A stretch of DNA of 64,000 nt from Phaeosaccion multiseriatum (Eukaryota > Protista > Ochrophyta, other classes). The position numbers were made by a program, and so were the translations under genes. A model generated the notes under the pieces. That model was not told the DNA's origin. It saw nothing but the letters and a program-made list of their open reading frames with translations, and searched no databases. The stretch lies in assembly GCA_965112735.1 (NCBI GenBank), contig OZ218953.1, positions 310,001 through 374,000 on the forward strand. The letters are read 5' to 3'. Shown here one piece after another: positions 1 to 64,000 of this stretch (within the stretch, counting starts at the first letter, position 1; each line of letters begins with the position of its first letter).

Positions 1-268
1 AGCTTCGAAGATCTACGCGCAAGAGGCAGTCCGCCCGAATCGCGAGCTTGTACGGAGAGAATGACGCCTACCAGGCGCCTCGAACCTTCTCCGACTGCCT
101 CCGTATGCGAGCGCGAGCGTGGAAGAAGGTCAAGGTGAAGACGGGGTACTTTGAAGTGGAGCGGTGGCAACGAGACGAGACGCAGGAGGCGAACCAGCAG
201 CAGCAAGAGGGAGGTGGTATGGGTGCCGGTGGGGAAGCCGCCGCCGCTGCCGCCGCTGCCGCCGCCGC

Positions 269-301
<33 letters not shown>

Positions 302-446
302 AGCTGCTCCGCCACCCGAAGGGCGGAGTCGGCGCCCCCGGAGAGACAGCAGGAAGAGAATTTTGGGAGAGGAGGAAGGAGAGGAAGGCGAGGGAAATGC
401 TGTTGGTACCTTGGGGCCGTCAGGCGAAGGAAAGGAGCGATCTTAG
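1..446 (+). CDS. 3' end of an unidentified ORF with a poly-Ala tract (partial)
   Basis: Frame is open from the window start to TAG at 444-446; plausible protein sequence (RARAWKKVKVKTGYFEVERWQ) then GCC/GCT poly-Ala; no family recognised. Confidence 0.3.
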
Positions 447-1040
447 TCGCTGGAGAAGCAGATACACGCTGCACTCATCTCGCCCTGGACGAGTGTGAGG
501 ACCACTTACAGGCGACTCTACGCCGCAGCAAGAGGGGAGCTGATGCGGTGGCTTGGCGTCCCTTTCTTCTCGTCACTTCCTTGTCTCTGGGAGAACAACT
601 CCCCCTGTCTTACTCTGCTGGGAGACCTGTAGCGTCCCAGAGCGAGAAATGCATGCCAAGGAAGCCTTCCGCATCGGCAAATGTACACCACCCAAGCTTG
701 GAGAATCAGAAGTAGAGTGCTTCTTTCTGTTTGGGGGGAGCGGCATTGGACTGCAGACGGCGATGCTTCCATCGCTTCTTCACAGCGTACAGCTCTGAGT
801 GCCCGAGTAGCGATTCATCAGGAGCATAGACGGACTTCTTGCAAGACCCGCTGCTGGGGATGGTAGGGAGCTATCGAGGAGGCGTGCCGGCCCGGCTCGA
901 GGAGCAGAGGAGCGGCGGGAGGCGCAGGGTCTCTTGGGCTTCTGGGTCCGATAACCGCTACCTTTGGGCTGCTGGCCGCAGGACTCCCCTAGCTTCCTGT
1001 TCATGGGAGGCCAGAGAAGTCCTGCCTGGGGCCGAATACT

Positions 1041-1183
1041 CTGACGTGCTCTCTGCTATCTGCTATCGCCGGCGCAAGGCCAGGCCAGGCCGGCATGCTA
1101 TCTGCTATCGCCGGCGCCAGCCGGCGTGCCATCTGCTATGGGCTGGCGGCCGATAGCCGAGAATGTGGTCGATAGCACGTCAG
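1041..1183. mobile_element. Putative ~145-bp MITE-like element
   Basis: Perfect 10-bp inverted repeats CTGACGTGCT (1041-1050) and AGCACGTCAG (1174-1183); internal repeats of TGCTATCTGCTATCGCCGGCG and inverted GATAGC copies near the right end. No clear TSD. Confidence 0.45.
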
Positions 1184-1402
1184 GGGTCGAAGATACACAC
1201 ACACTCGACGAACACTCAATAGAGAACGTAGAACCCCAAGAGAAAATAAAAATAAAAATGCCTTCGCCCATAAGGCCGCCGAAGCAGGCCAGTCACAGTT
1301 GCCGGCAGAAACTACCAACTCACCCCCCTTGCTTTTCTCTTCTCTTCAAAACAAGTCTCTTCTCTTCAAGACAAGATAAGAGATAAGTAGACCAAATAGG
1401 GC

Positions 1403-3953
1403 ATGGGCGTGTTCCTCAAAGGACGTGGTGTCCTACTGGGACTTCTGCTGCTGTTGCTGGCAGGTGAATAACATAACCGCTTTACGAACGGAGGGGAACC
1501 AACACAAACTCTCCCCACTTGCTCCACCATTTGTCCCCCGGGCCAAGTGGGCGGGACAAAGTTACTGCGATAGCTGCTTTGGGGCCACCGACTCCTCTTC
1601 CCTCACTCTTTTTACGCGGTCTCTACTGACCTTCCCCAGCGTTCCGCGGTTCCTCTCTTGTTTCAGCGCCTCTTCTCCTGCGGCCTCTCTCACTCGACGT
1701 GCCTGCCGTTGCTGTTGCTGTCAGGCGCTTGCTCGGGTCTCATTCACAAGCTCGAGGTGTCCGAGGACCCTCGCGACTTTTTCCAAATCGAGGATTTCGG
1801 CTTCGTTGCTGGCGGATCGTGGACGCTGGCCGTCTCTGATTTTAGCGTGTATGCTCGTCCGGAGTACAAGGTGAGGGCCTGGGAACGAGCAAGAGGCTTG
1901 GTGGTTGGATGCTGATAATCTTATGTCAACAACACGTAAACTAGGTTGGTTTCGTCATGATCAACGCGACAAGCGAGAGCGGGATTGAGCAGGACATTGA
2001 AGACATTCTGGAGAGCGACAAGTGCTTATTGGACACGAGCCTGCAGCAAAACCCAGGTTCGTTGTAGACGAGCAACTACACCCTCTCTCCCTCCTTCCCC
2101 ACTCAACCTACTGCCTGTACAGACCGTGTGATGGATTTGAGTGACCCCACAAGCTGGGAGTCAACGACGACGACGCACATAGTGGGCCCAAAGGAGAAAG
2201 GCTTGTACTCCCTACTCTTTGTGAGGTGCAAGCCCACGCATGTGACCGTCAGCTTCAACCTGAAAGCATCTTTCCAGAACCCGGGACCGGTAAGTCAAGA
2301 GACAGATACATATTTGGATCAGAGACTGGCCCTCCTCGCGCCAGAGCTGCTGAGCGCAGCCAACCCCTTTCCCCCTCTCACCATATGCTTTGCTCTCTCT
2401 CAGAACTACCTCAGCGCCGGAGAGACGGAGCTCCCTGCGGTGTACTACGTTGCTTTCGCGGCGTTTCTGGCGGCCGGGGTGGGGTGGATGGTGGGTTAGG
2501 AGTCACTCTTTTGGATAGATTATTGATTATTGTATGAAGACCTACGCCAGACTGACACTCCTCCACTGAATCATGGACACAGGTGCTAATGAAGAAGGGC
2601 TCGGCTCACATCCACCAAATCCACCACACGATGTCGGTCTTGCTGCTCTTCAAAACTCTAAGCATGCTGTTTGAAGGTACGCACACAGCACTGTGCGGTG
2701 GGTCAATTTGTGTTGTGTGTTGGGCGTGTAAGCTTCTTTCCTCCAGACAAAAGTAACACATGACCCGTGGCATTACCTCGCCAGGGATCAGGTACCACTT
2801 CCTCAAAGTCAGCGGCGCCGCAGAGGTATGGAGTGTGGTGTACTACTCCTTCGCCTTCCTCAAGGCCATAATGCTCTTCGTCGTCATCTTGCTCATCGGG
2901 ACGGGCTGGAGCCTCGTCAAGCCCTATCTCAACGACAGGTTCGTGTGGGTTGCCATGTGGCGCTGAGACGACATGAACCAGGTCTAGCAATACGTGGTAT
3001 CGTAGGCTTATGGCGCTCTGTCCGCCTCCCCCCCCCCCCCCCCCCGTGGTGCCCCTCAGGGAGAAGAGGATTATATTGGCGGTGCTCATCCTCCAAGGTA
3101 GGTGGTGCGTGCGTGTGTGCGTGCGCCGCCCTCGCAACCCCCCCCCTCCTCCCCTCTCCCTTCTCTCACCCCGCCACTGCCCCTCCCATGCCCGTATGCC
3201 CACAAATACCCTGTGCTGCAGTTGTGGACAACATCGCTGTGGTGATCATCGACGAGACGGCGCCAGGTAGTATGAAATGGGTCATGTGGCAAAGCGTGCT
3301 GCACATGTTGGACATTGTGTGTTGCTTCGCCATCCTCTTTCCCATCGTGTGGAGCATTCGGCACCTCCGACAAGCCGCGCAAGCAGACGGGAAGAGTGCG
3401 CACACACTGCGCAAGCTCGACATGTTCAGACAGGCAAGGCTCTAAGGTAGTCACGCCATCAAGACCTGTTCCCCGCTCACCTCTCCTCCCCCCCCCCCTC
3501 TTGTACGTCCGCAGTTCTACGTGCTAGTCTTCTCCTACATCTATTTTACAAGGATAATTGTATTCCTCCTGGGCGTCACGCTCCCCTTCGAGCTGCAGTG
3601 GATAGGTGCGTTTGTGTGTGCGTTGCTGTTCCTGCTGGATTGAGATTGTGGGAAGCTGAAGTGTCCCAATCCCCCTCACAGGCAATCTGGCGGCAGAGGC
3701 GGGCACGTTGGTCTTCTACATGGCGACGGGCTGGAAGTTTCGGCCAGAGGACCAAAACCCCTACTTGCTCGTGGACAGGAGCCAAGACCAAGTGAGTGCC
3801 CCCTCCCTCTCCCCCTGTGTGGCCGTGCACTCTCATTGGAACTGAACCCCTGCTGTCCCCATTGGTGTGTGCTCATCGCAGGACGACGTGCCTGAGCGGG
3901 ATGACGAGGGAGACTTCGAGCTATCCGCGACGGGGCCGAGGGGGGCGGTGTAG
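1403..3953 (+). CDS. GPR107: GPR107/GPR108-like lung seven-transmembrane (GOST family) protein, multi-exon
   Basis: ATG 1403 with signal peptide MGVFLKGRGVLLGLLLLLLA; LIHKLEVSEDPRDFFQIEDFGF; GLYSLLFVRC; NYLSAGETELP; HQIHHTM; LFVVILLIGTGWSLVKPYLNDREK; LDIVCCFAILFPIVWSIRHL; KFRPEDQNPY; GT-AG introns; TAG 3951-3953. Confidence 0.92.
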
Positions 3954-4372
3954 GCAAAACCGGCTTTTAATTGACACCTCTCTCTCTCTTCATTACTTGG
4001 CTGGCCACGTTTAAGTATATTCTGCCTTGGGCACCTGCCTACTACACAGCCCGGCCCAGACAATTTCATCCGTCGGAGGGAGGAAGGGGAAACAGGCCGC
4101 GCTGGTGCCACGCCCCTTTCCCTCGCGTCTCGCCTGCGGGCAGTCTTGCGTCTACAGAGTACTACTCCCCCCTACAACCCTCTCATATCATCTCTATACA
4201 AACTGCTGTTAAATCCCCCCTAAAGCATCCCCCGGAGCTCCAGAGCTCCATCGGCCAGTAGAGATACATGTAGGACCAAGGCCTTGTTTCGCCCGCCGTG
4301 TCCGGGACGCTGATCTCCTAACTCGCACTGGAGGGAGACCAGGCGAAAGCAAAGTCCTATCCCCTGCCCAAA

Positions 4373-4914
4373 TCAGTGGTGCTTAGGGCCGTGCTCCTTG
4401 TAATAGGCAAGGGCGGTCTCGGTCTTGTGCTTGTCGTGGTCGATGTGAATGTGCCCCACTGCCTTGTACTCCATCAGGTACCCCCCGACACCCAAGACGA
4501 ACATAAGGTGCACGATGGGCTTGAAGCTAGCCACAACAGAGGAAAGAGGGAGGGCGTAACAGGGGGAAGAGTGAGTATCCCATGGAGGGAGGGAAAGAGT
4601 GGAAATACGCAGGACGATAATAGAGGGAGAAGCAGCGGCATGAGAGGAACAGCAACAGCAGCAGGAGGAGAGGGAAAGAAGCAGCAGTAGCAGCAGCAAA
4701 AGCAGCAGCAGCAGCCACAGCAGCAGCAGCAGCAGCGGCAACAGAGAGAAGTATGCTGGCTGCTGGGGCAGAGAGGAAGGAAGAGGAGAGGGGAAAACGC
4801 TCCTCACTTCACCTACCTGCCCGGCCGGACGTACTTCTCGCCGTAGCTCCGCGTCACGAAGCGAGCGGCGGCCCTGTAGGTGCTAATGGACGTGGGGAAC
4901 CCGAGGATCGCCAT
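4373..4914 (-). CDS. Mitochondrial ATP synthase subunit f-like protein (exons 4914-4817 and 4526-4373)
   Basis: Spliced product MAILGFPTSISTYRAAARFVTRSYGEKYVRPGSFKPIVHLMFVLGVGGYLMEYKAVGHIHIDHDKHKTETALAYYKEHGPKHH. The pattern Y..KY...S.KP..H...(TM)..GY.MEY matches fungal Atp17-type subunit f as remembered; the phase-2 intron joins correctly. Confidence 0.75.
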
Positions 4915-5214
4915 GCTGTTAATTCTCGTAATCGTCTGCACGCGGATGCCTCCCCCCCCGGGACTAAACGATGGCACCCAAATTATTTTTCCGCCTTTCT
5001 CTTCTCTTCCCCTCTTCCCTTTCTGCTGAGGGTGACTGCTGTCTGCTGCAGAATCCCCACTCTCTAGCTTCTTCTTGGTCCTCTTCTACCGTTGTGATGG
5101 GAAGGGATGTTGTTCGGCTTCTTATTTGACGCAGAGAACACAAACTGACTATGAGGGCAAAATAAGGACGTCTGTTCCCCCCTATCATGCCCTCGATCCA
5201 CTTAATCCACAAGC
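4915..5214. promoter_or_regulatory. Probable bidirectional promoter between ATP synthase f-like gene and VPS13
   Basis: 300 bp between divergent start codons at 4914 (-) and 5215 (+). Confidence 0.5.
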
Positions 5215-7662
5215 ATGTTTCAAAAGTTAATCGCCAGATGGCTTGGGAGCGCGCTGACGAGCGTGCTGGGAGAGTATGTGGAGATGGAGTCCTTCCAAGA
5301 GACTCTGAAAGTCGGCGTCTGGAATGGTACGCGAGAGAGCCAGCACAGGACACAACAGTCTACCTACCCTCTCTGTGTGCTTCCTCTTCCTCATCACCCC
5401 CACCAACCCCCCACTTCCCCGTGCTGCATCTGGTCAGGCCTCGTGGTCTTGGAGAACCTGAACGTGAAGGCCGGGGTGCTGGACTCGCTGGACATGCCCC
5501 TGTCTCTCTCGCACGGGCAGGTGGGGAGGCTCGAGCTCAAGATCCCTTGGGCCTACTTGGGCAGGGATCCCTTGGTGCTCGTCGTCAACAGCGTTTCTCT
5601 CTGCGCCCATCCGAGGTATGGACAAATTGGGGGGGCGCTCTGATCCAAAGAGGAGATGTGGTGGGACTTGGCTCTAACGCCAACGCCCTCAAACTTGATG
5701 CGCCGTGTGGTGGAGGACAGGTACGAGTGGGACGATGATGCCAAAGAGGCCAAGGCCCAGGCCATCAAGATGGCTAAAGTGGCAGCCGTGGAAAGGTGGA
5801 AACTGGCAGGTAAGTCGGAAGTGGGCGGGGCGTCGAAAGGGTGGGTCGTAGAGGACTAGAGCCCCACCTGATGTGTCGTGTGCACGCCCGCAAACGAACC
5901 CTCAGCGTACGAAGCTACGGGGGGAGCAGGCACGGGCTGGGGCGGTAGTGCTCAGCGCTGGCTGTTCGAGAAGCTCGTCAACAAGCTCATCGACTCCATT
6001 CAGATCTCCGTCCGAGAGGTGCACATCAGGTGAGAGCTGGTTTGTTTTTGAGCGCACGTGACTCTCTCTTGCGCGAACAGACAATCACGGACTGAGTCGC
6101 CCCTCCCCTGCCGTAGATACGAGGATGCACTGTCGAGCCCAGACTGCCCCTTCTACGTTGGAATCACGTTCGAGTGTCTGGACATTAGTACCAAGGCTGC
6201 CGAGGCTAGCCGTAGGCAGGAAGGGCCGGCCGGCTGTAGCGAGGAGTCCGGGTCAGAAGCAGCTGCTCTGTCGGCGAGCAAAGTGATCAGCAAGAGTATT
6301 ACGCTGAGCCATTTCTGCGTGTACTGGAACACCGCGGAGGCCCTCAACCCGTGCTGCTATCAGGTCAGTCGGGGAGAGAGACGAAAGAGGGCGGGTGGTC
6401 AGTCGGTCCTTCCTTTGCCAAACGCCCCCCTCCTAAGACAGCTCCCCTTCCTCGTCTATAATCGAACGCATGCAGATCGGAAAGATGCCTCGCAAAGAGG
6501 CGACGATGGTCATGCACCACCTCGTATCGAGGAAAGACACGTACTCCATCCTCTCTCAAGAGAAGCGAAGGTGGCTGGACGGCAGCAAGGAGGCGCAGGC
6601 CGACTCGCCCCCCTCGTGGATGCACCGCTTCATTGTGCACCCCGTGAACGTGTGTGCGCTGGTAGACATCAGCAAATACTCCCGAGGTACGTCTGGTCCC
6701 CTTCGCTGGTCGGGGCCTGGAGTGGAATATGCCTCATACCCCCCCCCGACCTTGATTGACCCTAACCCTGCCCCCCCCCCCCCTCCCCTGTTTGGCATTG
6801 ATTGGTATGGCAGCCTTCGAGATCCCCCGCGTGTCCATGTGCGTGGATGTGGAGACGGTGGCGGTGCGCATGGAGGACTTTCAGTACCGCGACGCCATGT
6901 GCCTCGCCGCGGCCTTCGCGCAGTTCTCCGCGCTGGAGATGCACTCGCAGTTCCGGCCCAAGGTACGTAAGAAGGAATAGGGCGCTCCAAGACGCTCCAT
7001 TCAAGCCGTCCCATTGACACACACCGTCCCTTCCCGTGTCTCCGTCGAGCAGGTGGGAGTGGGCTTAGACCCCAAGGCGTGGTGGATGTACGCAATCCGA
7101 GCGTCTCTGCACCGCGACGAGCAAGAAGGGAAACGCAAGATCCCTTTCCGTCTCTCATGGGAGAAGCTCAAGGAGCGGAGAGATCTGCGGAGGCAGTACA
7201 TCCCTCTGTGGCTGCGGAGCAAGAATGGGAGGGGGCCGTCTGTGGTGGACGTCGAAGAGAGCGGTGTTGGCGCAGGGGGGGGAGAGGCGGGCTCGGGCGA
7301 AGAAGAGCGGAGAGAGGTGGAAGGCGGGGAGGAGGGCCGAAACGTCAAGGAGAGCGAGGGTTCAGGTGCTATGGAGATTGAAATGACCTCGACCAGCAGG
7401 CCGTCTTTAGAAGTGACCTTGGAAGTGACACCAGGTGATACAGCACCAGAGTCTTCGCAAGCGCTGGCCTCGGAGATGAGGAGAAGAAGCGAACCCTTGG
7501 CTCTCGAGGCAGGGTCAGTGGCCGCCGTTCTCTGGGAGGATGGAATGGACTCAAACGGGCAGGTGGGAGGGGGAAGCGGGAGCGGGACAGCAGGAGGAGG
7601 TGAAACCCAAGCATTGGAGACTCTGTCAGAGGTGGATCGAAAGAGAAGCAGTAGCAGTAGTA

Positions 7663-7702
<40 letters not shown>

Positions 7703-10700
7703 GAGTGGCGATGGCGGTGGCCCCGCTCGCGGTAGAGCAGTCAGTAGGGAGAGGGGAAGATCTAGGCGCAGGAAGAGGTCACTGTCCATGTCGAGACCGC
7801 TCTCGCCTAAGGGGCGGAAGCACTTGGAGGCGCTGGAAAAGTTCCTGAGCTTTGAAGATATCATGATGTTTCGCTCTCTGGCAGAGCGGCAAGCGTTGAG
7901 GGACGGGGGAGGGAGGCCTGGAGGGAACGGGCCCCGCTCTGGCAGCAAGTGGGGGCTGAGGAGCTGGGTGGATTGGGCTGTCGGTTACGGAGAGGATGCT
8001 CCTGCTGCCGAGGAAGGGCAGGGGGAGGAGGCTGAAGGAGGCGCGGAGGGGGGCAGGAAGCCGGCGAAGGGGGGGATGGAGGAGGATTTGGAGCGCTTCA
8101 TAGAGGAAATGGACGCCGCCGATAGCGCCGAGAGCGCCCACTCTCTCTCTCCGGGGCCGCGGAGGGGCTCCAGAGCGGAGCGCAAGGCGACTCTGGAGGG
8201 CGACAAAGACGACGATGAGAACTTCCACAGCCCCTCCTCGCCCATGCCGGGCATGTCGCCTAAAGGCCGCGTGTCCTCCAAACCCATGTCACCCCCGTCC
8301 ATGTCGCCTCCACCCTTGCTGTCCCTGGTGTCGGCGTCGCCAGCCGAGGAGTGCACGCGGGTGCATATCAAGGCCCGGCTTCGACAGGGCAGCCTCACGC
8401 TGGCCAACACCACTCGGAGGCCCAGGGGGAAGGGCGCCGACTCAGCCCCCTTCCTGCAGGCAAGTGCTGGTGCTGAGGCTGTCACTTCTCGTCTTTCTGC
8501 TCTCTCTTCTGAGCCTCATCCCTGTGTTGCCCTACCCCCCTCCCTCCCAACAGGTACAGTTCAGCGGCGTCGAGGTAGGTAGCACAGTGGTCCTTCCGCA
8601 GCAGCAGCCGCAGCCGCAGAGGCAGTCATATGGGCAGCCGCAGGATGATAGTCTCTCCGACGGCAGTGAGCCTGGCCTCTCCGGCGGCGGCAACAGTGGG
8701 CCCTGCGTGGAGGTGATGGCAAGCCTCGCGGACCTTGCTCTGTACGAGGTGCACAGTGACGGGGCTCAGGCAAGGGCTGACCTCGATGGGATGGTCAGTC
8801 CCTGGCTCGTGCGCGACGGGCACAGGCGTGGGCATGAGTACGTGTCGGGGGAAAAGTGGGCGGAGGCGCTGCGGGGATACGGCATGCCTGCGGCCGGCTT
8901 CAGCCTCTCAAGGGTAGTGACCCGCAGGGAGGCATCGGCACGATCAGGGCCAGCTGCAACTGCCGACGTGGGAGACCTCAGCGGCAGGACAGCAAGTGAC
9001 ATTCCTTCACTCTTTTCTATGCGGGCAGTCTTCAACCCCAGGGACAGGTGAGCCATGACAAGTACTCGCCGAGGGGAGGGGAAGGGAGAGGAGGCGAGCG
9101 GGGTAGGCACGAGGCCTTTTGAGAGACCTTCTCCCATCAATCAATCGCCTTTCTCTCTCACACACACGCATTTGTCCTGTGTCGTGCAGTGAGGTGGACG
9201 CCTCTCTTCAGCTGAACGTGGACCAGGTGGAGGCGGTGTTGAACCCTGCGGCAGGATGGCTCAACGCTCTGGGCTCCTTCACGACGACGCCGGAGCTGCT
9301 GCGCTACTGGCAGGACCTGGAGATGTATGCGGTGAGTGTTCGTGCGTGTGTGCATGCGTGCAATGCGTGAGTGAGCGAGTTGGTGTGCTCTCTCTCTGTG
9401 CCTCCGGCCTCCGCTCTCTTTCTCTGACTGACTTGTTCCCTGTCTGCTGTCGCCCGTATATGCCCGCCGTCTATTGTCTGTCTGTTACCATCCCCAGGTC
9501 AACGGCTTCGACACGGTCCGGTCTCAGATCTCCGCCAAACTGGAGTACCTCGCCCTGAGCCGCTCCAAACTCTTCATTCATCTCAAGGTCCAAGCTCCCG
9601 TCTTGCTCATCCCCGCAGACGTGGCCGCGGCTTCCGCCTTCAATAGTGCAGCCGCCCCAACCACAGAAACCGCAAGCGCCTCCTCGACTCGCAGCAGGAA
9701 GCAGGGCATCGAGCTGCTAGTGGTAGACTTGGGGCGTGTAGAGCTCACCACACACAGCCTCGCCCAGGTGGATCAAGTCGAGGAGGCCCTCCATCCCGTA
9801 GGGGTGAGTCCGCTGGAGCCTCGCCTGTCGCGAGACTTTGGTGCCCCAAGCTTTCTTGGTTCTACATGCCTGCCTCCCCAGTGGGATGGGATGGGACTCC
9901 CCTTCTTCTCTCGTTGGGGCGTTGGAACGGAGTCTGTATGTGCGGTAATTGATCCAAACCTCCCCCTTTTCATGCTCTGCCTCGCACTTCTTCTCACAGG
10001 GGGGAGACCAAGAAGAAGAAGAAGAAGAGCAGGAAGAGGGGGATGAGGAGGAGGAGGAGGAGGAAGGGGGGACTGCAGCGGCGTGGGGCGACGACTCTGG
10101 CACGCAGCCATATTCCCCAGTCTCCCGGCCTCGTGGCCGCACAAGGAAGAGGGCGCGTCCCCGTGGCCGGGCCGCCCCTGCGTGGAAGAAGAACTTTTAC
10201 GACGTGTTCAGTCTGCATGTGAGTGCGGTTTCTATATCCCTCCCTCCCTCCTTCATCCCTCCTCTTAGAAAGCGCGCAGAAAGGCACTTCTCGATCTCAT
10301 TCATGCCCTCCTCTCATATGTAGTCTCCGCTTCTGTCTCGCCTCCTGACCAAACGTCCTGTCTGTCTGCTTGTGGCCAAAAGATAAAGCGCGTGGGGGTC
10401 TCTCTTGTCAGTCTCGGGGATGTCGAGGCCATGCGCCTGCTAAGGATAGAGCAGGAGGAGGAAGGGCCCCGGCCAGCAGAGATGCGCAACATGTTCGGCG
10501 GGAACCCTCTAGCTGGCAAGGAGCAGGAGGGGAAAGGGGCAGAGGAAGGGGGAGAATCTTCCCCGAAGGCTGCAGCCAAGCCTGTCGACATTAGCACGGA
10601 TCCGAGGTGGGGACTCATCGACAGGTGAGTGAGCAATCAGATTGGGGCAGGCTTAAGACAATCTCTCTTGCTACTCTTTTGCCGTCACTCTACCCTCCCA

Positions 10701-13700
10701 CTCCAACATTCCAACCCCTGCTGCTGCTGCTGTCCTCGCTCCACCTGCCCACCCACTACCCTCAGTTTCGATGTGCACCTGTGGCTGCACTTCAGCATCA
10801 TCCCCACGGACCATACCCTCCTACAGGCCATCGTGCATGCGGACCTGCCCAAGGTACGAAGGAAGTACGAACCGAGCAAGCGACTATGACTGTTCCCCTA
10901 TTCCCCTATCCGCCTCTTCCTATGCGCATAAAGCAAGCCAAGCCCCGGCCCGGTGCCCAGTACTGCCCAGACCATCTCCCTTGAGGAGAGAGTCCATGTG
11001 CTAACCCCAGAACTTTTTGTCTCCCTTATCTCGTTGCGTGCGTTGCGCTGGACCTACCGACCTTTGGGCCGTCTCCGTCTCCCACAGCTGCACGTGCATC
11101 TGTCCCAGAGCAAACTGGAGCGCCTCGCGACTATGTCTTGTGCCCTCACTCTTGCCGTGGAGGAGTCGAGCTTCGCGGCCGCGGTCGTCGCCAGGGCGGA
11201 GGAGGAGAAGCAAGCCGTGGCGACAGTGACCAAGGCCGGGGCAGAAGGTGAGGAGGCACTTGGCTTGGGCCAGAGCACGCTGTGCTGCAAACACCCCATC
11301 AAGTATCTCTCGAACCCTCACCACGAGTCTCTCTCTCTTGTCTTTCTGTCTTTTCCACTTCAGGGGGGGCGAGCGGTGGGCTGGCTGTCTTTCTGGACTT
11401 CCAGCGCGCTATGGGCCAGCGATTCGATGCCATACGACCACCTGTGGACGATGATGGAGGCAGCAGCACCACCACGAGTAGGCGCAGGAGCCGCAGTCGG
11501 GGGCGGAGACGGACAGGCGTGTCTTCGCCAGCGGAGAGCCTAGGAGAGAGACAGTCCGTGGGCTCTCTGTCTCGCTCTCGATCCCAGAGCATCGAGGAGT
11601 TTCAGGACGCTCTCCAGGGGGGCAGCTCCGACCAGGGCTTTGCGAGCTTTGGGAGCTTCGGCGGAGATAGCGAAGAGGAAGAGGAAGAGAGCAGGGATGG
11701 TAGGGACGGAAGTGTGCAGAGGAGACTGACTGGCGACATGCAGCGGAACATACACCAGACGTACTTCGGGGGGGACGAGGTTGTTCAACTGACCGACAGT
11801 GAGGACTCTCTGAGCTTCCAGGACGCCAGGTAAGAAGGGGAAGACGAGGAAGGAAGGTCAACCCTTCGTGCTGCTAATGCCTGCGCCGACTGGTGCATGT
11901 CGGAGAGACAGGAAGGGAGGCAACAATAGAGGCGACTTGTCCTCATTTGTCCTCATCGTTTTTCTCTTATTTTTTTCTTTCCAAACGAAAAGGGACCTGG
12001 TGAGCGAGGTGGAGCAGCGTTTCGCAGTGCTTCACGAGGAGCGGCGGCGATTGGAACAGCAGCTCAAGAGTCCCATGGTGAGTGAAGCCGGAGGGGGGGG
12101 GGCGGGCAACACACATGTGTGTTTCTCACACGTCTCAGAGGCGAGGGAGATCCCGCTGACCTCACCCACTGACCTCTCCCCTCTCGTCTCTCCCTCTCTC
12201 CAGAACGCGCAGGGGGTGGCGGAGGCGCTGATTGCGTGCAACGAGGAGCTCGAGGACCTGCAGCGCACATACGGAGACATGAACTCGGCCTTCGAGCAGG
12301 TGGGTCCGGCACGGGGATGGTAGTGGATGGGGGGCAGGTTTGGCACTTTCCGAGCAGCAGAGAGCAGAGAGAGGGGAGGAGCGTCAGAGTGGCGCCCGCT
12401 TTGATTAATGCCGGCTGACCTGGCCCTTTGATTGCTTCTCTTGATGTGATTTCCGCAGGCGAGAAGCAGCGGCAGCCTCGATCTGCACCTCAGCAACGGC
12501 AACGGCACCGACATTGGCACCGGCAACGGCACGGCTTTGGCCGAGGAAGAGTGCGTGCCGCAGAAGGGCAGCAACGACGGTGCCGCGTCGGTGGGGGACA
12601 GCCTGGCGGACAGCTGGTATGTCACCAACCTCCTCGACAACATTGGCAGCCCGACCAAGGGGAGCGGCGCGAGACAGGCGATAGGACCTCATTCTCCGCG
12701 GAGGAGGGGTGCCCCGCTTTCTGTTAGCACGAGCGCCCGCCTAATGACCCCAGGGGGCCGCTTAATGACCCCAGGGGGGGTCCCAGGGGGGGGCGTGCCA
12801 GCCAGCCCCATCCCGGCCTTTGCGCTGTCTAGCCGCCAGGGCCAGGGCCCACCTGCCGAAGAAGACGAGGCGGAGTACCCTGCGGGCTTTCAGGGGCCCA
12901 ACAGGGAGATCTGCAAGGTGTTCCTCACTGTGCCGCTCATCCGAGTGGACCTGCTCTACACCGCGGAGGACGGGGGAGAGAAGCCCGCCGTCGTCCTGAC
13001 TCTCAAGGAGCTGGAGACGCGCTTGCACAGCCAGACACACGGAGCGGAGGTGAGCCTCTCTCTCAAGGACTTGGAGGTGACGGATTGCCTCGCGTCGGAG
13101 GCTCTCCAGCAGAGGGAGAGGAGGACGAGTGCGGGGCGGGCGAGCGTGGGCATGTCGTCCCGCAGGAGGTCGCATCACCGGCAGCAGCAGCAGCAGCAGC
13201 GGAGCGAGCGCGAGCCAGAGGTGGCCTTTACCACTCCTGACCTCACCATGTTCTCCTCCGCGCCAGCAAACCCAGTGTGGGCAGCGGAGCCTCAGCGCAG
13301 GAAGCTGCGGCGAAGAGTGTCCTTCGGTGCTTCTGGCCCAGCTCCTGGCCCAGCTTCTGGCTCAGGCACGCACGAGCGGCGTGAACATCCCACTCGCGCA
13401 ACCCGTCGGAAGCGTCCTCCCTCTCTTCCCGGTGGCAGCAGTGGCAGCAGTGGCAGAGGTGGCAGCAGTCGCGGCAAGAGTCGGAGAAGCGAAGAGGGCG
13501 GAAAGCCCCCCCTTCGCCCGATCGCAGGTATGCATGTGCCCCCCCTGGGCACCGCGCCGACTATGCCTCCCCGAAAGTCGTTTGTGAAGCTTTCCTACGT
13601 TGTCTCGAGAGAGGTCGTCTCGGAAGCTGAGAGGGGCAGAAGAGGCAGGGAGAACGGGCGGTTGCAGCTCGCCGAAACTCACGTAGTGAGTCTGGAGATG

Positions 13701-16700
13701 GACGCCTTCGAGGTAAGGGAAAAAGAGGGGGAGACAGTGGGGACGGATACACATGGTGTGCTGACGCAAACTGACTCACAATCAATCAACCATTTGTGAT
13801 GTGTGTATACCCTACTGGTACTGCAGGTGGGTGTGGAGCAGTCGTCTCTGCTGATCCTCCTCAACATGGCCAATGCGGTGCTCGCCGCCGCCTCCCCAAG
13901 CAGCAGTAGTAGTAGCAACAGCAGCAGCAGCGATGGTGGAGAAGGAGAGGGAGGGGGAGCGCCAGCACACGACGCAGACAGCCACACGCTGCTCGGGCAT
14001 GGCGTAGAGCGAGAGGCGGAGGGGAGGGGGAGGAGGAGGGAGAGCTCGGGGGCCGCCTCCGTGGACGAGTCGGGCGGCAGCATGGGAGGGAGCAAGAAGG
14101 CGGGGGCGAGCGACCGTGGACAAGGCAGGTCACCAGCGAGGAGAGGAAGGTAAGGAAGGGGGAGACAGGAACGAAGCAGTAGACTCCTCCCCATTGAATT
14201 TCTCGATATGAGACTTGACTTAACTCTTTTGTCTTTCCTTTTCCCCTTTCGTGCTTGGTTTGGTGGCCAGCAGCGGCTCTGCCGGACAAAAGGTCGTGGT
14301 GCCAGAGCGCTCCCTGCTCGTGGCTGTGAGCCTCAACAGAGCTGCCTTCTGCTTGAACGACAGTGGCAATGGTGTGGCCGCAGTTGACCTTGAGAGAATC
14401 GGCGTCACGTTGAAGGTACAATAAGAAGGATGTCGTCCCATCACAACTCGTTAGTGACTCGCCTTTGCCTGACCCCCTCCCCCCCCTCTCCCTCTCCCCG
14501 TCTGTCTCAGGTGGACACGCAGGCGGCGCAGCTGACAACGACGCTGCGAAACATTCGCCTCTATGATGTTATCACCGTCTCCGCGCCTACACCGGGCGAG
14601 AGACTCGCGGCAGCAGTGGCAGCAGCAGGAGAAGGAGGAGGAGGAGGAAGAAGACCGAAGGGAGGCCGGGGTCAGCAGCCGGTGCATGCTCCGCCCCCGG
14701 GGGGAGGGGTCGATGCTATCAGCCTCGATGGCGACGGCAGCGGATACCTCCTCCGTGAGGTGTTTGGGGGACAGAGGGGCAACCGCCACCACGACGCCGA
14801 CGACAAGGACGAGTCCTGTGAAGAGGAGGACCTATCTAGCTCGGCGAGTCTGGACGAAAGCAGCAGGGGCGGGGGCAGGCGGCCTTCCTCTACGGCGCTC
14901 ATGAGTGCAACCCTGCAAGTGGAAGGACCCATGGCTCTGCTCTTGTTCGGGGGCAAGGGGGAAGCGGGGCACGACGACGTGGTGGAGGTGGGCGTGAAGG
15001 CGGAGATGCGAGTGCGGGGCCTCGCAGTGGTGGCCAACATGCCCTTCGTGGCCAAGGCGCTGAGGTACGTCCTGCAAGGGGCGCTCTTCACGCACCTCCA
15101 GCAGCACCAGGCGAGTGCTCCGGCGGCGACCGCAGCGGCGACGGCGACACAAGAGGACCCTCCTTCGCCGAGGGATGCGTTACCGCCAGACTCGGAGGAG
15201 GCGTTGTCCAGTATGCCCTCTGACTTGAATGGAGTGAGAGTCAGACTTCGCCTCAACGTGGCGCTTGACATTGTGCAGCCGATGCTGCGCGTGCCCTTGA
15301 CAGAGGAGGAGGAAGTGCGGCTGGAGGTAGGGGCGATTGTGCTGCAAGCCCAAAGCCTTTGTCTGACAGCGCCTTCGGACGTGACGGTGGAGCTGTGCGT
15401 GGCTGGAGTGAAGTTGGTTGCGCTGCTGCCTAGGCGCTGCGAGGTGGTGCCGGCGGCTCATGTTCGAGTGCTCGTACTGCTTCCCGGGGTACTGCCTGAG
15501 CTGGACGGGGAGGAGGAGACTAGGCGAGGCGAGCGCCGAGAGAGGCCGGAGGGGGTGGAGGCGCGTCCCTTCTGCCCCTTCGCTTGGCACGAGGAGCGAA
15601 AAGCACTACCGCTCGCGGGGCAGCAAGAGGAGCGGGAAGACTCGCAGAGCGCGAGAGGGAGACGGAGGCGGAGAGGGAGAGGGAGAGGGAGAGGGAGTCT
15701 ATGGGGCGAGGGCGAGCACGACCCGCTGCTGCAGCGTTTGTGCTTGTGGATGGCCCAGGGGGATGTGGCCAAGCTTCACATGAGCCCCCCGCCTCAGTTA
15801 CTGCCCGATGCCAGCGACAACAAGGCTCCCCAGGTGGTGGTGTCTGTGGGGCTTTTGGCAGTGGATCTTTCGCCAGACCCGTTGTGCCTCCTTGCCTTGC
15901 TTGGCGCAGCGTACGGGGAGGCCTACCAAGGCTTGTCGCCCCTTCTGGCACCTGCTGGGCATGGTGCCTCGCCCCGTACTACTGCCGAGCCTTCTTCTGC
16001 TATGGGAGGGTCCTTCTTTGGAAGCGAAGACGCAGTGCAACCCGGACAGCCCAAACCCCTGTCAGGCCTGAAACTGCTGGCGGCGTTGGAGATCAACTGC
16101 GTGTCCATCGCCGTCCGCGGGGGAGACTCTGCGAATGTGGGTGTGGGTCTCGGCGGGAGGGAGGAGAAGGGAAAGCATCATGTTGTTCACCCTCGCGTTC
16201 ATCGCCGTCGCCGCGAGCAGCAGCAGCAGCAGATGGCCCATGTTCACGGAGGAGGGATGCAAGCGACGCAGGCTGATGAGGGGGCTGGAAGTGAAGGCAC
16301 GGACTGCGGAATGGTGCTCCTCTGGGAGGTCACAGATGTCGTGGCTGGGGTCGAAGTTAGCGATGCTGTGACAGCCGGTGGCCGGCCTGGGTCAGGCACA
16401 GAAGAGGGTAAGGCGGGGACGTGTAGAGTGGAGGCCGGCGTCGGGGCCGTGTCGCTGTTCGACGGACGCACATGCCGTGAGGGGCTCTACGATCGGCTTT
16501 TCGGGAAGGTGCGTATCGTTGTTCTTCCTGTTGCAGTGAGTGCGATGTCTTTCCCTTGTGGCCCACCTCGCTCAACCTTCCGTACATCACATGCCTGCTT
16601 TGTTTGTTCTGTCCGTCCTCCTCCTCTAACGAGCAGGGAGCCCTCTCGAGCCGCTCGGGGAGCTCTGCGGGAAGAAGCAGAGGCAATGGTGAGCACAAGG

Positions 16701-19700
16701 GGGGCGCTTGTGGACACCGTCCTATGGTGTGCCGTCCTATGGTCTGTCTGATCTTGTGTGGGGTTCTGATGAATGCATCTCGCTGCGTCGTCTTTCCTCT
16801 TCTGTACCTCTCCCTTCCCTTCAGGCGGCGGAGACGGAGGAAGTACCAACACGTGTACCGCGGCCTCCGAGGCGCACATGCACGTCGTCGTCGAGCTCGT
16901 GCCGGACGGCGGGAGTGAGAGTGCCGCTCTTGGTTCGCTTGATGCAGGAGTCGTATCCAGCCTGAGTACCACCACGGTGATGACAGGGGTCTATCGCTGC
17001 CGCGTTGCCGCACAAGTGCGCCCTACTCAGTATGTGCTGCTGCCCGCGCCTCTGCTCCAGTGCCTCGATCTTGCCTCGTCCGCGGGGCGGATGCTCTCCA
17101 CTAAGCAGGCCGCTCTTGAAGGAGAGTTACTCTTCACTGGGAGCAGACTGCGGGCCTTCGCGTCATCGCCCTCCACTTCAAGCGGAGGCGGCGAGCCTCT
17201 CGTGCACAGCGCGACCAGCGCCTCTGTAATTGGGAGTTTGCACTCCCCACAACCCATGGCTCGGCGGGCATTGAGTACGGGAGAGTGGGGAGACAGCTCC
17301 CCAGCCTCTCCCACAGGAGCGACGGCCTGCCCGCCGGGTCTGTCCCTGTCCGTTGAGACTACTCTGACGGCCGAGTCTGGCGGTGCTGCTGCTCCTCTTC
17401 TGCCGACACTCGCTCTGCCCTCATGGTTGGGCGCCATCGAGGCCAGTGTAACGCTGGCGCCATTGGAGGTGTGGCTGCCCGACAGCGCCTTTTCAGGGCA
17501 GGCGGTGGTGCTGTCGTGCGGATTGGGGACCGTGGCCGAGGTCAGCCTTGGGACTTTGACGGCGCATGCGGCACACCAGCAGCACGTACACCCCCCAGCA
17601 CCCATTGGCGCTGAGACTAGCGGCAGTCAGAGCAGCAGCGTCGACGGTGGAGTTCAAGTGCTTGAGCGTGTCGGGAGAGTGGTTACCGCTACAGTTTCTG
17701 TCGATAAGTTCGGGTTGTGCGCAGCGAGAGCTGGGAAACTGGCTTTTTCTTCCGCTTCAGAGGTCAATCGCTCGGTCCGTCCGCTCCCGCCGCAGGTCTC
17801 GTCTCCAACGACCCCTTTCTCTTATCCGTTTTCGGGCGTTGCTTCTACCCACGCTGGCACGCATGACGCCCGGGCGAGGGAGGTGAAGGCACCGCCACAG
17901 ACTGCGACCAGGAGGGAGGAGACGAAGAGATTGGCGGCACCTGAGCAGAGGAAGAGAGAGGCTCGAAGCCTAGAACCTGCCTCGAGGACAGTCCACGGCA
18001 GTGGCGCCTGTGTCTCTACAGGCCTGAAGCGAAGGGACAGCTTCTCAAGAGTGAGCCTCGCTACGCACACCCCTGCGGAGGGGTCCCGCTGGAGCTCTGC
18101 GGTGGTGACTCGGGCCAGAGGAGTGGTGTTGTATCAGATAGTCCGACCTTTCGACCTCAGCCTGGCGTATGGCCTGCACATCGTCGGGGAGGGGCAAGGA
18201 CCTGAGCAGGGGACTGGCGAGGTGGCCCCACTCCCAGCCCGGACCCTCTCTCTGCAGCACGCAGTGAATGTTTCGGGTGGGTTTCTGAAGGTGGACGTGA
18301 GCGTGGACTTTCGCTTGCCCTTGGCCGTGTTGGAGCACTCCCTCACCCCTTTCCTTGCTTTAGGGAGCCAGGAGGTACCAGGGAGGGGGGAGGTGGGCGA
18401 GCAGCAGCAGCAGCATGGACGAACACACTCACCACTTCCTCAGCAGCAGCATAAGCAGCAAAGGCATAAGCAGCAGCAGCAGCAGCGGCAGCAGCACCAA
18501 CAACCACTACATCAGCAACAGGAACAGAGGCGTGGCAGCAGCGCGGGTGGCGACTTGTTCTACAGCAGCTTTGTGAACGACAGCGGCAGGACCTTAATGC
18601 GGAGTCGCTCCAGTGACTCCGGGGGGTCGTTGTCGGGCAGTCTTAGTTCCTCGGGGGCTGCAACGGACGGACCACCCTCGGCGTCCAGTCTGCCCACCCT
18701 GGCTCTCTTGCAGCGCTTGGTGGCGTTGTCCAGCGTACAGGCGTCGCTGTGCGTGGAAGGCTTCAGTCTGTCCGTGCTAGACAGGCTCGAGGTGACCTCT
18801 CACTCGGACTCGCCCCTTCTCGTGCTCAAAATGGAGCAGATCAAGGGCCAGGCTAGTGTATCGACGGGGCTGGAGACCGTGGAGGCGAGCTTGTGCCTCC
18901 CCCTGCGGGCAGATTACCTTAACGTGGGCCTCGACGCCTGGGAGCCCTTCTTGCAGCCGTGGAAACTAGAGGCCCTCTTTAGCTCTGACCCAGGGGGGAC
19001 TACTGCAGGTGGTGATGAAGGTCTTGGTCGGGACGAGAGGCGCCACAGCAGCAGCAGTAGTAGCGGCCAAGAGCCTGCTGCCTTCTCTGCTGCCTCACAT
19101 CCTCAGATACGGCCCACCTGTAAGCTGCGCTTCAAAGCGGAGGAGCAGCTCAAAGTAAACGTGACGGAGGCCTGCCTGGGGACTGTGGCCGGGATGGCAG
19201 TGAGCGTTCAGAAGCTCCTCCAGGCACAGCAGCCACGGCCATCGGAAGGGGCCTCAGGAGCCGCAGACAAGGGGCCCTTCTCACTGCAGCAGCATCGAGA
19301 GGTGCCCTTCTCGCTGCAGCAGCATCGGGTCAGAAACGAGACTGGTATGGTGCTGGACTTGCAGCTACTGCCTTCAGAGGAGGATGAGGACGAGGACCGT
19401 GGCGACCTCAGCTCACACCTTAGCACCACCGTCCTCCCTCCTGGCGTGGAGCAGCCCCTAGCCTTCCTTGGGGTGTGCGCACACATTGGGGGGCCCAACG
19501 AGGGTGATCGTAAGTCCAACTTGGGAGAAGCGTTGGGGGAGGACCAGGTGCAGGTATTGTCGTTGGTGATACGCTCCGATGACGGGCATCTGTGGAGGTC
19601 GGAGGGTATGTTGAAGGTGGATCTGACACGCACCACGAGTCACTTTCTCAGGAGAGACGGAGACTCCGGAGCGAGCAGCAGGAGCAGCACCAAGGAGAGG

Positions 19701-22700
19701 CGCTCGTTGTCTTTCCCGACTGATGGGCCGGAGGAGCAAGGGCAAGAGCAACAGCAACAGCCAGGCCAGCTCAATGGCGGTGAGCTCGTGCACATGCGCG
19801 ATGACAAGATTGCAGAGCCCCGCCCGCTTCGGCTGCTGGCCCTTGTGGAGTCTGTACGAGGCTGCAGTGTGCTGAGGCTGTGCAGTCCGTTGCTCATTCG
19901 CAACCACTTGGGGGACGGAGTGGTGCTTCGCGCAGCTGTGAGGAGTGCAGGTGAGTGAGGTTGAGGGGTGGCGGAGGAAGGACGCAAAGGTCGGAGAGGT
20001 TATTCGAGGGGCGTTTTGGTGTTTGGCATTCTCTCTCTCTCTCTCCCTCCCCACCTGCCTGAATGTTACTGACAGAACAACCCAAACTCTGCGTGATTTT
20101 GATTGATTGGGCGGCCCCGTCGCAGGCTGGGACATTGAAATCCCATCGGGCCAGGACCGCACGGTGCCGCTGAGTGTGGCGGCAGCCCTCCAAGATGAAG
20201 AGGGCAACAGCGTGCTCTCTCTGCGGCCCGTGCCCGGAGGGAGCGGAGTCGTGTTCGAGGAGGAGGTCGTGAGTGTCAAAGAACTGGGCGACGAGACAGG
20301 TTGGTTCATGGGTTCGCGCGTCTCTCTCTCGAGGTCGTCTCTTCTCCTCAAAGAGGAGGTGTTAAACGTCTGAAGCATGTTAGGAGGGCACGGCAAGAGT
20401 CAATCCACCAACGACCCCTACCTCCCACCTCCCACCTCCCACCCGCCCACCCACCCACCCCCCCTCCGTTCTTACGTGCGCCTGTTTCCATCACTTCACT
20501 TGTTGCCAGGCCCCCAATCGGGTACTCTTCAGTTCTCCGACTCGCGGTCCGAGCAGCAACGGCAGCACGACTTGTTTTGTCGCTTGGAGGTGGGCAGAGA
20601 AGCGGAGCAGGCGTTGGTGCTGACCCTCGCCGCGCCCATGTTGGTTCGTAACCTCCTAGCCGCTGCAGCAGACGTCAAGCTTGCTGGTACGCAGATGCGG
20701 GGTGTGCTGAGCAGCGGCGAGGCGGGTGCAGCGTCAGAGTTGGGGCTGAATGGGATGGCAGCAAATGGCAGGTGCGCAGAGGCCACAACCGCCACAAGCA
20801 AGGCAAGCAAGCCGGCCAAGGAGGCCGTCATGCTCCCGTGGGAAGTGTCCATGGCTGTGAAGCAGGGCTCGGCGATGCCGCTGCTCAGTGCACACCCCTC
20901 AGACGAGGTGTCCCTCTCCATCCGCCTCCCGGGCTTCAACTGGAGCGAGGCCTTTTGCGTGCAGGAGGCTGGGGCCAGGGACCAGGACCGAGGATGCCAT
21001 TTTGGGCGAGGAGGGGTCAGCAGGAGCAGCAGCAGGAGTAGTAGCAGGGTGATCAGTAGGGTCAGCAGCAGCAAGAGCATGGTGAATCTCAAGGCCGGGG
21101 GCGAAGCAGCAGCGGCAGCAGCAGCAGTGGCAGCATCACAAGCGGGGGCAGCAGTGAGCGGAGGAGGCGAGGAGGAGGAGTCTTCTTCCTCCCACCGCGG
21201 AGTGATGGTGCGAGATGCGCAGGGCAGGAGCCTGAGCGTGTGCGTGGACGTGTCCCTGCGTGGTGGGGTGCGTGAGGTGGTGCTGTGGGTGCCATACTGG
21301 CTCGTCAACGCCACCTCTCTGCCGCTCGTGCTCCAACACGACCCCGACGCCGTCACGGATGAGGCGCTCAAGGGCCTCGCGGCAGGCCAGATGGCAGTAG
21401 ACGGGGGGGGAGAACCCTCCCCCAGTAAAGGGGTAGGCGCAGGCGGAGGGAAGAAGAGTGGCAAAGGCGGCGGCAAATGGGGCGGAGGAAGCGGGAATTG
21501 GGGGGGAGGCAACAAGCCAGGCCGCCAGGAGAAAGCGAAGTTCGACGAGGAGCTCAATGAGGGCGGGGGAACCCCGTCTGGCACGCGACGCAAGCTCTTC
21601 GCCCCGCGGCGCCAATCGAACGGTCTAAAGGACCTGCTGGCAGAGGGGGGCATCGGTGTTGGGGGAGACCTTGCAGCCAATGGAGAGGACTACTTGGCAC
21701 AGCATCATGGCGCTGCGGGGGCTGTCGGGGGCGCTCAAGGCCTGGAGGAGGACTTGCGGCGGTACAATATTCTCATGATGTGCTACTCCACACTCACCAA
21801 AGGTATGTATTCGGATAGTATGTCGCCTCTTTGTGTAGCAGGCAGGCAGATAGGCTCTGTGATGTAGGAGGTGTGTGTAGGCCTTTTCATCTTGTGCCGC
21901 ATGCACGGACGCAGCTCTGAGTCACTTCGCCCCTCTTGCCTCTTGCTCACTCACCCCTTGTCGTCTGCTCCTGCCTTCCTTGCCTTGCCCTCCTTTCGCT
22001 CAGACGAGGAGCAGGGGCGTGCGATGGTGCGTCTGGGACGGCAGGACTCTTCCGCATGCCCCCCGTCTTGCTGGTCCCGCCCCTTCGATATGGACCAGCT
22101 GGGCAAGGACGCCGTTTTGGTGGTCAGGGGGGGAGGAGCGGGGCCCTCTTCAGGTGCGTGTCGTGCGTGAGAAGGGGCATATGGGCATTGTATCTATAGA
22201 CAGAAAGAGCTCGCCTATAGCCTTGGCCGGCCGAGGCGAGGGCCTCCCTCGGGCGACCCATCAATCTATCCCCAGGCATTGGGGGGTCTTTTGTGACGAA
22301 AGCCCGTCTCTGCTCCTCAACTTCCCCTTTCCCCTCTCCTCCCGACTCCCTTCTGTGCTTGCAGGGGGCTGGTGGAGGAGCCGCCGATGGGGCGCAGGCA
22401 AGCGCCAGACCTTCCACAGGGGAAACGAAGGTCCGTGGACTTTGTTCCTTCTTGCGTCGGGCGCGCTCTTTTCGTTTCTTGTCGCCTGCGTGTGTGGTTG
22501 CGTGCGTGCGTGCGTACGTGCGTGCGTGCGTACGTGCGTGCGTGCGTGTGTGTGCCCTTGACTGCTGCCGCACTGCTGCGCTTCCTTTGGGCCCTCTGTG
22601 ACTCTAATTCTCTGTCCCTCCTTGTGGTGTGCGTGTTTGCGCATCTGCTGCCTTCCTCTCTTACTTAGCCTACGTGATGGGCGTGTCCGTAAAGGCCGCG

Positions 22701-23330
22701 CCGGGGCCCTTCCACCGCACCAAAGTGGTGTCCCTGACGCCTCGATACGTCATGGTCAACCTGCTGGGGAGAGCCATCGAGGTCAAGCAGGCAGGCGTGC
22801 CCCCCAACCATAGGACCTCCGTACCCAAGGATGGTCAGACGGCCTTCCATTGGTCGGACGGAGGCAGCGCCCGGCAGCTCGAGCTCAGACTGGAGGAGAT
22901 GGGGTGGGACTGGAGTGGGCGCTTCTCTCCGGACGGGCTTGGGGAGGACATTACTCTGCGACTGCGGAACGTCAGCCACGGAATGCTGTTCGTGCGCGTG
23001 GAGGTGGTGCCACAGGGCCCCACTCTCATGGTCGTGTTCCGGAGGGAGCTACCCAACTTCGCCCCCTACCGCATCGAGAACGAGAGCTTCGAGCGCCTCT
23101 CTCTACGACAGGTTGGTGCTTGATGCATCACAGCGGGCCTAGTGTGACCTTGTGTGACTTTGTGTGACCTTGTCTGACCTTGTCTGGCCGCGTGGGGGAA
23201 GGGCTGCGCACGCTCACAGAGAGAGGGCGGCGCACACACGACTTGCAGTTCTTTCTTGCCTGTTCTCTCTCTCTCACACACACCTGCCGTCTTTCTTTTA
23301 CCTCTCGCTGTCTCTCGCTCTCTCCTCTCT

Positions 23331-23364
<34 letters not shown>

Positions 23365-26094
23365 CGTGTATATGTATGTATATATATACAGGTCGGCGTG
23401 GACAACATCGTGGAGACGCTCCTCCCGTACCACTCCTGCGCCTTCACCTGGGACGAGCCCACCAAGCCGCACCTCCTCGTCGTGGAGGCGCAGAGGCCAA
23501 TCGAGAAGGGGCCGGAGCAGCACCAGGCCGATGTGGGCGGGCAGCTGGTGGGGGAGATCTCGCTGGACAGACTGCGCCGCTACCCCAACGGGCTCAACGG
23601 GACTCTAGGGGTGGAGGTGGTGGCGGACGGGCCGGTGCGTGTGCTCCGCTTCTCGGATGCACGCTTCACCGCCCAGGGAGGGCAGGACGAAGCCGGGAAG
23701 GGGGGGGGGGGAGGGGCCTTTGTGCCTATCCGGTCCACTCGCTCCTTCCCTTCGGTGGGTGGGCCCGCGAGGGAAGGTGGTGATGGCTTGGAGGAGGAAT
23801 CGCCGGCTGTCACGAACCGCCCGGTGCTGCGGCTGCTGCCCATGCTCAAGCTGCAGCTGGAGCTGGAAGGTGTGGAGCTGTCTGTGGTCAACTCCACTCC
23901 GATGGAGATGATGCTCTTGTCGGTGGGTGGCATCCGCCTGACCTACAGCCACAGCGAGGCGGAGGAGGTGGTGGACCTGACCGTCCGGAGCGTGCAGGTG
24001 GACAATCAACTCAGCGTCACTCCCTACCCCGTGCTGCTGCGCACTTTGCATCACCCCTTCCTCTCCGCGGTGTTGGTGCGTGAGTTTGGCTATGAGGGTA
24101 TCAACTTTGTGCGTCTGCTGCGGCTGGGGCTGAGTCCCATGGAGATCAATGTGGATGCGCAGCTGCTTCTGGCGCTCGTGGGCTTTGCCAACCGAATTGT
24201 GGAGAAGCTCGAGGTGCAGCCGCCGTCGCTGGCAGCCGGGCAGGGGCAGTCCTACGGGCAGTTCTATGGGCAGTCCTATGGGCAGGGGCAGCTCCGGCTC
24301 GATCTATCTGCCGTGACGACGCTCAGCGCTCAGAATCGGAACAGCATACAGACGCGCAGCAGGTGCGGCGCGCTCCTAGAAGGAAGCAAGGAAGGAAGAC
24401 AGCCAATAGACAGGGGAGGGGGGCGGGTTTCGAGTGAATTGGTTTTTTCCCCTCTTGTCTAAATCCCCCTCCTCAACTCAAGCCCCCTCCTCCTCCTCCT
24501 CCTCCCCCCCCGCAGACTGTACCTGGACAAGTTTGAGATTGACCCCATCTGCCTGGAGGTGTCCTTCCGAGCAGGAGAGCTTGCCCACTGGCACAAGCAC
24601 TCTCCCCTCAAGCATCTCCTCGAGGCCATCTACTCCCCGCTTCTCAGCGCCTTTGGCAACATCGAGAATGTGCAGCTCAACCTGCGGTCCGTGGGGCTGC
24701 AGCAGACTTTCGCCTCCACGCAGGAGCTCGTCAAGAAGCTTGTGGCACACTACTACGGACAGGCGGCCCGGGCTACCAACCTCCTGCTCTTTTTGGGCAG
24801 TGTGCGCGTGCTCGGCAACCCCATGGAGCTTGCCAAGAACGTCAGCAGAGGCATCACGGACTTCAGGAGCGAGGTCTTGGCCGGTGAGTGAGTGAATGGA
24901 ACGAATGGATCCCCCCCCAAGTGGCTTAGCTCTGGAGTTCCTAGTCCCCTCTTACTGCTGCTGCCCATCTATCTGACTGTGTCCCACACCTGCCGCACCG
25001 CACCACACCCACAACCACAAACCACAACAGGCCTGCGCCGCTCCCCCCTGGCGTTCTTGTTCGGCTTGAAGCGCGGCACCTCTTCGCTCGTGTTCCGCCT
25101 TGTGTACACAGTCTCGCAGGGGGCTCGCAGCATCCTGTCCTCCCTCACCAGCGGCCTCCTGGCCACTCGTGCCGTGGATCTCCATCTCGAGGACGGACGC
25201 GTGATCCGCCCCAGCGCCTGGGTGCTCGACGGAATCGTGCTCGGGCTCGTGGGGGCGGTGAGTGAGCCTGTGCTGGGGCTCCAGAACGGGCTTCTCGGCC
25301 TCATCAAGGGGCTCACCACGGGACTGGTGGGGCTTACCTTTAAGCCGGCGTACGGTGCGCTGCTGTGTGCGTCCAACGTGTGCCGCCTCACATCCAAGGT
25401 GGTCCTGCCTCACTTGGACCAAGAGCAGAAGCGACGCATGCGCAGGGCCAGGCCTCCGCGTTTCCTATATCCCAACAGGGCCATGGGCATGTATTGCGCG
25501 AGGGAGAGCTTGGGGGAGGAGCTGCTGAGCCTTGTGAGGGTGGGCAAGTACAGCTCAGATGGGTATGTCTGGCACTGCGATGTGTATGAGAGCGACGACA
25601 CACCCGCCGCCAGGATGGTGCTCTCGCTCAGAGGGCTCAGGCGGGGGCTGCTGGAGGCCTTCAAAGGAGGAGGAGGCGCGAGGGGAAGGGCGAGTAGCAG
25701 CAGCAGGGAGGGCGAGGGGGAGGGGGAGGGGGAGGAGGAGAGAGACGCGCGGAGGCGTGCGAGGGTGGCGCTGCTGACGGGGCGACGCCTGCTCATGCTG
25801 CACCGCGGGGAGCTCGAGTGGGAGCTTGCCTTTGACAGGATTGTGTCGGTGGAGCTCAGGGACTTCCTCGTCACTGTGTATCACATCGGAGGGGGCCGAG
25901 AGGGAGGCGGAGGAGGGGGGGGGAGGACGAGAGTGAGAGGAGGCGGGGGAGGGGGACGTTCCGGTGGCGGTGGCGGCGACGGGGGCTTGCGCTTCGCCAT
26001 TCGCTCCATCCACTGCTTCGACCGAGGAGAGGCTGCGGAGCTGAGGGATAGGCTCAACAAGGCCTCTCTCTGCACCCTTAAACACAAGTTCTGA
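5215..26094 (+). CDS. VPS13: VPS13-family bridge-like lipid transfer protein, many exons
   Basis: Chorein-N start (LGEYVE..LKVGVWNGLVVLENLNVK..GQVGRLELKIPW); VHIRYED; WWMYAI; APVLLIP..LLVVDLGR; NFYDVF; ADYLNVGLDAWEPFLQPW; VAB/SHR-BD repeats (LWVPYWLVNATSLPL, WSRPF, TKVVSLTPRYVMVN, PYRIENES, FTWDEP); QVDNQL..PYPV; VLGNP; ATG2_C-like Gly-rich helices; RRARPPR; PH-like C-terminus; TGA 26092-26094. Internal exon boundaries are approximate. Confidence 0.95.
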
Positions 26095-26788
26095 AGCCCG
26101 CTCTCCAAGAGGGTGCAGACCTTGTTAAATGATTTATATCGCTTTAAAATAATACATAACAAGATAAAGAAGATGAAGGAAGAAGAGGGGAATTTTAGAC
26201 ATTACTTTTAGACAATCATAGATGGCACTTAAAGGGTGTAATCGATCTTAGATGTAAAAAGCTGAGGTGGGTGCGGCAGGCAGAGGGGGGGAGAGGAGTA
26301 TCGAGGGAATGAGATGGTGCTCTCTCTCTTCTCACTGCTCCCTCGAGAGAGAGCATGGCGGGTCGGTGGGAAGGGGGAATGATCTTCAATTTTGAATTCG
26401 CGCCCGTGTGGTCGCTTGGGAGACGGAAAGGATGGGGAATGAAGCGGACAAAAGACCGAGAAAGAGACACCAGAGGACGGGAGATGGTGCTGGGGGCGTG
26501 GGTCTTCTGCTTTTCCGTGCGCAGATGCTAGGACGGGAGCGACATGGGGGCTGTTTGGGGAAAGTTGGGATTGAAGAGCGAACGAGGAGTAGGGAATAAG
26601 GGGACATCCTGCGTGGATCCTTGGAGTGAGGGTCGGATGCTCTTCCTCGTCCAGGGTGTAGAGGTGGCTGATGCCTTTCTCCTTCGCCAAAAGGCTTGCC
26701 CCCGTAACTGCCTGATTCCGGCTACCCCTCTCCTCCCTCTCCCATTTCTGTCGCAGCTTGGTGCCCTTTACACGGACCTTGGGAAGAT

Positions 26789-29700
26789 ATGGCGATCGAA
26801 GCACCAAATAACACGCTGAAGGTCACAGGTGAGAAGGTTTTACCACAAACCCAAATTTCCCTCTCATCTTCCTTGTCGTGACAGTTCTTTCACCGCCGCT
26901 CTCTTGTCTCTTCTCTCGCCCCCCTTCTCTCCTGCCCCGCCTCTTCTCTCCACCCCCCTCAGTGGCCTCGGGGAAGTATCTTCGAGCGAAGAAGAAGACC
27001 AGCAGAGGTACGATGCAAGAAGATAATATATGGCCTCGTCTGTGGTGCTGTTGCTCCTCATTCTACACCAAGTCGTCCCTCGAAGGCCCCAAAGGGGTTA
27101 AGGGGTGGCTTTGCGCTCGGCCTTATGCTTATGCTGCCCCTCTCTGCGTGATCGTGTGGCGTGATTTCCATCTCAATTTTTCGCCCGCACCTTTCTTTCG
27201 TCCATCTGTCTTTCTCTCTCGTCTTATGCACGCAACCGCCCACCTTCCACCTGGCATGCTGCACCGTAGCGTATGATCAGCTCCTCGCCGAGGTCGAGCT
27301 CAAGTCCTACCCTGTCCTGACACTGAAAAAGACGGGAGAGGAGCAGCGCGGAACTCCCATCGCAGGCAGCGCACCGCAGTGGGGCCAGTCCTTCGAGTTC
27401 AAGGGTGAGTGCGTGAGAGCGTGAGCGGGTGAGAGCGTGAGTGGGTGAGTGGGTGAGTGGGTGAGTGGGTGGGGATGGGTGGTTGAGTGAGTGGGTGAGC
27501 GGGTGAGTGGGTGAGTGGGTGAGCGGGTGAGTGAGTGATGAGTGAGAGAAGTGGGTAGGGAAAGCCCCGAGGCGCGCAAGCTCGGTGGAACCCACACATC
27601 TGTGTGCACCCGGCCGACTGGAGGATGCGTTTTTAGTCTCATTTTTGCATACATCAAGGACTGACTAGACGAGGGACGCACTCCGCTTCATCTCATACTC
27701 TGGCTCGCCGTAAATGTGCTTACGCTGCGTCTGTATGTATGTGTGTGTGCATGCAGCAACACTTGGTAAGAACGACATCCTCCTCGTGGAGATTTTTGAC
27801 GAGCCCTCCTCCGAGTCGGGGTCTGGGGATGGAAAGCTGACGGCGGCCAACTCATTGGGAACCGCAACAGTCAAGGTGAGAGCAGAATGTCCATGAACGC
27901 GTTGTATGGCACGCGATCGGGTTGTGTTGTAGGGGCCTCGTTAAGGAAGACTCACCCCCGCCTGTGATGGCTCCTGCCGAATTATGTTCGCACGGTTCGC
28001 CCCTCCTCCCCCCCACCCCCCCGCCCTGTTCGGAGCAGGGCCTGAACTTGGAGTCCCATGGCTGGTACGAGCTCAACTTTGCGGACTTCTCACCAAAGGG
28101 AGACTCCAAGCCCAAGATTTATGTCTCCACCGAGTACGTCATCAACAAGGCACCCGAGGAGGCACCCCCGACCGCCAAAGATACCGTTGTTAAGAAGGCC
28201 ATGGAGGAGACAAAGGGCATCGTCCAGGACGTGAAGGAGACGACGGGAGAAGGCGTGGAGAAGGCGAAGGGTGGCGTGGAGGAGACGAAGGGAGAAGACG
28301 GGGAGGAGGCAAAGAAGACGAAGAGCCGCGTGAAGGAAGCGAAGGAGACGAAGGGCGGTGTGGACGAGAAGATGGGAAAAGGCGTGGAGGAGGCGAAGGG
28401 AAAAGGCGTGGAGGAGGCGAAGGGAGAAGGCGTGGAGACGGCGAAGGGAGAAGGCGTGGAGGAGACGAAGGGAGAAGGCGGGAAGGAGGCGAAGGGAGAA
28501 GGCGGGAAGGAGGCGAAGGGAGAAGGCGGGAAGGAGGCGAAGGGAGAATGCGGGAAGGTAAGAATAGAGGCATACGTGTGGGGCGAGGGGGGGGGGGAGG
28601 AAGTGATGGGAAAGAGGGAGGGACGGAGGGGGGGAGGGAGGGAAAAAAATTGAGGGTGAGGGTGAGTATGGGAAGGAAGGGAGGGTGGGAGACTAGAGGC
28701 AGACGTACACATGTACGCGAAGAAATCTACTTTTGCTCTTTCTCTCCATGTCCATGCTCTCCTTTCTCACGCTTGTCTTGCCCACATCTCTCTCCCCTCC
28801 TCTCTCACGCTTGTCTTGCCCACGTCTCTCGCTCTCCCTCTCTCTCGCTCTCCCTCCCTTCCCCGGTGGAACAAAAACAACACAAAACACGAAAGAAGGA
28901 CGTTTTCGACCGCACCTTGGGACACTTGAGCGGGCCGCGGCATCAATGCCTGCGCTCTGAGTGGTACTACGAGAACTGCAAGGGTGCATACCGCTTCGTC
29001 GCCGAGGCGCCCGTCATTGGCCTCTTTGCGCCCGTGGTGGAGACCGTGGCCGAGACTGCTCTGAGCATCACCCCCTTCGCCAAGTCAGAGCCCGACGAAG
29101 GGGGGGAGGTGGTCAAGTCGGTGGAAAAGCTGGACAAACACTTCACGGTGAGTGAGTGAGTGAGTGAGTGAGTGAGTGAGTGAGTGGGTGTGTGGGTGGG
29201 TGGGTGGGTGGGATGAGCTCTTGACCCATTACTCCTTGCCTTATGTCCATACATAGAAGACTTCGTCTCAACCACGCAATCCCCCCCCCCTTAATTGGGT
29301 ACGCTTCGCTCACTGACTCATTACACACACACGCACACACACACGCACACACACACGTACGCACACACACACACACGCACACACACACAGGGCGCACTGA
29401 ACGGACTGGACAATGCGCTGGACAATGGCAAAGACTCGTGCATCGACGGCGTGCTGTCCGTCAAGGACAACATCAAAGGCTTCAACCCGGACGACAAGCC
29501 CGTGCACGAGGCGGTGTTCGACGTTGCCTGGGAGGCGCCTGGCGTGGCGGTCGGAGCGGTGACTCATGTCGCGGGGACGGCCTTGGCGATTCCAGGCAAG
29601 GCCGTCGGAGCCGTTGGCGGCGTCATTGGTGGTGTCTGGAATTCGCTCACGGGTGGTGGGGGTAAGGAGGCGGACAAGAGTGCCGAGGAAAAGGACAAGG

Positions 29701-29843
29701 CCACCGAGGAGATGACACCCGAAGAGACTGCCGCAGCCACTGAGGGCGAGAGGGAGGGGAAGGAGGGGAAGGAGAGGGCTACCGAAGGGGACAAGAAGAA
29801 GAGTGCCACTCCCATCAGCCCGCCCGTTGTGGCCCTTGTCTGA
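26789..29843 (+). CDS. C2-domain protein with 8-aa charged repeats and a perilipin/REF-like amphipathic C-terminus
   Basis: Spliced exons give MAIEAPNNTLKVTVASGKYLRAKK..SYPVLTLK..APQWGQSFEFK..LLVEIFDE..LGTATVK..HGWYEL (C2 fold pattern), then (EEAKGEGV)-type repeats, then WYYENCKGAYRFVAEAPVIGLFAPVVETVAETAL..LDKHFTGALNGLDNALD; TGA 29841-29843. Confidence 0.7.
28237..28557 (+). repeat. Coding 24-bp minisatellite encoding (E/K)EAKGEG(V/G) repeats
   Basis: Tandem GGAGGCGAAGGGAGAAGGCG(T/G)G-type units, most regular at ~28380-28557. Confidence 0.85.
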
Positions 29844-30299
29844 GGCGATGAGGCATGTTTGGGCTGTCTGCATGTGGCACGTGACTGGCCCTCCCTCCTG
29901 GACTTGTATGCTGCCTTACTCGCTCGCGGGAGGGGACTGAAGAGGGGAGGAGGAAAGGAAACAGGGGAGGCAGCACATCAGCAACCGAGTGTGCGAGGGC
30001 AGGCCAAGGCTGGTATTAATGGCTGCAATTTTGATTCACAGTGGCGGGAGAGGTAGCGAGGGCGGGGGGGGGGGGGGGGAGAGAGAGAAGGAGGAGGAGG
30101 CGGAGGTGGAGATGGGCCGTAGAGCAGTAGCCTCTTTACGCAGCGCTTGTTTAGTTTGTTTTTGACGAGGGAAGGGGAGCGAGAGAGTGGACATCTTTGT
30201 TTGTTAGTATTTTTGTGTTGATAGGTGATAGGAGGAGGTTAGGGACAGGTGGGAGGTGGTGGTAGGACATTTGGGGGGATGTATAAGTCAATGGTCAAG

Positions 30300-30715
30300 G
30301 GTTGTGTGGACTGTGGTAGTGTGGAGCCTTCACAGACCATACACCTACACTTGAGGTAGGGGTTGGACAACCCGCTGCTTTCTTCTCTGTTCAAAATATA
30401 TGTACGATACGTCGACGCGTGATTCAGTATGCTTTTCGTCGCCAGGCAAGTAGAACACCACCGGCAAGTTTTCTCGCCCCTCATGCACTGACGACGTCAT
30501 TGACAACTCCATAGTGCCATAGTGCTGGGCCTCAAACAGCACCACAGCAGGTCTTCCTCTTGATGGGCCGCCACGCCACCTGATGGTTCGCAGCGGTTGC
30601 CGAGAAGCACCTCGAGTGGAACTGGCTGGCTCCTCCACGTCTTCGAGGAGTGCGAGAATGGCCTCATGCCGGTGAGAAGGTGGGTGCATGCTAGGCCTCG
30701 CTCTTGTGGTGTCAT
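30300..30715 (-). pseudogene. Degraded coding-like fragment of unknown family
   Basis: Protein-like stretch (VVLFEAQHYGTMELSM..LPVVFYLPGDEKH..VDVSYIYFEQRRK) followed by several in-frame stops; lies next to a TIR element. Confidence 0.3.
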
Positions 30716-30755
30716 ACGGTTCTGTAGCGGCGCTGAGCGACCAGCCAGTCAACCC

Positions 30756-31626
30756 CATGCACGTCTAGCGGCTTGGCTCTAGGCCTCTAGGCCGCTCTAG
30801 GCCGTTCACTTTTCAGTCCTAGGCGGCCTCTAGCTAGCCCGCCTCTAGGCAGCCTCTAGGCAGCCTCCCGGCGCGTGCGTGGCGCCGCCCACCAGTGGCA
30901 GTAGCACACGCTCTAGGCAGCCTCTAGGCAGCCTCCCGGCGCGTGCGTGGCGCCGCCCACCAGTGGCAGTAGCACACCTGTAGGCCTGGGCATGCACTCC
31001 TCGCAGGGCAGGCGAGGCGGAAAGAGACAGCACAGACCTGTGCACGCTGCGTAAATACTCCGGGCTGGACGGCTTCAGAGCGCTGCAGGGCGACGGCGAT
31101 GACGCGGAGTGCGTTGTTTGTGCTATGGTCTCTCGGCACTCAAGTCATCGGCCTGCTACGAGCAGGTTAGGCAATCAGTACACATCAAGACTATTGGAGA
31201 GGGATCCGCTCGAGCGGGCGAGCTTGAACCACTCTTAAGATGAGGAGGTGTAGAGGGGAGACGGATGTCGTGATGTGTGTGTGTGTGTATGTGTGGCGCT
31301 CAGAGCAGCAGCCAGAGGCAGGTGGCGGGCCCCGGGGTGGAGGAAGGGAGGGCGAAGCGAGCTAGGCACGGAGAGACAGAAGAGTGAGGGGACAAAGAAG
31401 ATACATGCACATAAGCATCTATCATATACTGTCCTTTGACTTCAATACTCTACTGTAAGACACTTGGGCGGGCTCCGGGCGAGCCCAGGGGCATGCATAC
31501 TCCCCTCTCGGCCTACGCCTAGCTAGGCGCCCGCCCCAGGCCGCGGCCTAGAAATAGGCCGAGGGCCTACTGCCCTCTCTAGGCCAGACAATTTCCCAAA
31601 TCGGCCTAGGCCGCTAGGTGTGCATG
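30756..31626. mobile_element. Non-autonomous TIR DNA element with CTCTAGGC subterminal repeats (or two adjacent MITEs)
   Basis: 17-bp inverted repeats with 2 mismatches: CATGCACGTCTAGCGGC (30756-30772) and GCCGCTAGGTGTGCATG (31610-31626). Flanks CAACCC and CTACCC are a possible TSD. CTCTAGGC arrays in the left arm, GCCTAG in the right arm; perfect 67-bp direct repeat at 30843-30909 and 30911-30977. Confidence 0.6.
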
Positions 31627-31676
31627 CTACCCCTACTCAAACTATAACTAAATGAAAACGAAGCAATCAAAGGCAG

Positions 31677-32550
31677 AGGACACCAACGACACCGAGCAAA
31701 GCCACAGCGAACAACGAAGCGACAAGTCACCTCAAGCTCCTCTAATCACCAACATCCATCCCAATCACAACGGAATGAATGCCGTCAGCTCAGTACGAGT
31801 ATATATATAAAATAAAGAGAAAAAAGTACAACCCAAATACCATGGCTAGGCCACCAACGTGGACTAGAGAACGACTGCCCCAGCAGTTCCCTACTCATCA
31901 CCAACACCGACCAGAAAGGATGAGTGCCACACACTAGGATGCTACAGCCCCTCTGTAGCACCACCTTGACTTGCTTGTTTACACGCGCCTAGCTCCCCCC
32001 CGCGACAAATCCACATGCTAGTACCCTACGTTATCTTACTTAAGGGGGGCAACTCCACCTTCGCCCTAGACCCCCCTTGCCGGGGCACTCTATGAGGAGG
32101 CAACGCCCAAGCTCCCCTACTACCTACTCACCTATCCACTATCCACTAACTACAAGTATATGAATACGAACCAATAATGAAAGAAACAGGACACCAGCCA
32201 CAGCTAACAACGAAGAGACAAGTCCGAAGACACGCTCCTCTAATCACCAACATCCATCACAATCAGAACGGAATGAATGCCGCCAGCCAGCTCAGTACGA
32301 GAGTGCAAAACCCAGTCAGAGAAAAAAAGGTCTGACAAGGGAAGAACGCAACCCGACCCCCAAAGAATAATGCACTTAAAACAAAAGTACAACCCAAATA
32401 GCATGGCTGAGGCTACCAACGTAGAGAAAGACTGCCCCAGCAGTTCCCTACTCATCACCAACACCCACCAGAAAGGATGAGTGCCACCACACTAGGATGC
32501 TACAGCCCCTCTGTAGCACCACTTGCTTGTTTTCGTGTTCAACACGCGCC
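31677..32550. repeat. Degenerate ~0.5-kb tandem duplication downstream of MACPF gene copy 1 (also ~43765-44475)
   Basis: Blocks such as GCTCCTCTAATCACCAACATCCATC and CTACTCATCACCAACAC..CCAGAAAGGATGAGTGCCAC..CTAGGATGCTACAGCCCCTCTGTAGCACC occur at ~31736/32234 and ~31892/32447, and again after 43800 and 44160. Confidence 0.8.
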
Positions 32551-32719
32551 AACACCCCGCCTCGTCTAGCTAAGCTCCTTCGTACGAGGAATCACGCCCC
32601 AGCAGGTCAGCCGAGTCCAATGGCCGAAGAGAAAGGCGGCGCTTGTTGACGAACCCTTAGCTACTGCTCCGTTGTCGATCGGCCGTGCTCAGCTCTCCAG
32701 TCTCTCGGACTCGATCCCC

Positions 32720-35700
32720 TTACGAGATGGGCATGACTGTCCACTGAATCACCGACTGCTTGTTCACGGGTACACCCTTGACGGCGGCCATCATTGTCTT
32801 ATCCGAGCCGCGGTCCTTAGTGTCCTTCTTATCTGAAACAGACAGGGAGCCAGTCTCGCACGTGAGCGTGATCTGTGGGGCACACCACAGCCATAACATA
32901 GGCGGGTGAGGAAGGGAGGGGGGAGAGTGGAAGAGTGGAGCGGTGGAGGGGGGAGCAACAAGCGCAGGGGCGGAACAAGGTGGAAGGGAGGGAGCGAAGG
33001 AGGGAAGGAGGACGAGGGCGGGGGAGCGGGGGAGCAATTTAGGGAAGGGCAGGGGGGAGAGCAGGGAAAGGAGGGCGGTAGAGGAAGGAGCGAGTGAGGG
33101 GAAGAGAGAGAGAAGGGGGAAGGGGGGAGGGAGGCGGAGAGAAGAGAAAGGGGGTTGATGGCAAGACGGGTAGATCATAACCAAGAGGAATCAAGAGGAT
33201 CTGCTGCACTACTCAAGTGTGTGTCTGAAACTGCTATAGCTAGGGAGGCCAAGAGGAAGAGCAAGGAAGCATGAAAGGAAAGATGCGAAGCGGGCAAGGA
33301 AGGAAGGCTCCAGGCAGGGAAAACTATACACACAAAACAAACACAAAACAGACAGAGACGGTCGGAAGCGAAGGCACACGCACTCACCACGTCGCCGTAG
33401 CGGACACGCGTCTGATGCAGTGTGGGGGTACCTCCGATCGCTCTCTTAACGATGCGGATAGTCCACTTGGTCTTGGTCGCGTATGGCTTGACCATGATCT
33501 TGCCGTCTGGGATCTTGTAGTTGGTTAGATACAAGTTGTCCTTGGGGGCGCACTTGCTCTTGATCCTTTGACGGTGCGGGGCTTGGGCAGTCATGGCTCT
33601 TCCTTTCGGTCGGAGCTGATTTTGGGGGGTAAGCAAACACCGAGCGTTGGGAAGGGCGAACAAGAACGGCCAGTTTCAGTGCCAGCCAGTGCACGGACGG
33701 ATTCATCACACACCCCAAGTCAAGCAAAGACGGGAGAAGAGGGTATCAGCCAAGGTCAACGTCGAGTACTAACTAGCAGGATTGCAGGGCTACAGCCCCC
33801 ATCAGCCAAGCCTGACTTGCTTCATTCACACTCTTTTTCTTACTTTGCTTCCTATAGTGCAGGGTGAAGGGGAGTTCCAGAAATTGCATGCCGGGCACTT
33901 TTTCACTCCCTTACCATGTTCTTAACGAAGACTTCATCTCCGTGCTTGACCCCTCCGACGGTGGTTCCTGGGTTTTGCAGCTGCCATTGCGCCTCAACTT
34001 GCTCATCTTTAGCCGAGGCAACCGCCAAGGTGTCGTAAACAACTTCCTCGTTCTGGAAGGCCCATTTCTCCATTGCTTTCATCTGCCCGACGAACGTCTC
34101 CATTTGCCGAACGACTCCCTTCCCGTGGTTGTTATAGTACCGGTTACCGTTATTTCTGGTCCTCTTTCGGGTAGTCGTCTCGAACTTTCGAAGTCCAATG
34201 AGCCTTTTAGCTCGGGCATCTTACCCTTGGAGCCTAGTCTCCTCCCCTAATATGTAGGGGGGGGGGACGGTGGAGACACGGTGGAGACAACATCATTCAG
34301 CAAGAAGAAGCAAGTTCATGGGAGTTGGAGAGAAGAAGAGAGCGAACGAGAAGGCAGACGCACGTTATCTCACCTGGTCGCTGAAAGCGCGATACGCCGC
34401 CAGTATCTGCGTCTTTGCAGGCCGCAGAACTTGATCCTGTGACCACTTCAAGGTGTAGTAGTGCTGACCGTTCCTATCCTTGAACTTCTGAATGGCCTTC
34501 TCGACAATCTTCTCTCTACTGGCCAGCTGCTCGTCCGTCAGTGAGAAGTATACGGGCACACATTCCACTCAAATGTTAGTATCGTGGTATGGCAAGGAGC
34601 TAGGGATTTTCGAGACGCACAAAATGAGAGATCTGAAACATGTTAGCCTTGTGTCGCCTTGGCCACCACCTTCCTCTCCCCCTCCCCCCTCTCTTCCCTT
34701 TCTTTACTAAAGGAAATGATGACTTCTTTCAAAAACGAAATGATGAAACCATCGGGGCTCTGTGAAATCATCGCCATCGAGTCTCCTCCTGACTGAACTG
34801 AACTTCCTTTTCTCTAAGGCTCTACGGAGCAAACTTACCGGCACAGACCGGTCGTAGCGAGTGCGGACGGCAGAGTCAAGCAATTCCTTGGTTCCGACGC
34901 TCTCGAGGCTGAGGAGCGAGTGGTAGCCGTCGAACTGCAGCTCCGGGTGTTTTGCCCGCGTCGCGGCGTCTCCGAGGAAAAGATCCAGAAGGTATGGGGG
35001 TGCGTCCCTCTTGAAGCGCTCGGCCAGATCTGTCCAGTTGCCGTAGGAGAGGTCTTCACTCAGCTTCTTCACCTGCAGGACGGACTCGTCCTTGGCGACG
35101 TCAAGGCCGTCGATGAGATTAAAGTCGGTGGCGGCGTCCGTGAATCCGTCAAAAAACAGGTCGTTCCAGTTCTTGACGCTCAAGGGCTCCAGCTCGCTCA
35201 TATCTACGCAGCTCTTGACAGCGGCCTTCACTACGCTCGCGACGAAGGCTTCCTTCTTGGCGTCACCGTCGTCGCCTATTGGGGTGGGGCGGGGTCCAGC
35301 CAGGCACAGGCACAGAGAAAGGCGACGGGTGAGCTGCTACGCACATTTCCCCTGAGGTTGATTCTTACTTTGTTCATGATAGCACCCTTCTCACACACAT
35401 TAAGCACTTGAACGACCATCTCCCATTTGTGTGCTACGCAAAATACGCCGCCTTCTGGTGCCTTTCCGTGTTCGTTCTTGTCGCGGAGATGAAATCGACA
35501 ACAGGGGCGCGGAACGCTCCGACCGGCTGAAGTGTGTGTGTATATGTATGTGACTGTGGCCATCAATGGTGCGATGAGCTATGACCGCAGCAATACCAAG
35601 TGGGACACACACCCTTGCCTTAGCGAGAAGCTCGTGAGAATTGCCATCCTCCTTGCCTGAACATACCTTCCCAGTCGCCTGACTCGGCCGGCTTGGCCAC

Positions 35701-38700
35701 GACGAAGCAGAGCTCGCGCACGATCGTATCGAACGACTGCTCCACGAAGAGGGCACTCCTCACGAGTGTCCGTAGACTCGCAGAGGTGTCGGGGTTGCCC
35801 AGTAGCAGCGGTTGCCACACTCGAGCTCGCTGCTCCCAAGCCCTGGGCATACAGATGATCGTCAATACGGACCGGTATGGAAGGGGGGGTGAGATGCAAA
35901 GGTTCGTCAGTTTAGGGGGAGAGAGGCCGGCCGCCGCAGGCACTGCACGCGTACATGTGCGCTTCCGCAAAACTTCTGCCATCGTACTACGTACGCTTGC
36001 TCGCTTCTCTCTTACCTGTGGATAAGTAGAGCCGCGTTCTTGTATTCCTCGTCCACATCACTGATGACCTCCAGAAGGTCCCAGACAGGCACGAGAGCCT
36101 CTGCAGCCAGCCAGAGCAAAAGAAGGAGAGGGGAAGGGGGCAAGCAACAGGGAGGACACAGCCACAGCGATCGGGGGAGGGGGGTTGTGAGGATAAAATG
36201 CAGCTGCGACACACCACCCCCTGCCTAGCTACGCTACAGTACTTCCCTCTCCCTCCCTCACTCACTCACTCACTCACTCACTCACTCCCTCACTCTTTCC
36301 CTCTACTACAACACTCCTTCTGTCTCCCTCCCTCTTCACCCAGCCAGCCACTCTCACTCACCCAACGGGCCCCTGTCAATGCATGACCATGATCGGGTGT
36401 TCTGCAGCAGCTCCTCACCGAAGCCGTCCACTGAGGCAGCGTTTGGACCGAGTGACTGAGCGAGAGAGAAAAAATGAATGAAGGGGGGGGGGAGGGGGGT
36501 TGATGAGGATGTGCTGGTGTCTTCAAGTCTAACATGAACTGGGCTTCCTGCCCTCTCTCTCTTGCTATTTTACGTACTCACCTTGACCGTGGTCTCGAAG
36601 AAAGCCGTCTCCTCGCGTTCGTCTGTGTTCTCTCCCGTCGCGTTGGTCTTGAACTTCACCTTGGAGGTCTCTGTGCTTTTGCTGAAGTTGGCGCCAAACC
36701 CTCCACTGAGACTGAAACCCTTGATGCCTAAGCCTCCGCCCAAGCCCAGACTGTTTGGAAAAGACAAAAACACGTGTTGATTGTCATCGGGGGGAGTTGT
36801 CGTACAGGAGTTGGGTTGTTGGGTGCAGCCGGCCGGGTCATATCAAATGTGAGTGAAGCAAGAGAGGGCACATGTCTTGACAAGTTTGTTTCTTGTTCAA
36901 TAAAAAGGGACAATCGTAGCTACCCCGTACAACCTGTCAGCCTCTCACACCCCCCCCCCCCCCAAACTCACTCACTGACTCACCCCACGGCTTTCGACTT
37001 GCCCTTGGTGTTGCTGTTGTGCTCGCCGGCCTCTGCAAAAAGTTGCTCCGTGGAGACTGCTTTCTTGGAGCTCATGGTGGTGGTGCGGAAGAACACCCCT
37101 CCCAGCAAGTGCCTTCCCATAGAGACATCTGCAAAGGGAAGTGGAGGGGGGAAGGGGGTCGCACCCGAGGAGAGGCAGGGGTGGAGGAAGGAGGGAGAGA
37201 GAGGGAGCGAAAAGGGGCGAAAGAAGGGAGGGAGACGCGGAGGAGGCGAGTGTCAGAGTGTCAGAGTGGTCCTTTACTAGGGGCTCTTCCCCCGATACGG
37301 CCTCACTTACCATAAAAAAACAGCGACGGAAGTCAAAGCAATTGGCAAAGCAAGGCAAGCAAGGCAAAAGCAAGGGCGGAGGATGTAACTTACGTGAGCC
37401 GAACATGTCAAGGAACGCCTTGGCCTTGAGCGTGGTGTCGACCTCTTTGGCGTATTTCTTGGCCTCTTCCGTCAGCTTCATCTGGTCTCGCGGAATACGG
37501 AAGGTCCGCATGGGGCACTTGACATACTCCAGAATGATCGCCGTTTTGGCGAGGCCCTGTCTGGCCAACTCCTTGGTCTCTCTCTCTTGTTCCGCCTTGA
37601 CCTTTTCCTTTTGTCGTGTGTTACCCCCCCCTTTCGTCCCAGTCCCCGCCGCGCCAGGGCCACCAGGAAGAAGGCCAGGCTTCGTAAATGATGCCGACCC
37701 TCCCTTGGAAAGCCCAAACGACGTGACGCTGCTTTCGGCCACGGAAACTCCCGCAGAGGAGACGGTGCTGATGAAACTGCTCGCAGCTGATTCCTCAGTG
37801 GTCTTGAAGACGCGGCTTTCCAACCCGGTGTCGGGCCCCGTCCTGTGGTAACAGTGGTTGGTTGCAGGAGAGAAATAGGGGGCGAGCGAGAGGATGGAGG
37901 TCTAGCGAGTGACGTAGTAGGTTGAACACCATACAACAACAACAACAACAACAAAAACAACGAACAGACTCGTCCTTCCCCTCCACAGGCAGCCAGCGCC
38001 ATACTTACATTTCAACGAAGGTTGGTTTCTGCAGGAGCGGAGCGTAGGGGCGTTGGGCGATGGTGCCGTCGTCGAGGTCGCCAAAGAAGGACACACCGTA
38101 CAGAGCGATGCCCCCCGAAGCTCCAGCCACGAGATCTTCGTTGTTCTCATACGACTTCAGCACCCCGTTTCCGGTGGGGAAGGACAGAGCAGACTGGGCT
38201 TCAGCCTCTGCGAGCAGGCGCGCCGACCCTGCAAGAAAGAGGGGTGGAACAAGAAAGAACAAGAAGAGGTGGGAAGCGAGGCGAGGCGTGTGTCGGAGGG
38301 ATGGAAATGGATTCAAGCTTTCTTGGAACATCAGGCAGGGGGTTTTCCTAGTTCGGGCAAGACAAGGTGCGTTGTTCCGACGCATAGCTAGCTGGGCTTT
38401 GAACACTCGGGCCGCTCCTTCATCTCCCACCCACCTTGCAAATTGGCCTTCCAGTCCGCAGGCGGCTGTGCTGCCTGCCTGACCTCGTCGAGGCGCTGCG
38501 CCAACTCGTCCTCGCTCTTGTTCACGAGGTCCTGCAGGAGTCCATTGTATTGTTGGGGGATCATGTCAGAGTGAGGCGTGGGACAACCAATCGCAACGAG
38601 AACAGGTCAGGCCAGGGTACAGCCACCCATCCATCACACTCCAGCCACCAACCTTCCACTTTTACCGAGGCACTGCCCGTTCGTGCCGTTAGCCAAAGGC

Positions 38701-39251
38701 CAAGAGGTTAGAGGTCTTAGCCTGTGTTACAGCCATGCACGCCCCCTTATTCTACTGGCTGGACTGCTGCATGCAAACATAAATACATGGAGAAGAACAC
38801 TCCCGCTTCTTCGGCCGCTGATCCCTATCTCCCCCCCCTCCCCCCCCCCCCCCTCTCTTCCTCTTGCTTCTTCCTAGTCTTCTTTCCTTCCCAACAAAAC
38901 AAGAGCAAGGTAACATTTCCCTCTCCTTCCTAATTTCCTCTTACTTCTCTTGACTTACTTTGGTGTTGAGTTTGTCGAGCGCCGCTTGGGTCTTGTCGGC
39001 ATAGGCCTGAGCCTGCTTGACATGAGACGCCAGTTCACCCGCCGCAAAATTGGTTGGAGACTTTGGAAAAAGAATCCCAAGCGCACGCGAGAACGCTTCT
39101 GAAGCGGCAGGGCTTGATAGCAGACCCCCTAGCAGACCCCCAGGCGCACTGCTTTGTGCAGGCGGGGCAGCACCGCCGGGCCTGCTTCCGTTGTTTTGCA
39201 TCGCTTGGAGCTTGGCTCCCAGAATCCGGCTGCTGTTGGTGGTGGTGGTGG

Positions 39252-39318
<67 letters not shown>

Positions 39319-41047
39319 GGTGATGGTGGTCTCCTTCGTGACGATGGTTCGGACGTGCTCGCTAATGTCCGCGGCTTTGAACACTTTGAGCCCTTCCAGA
39401 ACCTCGGATAGCTCCATGCTCAAACCTTCGGGGCATGGAAGAGAAAGGGAGGAAGTAAGTGGCTGAGGGAGTGAGAAACCAAGGGAGTGAGCGACGGGGT
39501 GAGAGATGACTAAAAGTGAGAGAATGACTACATTAGTGGGCTGGACGAGAGAATGAGTGCGCACTGGTTGGAGGGGCGGGTTGGAATGGGGAGGAGAGAG
39601 AGATGTTCAGCTGTATACGATAATAACCGTGGCGCTTGCGACTCAGTCTCACCGTTGGCAAGTAGCTCTGAGCGAATGGCCGGGACTCCCGGCGCGGACG
39701 GCTCTGCGAACAGCTCCTTGATGAGCTGCGGGGAGAGAGAGAGAGAGACAGAGAGACAAGAGTGAGAGAGAGAGAAAAGGAGGTGAGAAACATGTGCGAA
39801 CGAGGTAAGGACTACTTAGACTAGGACCGAGTGACGTCTACCAGCATCGAACCAGAGAGGTTCTTACGCGCTGTGCATTAGCTTCATACATCTCAGAGTC
39901 ACAGAACCCTACCTACCTCGCGATCACTGGGTCCTGCAACTACGGCGGTGTTGTCCTCGCCCTCCTCATCGTATTCCTCGTCTTCTTCATCGGAGCCTTC
40001 ATCGTCGTCAAAATCCCCCTCCTCTTCTTCTCCTTCGGCTTCTTCTCCTTCGCTTTCCTTTCCCTCGTCCACCTCCGCATCTCCTTCCTGCGAGTCGTTG
40101 CCATCATCTAGCAGCAAGTCGGAACCGAGCAGGTCGTTGATGGCACTCCACTGCATGTGCTGCAGCTCCGTGACAGTCTTGACCTTGCTTAGCAAGTCCC
40201 TTGCCCACGCAGCGTTCACATTCACCCCTGCACAGGGTGTGGGGGGTAAGGGAAGTGAGGAAGCAAGTGAGGGAAGGAGGGAGTGTGTGAGTGGGCAAGT
40301 TAGACCAGTGAGTTGAGTTAAGCGAGTGGGAGAGTGAGTGAGTGAGTGAGTGAGTGAGTGAGTGAGTGAGTAATGAAGTGAAGCAGCTAAGGAGTGAGTG
40401 AGCCGCTTTGACGTACCACGGCTGAGGAGTGCACCTCTGAGCTGCAGCTCTCTTCCCAGAAGCAGGGTGACATCGTCCATCGCATCGTCCTTCTCGTCGG
40501 CTTTGTCGTCGTCGGAGATGGTCGGGACATCCAAGACACCTGCTCCACCACCGGGACAGCGAAACACAGAGGGGAGGAGCATGAGGTGCGGTTTTTCTTC
40601 AGGGTAGGCAGTAGGGTAGGTCTGCTCTGGCTGCCTTGGCTGTTGCTCACCTTGCTTCTTTAGGCCGTGCAGGTACACCGCAATGGCAGCGTTGTCTAGC
40701 GTGGCTAGGCCCATCTTCACCAAGACCAAACTCATGTCCTGGCCGACCTCGCCACGCTTTAGAATAGCCAGCAATGGGGGGGCCAGGGCCTCGTCCGCAA
40801 GCTTCTGGAGAGCAAAGCGGGAGGAGAGGCTAGCCGGCTTTACAGCAGCGACAGCCTCCTCCTCTCCAGCCGCAGCGGCGGGGGCACCAGAAGCAGCAAT
40901 AGCATACTCTTTCTTCTTTCTCTCGTCCTCTGCTTGTAGCAGCCCACGCAAACATCCCAAAACGAATCTCCTCTTTTCGGCCCCGCTAAGGCCGGCGCTT
41001 AGGGTCTCGATCTCCTTCACAGCAGCACTCACTGGATCCTCAGCCAT
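32720..41047 (-). CDS. GVIN1-like MACPF pore-forming domain protein with C-terminal beta-trefoil/MIR-like region, copy 1 (18 exons; 1-nt frameshift at ~34187)
   Basis: Spliced motifs ASGGIALYG, MTGPDTG, PMRTFRIPRDQMKLTEEA, FLDMFGSH|VSMGRHLLGGVFF, SLGP..WSCIDRGPL|EALVPVWDLL; C-terminal WQLQ..VKHGDEVF.KN and WTI..VRYGDVITL repeats. The junctions checked are GT-AG with consistent phase; exon 33915-34246 is 332 nt vs 333 nt in copy 2. Confidence 0.8.
39239..39329 (-). repeat. Coding (AAC)n/(ACC)n microsatellite: poly-Asn (~22) plus poly-Thr
   Basis: (TTG)n on the + strand; only 4 Asn at the equivalent site in copy 2 (~51217-51228). Confidence 0.9.
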
Positions 41048-42599
41048 CGTAGCCATAGACTAGCGGTGCGGCGGCAACGGTGTATGTGTGAGGTGTGTGA
41101 GGGACAAAATGGACCAAGATCTTCTTCACTTCTCCTTTCAGGCAGGCGGCATCACTTACAAGCAAGCAACTGGCTGGGTGAAGGGCGGTCCGTGACCAAA
41201 CTCGTTGAGCACCGACAACAGCAGCACCGGCGTTGAGAGAGCACAGAAGGGCGTGTGCTTTAGGGAGTGATGGAGTTACGGTGGGGGGTGGGGGGGGGGG
41301 ATTGGGGAAATCAAAAGGGGGGTATCCATTTTCTTTTCTTCCTTCAAATGCCGTGTAACTGCTGTAGATTCGGACCTACTGAAACTGAAACTGAAACTGA
41401 ATTATCCCCCCGCGGAGAGAGAGAGCGGAGAGGTGTGTATTTCCGGAGGAGCGGGAGACACTTTGCTTTGTCGACCCAAGTTGACCTGTCCGTCGCCCCC
41501 GCCCCGGTTTTTTCGTATTTCGCTGATGCCCCCTGTTTGCGCGCTCCATTAAACATTCCAGCAGCAGTAATGGCTTAGTGAAGGGTTGCTCATGGCAGGA
41601 AGGTGGCAGGGCTGGTAGTAGCAGCAGCAGTCAAGCAAAGAGAGGTACATTTCAAACCACCACACCACCAGCAGCAGCAGAGACAAATGGAGGAGAATGA
41701 AGAAGCTGTAGCGGGGCAGCACAAAAGGATGGAACAGCACCACCTGTGTGACAGTCCTGAAGAGATTTCTGGCGCACAGGGCTCTGAGAATACGAGTGGA
41801 AAGGCCACAGGAGCGCATGACGACGATGACAGTGATTGGGACGACGAGAGTTGGACGCAAGCCGTTGCTCTGGCAGATGAAGCCGCTGCGGCGGTAGTAT
41901 AACCAGCGACCGCTTCGAAACAGGGCACTCAAGCGGCAGTGGAGACTGAGTTTGCGACAATTGCCGCAGCACAGGAGGAGACGCGGTGAAACAATTGCAG
42001 ACAGCTAAGCAGAGATTGAAAATCGAGAAGGGGGGCTGTAGAAGATGCTTACGAGGAGGACGAGGCCGGCCCCTGAAGGGAATAAGCGAGAAGCTGCGTT
42101 GAATGGTGCAGCTAGGAAAGGAATTGATGAGGATTTGCTTCTCCCAGCGGAGAAGGAAGAGAAGCGAAAGAAGGACATGGAGGAGAGGAAAAGAAGGGCT
42201 GTGACTTGTATTCGAGCGCAGACAGGGTAGATGGTGCAAGTGGTGACCACTTCGTAGGGTTTTCTTCGCCGCCCCTTGGTTGCACGTCTAAGCGGTACGT
42301 TCTCAATGATTCTCCTCTTCCTTCTTGATGCCTGGCTGCTCTTGTCCACGCCCCCCGCCCACTCTGGGCCGCCCTTTCTGAACATACCTTGACACACTTA
42401 TTCCCAGTTGTTCTCGCCCCCTTTTTACATCTTTTTTTGTGCTAACAGGGGTGAGAAAGACGAGGATGAGGACGAGGAGGATGGAAATACGGGCGACAAG
42501 GGGGGGCGGTGGTGGTGGGGGAGGGTTTGGGAAGAAGAATAGACCACCAGCGCAGACTGAGTTCATCTAAGTAGCACTCGAGGCGGCAAGGGATCCAAA

Positions 42600-42825
42600 G
42601 GAAGGGTTGCCTACCTGGCAAACTCCCTACTACAGGGCCTCGACGCCAAGCCGCCAGTCTGAAGTGGGAGGGTATGCCCAACGTGACGTGTTTGTCTGGG
42701 CCCCCCACCTCTTCCACAACCTTGAAGAGTACCACCAGCAGCCTCTTTGCGCATGGGATGCATCGTCAGAGTGTGTACAAGCTAATGGGTGGACGTCGCC
42801 GCAGCGGGCTGTGTCTGTCACCATC
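42600..42825 (+). pseudogene. Possible transposon-associated domain remnant (DUF6729-like) in the inter-duplicate spacer
   Basis: RDVFVWAPHLFH..PLCAW..CVQANGWTSPQRAV resembles the F.W.P..CP..GW..PRRV pattern of DUF6729-type element proteins as remembered; it breaks into low-complexity GGA repeats. Confidence 0.3.
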
Positions 42826-43764
42826 CTCGAGCAGGAGGAGGAGGAGGAGGAGGGGAGGGAGGGAAGAGGGGGAGGGGGAGGAGGAGGAGGAGGACCATCA
42901 TCATCAGCAGCAAGAGAATCACAAGGAGGAGGAGGAGGAGGAGGAGGAGGAGGAGGAGGAGGAGGAGGAGGGGGGGGAGCAGGAGGAGAATCAGCTGTGG
43001 GAGGAGGAGGAGGAGCAACAGCAGGAGTAGGAGTAGCAGGTGGTGCTGGTGCTGGAGGAGACGGGGGGGGGGGGGAGGAGGAGGAAGAGTTGCAGGTGCT
43101 GCTGAGGCTGGAGAAGGAGGGGGGGAAGGAGGAGGGGGAGGAGCAGCAGCAGCAGCAGCCGCCGCAGCACTGTGGCCGGCACGGGGAGGATCAGGGGCAG
43201 GAGCATCTGTAGCGCCTGCAGAGGCTGCTGCTGCAGAGGGTGTCGCTTTCGGGGGAGGTGAGAGTATCCACGAGAGGCAGCTATGGAAGAGGACGGAGGC
43301 CGCGAAAAGGAGAAGAAGAGAGGCAGGCGAGGAGGGAAAGGAGAAGGCGAGGCACCTGAAAAAGGCAGCGCGGGAAAGGGAAAGATTACAGCAGGATGAG
43401 GACGGGCCAGAGGGTGATTTACCCGTTTCCGTGTGCATAGTATTGTATATACAACACTTAGGTAATCTACAGTTGCCTCTACTCTGTGGAGGAGAAGGAG
43501 AGAGTCGACAGAGAGGGGTGGCGCCGCAGGCCGGGAAAATTTCTAATTTCTTTTTTTTCTCCTTTTTTGGGCCGGCGGTCGACGTTAATAAGTGTGTGTA
43601 CCCAGTTTCCCAACTTCGCACGTGCTCTACGTTCGGGATTCCCGGTCCTCAATCGGTTCGGGAAAACGATTGAGGAAAGGGATTTGGCTGGGAAAGAAAT
43701 CGCAGACACCCCAATGCAAAAGAAAGAAATTATTTTTTTTTTTTTTTTTTAAATAAAAAAAAAT

Positions 43765-46700
43765 AAAGTACAACCCAAATAGCAGGGTTGAGGCTAGGCC
43801 TACTCATCACCAACACCCACCAGAAAGGATGAGTGCCACCACACTAGGATGCTACGGCCCCTCTGTAGCACATACACACACACACACACCACTTGCTTGT
43901 TCCACACGCGCCTAGCTACCCCCCGCGACAAATCCACTTACCAATCCTACCTTATCTTACTTAAGGGGGGCAACTCCACCTTCACCCTAGACCCCCCTTG
44001 CCGGGGCACTCTATGAGGAGGCAACGCCCAACCTCCCCTTCTCCCCGTACCCACTAACTACAAGTATATGAATATGAACCAATAATGAAAGAAACAGGAC
44101 ACCAACGACACCGAGCAAAGCCACAGCTAGCAACGAAGAGACAACAAGTCCGAAGACACGCTCCTCTAATCACCAACATCCATCACAATCACACAACTGA
44201 ATGAATGCCGCCAGCTCAGTACGAGAGTGCAAAACCCAGTCAGAGAAAAAAAAGGTCTGACAAAGGGAAGAACGCAACCCGACCCCCAAAAGAATAATGC
44301 ACTTAAAACAAAAGTACAACCCAAATAGCATGGCTGAGGCTACCAACGTAGAGAAAGACTGCCCCAGCAGTTCCCTACTCATCACCAACACCCACCAGAA
44401 AGGATGAGTGCCACCACACTAGGATGCTACAGCCCCTCTGTAGCACCACTTGCTTGTTTTCGTGTTCAACACGCACCAACACCCCGCCTCGTCTAGCTAA
44501 GCTCCTTCGTACGAGGAATCACGCCCCAACAGGTCAGCCGAGTCCAATGGCCGAAAAGAAAGGCGCCGCTTGTTGACGAACCCTTAGCTACTGCTCCGTT
44601 GTCGATCGGCCGTGCTCAGCTCTCCAGTCTCTCGGACTCGATCCCCTTACGAGATGGGCATGACTGTCCACTGAATCACCGACTGCTTGTTCACGGGTAC
44701 ACCCTTGACGGTGGCCATCATTGTCTTACCCGAGCCGCGGTCCTTAGTGTCCTTCTTATCTGAAACAGACAGGGAGCCAGTCTCGCACGTGAGCGTGATC
44801 TGTGGGGCACACCACAGCCATAACATAGGCGAGCGAAGGAAGGGAGGGGGGAGAGTGGAGCGGTGGAGGGGGGGAGCAACAAGGCGCAGGGGCGGAACAA
44901 GGTGGAAGGGAGGGAGCGAAGGAGGACGAGGGCGGGGGAGCGGGGGAGCAATTTAGGGAGCAGGGAAAGGAGGGCGGTAGAGGAAGGAGCGGGGGGGGGG
45001 GGGGAGGAGCGAGTGAGGGGAAGAGAGGGAGAAGGGGGAAGGGGGGGAGGGAGGCGGAGAGCAGAGAAAGGGGGTTGATGGCAAGACGGGTAGATCATAA
45101 CCAAGAGGAATCAAGAGGATCTGCTGCACTACTCAGATGGCCCCAACGGTGTGATTCTGAAACTGGTATAGCTAGGTACTAGGCCAAGAGGAAGAGCAAG
45201 GAAGCATGAAAGGAAAGATGCGAAGCGGGCAAGGAAGGAAGGCTCAAGGCAGGGAAAACTATACACACAAAACAAAGACAAAACAAACAGAGACGGTCGG
45301 AAGCGAAGGCACACGCACTCACCACGTCGCCGTAGCGGACACGCGTCTGATGCGGTGTGGGGGTACCTCCGATCGCTCTCTTAACGATGCGGATGGTCCA
45401 CTTGGTCCTGTTCGCGTATGGCTTGACCATGATCTTGCCGTCTGGGATCTTGTAGTTGGTTAGATACAAGTTGTCCTTGGGGGCGCACTTGCTCTTGATC
45501 CTTTGACGGTGCGGGGCTTGGGCAGTCATGGCTTTTCCTTTCGGTCGGAGCTGATTTTGGGGGGTAAGCAAACACCGAGCGTTGGGAAGGGCGAACAAGA
45601 ACGGCCAGTTTCAGTGCCAGCCAGTGCACGGCCGGATTCATCACACACCCCAAGTTAAGCAAAGACGGGGGAAGAGGGTATCAGCCAAGGTCAACGTAGA
45701 GTACTAACTAGCAGGATTGCAGGGCTACAGCCCCCATCAGCCAAGCCTGACTTGCTTCATTCGCGCTCTTTTTCTTACTTTGCTTCCTATAGTGCAGGGT
45801 GAAGGGGAGTTCCAGAATTTGCATGCCGGGCACTGTTCCACTCCCTTACCTTGTTCTTAAGGAAGACTTCATCTCCGTGCTTGACCCCTCCGACGGTGGT
45901 TCCTGGGTTTTGCAGCTGCCATTGCGCCTCAACTTGCTCATCTTTAGCCGAGGCAACCGCGAAGGTGTCGTAAACAACTTCCTCGTTCTGGAAGGCCCAT
46001 TTCTCCATTGCTTTCAACTGCGGGATGAACGTCTCCATTTGCCGAACGACTCCCGCCCCCTTGTTGTTAAAATACCGCTTTCCTTTATTTCTGTTCTTCT
46101 TTCGAGTAGTCTTCTCGAACTTATCGAAGTCCAATGAGCCTTTTAGCTCGGGCATCTTACCCGTGGAGCCTAGTCTCCTCCCCTAATATTGTATTTCGGG
46201 GTCACGGTGGAGACACGGTGGAGACAACATCATTCAGACGGTGGAGACAACATCATTCAGCAAGAAGAAGCAAGTTCAGAGTTGGAGAGAAGAAGAGAGC
46301 GAACGAGAAGGCAGACGCAAGTTATCTCACCTGGTCGCGCAAAGCGCGATACTTCGCCCCTATCTCCTTCTTTAAAGGCCACAGAACTTGTTCCCGTTTG
46401 CGGTCCAAGGTGTAGTAGTGGCTGCGGCCTCTATCCTTGAACTTCAGAATGGCCTTTTCGACAATCTTGTCATCTCTACTGGCCAGCTGCTCGTCCGTCA
46501 GTGAGAAGTACACAATCGTGGTATGAGGGATATTCGAGAGGCATGAATGAGAGATCTGAAACATGATAGCCTTGTGTCGCCTTGGCCAACCCGTTCCTCT
46601 CCCCCTCCCCCCTCTCTTCCCTTTCTTTCCTATAAAAGGAAATGATGACTTCTTTCAAAAACGAAATGATGAAACCATCGGAGCTTGTGAATCTGATTGA

Positions 46701-49700
46701 ACTGAACTTCCTTTCCTCGAAGGCTCTACGGAGCAAACTTACCCACAGAGACCGGTCGTGGCGAGTGCGGAAGGCAGAGTCAAGCACTTTTTCGCTTCCG
46801 ACGCTCTCGAGGCTGAAGAGCGAGCTGTCGCCGTCGTGCTGCAGCTCCGGGTGGTTTGCCCGCGTCGCGGCGTCTCCGAGGAAAAGATCCAGAAGGTATG
46901 GGGGTGCGTCCCTCTTGAAGCGCTCGGCCAGATCTGTCCAGTTGCCGTAGGAGAGGTCTTCACTCAGCTTCTTCACCTGCAGGACGGACTCGTCCTTGGC
47001 CACGTCAAGGCCGTCGATGAGATCAAAGTCGGTGGCGGCGTCCCTGAATCCGTCAAAAAACAGGTCGTTCCAGTTCGTGACGCTCAAGGGCTCCAGCTCG
47101 CTCATATCCTCGCAGCTCTTCACAGCGGCCTTCACTACGCTCGCAACGAAGGCTTCCTTCTTGGCGTCACCGTCGTCGCCTATTGGGGTGGGGCGGGGTC
47201 CAGCCAGGCACAGGCACAGAGGAAGGAGAGGTTTGATTCTTGCTTTGTTCATGATAGCACTTGAACGACCTCGTCCCTTGCCACACACAATAAGTACTTG
47301 AACGACCATCTCCCACTTGTGTGCTACGCAAAAGACGCTGCCTTATTGTGCCTTTCCGTGTTCGTTTTTGTCGCGGAGACCAAATCGACAACAAGGGCGC
47401 GGAACGCTCCGACCGGCTGAAGTGTGTGTGTATGTGACCGCGGCCATCAATGGTGCGATGAGCTATGACCGCAGCAATACCAAGTGGGACACACACCCTT
47501 GCCTTAGCGAGAAGCTCGTGGGACACACACACCCTTGCCTTAGCGAGAAGCTCGTGAGAATTGCCATCCTCCTTGCCTGAACATACCTTCCCAGTCGCCT
47601 GACTCGGCCGGCTTGGCCACGACGAAGCAGAGCTCGCGCACGATCGTATCGAACGACTGCTCCACGAAGAGGGCACTCCTCACGAGTGTCCGTAGACTCG
47701 CAGAGGTATCGGGGTCGCCCAGTAGCAGCGGTTGCCACACTCGAGCTCGCTGCTCCCAAGCCCTGGGCATATAGATGATCGTCAATACCACCGGTATGGA
47801 AACGGGGGTGAGATGCAAAGGTTCGTCAGTTTAGGGGGAGAGAGGCCGGCCGCCGCAGGCACTGCACGCGTACGTGCGCTTCCGCAAAACTTCTGCCATC
47901 ATACTACGTACGCTTGCTCGCTTCTCTCTTACCTGCGGATAAGTTGAGCCGCGTTCTTGTACTCCTCGTCCACATCACTCATGACCTCCAGGAGGTCCCA
48001 GACAGGCACGAGAGCCTCTGCAGCCAGCCAGAGCAAAAGAAGGAGAGGGGGAGGGGGCAAGCAAGAGGGAGGACACAGCCACAGTGATCGGGGGAGGGGG
48101 GTTGTGAGGATAAAATGCAGCTGCGACACACCACCCCCTGCCCAGCTACGCTACAGTCCATCCCTCTCCCTCCCTCCCTCCCTCATTCACTCACTCCCTC
48201 ACTCTTTCCCTCTACTACTACACTCCTTCCGTCTCCCTCCCTCCTCACCCAGCCAGCCACTCTCACTCACCCAACGGGCCCCTGTCAATGCATGACCATG
48301 ATCGGGTGTTCTGAAGCAGCTCCTCACCGAAGCCGTCCACTGAGGCAGCGTTTGGACCGAGTGACTGAGCGAGAGAGAAAAAATGAATGAAGGGGGGGGG
48401 GGGGATTGATGAGGATGTGCTGGTGTCTTCAAGTCTAACATGAGCTGGGCTTCCTGCCCTCTCTCTCTTGCTCCTTTACGTACTCACCTTGACCGTGGTC
48501 TCGAAGAAAGCCGTCTCCTCGCGTTCGTCTGTGTTCTCTCCCGTCGCGTTGGTCTTGAACTTCACCTTGGAAGTCTCTGTGCTTTTGCTGAAGTTGGCGC
48601 CAAACCCTCCACTGATACCGAGACCCTTGATGCTTAAGCTTCCGCCCAAGCCCAGACTGTTTGGAAAAGACAAAAACACGTGTTGATTGTCATCGGGGGG
48701 AGTTGTCGTACAGGAGTTGGCTTGTTGGGTTTAGCCGGCCGGGTCATATCAAATGTGAGTGAAGCAAGAGAGGGCACATGTCTTGACAAGTTTGTTTCTT
48801 GTTCAATAAAAAGGGACAATCGTAGCTACCCCGCACACTGTCAGCCTCTCACCCCCCCCCCCAAAACTCACTCACTAACTCACCCCACGGCTTTCGACTT
48901 GCCCTTGGTGTTGCTGTTATGCTCGCCCGCCTCTGCAAAAAGTTGCTCCGTGGAGACTGCTTTCTTGGAGCTCATGGTGGTGGTGCGGAAGAACACCCCT
49001 CCCAGCAAGTGCCTTCCCATAGAGACATCTGCAAAGGGAAGTGGAGGGGGGAAGCGGGTCGCACCCGAGGAGAGGCAGGGGGTGGAGGAAGGAGGGAGAG
49101 AGAGGGAGCGAAAAGGTGCGAAAGAAGGGAGGGAGACGCGGAGGAGGCGAGTGTCAGAGTGTCAGAGTGGTCCTTTACTAGGGGCTCTTCCCCCGATACG
49201 GCCTCACTTACCATAAAAAAACAGCGACGGAAGTCAAAGCAAAGCAAGGCAAGCAAGGCAAAAGCAAGGGCGGAGGATGTAACTTACGTGAGCCGAACAT
49301 GTCAAGGAACGCCTTGGCCTTGAGCGTGGTGTCGACCTCTTTGGCGTATTTCTTGGCCTCTTCCGTCAGCTTCATCTGGTCTCGCGGAATACGGAAGGTC
49401 CGCATGGGGCACTTGACATACTCCAGAATGATCGCCGTTTTGGCGAGGCCCTGTCTGGCCAACTCCTTGGTCTCTTTCTCTTGTTCCGCCTTGACCTTTT
49501 CCTTTTGTCGTGTGTTACCCCCCCCTTTCGTCCCAGTCCCCGCCGCGGCAGGGCCACCAGGAGGGCCAGGCTTCGTAAATGATGCCGACCCTCCCTTGGA
49601 AAGCCCAAACGACGTGACGCTGCTTTCGGCTACGGACACTCCCGCAGAGGAGACGGTGCTGATGAAACTGCTCGCAGCTGATTCCTCAGTGGTCTTGAAG

Positions 49701-51791
49701 ACGCGGCTTTCCAACCCGGTGTCGGGCCCCGTCCTGTGGTAACAGTGGTTGGTTGCAGGAGAGAAATAGGGGGCGAGCGAGAGGATGGAGGTCTAGCGAG
49801 TGACGTAGGTTGAGCACCATACAACAACAACGACATCAACAACAACAAAAACAGCAACAACAGCAGCAACAACAACAAAAACAACAACAGCAACAACGAA
49901 CAGACTCGCCCTTCCCCTCCCCAGCCAGCCAGCGCCATACTTACATTTCAACGAAGGTTGGCTTCTGCAGGAGCGGAGCGTAGGGGCGTTGGGCGATGGT
50001 GCCGTCGTCGAGGTCGCCAAAGAAGGACACACCGTACAGAGCGATGCCCCCCGAAGCTCCAGCCACGAGATCTTCGTTGTTCTCATACGACTTCAGCACC
50101 CCGTTTCCGGTGGGGAAGGACAGAGCAGACTGGGCTTCAGCCTCTGCGAGCAGGCGCGCCGACCCTGCAAGAAAGAGGGGTGGAACAAGAAAGAACAAGA
50201 AGAGGTGGGAAGCGAGGCGAGGCGTGTGTCGGAGGGATGGAAATGGATTCAAGCTTTCTTGGAACATCAGGCAGGGGGTTTTCCTAGTTCGGGCAAGACA
50301 AGGTGCGTTGTTCCGACGCATAGCTAGCTGGGCTTTGAACACTCGGGCCGCTCCTTCATCTCCCACCCACCTTGCAAATTGGCCTTCCAGTCCGCAGGCG
50401 GCTGTGCTGCCTGCCTGACCTCGTCGAGGCGCTGCGCCAACTCGTCCTCGCTCTTGTTCACGAGGTCCTGCAGGAGTCCATTGTATTGTTGGGGGATCAT
50501 GTCAGAGTGAGGCGTGGGACAACCAATCGCAACAAGAACAGGTCAGGCCAGGGTACAGCCACCCATCCATCACACTCCAGCCACCACCCTTCCACTTCTA
50601 CCGAGGCACTGCCCGTTCGTGCCGTAAGCCAAAGGCCAAGAGGTTAGAGGTCTTAGCCTGCCTGTGTTACAGCCATGCACGCCCCCTTATTCTACTGGCT
50701 GGACTGCTGCATGCAAACATAAATACACGGAGAAGAACACTCCCACTTCTTCCGCCGCTGATCCCTATCTCCCCCCACTCCCCCCCCCCCCTCTCTCTTC
50801 CTCTTCTTCCTAGTCTTCTTTCCTTCCCAACAAAACAAGAGCAAGGTAACATTTCCCTCTCCTGCCTGGTGTGATAAACGCCGAGTCAGTAGGCCGGCAA
50901 CCTACACCTCTTACTTCTCTTGACTTACTTTGGTGTTGAGTTTGTCGAGCGCCGCTTGGGTCTTGTCGGCATAGGCCTGGGCCTGCTGGACGTGAGACGC
51001 CATTGTATCCGCCGCAATATTGGCTTGAGACTTTGGCAAGTATTTCCCAAGCGCACGCGAGAACGCGCCTGAAGCGGCAGGGCTTGATATGAGACCCCCA
51101 AGCGCACTGCTTATGCCGCCAGCACGAGGCGGGGCAGCACCGCCGGGCCTGCTTCCGTTGTTTTGCATCGCTTGGAGCTTGGCTCCAAGAAGCCGGCTGC
51201 TGTTGGTGGTGGTGGTGTTGTTGTTGTTCGTGGTGATGGTGGTCTCCTTCGTGACGATGGTTCGGACGTGCTCGCTAATGTCCGCGGCTTTGAACACTTT
51301 GAGCCCTTCCAGAACCTCGGATAGCTCCATGCTCAAACCTTCGGGGCATGGAAGAGAAAGGGAGGAAGTAAGTGGCTGAGGGAGTGAGAAACCAAGCAAG
51401 GGAGTGAGCGACGGGGTGAGAGAGTACGTGAGGGAGTGAGAAACCAAGCTAGGGAGTAAGCGACGGGGTGAGAGAGTGACTAACAGTGAGGGAGTGAGTG
51501 AGTGAGTGAATGGGTGAGTGAGGAAGGAGTGAGTGACTGGGTGGGTGGGTGAGTGACAGAATGGTGATTTTTCTGAGCTACATTAGTGGGCTGAACAAGA
51601 GAATGAGTGCGCACTGGTTGTGGGGGCGGGTTGGAATGGGGAAGAGAGGAGATGTTCAGCTGTATACGATAATAACCGTGGCGCTTGCAACCCTCCCTGC
51701 CTCAGTCTCACCGTTGGCAAGTAGCTCTGAGCGAATGGCCGGGACTCCCGGCGCGGACGGCTCTGCAAATAGCTCCTTGATGAGCTGCGGG

Positions 51792-51823
<32 letters not shown>

Positions 51824-53470
51824 CAGAGAGACAGAGTGAGAGAGAGAGAAAAGGAGGTGAAAAACATGTGCGAACGAGGTAAGGACTACTTAGACTAGGA
51901 CCGAGTGACGTCTACCAGCATCGAACCAAAGAGGTTATTATACTCTTTAGCTTCATACTTCTCGGATTCCAGAACCCTACCTTACCTCGCGATCACTGGG
52001 TCCTGCAACTACGGCGGTGTCGTCCTCGCCCTCCTCATCGTCTTCCTCGTCTTCTTCATCGGAGCCTTCATCCTCGTCAAAATCCCCCTCCTCTTCTTCT
52101 CCTTCGGCTTCTTCTCCTTCGCTTTCCTTTCCCTCGTCCACCTCCGCATCTCCTTCCTGCGAGTCGTTGCCATCATCTAGCAGCAAGTCGGAACCGAGCA
52201 GGTCGTTGATGGCACTCCACTGCATGTGCTGCAGCTCCGTGATAGTCTTGACCTTGCTTAGCAAGTCCCTTGCCCACGCAGCGCTCACATTCACCCCTGC
52301 ACAGAGTGTGGTGAGTATAGTGAGGAAGCAAGTGAGGGAAGGAGGGAGTGTGTGAGTGGGCAAGTTAGACTAGTGAGTTGAGTTAAGCGAGTGGGAGAGT
52401 GAGTGAGTGAGTGAGTGAGTAATGATGTGAAGCAGCTAAAGAGTGAGGGAGCCGCTTTGACGTACCACGGCTGAGGAGTGCACCTCTGAGCTGCAGCTCT
52501 CTTCCCAGAAGCAGGGTGAGATCGTCCATCGCGTCGTCCTTCTCGTCCGCTTTGTCGTCGTCGGAGATGGCGGGGACATCCAAGACACCTGCTCCACCAC
52601 CGGGACAGCGAAACGCAGAGGGGAGGAGCATGCATGAGGTGCGGTTTTTCTTCAAGGTAGGGTGGGGTTAGTTGCTCACCTTGCTGCTTTAGGCCGTGCA
52701 GGTACACCGCAATGGCAGCGTTGTCTAGCGTGGCTAGGCCCATCTTCACCAAGACCAAACTCTTGTTCTGGCCGACCTCGGCACGCTTTAGAATAGCCAG
52801 CAATGGGGGGGCCAGGGCCTCGTCCGCAAGCTTCTGGAGAGCAAAGCGGGAGGAGAGGCTATGTGCCGGCTTTACAGCAGCGACAGCCTCCTCCTCTCCA
52901 GCCGAAGCGGCGGGGGCACCAGAAGCAGCAATAGCATACTCTTTCTTCTTTCTCTCGTCTTCAGCTTGTAGCAGCTCACTCAAACATCCCAAAACGAATC
53001 TCCTCTTTTCGGCCCCGCGAAGGCCGGCGCTTAAAGTCTCGATCTCCTTCACAGCAGCACTCACTGGATCCTCAGCCATCGTAGCATAGACTAGCGGTGC
53101 GGCGGCGGCGGTGTATGTGTGAGGTGTGTGAAAAGCAAAGGGGGTATCTTCAATTTTCGCTCACTTCTCCTTCTCTCAGGCAGGCCCTTTAAACCCCCTT
53201 CAACAAAGCAAGCAACGAAAGGCCGTCCGTGACCAAACTCGTTGAGCACCGACTACAGCAGCACCGGCGTTGAGAGAGCACAGAAGGGCGCTGTGCTTTA
53301 GGGAGTGATGGAGTGATGGGAAGGAAGAGGGGGGGGAAGGGGTAATTTCCTTTCCCCCCCCCAACTGCCAAAACTGCGATAATCATACAACTATTTTTGT
53401 TGGGGGGTAAAGATCTAACATTTTTTTTTTGTAACTGCATCGCTGTAGATTCCTACTGAAACTGAAACTA
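43765..53470. repeat. Segmental duplication copy 2 (~9.7 kb)
   Basis: Starts after a poly-T/A tract (AAAGTACAACCCAAATA shared with ~31824); last shared block GCTGTAGATTC..CCTACTGAAACTGAAACT at ~41361-41392 and ~53442-53469. Confidence 0.95.
44647..53079 (-). CDS. GVIN1-like MACPF pore-forming domain protein with C-terminal beta-trefoil/MIR-like region, copy 2 (18 exons, apparently intact)
   Basis: Same exon chain as copy 1; ATG 53079 (MAEDPVSAAVKEIETL); MACPF core exons ~47933-50164; exon 45850-46182 is in frame; TAA at 44647-44649. Confidence 0.82.
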
Positions 53471-53651
53471 ATATTCTCTCTCTCCTCTCCCCCCCCCCCC
53501 CCCAGAACGGTTTTCGACTGATACAGAAGATCTCGCGATTGATGTGGAGAGGAGGAAGTATGTGTCCTCTTTCTTCCTTCTCTTGCCTGAAGAAAAAGGG
53601 ACAAAGATAAAAGGGTTGCATCGCACCCTGGCCTCCAGCTTCAAATAGCCA

Positions 53652-56600
53652 ATGAGTCGGGAGACGACGAGCCGCGTGGGGGCTCCCCACTTATGGTTGC
53701 GAGGGGAAGCGCCGCTCTCTTTCAAAGTGATGCGCTTTGTCTTGGCTCTGGCAGTAAAGGTGGGTTGGTAGTTTCCTTCGCTTCACAGCTGCGCCTATGT
53801 CCTTACGCGCGCGCTCCCTGTCTCTCTATCCCTCTTTCTTCCCTTGAAAATGCATGCAGGCATTTTACAACACCATCGAAATCTCCAACTCGCACTGGCT
53901 GGCCGACTGTGAGTAGAAGGGAGTTTTTTGCCGTTGCTCTCTCGCGTTTCCTTGGCATCTCACCCCCTCCCGCCTGCTCTTTCTTTCCCAATTCCTCTTG
54001 CACGCAGCGGATGAGAACGAAGCAGTCATCCTCTGTGCAAATCACGGTAAGTATACTTGTTCCAACCACGGTACAGCAGTGTAGTCAAGCCGCCCCCCGC
54101 CTCCTCCTCGGACCCCCCTCGCTTGCTCTCCTCCTGGCTCCCATGAGACCGCCAACCCGACTTGACACTTGCCCTCTCCCTCCCGCCCCCCGCTCCCTCT
54201 CTCTCTCTCCTTGACTGCTTGATCCGTCGGTACTCTCGGTGCTATCCATCCGCCAGGCAACTCCCTGACGGACGCCATTATGGTTATCATCTCCACTTCC
54301 TCCCACTTCGTTCGTCTAACGGCCAAGGACACGGTGTTCAAGTCGCGCTTCTTCGGCGCTGTTGTTAGGGCGGTGGGTACTATCCCTATTCAACGGAGAA
54401 CGGAGCATGGCGACAACGCGGACAATACGCAGAGTATGGCCGCGCTACACAAGGCCCTGGGGGAAGGCGGATGCGTGTGCCTCTTCCCGGAGGGCATCTC
54501 CAGGTCAGGGCGTGCGTGAGCACATGTGTGTGTGTGCGTGAGTGCGTGCCTTCGAGCACCTTCTGTGCTGCTGTCCCGTCCTGTCGCGCTCTGGTGCCTT
54601 TGCTTGTGCGGCCAGGACCCCTCTTCACCCCTCCTCCCCTTCCCCCTGCTGCCCTTCCCCCTTCCTCTTCTGCACCCCCCCTGACCCCCCCTCCTTCTTA
54701 ACCCCCCCCCCCCCTTGACCCTCTCCCCATGACCTTTGCTCCTGACACCAGATACATGTCAGGACTGGCGACGCTCAGGTCCGGCACGGGCCGCATTGCC
54801 CTTGAGTTGCTCAAGTCTAAGCTCGACGAGGGGCATACGGACTTCACCGTCACTCTCGCGCCCATGGGGTAAGGCAGGCCGGCAGCACGGAGGGAGGAGG
54901 GGAGGGCATGGTTGCATCCCTGCGTCCCTGCATCTCTGGCCTCCTCTCTCCTCTATCTGTGTTTGTTTGGGTCTGATCTTGTACCCAAATGGGCCCCTCA
55001 CCAACCCCCCCTCCCCCCCCCCCCCTCCTGCAGCATCACCTACCTCCAGCGCGAAAAGTTCCGCTCGGACGTGGGTGTGTCTTTCGCAGAGCCCATCAGA
55101 CTCAAACCCGAAGATTATACGAGGTGCGGTGGTCACAATGGGACCCCACCAAGTCATTAAGTGGCACCGCACCACTTAAGAAGGAAGGAAGGAAGGAAGG
55201 AAGGAAGGAAGGGTCCGGACGGATTCCAAGTATGAAGCTGAGCAAGCTCGCGCATTCTTAGACGCTTGTGTGCCCACCTCCCCCCCTCCCCTCCTCCTCA
55301 ACTCCCCACCCCTCCACCCCCTTGCCTCCTCCCAACCGGTTGCTGGTGTGCCCCTGTCTGTCGCAGGTTGCTTGCTGAGCACGGCTCCGAGTACGAGGCA
55401 GCTAAACACATCATGGACAGAGTGCAGAAGGGCCTGCTCGGCAAATGCGTGTCAGGTCAGTGAGCGTCAGTTCCGAGTCAGATTGCTCTGCCAGGGACGA
55501 ATGCCCCCAAGAGTGCCCGCGAATGCCGCCTTGTCAGTGAATTGTCGCACGTCCTTTCCAAGCCCCCTCCCTCCCTCTCCTCAACGGCAAACGCCCCGCT
55601 CCCCCCCCGTCCCACCTCTCCCACCCTCCCTCCCTCCCTCCCTCCCTCCCTCCCTCCCTCCCTCACTTACTCACTCACTCACTCACTCCCTCTCTCCCTC
55701 TCTCCCTCCTTCCCTCCCTCCCTCCCTCCTTCCCTCCCTCCCTCCTTCCCTCCCTCCCGTCCTCCCGTCCTCCCGTCCTCCCTCCCTCCTTCCCTCCCTC
55801 CCTCCTTCCCTCCCTCCCTCCCTCCCTCCGCCCCTCAGGCGTGGACTGGGACGCCGTCAACGCCGCCATCACCGCCCGCTCTCTCTACGCCCCCCTGGGC
55901 ACCAGCATTACCCTCACACAACACGTGCAGCTCACCGGCAGCTTCGCCAGATACCTCTCAGTGCTGCCCACCAAGGAGAGGGAGCGACGCCTGCTCACGC
56001 GCTCCCCTTCTTCCCCGGATATGTCTTACTCGGAGGCCAAGAGCGAGGAGGAGAGCAATGAGGTGCTGAAGGTAAAGACCGACCTGCTGCACTACAGGTC
56101 AGTGAGTCAGTGAGTGAGTGAGTCAGCGGGTCGGTAAGAGAGGAAAGAGGACCTGTCAGTCAGTCAGTCAGTCAGTAAGTGAGTCAGTCAGTCAGTCAGT
56201 CCACTGTGGACTCAGTGGGAATGGTGATCAAGGTCGTCTTGTCTCTGCCTACTCCTTCCAGAGTCATCTACGCACCTTCCTTAGCTTTTCCTCCCCTTAC
56301 GCACCTGTCCTCCTGCCCCTCCGTCTCCTCCTCCCCTGCCGCAGCGACGGCCTGGACAGAGTGGGTCTCTCCGATGAAGCTGTCCGTCAGGGAGAGCAGG
56401 CCCTCTTGTACATCGCCTTGTCCTTCCTGTGGGCCTCATTCCTGCTCAGCATCGCTCTCCCGGGCCTCCTCTTCATGTCCCCGGTCTTTATACTCGGCAA
56501 GGTGGCAGAGCTGCGAGCCACTCGACTCACTCACGCCACCCCCGCAGAAATCGCCAACATCGTAGACGAAAGTAAGTCTGTCTATCTGGCTGGCTGGCTG

Positions 56601-58378
56601 GCGGGCGGGCTTTTTACTAGAGAGGCGAGGAGACGGCGGGCGAGAGAAAGGAGGGGTAGGAAGGGGTATGTGTGGGGGGGGCTTTGGAGAACGAGCTTTA
56701 CAAGGGCTGTACTGCTTCCTTCTTGCGCCCTACCACACCGGATCGAGGCACTCGTGCTCCGAGCCTCAGCCCCCCACCCACCTCCTCTCGTCCACTCATG
56801 TACCAAAGGTGTCCTGCCTCCTCGCTCTCATCTTGAGCCTTCCCTGCCTCCCCAGTCCACCGCTTCTGCTCTGCTTGCCCTTGGACCTACCGTGGCTTGA
56901 TGCGTGCGTGTGTGCGTACAGAGTGCTCCCTCCTCACCCCTGCTTTGCCCTTGACCTTGCCCTCGGCCCCGCTCCCCTGGCCTTGTGCTTGGTTGTGTCG
57001 TGTTGTACTGTGTGTGGTTGCTTTGCGCGCCTTGGACAGTCCCCGCCTTGGCCTGCGATGTGTTTCATGCGTTGACAGCACCGGCCTTGCGTTTGTTGCG
57101 TGCTCTGACGAACTGCCTGCACCTCGACGAAAGTAAGTTTTGCAGTTTGTTCTGCCAGCATCAAGGACCTAAGCACACGTCCTCCTCCTGCTGCTCCTCC
57201 TCCTGCTGCTGCTGCTGCTGCTACTACTGCTGGTGCTCCTCCTCCTGCTGCTACTGCTACCCCTCTCTCTTCTCCCTCCCCCTCCTTCCCTGCCCCCTCC
57301 AACCCATCCTCCCTCCCTCCCTCCCTCCCAACCAACGCCCCGCTGTTTCTCTTTGTCCATACAACCACCCCCTCTCTCCTCTCCCTGGTGGTGGTGGTGG
57401 TGGTGGTGGTGCTGCTGCTGCTGCCCGCCCACGCCCCCCGCCCCATCTCCTGTGCCTTCTCTTTGCCGTACCCTCATCCACACACACACACGCACACACA
57501 CACACACACACATCACTCTCTCTCTACGCCTCCCCAGTCGCCCAGTTCAAGCTCGCAGTGGGCGTGCTCGTAATGCCGTGGGTGCACTTTGCAGCAGTGG
57601 TGTGTGTGTGCCGCTCCACTGGCATATCCGCCCTGCCTTGTGCGCTGCTCGTGGTGCCGCTGTGGCTGTGGGCCTCTCTGCGGTGGCTTGAGGACGGTTT
57701 CGCGTCCCTCAAGGCCGCGCACGACTTCTTTCGAGCTCGGAGGGTTGCACACACCGCGCTGCCCGAGATGGCCAAGATCAGAGAAGAGCTAGTCAGACAG
57801 GTGTGTCTGTGGGCGTGCGTCTGTGTGCGCGCTTCTGTGCGTGTGTGTGTGCGTGGTGTGGGTGGTGTTGCAGTCGCTGCTCTGCCCAGTGCGTGAGGTG
57901 GTGCTTAACACTCTGGCGCGATAGGGTTCATTCAGTAACTCTCAGAGAGATAACAGAGAGAGGGAAGGGGGGAGAGTCCAACCATGTCTGTCTGTCTCTT
58001 CTTCCGTGGGCTGTGATGTGACAGCCCCCCCCCCCCCTCACCCATCCTCATGCCAGGCCATTGCCCCCCTCCCCCCGCTGCTTTGCAATGAATTGCTCCC
58101 CTCAGGTTCGCTCCCTCGCCGAGAAGCGCGGCCTACCTTCGCTCGAAGCCCTCCTCAAGGAAAAGGAGGAGAGGGCCCCCAGCGGGCTGCTGTCTCGCCT
58201 GGCCTACTTTTCTCTGAAGAGGCGCCACAAGGCCCGCTGGGGGGAGGTTATGCGCTTGGCCAATCAGCATCCCGACTACCCCGTCCAGGTCATCCGGAAG
58301 CAGGAGGAGAGGAGGAGGAGGAAGGAGGGAGGGCCTTCCGCGCACCCGGGCGCCATTCACGTGACGCTAACCTCGTGA
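53652..58378 (+). CDS. Glycerol-3-phosphate/DHAP acyltransferase (PlsC domain, Sct1/Gpt2-like)
   Basis: Spliced motifs VILCANH|GNSLTD (block I, HX5D), RLTAKDTVF..GTIPIQRR, CLFPEGISR, LRSGTGRIAL, ITYLQREKFRSDV; C-terminal TM segments (IALPGLLFMSPVF; LWLWASLRWLEDG); TGA 58376-58378. Confidence 0.9.
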
Positions 58379-58938
58379 TTCGTGGCTTGTGAGTAGCCTT
58401 GGCCGTGGACATACACAGTCTGCACGAACGCACGAGCAAGAACCAACGCCCACTCACCCCTCTTGGCGCTGCAGACTACACACCCGAGCGACTCGTCTTG
58501 TCTCTCCTGCATGCTGAGAAGGCTTGAGAAGGCCTCACTCAGCGAGAGCAGAGTCAGAGCGAGAGTCAGGGAGAGAGAGAGAGAGTCAGAGAGAGAGGGG
58601 CTCCGAAGTCGGCCTCCAGCATCGCCTTTCGCTTGAACTTAAAGCTTGCAGCGCAAGCGGGCATTGAGAACTGTACAAGCCACCAGCCGCTAGCTGGAAG
58701 GGGCTGCAGGGCGTCTACACGGCTGGAGCTGCAACAGGGCCACAGGGCCTCGTGGGCTTGGTAACTTGCTCCCCACTGTGGTGGCATGTGGGCAATGTTT
58801 GTGCTGTGGCTGAGTGCTTGGTGAGTACTATGGCTGAATGCTTTGCTGTAGGGACGGCAGAGAGATGGCCGGGCCTCTGTCACTCTCTCGCTGACACCTA
58901 GTCACGCGCAGCGGCAGACGAGCAGAGCAGTCCCCAGA

Positions 58939-59098
58939 GTGACAGTGTGACAGTGTGACAACGTGACAATGTGACAGAGTGACAGAGTGACAGTGTGACA
59001 ATGTGACAGAGTGACAGAGTGACAGTGTGACAATGTGACAGAGTGACAGAGTGACAGTGTGACAATGTGACAGTGTGACAGTGTGACAGTGTGACAGA
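58939..59098. repeat. 8-bp satellite (GTGACA+NN) x20 with a 32-bp higher-order unit
   Basis: Variable dinucleotides run GT,GT,AC,(AT,GA,GA,GT)x3,AT,GT,GT,GT,GA. Confidence 0.9.
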
Positions 59099-60843
59099 GT
59101 GTCAAGTGTGCCTACCACAGGCTGTGAAGGTGTGTCGTGCGTGTGCCTGCCCGGCAATGCACTGTTGAGGCAGAAGCAGAGATAGAGGAGGAGCTCTCCC
59201 CTTGTGTTGCGGCGCTGCCGTGGCGGGGTTGTGGTAGCGCAATTGGTGGTACAGGAGACGGGTAGAGCTAGAGCAAGGACAGGCGCAGGTATCCGTGTAT
59301 AGCCTCACTCTCAATGGTATGTGGCAGAGAAAGAGGCGTTGTACATGCCGGTTGCGAGCGAGATCTCCATCGAACGCCACCTCCCTGGTGACGCCCCTGG
59401 GACAGGCATATGGGTACGCACTTCAACTTGGCATGAAACAGCTGCTGAGCAAAAGCAAAGCATTGGTTGTTGTTGTTGTTGTTGTTGTTTTAAAGAGCGT
59501 GTATTACTTCTTAAGGTCGGGAAGCGAAATAGAAGACTGCATGGGTGGATGAATGTAAAACAAATGTACAGCGCGTTTCAGACAGTTTCCACCCCAGGCC
59601 TTCGAGGGTGCGCACGTGCCCACCACTTGAAGTATTTGGGGCTGGCAAAGAAGCAGAGAGCATGCGCATCACCCACTCCGAGGTACTGGCGGGGGCCGGG
59701 CGGGCAGGGGAGGCTCGAGGCTCACAGACAGGTATGCGAATGGGCCCCAGGGGGGAATGTCCCGGGGGGAGGGGATGATGAGGGAGAGCAGAGGAAGAGC
59801 ATCAGAGCAGGCTCCACTCTGTCTGGCCTTGTCTTGGGCCTTCGTCCTTCGCACGCGCCTTCCGCGGGGGGGGGGGGGTCAAGAAGTGCTGCAGGGAGGG
59901 CGGCACGTCGCCACTTTCGGCGGAGGATCAGCGGTGCATGGCGCAGAGTGCCCCTCAGTCGCATAAACACGTAAGAGAGAGCCGAGGGCCGGGGATGGAG
60001 TGGAGGGTCGAGGGGTGTTCGCGCGAGCCGAAGCGCTGTCTCTCACTGCTTCTACCGTCACGAGCGAGCGAGCCAGGAGCCACGTTCGTCGGTCGCTCCG
60101 GCGCTGAACCAATCAAGCAAGGCGTGCTCAAAGCACCAAGTGGGTCGAGGGATCGAAGATTCGAAGAGGGGTGGTGTTTGTCGCCAAGGCTTCTTCTCTT
60201 CGCCCCTTGCCGGTGAAGGGAGTTCTGGTCCATGAGCTCAGCATCTGGCTGCTGCCAAATTGAGGTTACAACGAGGAGCCCTGCTTGCCGACACTCGACG
60301 CGTGTCTCGCACCATCGACGCTGCTATACCTCGGCTTCGTGTGGAACGATTGGCCGACGGAACGAAGGCGCCGGCGGAGTGGAGACGGGAGGACATGAGG
60401 GGGTGCAGGAGAAGGAGGTAAAGGGGAAGGAGGAGGGGAAGAAGGAAGGGGAGGAGTAGTAGTAGAAGAAGAAGAAGAAGAAGAAGGAGGAGGAGGAGGT
60501 GACGGAGCAGCAGGAGGAAAAGGAGGAGGAGAAGGGGGGAGGAGGAGGGGGGAGGAGAAGAGGGAGCAGTGGTCGGGGGGACATCGCCCCTCACCAACGC
60601 TATCCACGGAGTTGGTCGCTGACGGTGATACCGCCCCCACCCGCCCTAGCCAGAGCGCCCAGGAGCTGCGCGTCCTTGCTTTGAGAGCAATTCCCGCCCT
60701 GAAGAGGCTGAAGAGACGAGAGCATGTTGAGGCCGGGAGAAGGACAGAGTCGGACCAGACACCAGACGCACGGGGCTCTGACTGAAACCGCGGTTGGACG
60801 AAGCTGGGGTGAGCAAGGCACCGAGGGAGCTGAAACTGAGGGG

Positions 60844-63428
60844 TCAGCGCCGGCCTCTCCTGGAAGAGGGGGCCTCTCCACCGTCTTTGTAGCGCCGCAC
60901 GAGCCCCATGAGATAGCGACTGACAAGCACACCACAACGACATGTGAGAGGGAGAAGGGAGAGGGGGGAGGCGAGGGGGCTACGAGGTTAGAGGGAAAGA
61001 CATGGGGCACACACCGCACGCACGCTGTGAAGAGGTGAAGGATTTCGGATCGGACCTTGGAGAAGCGGAGCGAGAGAAGCAGCAAATGAGCGGACAGGAG
61101 CGTCCTCATCCCCTCCTCCTCCCTCCTCACTCAATCACTCACGCACGCACTGCCTCACTCACCTCCTGTTGCGGATGCGGCCCATATCGCACGCAGCGAA
61201 CTCATCGAGCGCTGCACACGCGTCGTCCTCGGGCAGCCTGGCGAGGATGGTCTTGAGGCGCTCGTCCACATCTGACTCCTCCAACAGGTCCTGTGCTAGC
61301 AGAGCCTGCAGCGTGAAGTGCACCCTCTCCGACATGGGAGGAGCTTGCCCTCCTCCAGAGGCACCCTCGCCAGAGGAGTAGGCCGAGCCCCCCCCTCCCC
61401 CGTCGATCCTCACGACCTGTCTGCGACTGCTCCCCCCCCCGTGCTCCACATCTGGAGACACTCTCCGAAAGTGCTTGGGCGGTCCTCCTCCGTCCCGCTG
61501 ACTGCCGTAGTCATCCCGGTCCCGACCCCGCTTGCTGCCCCCCCCCCCTCCTCCGTACTGCCCCTGCCCCTCGCCCCTCCCTCCTCCTTCACCCCGCTGA
61601 TGGTCGCCGCTGCCGCTGCTGGTGCCTTCGATGCTCTCTCTGAGCAGCTTGGCGTGCTTTCGTATGACCCCCGCGAAGAAGGCAGAGGGGTTGCGAATAT
61701 CGGCCCTGTTCTTGCTGTGGAACTCCTCAATGGCGTGCAGGGCGACCACCTCGGGGTTGCCCAGCAGCGTGGAGATGGCCCGCTCGTCGAGGTCGTCTAC
61801 TTGACAAAAGCCCGACAGATACAGTGCATCGAGGCGGCGCTTCACCTCGTCCGTCAGAGCCTCCATGGGGGTCAGGTCCAGGGGGGTAGTGGCGGTCGAA
61901 TGAGGAGGGGCATGAGGAGGGGCCTGAGGGGGGGGCTGGGGCTGCTGTACCTGTCCCGGCAGTGGCAAGAGCTGTCCACCGACACCATCGGGGGCGTCGT
62001 ATTGACCACCGGGCTGTATCACCAACTGCTGAGGCTGGCTCTGGGGCTGAAACTGAGACTGGGGCTCGCGCTCAGGCTGGGCGGGGCCCACTCCTGCCGC
62101 TGGTGGTGGGGGAGCCAAGTGAGTCAATTGACTTGGGGGAGGAAATGGGTTGGGGCCGGGCACGGAGGAAGAAGGACGCACGGAAGGGGGAGCGAGCCCA
62201 CCGGTATTCGAGCTCATGCCCCCTACGCCTTGCTGCTGCGGAGGGTCCAGAGGATAGCCGCCGGGGGGGGGGTACATGGACGGTGGCGGGAGGCTGAATG
62301 GTTGCGGGGGAGACAACCCCGCTCCTGTCTGCTGCGGACCGCTTGCAGCAGCCGAAGGAGGGCCGCCGCCGTACGCCGGGGGGGGGGCTTGGGCTTGATC
62401 TTGCTGCAGGTGGTAGGGGGTCGGGGGGGCTGCGGGCTGAGCGCCAGCATGGCCAGGAGGTGCGAAGGATGACGGCGGGGGCTGCTGCTGCTGCTGCTGC
62501 TCTTGGGCCTTCCCTCGCACGATGCTCGCAAGAAACGCCCCTCGGCTGGGCACGTTGGTAAAGTCACTAGAATTGAACTCGTTGAGGGCCGCGAGGGCGG
62601 TCTGCTCGGCCAGCCCTGCCAGAATGGCCAGGGTGGCAGGGTCAGCTTCCTGCCTCCGCAGCACGCCCATGCCGAACAGTTGCTCCAGGCGGAGACTCAC
62701 CGCCCGAGACGGGGAGGGGGGGGGGGCATGAGGGCTGTACTGCTGCTGCTGCTGCTGCTGCTGCTGGAAGTGCGGGGCAGAGCCGTCCGCTGGACCTCCG
62801 CTGCCGTACGGCGCCAGCTGGTGCTGCTGGTGCTGCTGCCCCACGCCCCCGCTCTCGTCGTAGTGTTTGAGGATGGGCCTCTCTCCGTCCTTGTACTTGC
62901 GGATGATGGATCTGAGGTAGGCGGGCTTGTTCCGGATGCCCGAGCCCCCGTCCTCCCGGGCGTTTGCATACTCGTCAAGGGCCCCCATAGCCTGTCAACA
63001 CCAACGGAAGGGAGGGAGGGGGGGCAATAGAAGTAGCAGAGACGTGAGACGGGCCACCTTTGTCCCCTCCCCCCCCCCGGAGGCATCCAAAAGTAGCCCT
63101 GCCTTTACCCATCACCACTCACTCCCTCACTTACCTCATCGATGCTCACCTCCTGGAGCAGGCCGACACATCGAATGTCTCCAAGAATGTCGTCGTACCC
63201 CCCTCCGTCCCCGCCAAACACCTCTTCCAATCGCCGCGAGATGAGCGGGGGCAGAGGGTTCTGCCCGAGCTGCTTGACAGTGGGGTGGTAGTCGTTCCTT
63301 CGCCGCCTATTGTTGTTGTCACGGCCTCCTCGGCCTCCAGTCCATCTTTCCTCCCTGCCTCCTCCTCTCTCGTCCCTCCCTCCTCCTCTCTCGCCCCTCC
63401 CTCCTCCTCTCTCGTCCCTGCCCCCCAT
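60844..63428 (-). CDS. Protein with four hnRNP-Q/SYNCRIP acidic (AcD/NURR-like) domains and Pro/Gln/Gly-rich linkers
   Basis: Repeats such as VKRRLDALYLSGFCQVDDLDERAISTL..ALHAIEEFHSKNRADIRNPSAFFAGVIRKH match the hnRNP Q N-terminal domain (LDERAIEAL..VQNKSAFLCGVMK). Three exons; the last gives RNRS|RYLMGLVRRYKDGGEAPSSRRGRR*; N-terminal RGG-like repeats. Confidence 0.8.
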
Positions 63429-63622
63429 CACTGTGCTTCGCGCAGGGCACAAGAGGGCAAGTGTGTTGTTGTGTTAAGGGAGAAACCTCACTTTGGGCCC
63501 ACCTGTTTTTTCTTGTGTCCAAGAGGTGGGCCAATGAACCGAAAGTCGCACTCATCTATCCCGCAAATCGAAAATCGCACTTCCGCCCTTTCCAGCTAAA
63601 TTTTAGAGGAGGGAGGAGGCGA
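63429..63622. promoter_or_regulatory. Probable short bidirectional promoter
   Basis: 194 bp between divergent ATGs; contains CCAAT and a repeated AA(A/G)TCGCACT motif (~63543 and ~63572). Confidence 0.45.
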
Positions 63623-64000
63623 ATGAGCTCACAGGAGAGCTTTGCTGGGCAGGCTCCCGTGGTGGAGGCTACGATTGTGCCTCCAGCGCACAACGAAGAG
63701 GAGTTCTTGCTGACAACTCCCACTCAGAGCACCGACGCTGTGGCGCTGCCCATGGCGGTCGCGGATTCTTCCGGGGACAGCCCCAACCTGCAAACTGCGG
63801 TGAGAATCTTTGGCGGGGAGAGAGACTGCGTGTCTGCGTATCGCCTGAGATCCTTAGCGGAGAGAGAGGGGCTCCTTCTCTTTGTCGGTCGCACACTCTA
63901 CCTCTCGAAATGAAGGTTGAATAGGACTCTCAGCTTGCCTTACAGAGTGCCCCCCTTCCCCTCGTGTGCTTGCTTTGCTTCTCTACCAGGCCGGAGGCAC
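63623..64000 (+). CDS. 5' exon(s) of an unidentified gene (partial)
   Basis: ATG 63623, MSSQESFAGQAPVVEATIV..PNLQTA, then donor GTGAGA at ~63800 and a polypyrimidine/CAG acceptor at ~63989. Confidence 0.55.

Follow-up and report, generated by a model that had tools for sequence, protein, structure and literature searches.

The window analysed here, a stretch of 64,000 nucleotides from Phaeosaccion multiseriatum, carries two tandem paralogous genes that are apparently intact as judged from their sequence, and the core of the predicted proteins is supported as a MACPF domain by its membership in a family profile and by Pfam and fold evidence from relatives. This MACPF domain belongs to a distinct eukaryotic subfamily, and its link to the GVIN/VLIG proteins is real outside vertebrates. 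When the two halves of the window were compared by blastn, 32001-41276 aligned with 43924-53314 at an identity of 88-97%, in agreement with the tandem duplicates proposed in a preliminary description of this DNA. The tandem duplication is about 11.9 kb and has two minus-strand genes on board. The genes adjoining the pair are housekeeping genes, and about 11 loci of the family were counted in the host genome. The duplicated units and the gene models were as follows:

32001-41276, no strand: duplication unit 1, found by blastn (partner 43924-53314)
41277-43923, no strand: non-duplicated spacer between the units, with GAG/GGA-rich repeats at 42829-43142
43924-53314, no strand: duplication unit 2, found by blastn
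32720-41047, minus strand: gene copy A, 18 exons, 1,348 aa predicted, canonical splice sites, frame kept in copies A, B and C10 (see below)
Copy A, exons 1-9, minus strand: 41047-40651, 40539-40417, 40227-39917, 39725-39653, 39425-38959, 38531-38435, 38228-38009, 37842-37394, 37128-36984
Copy A, exons 10-18, minus strand: 36750-36582, 36455-36362, 36100-36016, 35842-35667, 35275-34839, 34526-34374, 34184-33915, 33615-33388, 32872-32720
44647-53079, minus strand: gene copy B, 18 exons, 1,330 aa predicted, 92.5% aa identity to copy A, projected through a three-way alignment
Copy B, exons 1-9, minus strand: 53079-52680, 52588-52466, 52296-51986, 51784-51712, 51338-50929, 50467-50371, 50164-49945, 49733-49288, 49028-48884
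Copy B, exons 10-18, minus strand: 48656-48488, 48364-48271, 48017-47933, 47762-47587, 47179-46743, 46486-46331, 46119-45850, 45550-45323, 44799-44647

The gene models were obtained by dynamic programming with codon log-odds, both copies being forced in frame, and were then refined by hand. A first model, in which the coding length was maximised, was discarded; it had swallowed open intronic frames. The codon-scored model contained a 21-nt exon (38751-38731) that was an artefact and is missing in the C10 copy. An 8-nt exon (33851-33844) and an extra last exon (32565-32448) of the same model were artefacts as well, and were dropped because the gene can be modelled more simply with the conserved acceptor at 33615 and a TAA at 32722-32720 that the copies share. 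Each copy ends with a single terminal TAA. An alternative ATG of copy A is located at 41056, but a 1-bp deletion disrupts its counterpart in copy B. Thus rebuilt, the two proteins are close to the 18 exons per copy and about 1,350 aa of the preliminary description, and the gene ends coincide with those given there.

Both 18-exon models use canonical splice sites. At the core joins of the preliminary description the donor is GTAAGT, GTGAGT or GTAAGA and the acceptor CAG, and the splice sites are conserved between the two window copies. The core exons of both copies are exactly the regions matched by five public relatives in tblastn. A third paralogue, on contig C10 of the host genome (76% aa identity), was unused in model building and is open through the projected model. 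The only public runs found to hold this DNA were four DNA-like ones from a single study, and over 35250-41150 their reads covered the introns continuously and contained no joints.

The predicted protein of about 1,340 aa consists of three parts, namely a helical and acidic N-terminal region, a central MACPF domain and a lineage-specific C-terminal region:

38435-41047, minus strand: N-terminal region of copy A (about 490 aa), with helical modules, an acidic stretch and a poly-Asn tract, and no signal peptide
36016-38228, minus strand: predicted MACPF core of copy A, six exons, aa ~490-875 (family HMM E 1.6e-87, tblastn of relatives)
47933-50164, minus strand: predicted MACPF core of copy B, six exons (family HMM E 4.6e-88)
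32720-35842, minus strand: C-terminal region of copy A (about 470 aa), found in copies A, B and C10 only

By phmmer, the N-terminal region of copy A matched the N-termini of the Jacalin-bearing protein P0003 (E 2.7e-11) and of the Ectocarpus protein P0002 (E 1.1e-7). No signal peptide or transmembrane segment was found in copies A, B or C10 by a hydropathy scan, which fits the earlier view of a cytosolic-type protein, and the N-termini of relatives are likewise not signal-like. The C-terminal region, present in three genomic copies only, gave no Pfam match exon by exon, no homologue among the fetched proteins, and no usable match in two ESM Atlas queries. Some QxW-like motifs gave the impression of a beta-trefoil lectin in this region; the idea was dropped after hhalign against the lectin-bearing C-termini of relatives came back blank.

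In the core of copy A the motifs ASGGIALYG, a Ser/Gly-rich TMH1 region, CPMRTFRIP, FLDMFGS/HVSMGRHLLGG, a Gly-rich TMH2 region, SLGPN and WSCIDRGPL/EALVPVWDLL were recognised. All motifs listed in the preliminary description are present in the spliced model, and the key motif is indeed split by an intron, FGS/H..GG being interrupted at 37394/37128. The MACPF assignment made there was supported by the family profile A2 (32 members, 299 positions), of which copy A covers positions 1-294 at the E value of about 1e-87 listed above. Pfam PF01823 (MACPF) matches 13 of the 32 domain members at E<=1, with a best E of 1.8e-8; its bit scores were 26.7 and 24.5 for P0002, 25.1 for P0107 and 22.6 for P0007 (cut-off 21.5). 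Single window exons gave no relevant Pfam match, with sub-threshold chance matches on two N-terminal ORFs only, because the domain is split and its flanks are lineage-specific.

The fold was examined on relatives. An AlphaFold model of P0002:216-565 (pLDDT 79.7, pTM 0.78) has four long strands (143-161, 201-221, 264-277, 284-298) and two helical or disordered clusters (74-140, 222-262). The top Foldseek matches of this model were all MACPF proteins (pleurotolysin B, E 3e-8). By VIA it matched pleurotolysin B with Z 13.7, whereas MPEG1, C8 alpha and perforin scored about 10 and cholesterol-dependent cytolysins only about 5. A model of the N-terminal domain of a jellyfish VLIG also adopted a MACPF fold, with Z 14.2 to pleurotolysin B. 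The best 41 PDB entries matched by the models of these two relatives were all MACPF proteins, and the ESM Atlas neighbours were MACPF as well. The bent four-stranded sheet with two TMH clusters, expected from the preliminary description, was thus found in models of P0002 and the jellyfish VLIG. In UniProt, the automatic annotation of several relatives already reads "MACPF domain-containing protein".

The signature of the window proteins, F-G-S-H-V-S-M-G-R-H-L-L-G-G, differs from the canonical [YW]-G-[TS]-H-[FY]-x(6)-G-G in having F and V for the aromatics and one extra residue before G-G. Among the 32 members S-H is nearly invariant and G-G invariant. The Gly-Gly and Gly-Pro hinge columns are invariant across the family, and both TMH-type clusters are long, rich in Ser, Gly and Thr, and conserved in position. 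Compared with the MACPF/perforin superfamily (pleurotolysin B, perforin-2/MPEG1, C8 alpha/C9 and perforin), the family keeps the Gly hinge and, in its variant form, the F-G-S-H...G-G motif, and the bent sheet with two helical clusters is shared by the models of relatives. In contrast to that superfamily, the window proteins have no signal peptide or membrane anchor and no C2, MABP, TSP, LDLa or EGF accessory domains, and their domain is flanked by unrelated N- and C-terminal regions in a chain of about 1,340 aa. With solved MACPFs the sequence identity reaches only 8-16%, and the A2 profile found nothing at E<=10 among PDB sequences.

The preliminary description had also placed the protein with the GVIN-type N-terminal domain, and this link was recovered outside vertebrates. 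Besides the window proteins, the A2 profile picks up the N-termini of P0048, P0057, P0067, P0085, P0033 and P0090, so that one profile fits both the window domain and the VLIG/URGCP N-terminal domain (E 1e-87 to 1e-122), with ASGG.ALYG, FRIP, FGSHVS.G..H.GG and W..IDRG....LVPVWE as common motifs. URGCP_GTPase is found downstream of the domain in P0048, P0057, P0067 and P0085. In a jellyfish, Artemia, Pelomyxa and Saprolegnia the MACPF domain lies N-terminal of a URGCP/VLIG GTPase domain, and giant rotifer proteins combine it with precomputed URGCP matches. GTPase-fused members of the subfamily occur in oomycetes, an amoebozoan, cnidarians, rotifers and a crustacean, and some proteins with the same N-terminal domain have been auto-named GVIN1-like. 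In brown-alga and diatom members the MACPF domain is instead joined to C-terminal lectin-type domains, and the partner domains of relatives include Jacalin, Ricin-B, F5/8-C and bulb lectin.

The URGCP-like GTPase domain (Pfam PF25683) had no match in any window exon, as the claim of a GTPase-less protein had predicted, and the C-terminal 495 aa of the codon-scored model had no similarity to any fetched VLIG protein. The window genes, unlike the VLIG/URGCP GTPases, lack the GTPase domain and all parts downstream; therefore, they are not members of the GTPase family, and only its N-terminal domain is shared. In the tree they fall in a separate clade with 100/100 support, together with brown-alga and diatom proteins and three metagenome-derived rows. 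In word- and length-limited searches, the Saprolegnia and Pelomyxa domains found close relatives only and no vertebrate protein, and a search with P0003 missed the window's own protein and likewise gave no vertebrate one; given these limits, the vertebrate blanks say little.

The closest named relatives are Ectocarpus siliculosus CBJ28670.1 (P0002; UniProt D7FI44, "Bulb-type lectin domain-containing protein") and Cladosiphon g9426.t1 (P0005). In tblastn, identity over the first three core exons was 35-61% with P0002 and 31-54% with P0005, and the N-terminal helical modules are held in common. P0002 differs in its C-terminus, which carries a bulb-type lectin instead of the region of about 470 aa in the three host-genome paralogues. 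Human GVIN1, encoded by a 1,808-aa ORF, has been reported to coat cytosolic Burkholderia, in a preprint that mentions no MACPF domain (10.1101/2025.03.24.645074). No paper linking GVIN, VLIG or URGCP with MACPF or perforin was found in the literature searched.

The genes had been described as diversifying, and this was supported for one C-terminal patch only:

34011-35051, minus strand: fast-evolving patch, aa ~1011-1190 of copy A (in copy B ~45946-46955)

Between copies A and B, the patch has 57 nonsynonymous and 8 synonymous changes (dN/dS 2.1; p=0.03 against neutrality, Fisher p=0.0012 against the rest of the gene), whereas the MACPF core is under purifying selection with a dN/dS of 0.35. 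For the whole gene dN/dS was 0.86 between A and B and about 1.1 between A and C10, and the latter value could reflect relaxed constraint instead of an arms race.

The explanation we favour, to which we would give an even chance, is that the tandem genes encode cytosolic pore-forming proteins of defence or cell death, with the C-terminal part as target binder, in a family shaped by an arms race. In this scheme the protein would wait in the cytosol until a ligand on a membrane-bound target, foreign or associated with danger, is bound by the variable C-terminal part. Binding would concentrate or release the MACPF domain, which would then oligomerise, and its two Ser/Gly-rich helical clusters would unfurl into beta-hairpins and perforate the target membrane. 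The perforated membrane may belong to a pathogen inside the cell, to a compartment that contains a pathogen or to the cell itself, the last leading to cell death. Duplication, patchy divergence and the number of family loci fit an arms-race gene family. Points that weigh against the scheme are the variant signature, the blank profile search of PDB sequences, the whole-gene dN/dS of about 1 versus C10, the toxin-like pairing of lectins with MACPF in relatives, and the housekeeping nature of the adjoining genes. Gasdermins and MLKL are also cytosolic pore-formers that are restrained until triggered, but their folds are unrelated to the window proteins, in which no switch by cleavage or phosphorylation was recognised, and the analogy is functional only.

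A stored toxin against grazers or competitors is a possible alternative, although we hold it rather unlikely. Such a protein would be cytoplasmic and would hit foreign membranes after cell breakage, ingestion or unconventional secretion, its C-terminal domain binding a surface molecule of the target cell, similar to the fungal pleurotolysin B/aegerolysin systems and nucleocytoplasmic defence lectins. The top structural matches include, besides pleurotolysin B, the insecticidal MACPF toxins GNIP1Aa and Mpf2Ba1, and the C-terminal lectins of relatives named above agree with the usual layout of glycan-binding toxins aimed at foreign cells from outside, lectin plus MACPF. However, the fusion of the same subfamily to cytosolic giant GTPases argues for intracellular action, the adjoining genes include no partner such as an aegerolysin, and the C-terminal domain of the window proteins is not recognisable as a lectin.

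The domain might also be non-lytic and act in signalling, trafficking or developmental control, as has been proposed for plant CAD1/NSL1, astrotactins and BRINPs. To our knowledge many MACPF proteins are without demonstrated lytic activity, Astrotactin-2 was among the structural matches (Z about 8), and the signature motif is atypical. We nevertheless regard this as improbable in view of the conserved TMH-type clusters and the invariant Gly-Gly and Gly-Pro hinge columns; furthermore, developmental regulators are rarely multi-copy, fast-evolving families. More improbable still is that the copies are young, non-functional duplicates drifting to loss, with near-neutral dN/dS as a sign of relaxed constraint. 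The whole-gene ratios of 0.86 and about 1.1 and the loss of the first ATG in copy B would agree with drift, but about 1,340 codons are open in the three paralogues with one common stop, and in the C10 comparison a length divisible by three was found for 18 of 19 exonic indels versus 25 of 95 intronic ones. The low dN/dS of the core between A and B and the splice sites kept in both window copies speak against drift as well.

The MACPF proteins with the best-known roles, among them complement, perforin and perforin-2, are killers that are secreted or reside in a lumen. In the window, a domain of the perforin type is found in large predicted proteins without secretion signals. The same MACPF subfamily is fused to giant GTPases, whose human member GVIN1 was recently shown to coat cytosolic bacteria (10.1101/2025.03.24.645074). 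If the domain is active, it would provide a little-understood family of GTPases with a concrete and testable effector mechanism, as well as a candidate executor of cell-autonomous immunity or cell death for brown-alga-related algae, whose molecular immunity is almost unknown. A bolder and doubtful proposal is that the window genes are cytosolic sensor-executioner immune proteins and that the giant GTPases of the GVIN/VLIG type had this MACPF subfamily as their ancestral effector module. If this were true, intracellular perforin-type pores, directed to their target by a lectin-like domain or by a coat of GTPase, would be an old eukaryotic defence extending from algae to animals, and animal GVIN-type GTPases would be, or would once have been, pore-delivering machines.

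It is well supported that the tandem genes flagged at 32720-53079 (copies A and B) encode GTPase-less, signal-less MACPF members of a subfamily that also heads VLIG-type GTPases. The genome of the stramenopile alga Phaeosaccion multiseriatum comprises 67 Mb in 22 contigs (the window is G000:C4:310001-374000), and blastn of one half of the flagged region against the other paired 32001-41276 with 43924-53314 in eight blocks of 88-97% identity, which bears out the gene duplication noticed earlier. Copies A and B, both on the minus strand, form a tandem duplication whose period is ~11.9 kb; the unique 2.6-kb spacer between the units holds GAG/GGA-rich repeats (~68 triplets and a 56-bp repeat) at 42829-43142. 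The genes beside them are housekeeping ones, encoding a VPS13-like giant, an hnRNP-Q-like protein and a GOST 7TM protein.

Annotated features of the window
Roughly 7-26 kb (long open frames 7014-26094), plus strand: VPS13-like giant lipid-transfer gene, VPS13_N and VPS13_C Pfam matches
41047..32720, minus strand: copy A, predicted 18 exons, 1,348 aa
53079..44647, minus strand: copy B, predicted 18 exons, 1,330 aa
61159-62988, minus strand: hnRNP-Q-like protein, 609-aa ORF, three hnRNP-Q acidic-domain matches (E 7e-38)

A gene model maximising coding length alone over-called open frames in introns and was discarded. Intronic (AGTG)n/(CTCA)n microsatellites (40307-40371, 36249-36303, 51485-51556 and 52372-52420) can be read as open 'THSLTHSL' frames, and mechanical ORFs were thus inflated. 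In a second model, codons were scored against the local intron composition and both copies were forced to be open and in frame; removal of two mini-exons and one surplus terminal exon gave the final model, with the exon count and span of the preliminary description. The core joins proposed there, read by eye, all had canonical donors (GTAAGT, GTGAGT or GTAAGA) and a CAG acceptor, and gave back the intron-split motifs TFVE/M/TGPDTG, FLDMFGS/H/VSMGRHLLGG, KAVG/LGLGGG, ETTVK/SLGPN and IDRGPL/E/ALVPVWDLL (slashes mark the joins). The core exons of both copies were precise tblastn targets of five public relatives. For the third copy, the C10 paralogue (G000:C10:345706-353762), an unconstrained projected model was open to the same TAA (1,332 aa, 76% identity). 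In the only public runs holding DNA of the window, introns were evenly covered and splice joints were absent; the gene model is a prediction. In copy A, two ATGs are in frame (MATMAEDP, 41047-41056); a 1-bp deletion destroys the first of them in copy B (53079-53088), so the second is probably the start in both.

Since no single exon of these genes matched Pfam, a profile was made from the largest core exon of eight paralogous loci in this genome and searched against 1.84 billion representative proteins. It gave 94 matches, including algae (Ectocarpus CBJ28670.1, Cladosiphon, and the diatoms Pseudo-nitzschia and Ditylum), Phytophthora, Saprolegnia, Achlya, Thraustotheca, a liverwort, Artemia, a jellyfish, rotifers and Pelomyxa. 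In an alignment of the whole domain (A2; 32 members, ~300 positions), the conserved columns were the nearly invariant S.G of the consensus ASGG.ALYG, the F of FRIP, F..F.SH........GG, GP and W..ID; the window genes carry a variant MACPF signature, F-G-S-H-V-x7-G-G. The spliced A and B proteins matched the A2 profile end to end (E 1.6e-87 and 4.6e-88). Pfam MACPF was matched by 13 of the 32 members (best E 1.8e-8), and its cut-off was exceeded by the Ectocarpus domain (26.7 bits against 21.5) and by three relatives as whole proteins (Ectocarpus P0002, P0107 and P0007). Modelled with AlphaFold2 (pLDDT 79.7, pTM 0.78), the Ectocarpus domain shows four long strands; at the expected places of TMH1 and TMH2, the clusters that would become membrane hairpins, it has two clusters that are helical and of low confidence. 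Its top Foldseek matches in the PDB were exclusively MACPF proteins: pleurotolysin B (E 3e-8), then C9, GNIP1Aa, BT_3439, Mpf2Ba1, perforin, Plu-MACPF, TgPLP1, C8 alpha and MPEG1. VIA-align gave Z 13.7 for pleurotolysin B, ~10 for MPEG1, C8 alpha and perforin, and only ~5 for cholesterol-dependent cytolysins. ESM Atlas feature and shape searches concurred. The sequence profile search of PDB sequences was blank, and kinship to solved MACPFs is therefore remote. The MACPF domain originally proposed by eye is supported by family profile, Pfam matches of relatives and a relative's modelled fold.

In proteins of Saprolegnia (P0048), Pelomyxa (P0057), a jellyfish (P0067) and Artemia (P0085), this domain precedes a URGCP-like GTPase domain (Pfam E 4e-42 to 9e-54) by 600-1,000 residues. 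Precomputed data list URGCP matches in rotifer giant proteins and Pfam MACPF in Pelomyxa and coral proteins, and the N-terminal domain model of the jellyfish protein (pLDDT 81.1) matched MACPF structures with Z 14.2. Two GTPase-less proteins bear annotator names derived from GVIN1 (Symbiodinium 'GVINP1', Thraustotheca 'GVIN1-like'), presumably on account of similarity to GVIN1 via this domain. The suggested GVIN kinship therefore stood for these URGCP-type GTPases, but vertebrate GVIN1 was not reached by our protein searches, which were limited by length and word. A GVIN1 preprint describes the human gene as intronless with three ORFs, and for the 1,808-aa ORF studied it notes an N-terminal domain on a flexible linker, with MACPF unmentioned (10.1101/2025.03.24.645074). 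In the literature searched, GVIN1, VLIG or URGCP was never joined with MACPF or perforin, save by coincidence.

About 11 loci carry the domain in this genome (C4 two, C10 three, C1 four, C3 and C12). Distant members (~40% core-exon identity) form tandem clusters on C10, adjoining the close paralogue (359067-359498, 368490-368921), and on C1 (6575605-6610704). In the maximum-likelihood tree, the window proteins grouped with brown-alga and diatom proteins and three metagenome-derived rows (support 100/100); all clade members checked lacked the GTPase domain. In the middle of the unit (35600-38931 vs 47518-50867) identity is 96-97.5% even with introns counted, compared with 88-92% on either side, which suggests a recent gene-conversion tract across the MACPF core. 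The diversification claimed earlier was confined to part of the A-B comparison: residues ~1011-1190 have 57 nonsynonymous and 8 synonymous changes (dN/dS 2.1; p=0.03 against neutrality, p=0.001 against the remaining gene), whereas the core is under purifying selection (0.35). Against the C10 paralogue, dN/dS is ~1 and exons of 32720-41047 diverge more than introns (14.8% vs 11.6%), the excess falling in the two hairpin regions of TMH type and in the C-terminal part; indels are divisible by three in 18 of 19 exonic and 25 of 95 intronic cases, an independent check in favour of the gene model. Decay of the genes is one of the less likely readings, as is a non-lytic role.

The N-terminal ~490 aa contain no signal-peptide-like core, and no transmembrane-grade segment occurs in the whole protein (top 19-residue hydropathy 1.5). 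Two N-terminal helical modules are common to the window protein, Ectocarpus P0002 and the Jacalin-bearing P0003; the region also contains an extended acidic stretch and a poly-Asn tract. The latter is a coding (AAC)n microsatellite in exon 5 whose length varies among paralogues: 22 Asn in copy A (39234-39319), 4 in copy B (51218 region; 54-nt indel) and no run in the C10 paralogue. The C-terminal ~470 aa are confined to A, B and the C10 paralogue; neither Pfam nor the fetched proteins gave a match, and the Atlas gave no usable neighbour. At this position relatives have Jacalin, Ricin-B, F5/8-C/fucolectin, bulb lectin or the giant GTPase, so the C-terminus looks like a swappable module for targeting or sensing. 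The main rival reading, in which the proteins are kept in store as a toxin against grazers, after the manner of pleurotolysin or defence lectins, is rather improbable. UniProt's automatic annotation already gives relatives the MACPF label; what is new is an architecture that is cytosolic and modular, together with a connection to giant GTPases that had gone undiscussed. In the reading we favour, to which we give an even chance, the proteins would act as a cytosolic sensor-executioner.

What the first reader, a model, noticed from the sequence alone, without database searches (positions are those of the whole stretch)
34374..34960. Hypervariable coding patches between otherwise near-identical paralogues (diversifying-selection signature)
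Seen: exon 34374-34526 (LASRE-KIVEKAIQKFKDRNGQHYYTLKWSQDQVLRPAKTQILAAYRAFSDQ) and exon 46331-46486 (LASRDDKIVEKAILKFKDRGRSHYYTLDRKREQVLWPLKKEIGAKYRALRDQ) differ at 18 of 51 residues plus one indel. The end of the preceding exon (QFDGYHSLLSLESVGTKELLDSAVRTRYDRSVP vs QHDGDSSLFSLESVGSEKVLDSAFRTRHDRSLW) and the start of the next also differ. By contrast, 38005-38430 vs 49941-50366, which includes an intron, is almost base-identical. Inference: this helical region is a specificity or sensor surface in an arms race, as in NLR and allorecognition genes.
Basis: partly seen in the sequence, partly recalled or inferred. Interest (0 to 1): 0.75.

Follow-up and report, generated by a model that had tools for sequence, protein, structure and literature searches.

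The report
Fast-changing exon in duplicated algal gene
Two neighbouring copies of an alga-specific gene are nearly identical over most of their length, but one small exon near the tail has collected amino-acid changes about three to four times faster than the introns beside it, which points to selection for difference, though what that part of the protein meets is unknown.

Summary
The flagged pieces are exons 10-12 of a 13-exon gene on the minus strand. The gene lies in a ~9.5 kb tandem duplication (copy 1 31.7-41.3 kb, copy 2 43.8-53.3 kb), and a third copy sits on contig 10.

- Exon 11 differs at 18 of 51 residues plus one codon indel.
- Between the tandem copies its nonsynonymous divergence (0.217) is 3.8 times that of the flanking introns (0.068, p=2e-5). 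Its synonymous divergence is not significantly raised.
- A per-codon test gives 18 changed codons against 7.8 expected (P=0.0006).
- The changes split 12:12 between the two lineages.
- The core exons are under purifying selection.

Gene conversion is real too: there is a 571-bp identical tract, and an exon-1 patch where copy 2 matches copy 3. It does not explain exon 11.

ML dN/dS (1.4-2.3) is never significantly above 1, copy 1 carries a frameshift in exon 12, and only three sequences exist.

The protein has no Pfam hit exon by exon, and its tail has no real relatives among 1.84 billion proteins. At least eight paralogues share the core but carry LRR or LRR/ricin tails; one tandem pair of those shows pN/pS 3.0.

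It is not an NLR. A perforin-like core is my motif reading only. Earlier scan notes report similar exon-over-intron variability elsewhere in this genome.

The parts
31665..41276 (.). Duplication unit 1 (copy 1, 'c1')
   Evidence: Self-BLAST of the window and global alignment; 8785 aligned bases, 4.1% mismatches against unit 2.
43799..53314 (.). Duplication unit 2 (copy 2, 'c2')
   Evidence: A third unit lies at G000:C10:345714-354490.
33840..39417 (-). Gene copy 1. 13 exons: E1 39417-38959, E2 38531-38435, E3 38228-38009, E4 37842-37394, E5 37128-36984, E6 36750-36578, E7 36430-36362, E8 36100-36016, E9 35842-35667, E10 35275-34839, E11 34526-34374, E12 34246-33915, E13 33851-33840
   Evidence: Three-way alignment. 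Every junction is AG..GT in all three copies. The frame is lost in E12.
45775..51330 (-). Gene copy 2, intact 916-codon reading frame. E1 51330-50929, E2 50467-50371, E3 50164-49945, E4 49733-49288, E5 49028-48884, E6 48656-48484, E7 48339-48271, E8 48017-47933, E9 47762-47587, E10 47179-46743, E11 46486-46331, E12 46182-45850, E13 45786-45775
   Evidence: open frame across all 13 exons, ending in a stop in E13.
34374..34526 (-). Exon 11 of copy 1: the hypervariable exon (51 codons, phase 0-0)
   Evidence: c1-c2 d=0.227 against introns 0.070 and 0.075. pN 0.217, pS 0.119, intron 0.068. 18 amino-acid-changed codons, 2 synonymous-only codons.
46331..46486 (-). Exon 11 of copy 2 (52 codons)
   Evidence: Same calls. 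12 c1-derived, 12 c2-derived and 6 unresolved differences when polarised with copy 3.
34074..34955 (-). Variable zone of copy 1 (codons 712-860 in copy-2 numbering): tail of E10, all of E11, first half of E12, with introns 10 and 11 between them
   Evidence: Sliding windows. c1-c2 pN/pS 2.08, or 2.60 up to the frameshift. Amino-acid identity is 71% here against 97% just upstream.
46009..46859 (-). Variable zone of copy 2
34187..34188 (-). Site of the 1-nt deletion in E12 of copy 1 (frameshift). The shifted frame stops at 34081-34079
   Evidence: Copies 2 and 3 both have a base here.
38027..38597 (.). 571-bp tract identical to 49963-50533 (spans E2, intron 2 and most of E3): recent gene-conversion tract
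   Evidence: longest permuted run 382 bp. Intron 2 has 0 of 194 differences.
39006..39155 (-). Exon-1 patch, the densest c1-c2 difference (38 per 150 bp). Here copy 2 resembles copy 3, so this is ectopic conversion or old divergence, not the E11 type
   Evidence: mismatches per 100 are c2-c3 4, c1-c2 20. pS (0.126) is raised along with pN (0.098).
39899..41056 (-). Separate upstream gene (acidic C-terminus) duplicated along with the unit. Its counterpart is 51977-53079
   Evidence: The frame change in copy 2 falls in an evident intron, so the gene is not broken.

Best explanation
The flagged exons belong to a real, lineage-restricted protein-coding gene of a stramenopile-type microalga. It is present as two tandem copies and one dispersed copy. 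Gene conversion keeps most of the ~9.5 kb units alike. A bounded zone of about 150 codons in the orphan C-terminal module, centred on the 51-codon exon 11, has gained amino-acid replacements on both tandem lineages at about 2.6-3.8 times the local neutral rate. The sequences on either side are conserved. The most likely cause is positive (diversifying) selection on an exposed part of a tail module that sets what the protein binds or senses. Selection also removes conversion events that would erase the difference. Shown: the gene model, the coding constraint, the exon-over-intron excess, its two-lineage origin, and the mosaic of conversion tracts. Inferred: that the zone is a contact surface, that the shared core is a perforin-like (MACPF-type) pore former, and that the family acts in recognition or defence.
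For: (1) Gene reality and constraint: 13 exons with AG..GT borders in all three copies, and open frames in copies 2 and 3. All 7 exonic indels between copies 2 and 3 are multiples of 3, against 12 of 49 in introns. (2) E11 against its introns: c1-c2 0.227 vs 0.070/0.075; c2-c3 0.623 vs 0.144/0.138; c1-c3 0.612 vs 0.139/0.186. (3) c1-c2 E11: pN 0.217, pS 0.119, intron 0.068. N against intron OR 3.8, p=2e-5; S against intron not significant. (4) Per-codon test, robust to multi-nucleotide events: 18 changed codons against 7.8 expected, P=0.0006. Variable zone: 32 against 15.6. The conserved head of E10 (5 against 21.3) and the core (12 against 28.8) lie far below expectation. (5) Variable zone pN/pS is 2.1-2.6, with pS equal to the intron rate. 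(6) Differences split 12:12 between the two tandem lineages. (7) No other E11-like sequence in the genome could have served as donor. (8) Family context: the paralogues keep the core but carry LRR or LRR plus ricin-B tails. In the C1 tandem pair the tail has pN/pS 3.0 (p=9e-6) while the core exon has pN 0.018 against pS 0.091.
Against: ML codon models give omega 2.25, 1.39 and 1.67 for E11, none significantly above 1. Only three sequences exist and there are no population data. The zone was delimited after looking at the data. Nine of the 18 changed codons differ at 2-3 bases, so some changes may be single complex events. Against copy 3, synonymous sites in E11 and E12 are raised as well (pS 0.34-0.38 vs intron 0.13), which selection on amino acids alone does not predict. 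Copy 1 has a frameshift in E12. Gene-wide omega against copy 3 is about 1. There is no expression evidence. The folds of E10 and E11 are of low confidence.
Confidence: 0.55

Rival explanations
1. Relaxed constraint plus clustered mutation. E11 and its surroundings are a dispensable or disordered linker. Copy 1 is a decaying pseudogene. A few complex multi-nucleotide events make the exon look hypervariable without any selection for change.
For: Copy 1 frameshift in E12. Omega is not significantly above 1. Gene-wide omega against copy 3 is about 1. Half of the changed codons carry 2-3 differences. AF2 confidence is low.
Against: Neutral decay cannot exceed the intron rate, yet the per-codon count is 18 against 7.8 expected. 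The intact copy 2 changed as much as copy 1. All indels in E11 are in frame in the three copies, and 14 anchor residues are invariant. The rest of copy 1's E12 is still 94% identical to copy 2 in the copy-2 reading frame.
Confidence: 0.17
2. Patchy gene conversion on an old duplication, with no selection. E11 escaped the conversion events that homogenised the rest, so it simply shows the old neutral divergence.
For: Conversion is demonstrably active: a 571-bp identical tract, an exon-1 patch where copy 2 matches copy 3, and intron divergence between c1 and c2 ranging from 0 to 0.075. Synonymous divergence of E11 against copy 3 is raised.
Against: Introns 10 and 11, which abut E11, are not raised in any of the three comparisons. 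For c1-c2 the synonymous rate of E11 is not significantly above the intron rate, and the changed codons split 18 replacement to 2 silent. A tract boundary that falls by chance on both exon borders in three copies is unlikely.
Confidence: 0.15
3. A local mutational hotspot or targeted mutagenesis raises the mutation rate inside this exon, independent of selection.
For: Synonymous sites in E11 are raised against copy 3 (p about 0.001-0.005), and the c1-c2 point estimate (0.119 vs 0.068) leans the same way. Multi-nucleotide clusters are present. Earlier scan notes report exon-over-intron variability in other families of this genome (unverified).
Against: The c1-c2 synonymous excess is not significant. 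A hotspot should not spare the first 12 and last 8 bases of the exon and both introns so sharply. No repeat, template or enzyme for this is seen near the locus. The N:S codon ratio of 18:2 needs selection as well.
Confidence: 0.06
4. Assembly artefact: the two 'copies' are collapsed or mis-joined haplotypes, or the differences and the frameshift are sequencing errors.
For: The frameshift is a single-base deletion and could be an error. No reads are available.
Against: Both units lie on one contig with a unique 2.5 kb spacer and unique flanks. The differences are substitutions clustered in coding sequence with in-frame indels, not homopolymer noise. A third copy on another contig shows the same pattern.
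Confidence: 0.03

Closest known systems
Ectocarpus ROCO-LRR and NB-ARC-TPR candidate receptors (Zambounis et al. 2012, PMC3341825)
   Same: Stramenopile alga. Clustered paralogues with high turnover. Variability is concentrated in individual small exons of the presumed ligand-binding part, and diversifying selection was inferred exon by exon.
   Different: There the variable exons each encode one LRR or TPR unit and are shuffled. Here the variable exon is a single non-repeat orphan segment, with no exon shuffling and no ROC-COR or NB-ARC domain. The LRR-bearing members of this family are paralogues, not this gene.
MHC peptide-binding exons with homogenised introns (established knowledge, not tested here)
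   Same: Exons are more diverged than the introns beside them, raised synonymous divergence is tightly linked to the selected codons, and recombination or conversion acts on the flanks.
   Different: MHC concerns alleles kept by balancing selection within a population. Here the comparison is between three paralogues of one genome, with no polymorphism data.
Plant NLR / R-gene clusters (birth-and-death evolution with gene conversion and hypervariable LRR residues; established knowledge)
   Same: Tandem paralogues, mosaic conversion tracts, and amino-acid excess restricted to a sensor part next to a conserved part.
   Different: No NB-ARC, TIR or CC domain was found in any piece. The variable part is not an LRR.
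MACPF/perforin-type proteins with C-terminal targeting domains, e.g. plant CAD1 in immunity (bioRxiv 10.1101/2021.01.28.428637, listed)
   Same: By my reading of the translation, the core has an FGSH..GG motif preceded and followed by Ser/Gly-rich amphipathic stretches. The family attaches binding-type tails (LRR, ricin-B) after it.
   Different: No HMM, PDB or Atlas support at exon level. The motif spacer is one residue longer than the textbook pattern. The fold is untested.

Membership tests
Genes under diversifying (positive) selection | dN/dS significantly above 1 in the region | tested here: inconclusive
   ML omega for E11 is 2.25, 1.39 and 1.67, with LRT p 0.19-0.55. Counting method in the variable zone gives pN/pS 2.1-2.6, one-sided p about 0.03, with the zone chosen after looking.
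Genes under diversifying (positive) selection | Replacement rate above an independent neutral yardstick (flanking introns) | tested here: met
   c1-c2 E11 pN 0.217 against intron 0.068, OR 3.8, p=2e-5. Per-codon count 18 against 7.8 expected, P=0.0006.
Genes under diversifying (positive) selection | Reading frame and splice sites maintained (the gene is not a pseudogene) | tested here: met
   Copies 2 and 3 are open across 13 exons. Exon indels are 7 of 7 in frame against 12 of 49 in introns. Copy 1 fails this test: frameshift at 34187/34188.
Genes under diversifying (positive) selection | Changes recur on independent lineages | tested here: met
   12 c1-derived, 12 c2-derived and 6 unresolved differences in E11. 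All three pairwise comparisons peak at E11.
Genes under diversifying (positive) selection | Excess of fixed replacements over polymorphism (McDonald-Kreitman test), or site models on many orthologues | not testable with these tools
   No strain or orthologue data. E10 has no relatives in 1.84 billion representatives.
   For E11, introns 10 and 11 are at 0.07 (c1-c2) and 0.14-0.19 (against c3), while the exon is at 0.23 and 0.61-0.62. The condition is met for the exon-1 patch (pS 0.126, pN 0.098, intron 0.032).
   571-bp and 358-bp identical runs against a permuted maximum of 382 and a 99.9th percentile of 319. Copy 2 is close to copy 3 at 39206-39006. Conversion operates at the locus but does not account for E11.
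MACPF / perforin-like pore formers (PF01823) | Match to the family HMM at or above its cut-off | tested here: not met
   No hit for any exon piece even at E up to 10. PF01823 against the whole genome in six frames gave no candidate. The domain would be split over 5-6 short exons, so this test has little power.
MACPF / perforin-like pore formers (PF01823) | Signature motif (Y/W)-G-(T/S)-H-(F/Y)-x6-G-G between two amphipathic membrane-inserting segments | tested here: inconclusive
   The translation reads F-G-S-H-V, then seven residues, then G-G across the E4/E5 junction. Ser/Thr/Gly/Ala-rich stretches lie in E4 and E6. FGS is invariant in 7 paralogues. The resemblance is recalled from memory and the spacer is one residue too long.
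MACPF / perforin-like pore formers (PF01823) | MACPF/CDC fold (bent central sheet with two helical clusters) | not tested
   This needs the spliced protein, which has no reference and was left out. PDB sequence searches with E4 and with a 7-sequence E4 profile found nothing. The Atlas was blank.
NLR-type immune receptors | Central NB-ARC or NACHT nucleotide-binding domain | tested here: not met
   No such domain in any exon piece of this gene or in the long ORFs of the paralogues.
NLR-type immune receptors | C-terminal LRR (or other repeat) sensor | tested here: not met
   E9-E13 of this gene have no LRR and show no significant similarity to the LRR tails of the paralogues. LRR and ricin-B are present only in the sister members.

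The most novel reading that the evidence does not exclude
The gene belongs to an alga-specific 'executioner plus sensor' family: a conserved perforin-like pore-forming core joined to interchangeable, diversifying tails (LRR plus ricin-B lectin in most members, an orphan helical module with a hypervariable exon in these three). The family would be a previously unseen kind of innate-immune or self/non-self recognition protein in photosynthetic stramenopiles, in which ligand recognition by the tail releases the pore-former.
Probability: 0.15. Interest if true: 0.8.

Novelty: new variant of a known kind. Interest (0 to 1): 0.5.

Why it matters
Very little is known about how microalgae recognise viruses, parasites or each other. 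This locus gives a concrete, testable candidate: a family found only in this lineage, with a constrained core and tails that change faster than neutral sequence in two independent sub-families (the orphan tail here, the LRR/ricin tail on contig 1). If the core proves to be a pore former, the family would link recognition to membrane attack in a single polypeptide. [quoted passage not shown] If it does not, the locus is still a clean small example of selection and gene conversion acting side by side, with one patch of each kind in the same gene.

Tried and rejected
1. Family assignment exon by exon gave nothing usable: Pfam, NCBIfam, PADLOC, PF01823 against the genome (22), PDB sequence search with E4 and with a 7-sequence E4 profile (31, 39), and the ESM Atlas with E4 and E10 (32, 71).

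2. The exhaustive search with E10 returned two giant RCC1-repeat proteins. Their score comes from 7-8 weak repeats (25-29 bits, 28-30% identity each), so I rejected them as spurious.

3. A word search with the linker of an LRR-type paralogue found nothing.

4. I suspected 'reciprocal decay', with the upstream gene broken in unit 2 and this gene broken in unit 1. I rejected it because the indels in the upstream gene lie in an evident intron with non-3n indels in all three copies.

5. A donor for E11 elsewhere in the genome: none found.

6. AF2 folds of E11 and E10 alone were of too low confidence for a fold search, so no fold search was run and variable residues could not be mapped to a surface. 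A helical-wheel test of the invariant hydrophobic residues in the first 19 residues of E11 was not significant (P=0.07).

7. The spliced (joined) protein was not searched, folded or compared in any tool. Exon codons were concatenated in scripts only to count substitutions.

8. Nothing in the window looks human.
Full report
WHAT IS THERE

The window is G000:C4:310001-374000 of a 67-Mb, 22-contig assembly. Self-comparison shows a tandem segmental duplication, 31665-41276 against 43799-53314. A third copy of the whole unit lies at C10:345714-354490 in the opposite orientation. I call the three copies c1, c2 and c3.

GENE MODEL

A three-way alignment in gene sense (window minus strand) gives a 13-exon gene. 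Every acceptor is AG and every donor is GT in all three copies. Copy 2 reads open for 916 codons. Copy 3 is open too. Copy 1 lacks one base in exon 12, between 34188 and 34187, and its shifted frame stops at 34081-34079.

The 'preceding exon' is E10 and the 'next' is E12.

The gene is under coding constraint. Between c2 and c3 all 7 exonic indels are multiples of three, against 12 of 49 intronic ones, at similar lengths of sequence.

- E11 differs at 18 of 51 residues plus one codon indel.
- The near-identical block exists. 38027-38597 is identical to 49963-50533 over 571 bp, longer than the longest run (382 bp) in 2000 permutations.
- The E11 window has 31 mismatches per 150 bp, against a permuted maximum of 20.

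SELECTION OR PATCHY CONVERSION?

Divergence by segment is the key table. E11 is 3 to 4.5 times more diverged than both flanking introns in every comparison:

- c1-c2: 0.227 against 0.070 and 0.075
- c2-c3: 0.623 against 0.144 and 0.138
- c1-c3: 0.612 against 0.139 and 0.186

For the recent tandem pair, E11 has pN 0.217, pS 0.119 and intron 0.068. Replacement sites exceed introns (OR 3.8, p=2e-5). Synonymous sites do not exceed them significantly (p=0.28). The core exons E2-E9 show the opposite: pN 0.011 against intron 0.027, p=0.004.

Nine of the 18 changed codons differ at two or three bases, so I repeated the test per codon.

- E11: 18 amino-acid-changed codons against 7.8 expected at the intron rate (P=0.0006), with only two synonymous-only codons.
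- Wider variable zone: 32 against 15.6.
- Conserved head of E10: 5 against 21.3.

The variable zone spans codons 712-860 (c1 34955-34074), that is the last ~35 codons of E10, all of E11 and the first half of E12. Its pN/pS is 2.1, or 2.6 up to the frameshift, with pS equal to the intron rate. The 156 codons just upstream have pN/pS 0.30.

Polarising with c3 assigns 12 E11 changes to c1, 12 to c2 and leaves 6 unresolved, so this is not decay of the broken copy alone. No further E11-like sequence exists in the genome to act as a donor.

WHAT WEAKENS THE SELECTION READING

- An ML codon model gives omega 2.25, 1.39 and 1.67 for E11, never significantly above 1. The whole gene runs at omega about 1 against c3.
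- Against c3, synonymous sites of E11 and E12 are raised too (pS 0.34-0.38 and 0.22-0.23, against introns at 0.09-0.14). Possible reasons are deep linked divergence kept apart by selection, under-estimated intron divergence in gappy alignments, or saturation.
- Only three sequences exist, and the zone was chosen after seeing the data.

CONVERSION IS ALSO REAL

Besides the identical tracts, the densest c1-c2 patch is not E11. It lies in exon 1 (39006-39155, 38 differences per 150 bp). There c2 is close to c3 (4 mismatches per 100, against 20 for c1-c2), and synonymous sites are raised along with replacements (pS 0.126, pN 0.098, intron 0.032). E11 does not fit it, since no pair of copies is alike there and the introns are quiet. 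So one gene holds one patch of each kind.

WHAT THE PROTEIN IS

- Searched exon by exon by reference, no piece hits Pfam, NCBIfam or PADLOC.
- E10 has no real relative among 1.84 billion representatives. The two hits are repeat-inflated.
- The Atlas and PDB sequence searches are blank.
- Single-exon AF2 models are all-helical but of low confidence: E11 is one helix at pLDDT 65, E10 is at pLDDT 42. 'Helical' is therefore only weakly supported.

The translation shows F-G-S-H-V, then seven residues, then G-G across the E4/E5 junction. Ser/Gly-rich amphipathic stretches lie before and after it. I recognise this as resembling the MACPF/perforin signature and its two membrane-inserting segments. This is a lead from memory. 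No tool supports it, and PF01823 finds nothing in the genome in six frames.

The spliced protein has no reference. That is the obvious missing computation.

FAMILY CONTEXT

E10 and E12 occur only in these three copies. The core exons E3, E4, E5 and E7 recur, with the same exon structure, in at least eight further paralogues. These lie on C1 (6.575-6.611 Mb), C10 (359 kb and 369 kb, next to c3), C3 and C12.

In seven of them the core is followed by one long exon that carries LRRs, and in four of those a ricin-B lectin domain follows the LRRs. The tail of our gene shows no significant similarity to those tails.

The same evolutionary pattern recurs independently.

- C1 tandem pair: the LRR/ricin tail has about 135 replacement against 14 silent differences (pN/pS 3.0, p=9e-6). 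The core exon of the same pair has pN 0.018 against pS 0.091.
- C10 pair: 1.3, not significant.
- Older C3-C12 pair: 0.64.

A conserved core with fast-changing tails is therefore a property of the family, which raises my confidence in the selection reading for E11.

COMPARISON WITH WHAT IS KNOWN

The nearest precedent in stramenopile algae is the Ectocarpus ROCO-LRR and NB-ARC-TPR families, where single repeat-encoding exons show diversifying selection (PMC3341825). Here the variable exon is not a repeat and no NB-ARC or ROC-COR domain is present, so the gene is not an NLR or a ROCO.

The pattern of an exon more diverged than its introns is classically known from MHC peptide-binding exons (established knowledge, not tested here).

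Earlier notes of this scan report similar exon-over-intron variability in ankyrin, cysteine-repeat and other families of this same genome. They are unverified AI notes. I use them as context only.

VERDICT

The diversifying-selection reading is the best-supported explanation (about 0.55) but is not proven. The NLR analogy holds only for evolutionary behaviour, not for membership. Interest is moderate.

Noticed in passing
G000:C1:6572000-6616999 (L007-L011); C10:358000-372999 (L006, L012); C3:610000-619999 (L013); C12:1260000-1269999 (L014): At least eight further paralogues share the core exons (E3, E4, E5, E7). Seven of them carry a long single-exon tail with LRRs, and four of those also a ricin-B lectin domain. 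The C1 tandem pair's tails show pN/pS 3.0 (p=9e-6), while its core exon is constrained.
   Followed up: partly
window 39249-39320 (c1) vs 51216-51240 (c2): An (AAC)n codon repeat in exon 1 encodes 22 consecutive Asn in copy 1 but only 4 in copy 2 (54-nt in-frame length difference). Copy 3 has none.
   Followed up: no
window 39006-39155: Exon-1 patch where copy 2 is nearly identical to the contig-10 copy while copy 1 differs from both. This is evidence for gene conversion between chromosomes.
   Followed up: partly
L007:2838-3803 (G000:C1:6574837-6575802): A chimeric family member: an unrelated ~260-residue N-terminal ORF runs straight into the last third of the E4-like exon (ending in the conserved FGSH), skipping the Ser-rich segment.
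   Followed up: no
window 39899-41056 and 51977-53079: A separate upstream gene with a strongly acidic C-terminus is duplicated along with the unit. One of its introns holds a (CTCA)n microsatellite that reads through as 'SLTH' repeats in the ORF lists.
   Followed up: partly
window 42600-43700: The spacer between the two units is GGA/GAG/GGC-rich low-complexity sequence. It gives long artificial Gly/Glu/Arg ORFs on both strands.
   Followed up: no
window 28190-28560, 55595-55840, 58935-59110: Three short tandem-repeat arrays (78-90% identity between units) were seen in the self-BLAST. The 28.5 kb and 55.7 kb arrays also match each other in inverted orientation.
   Followed up: no
G000:C10:345714-354490 and C10:358000-369600: The dispersed copy 3 lies about 5 kb from two LRR/ricin-type paralogues in the opposite orientation. 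Contig 10 may therefore be the ancestral family cluster from which the contig-4 pair derives.
   Followed up: no
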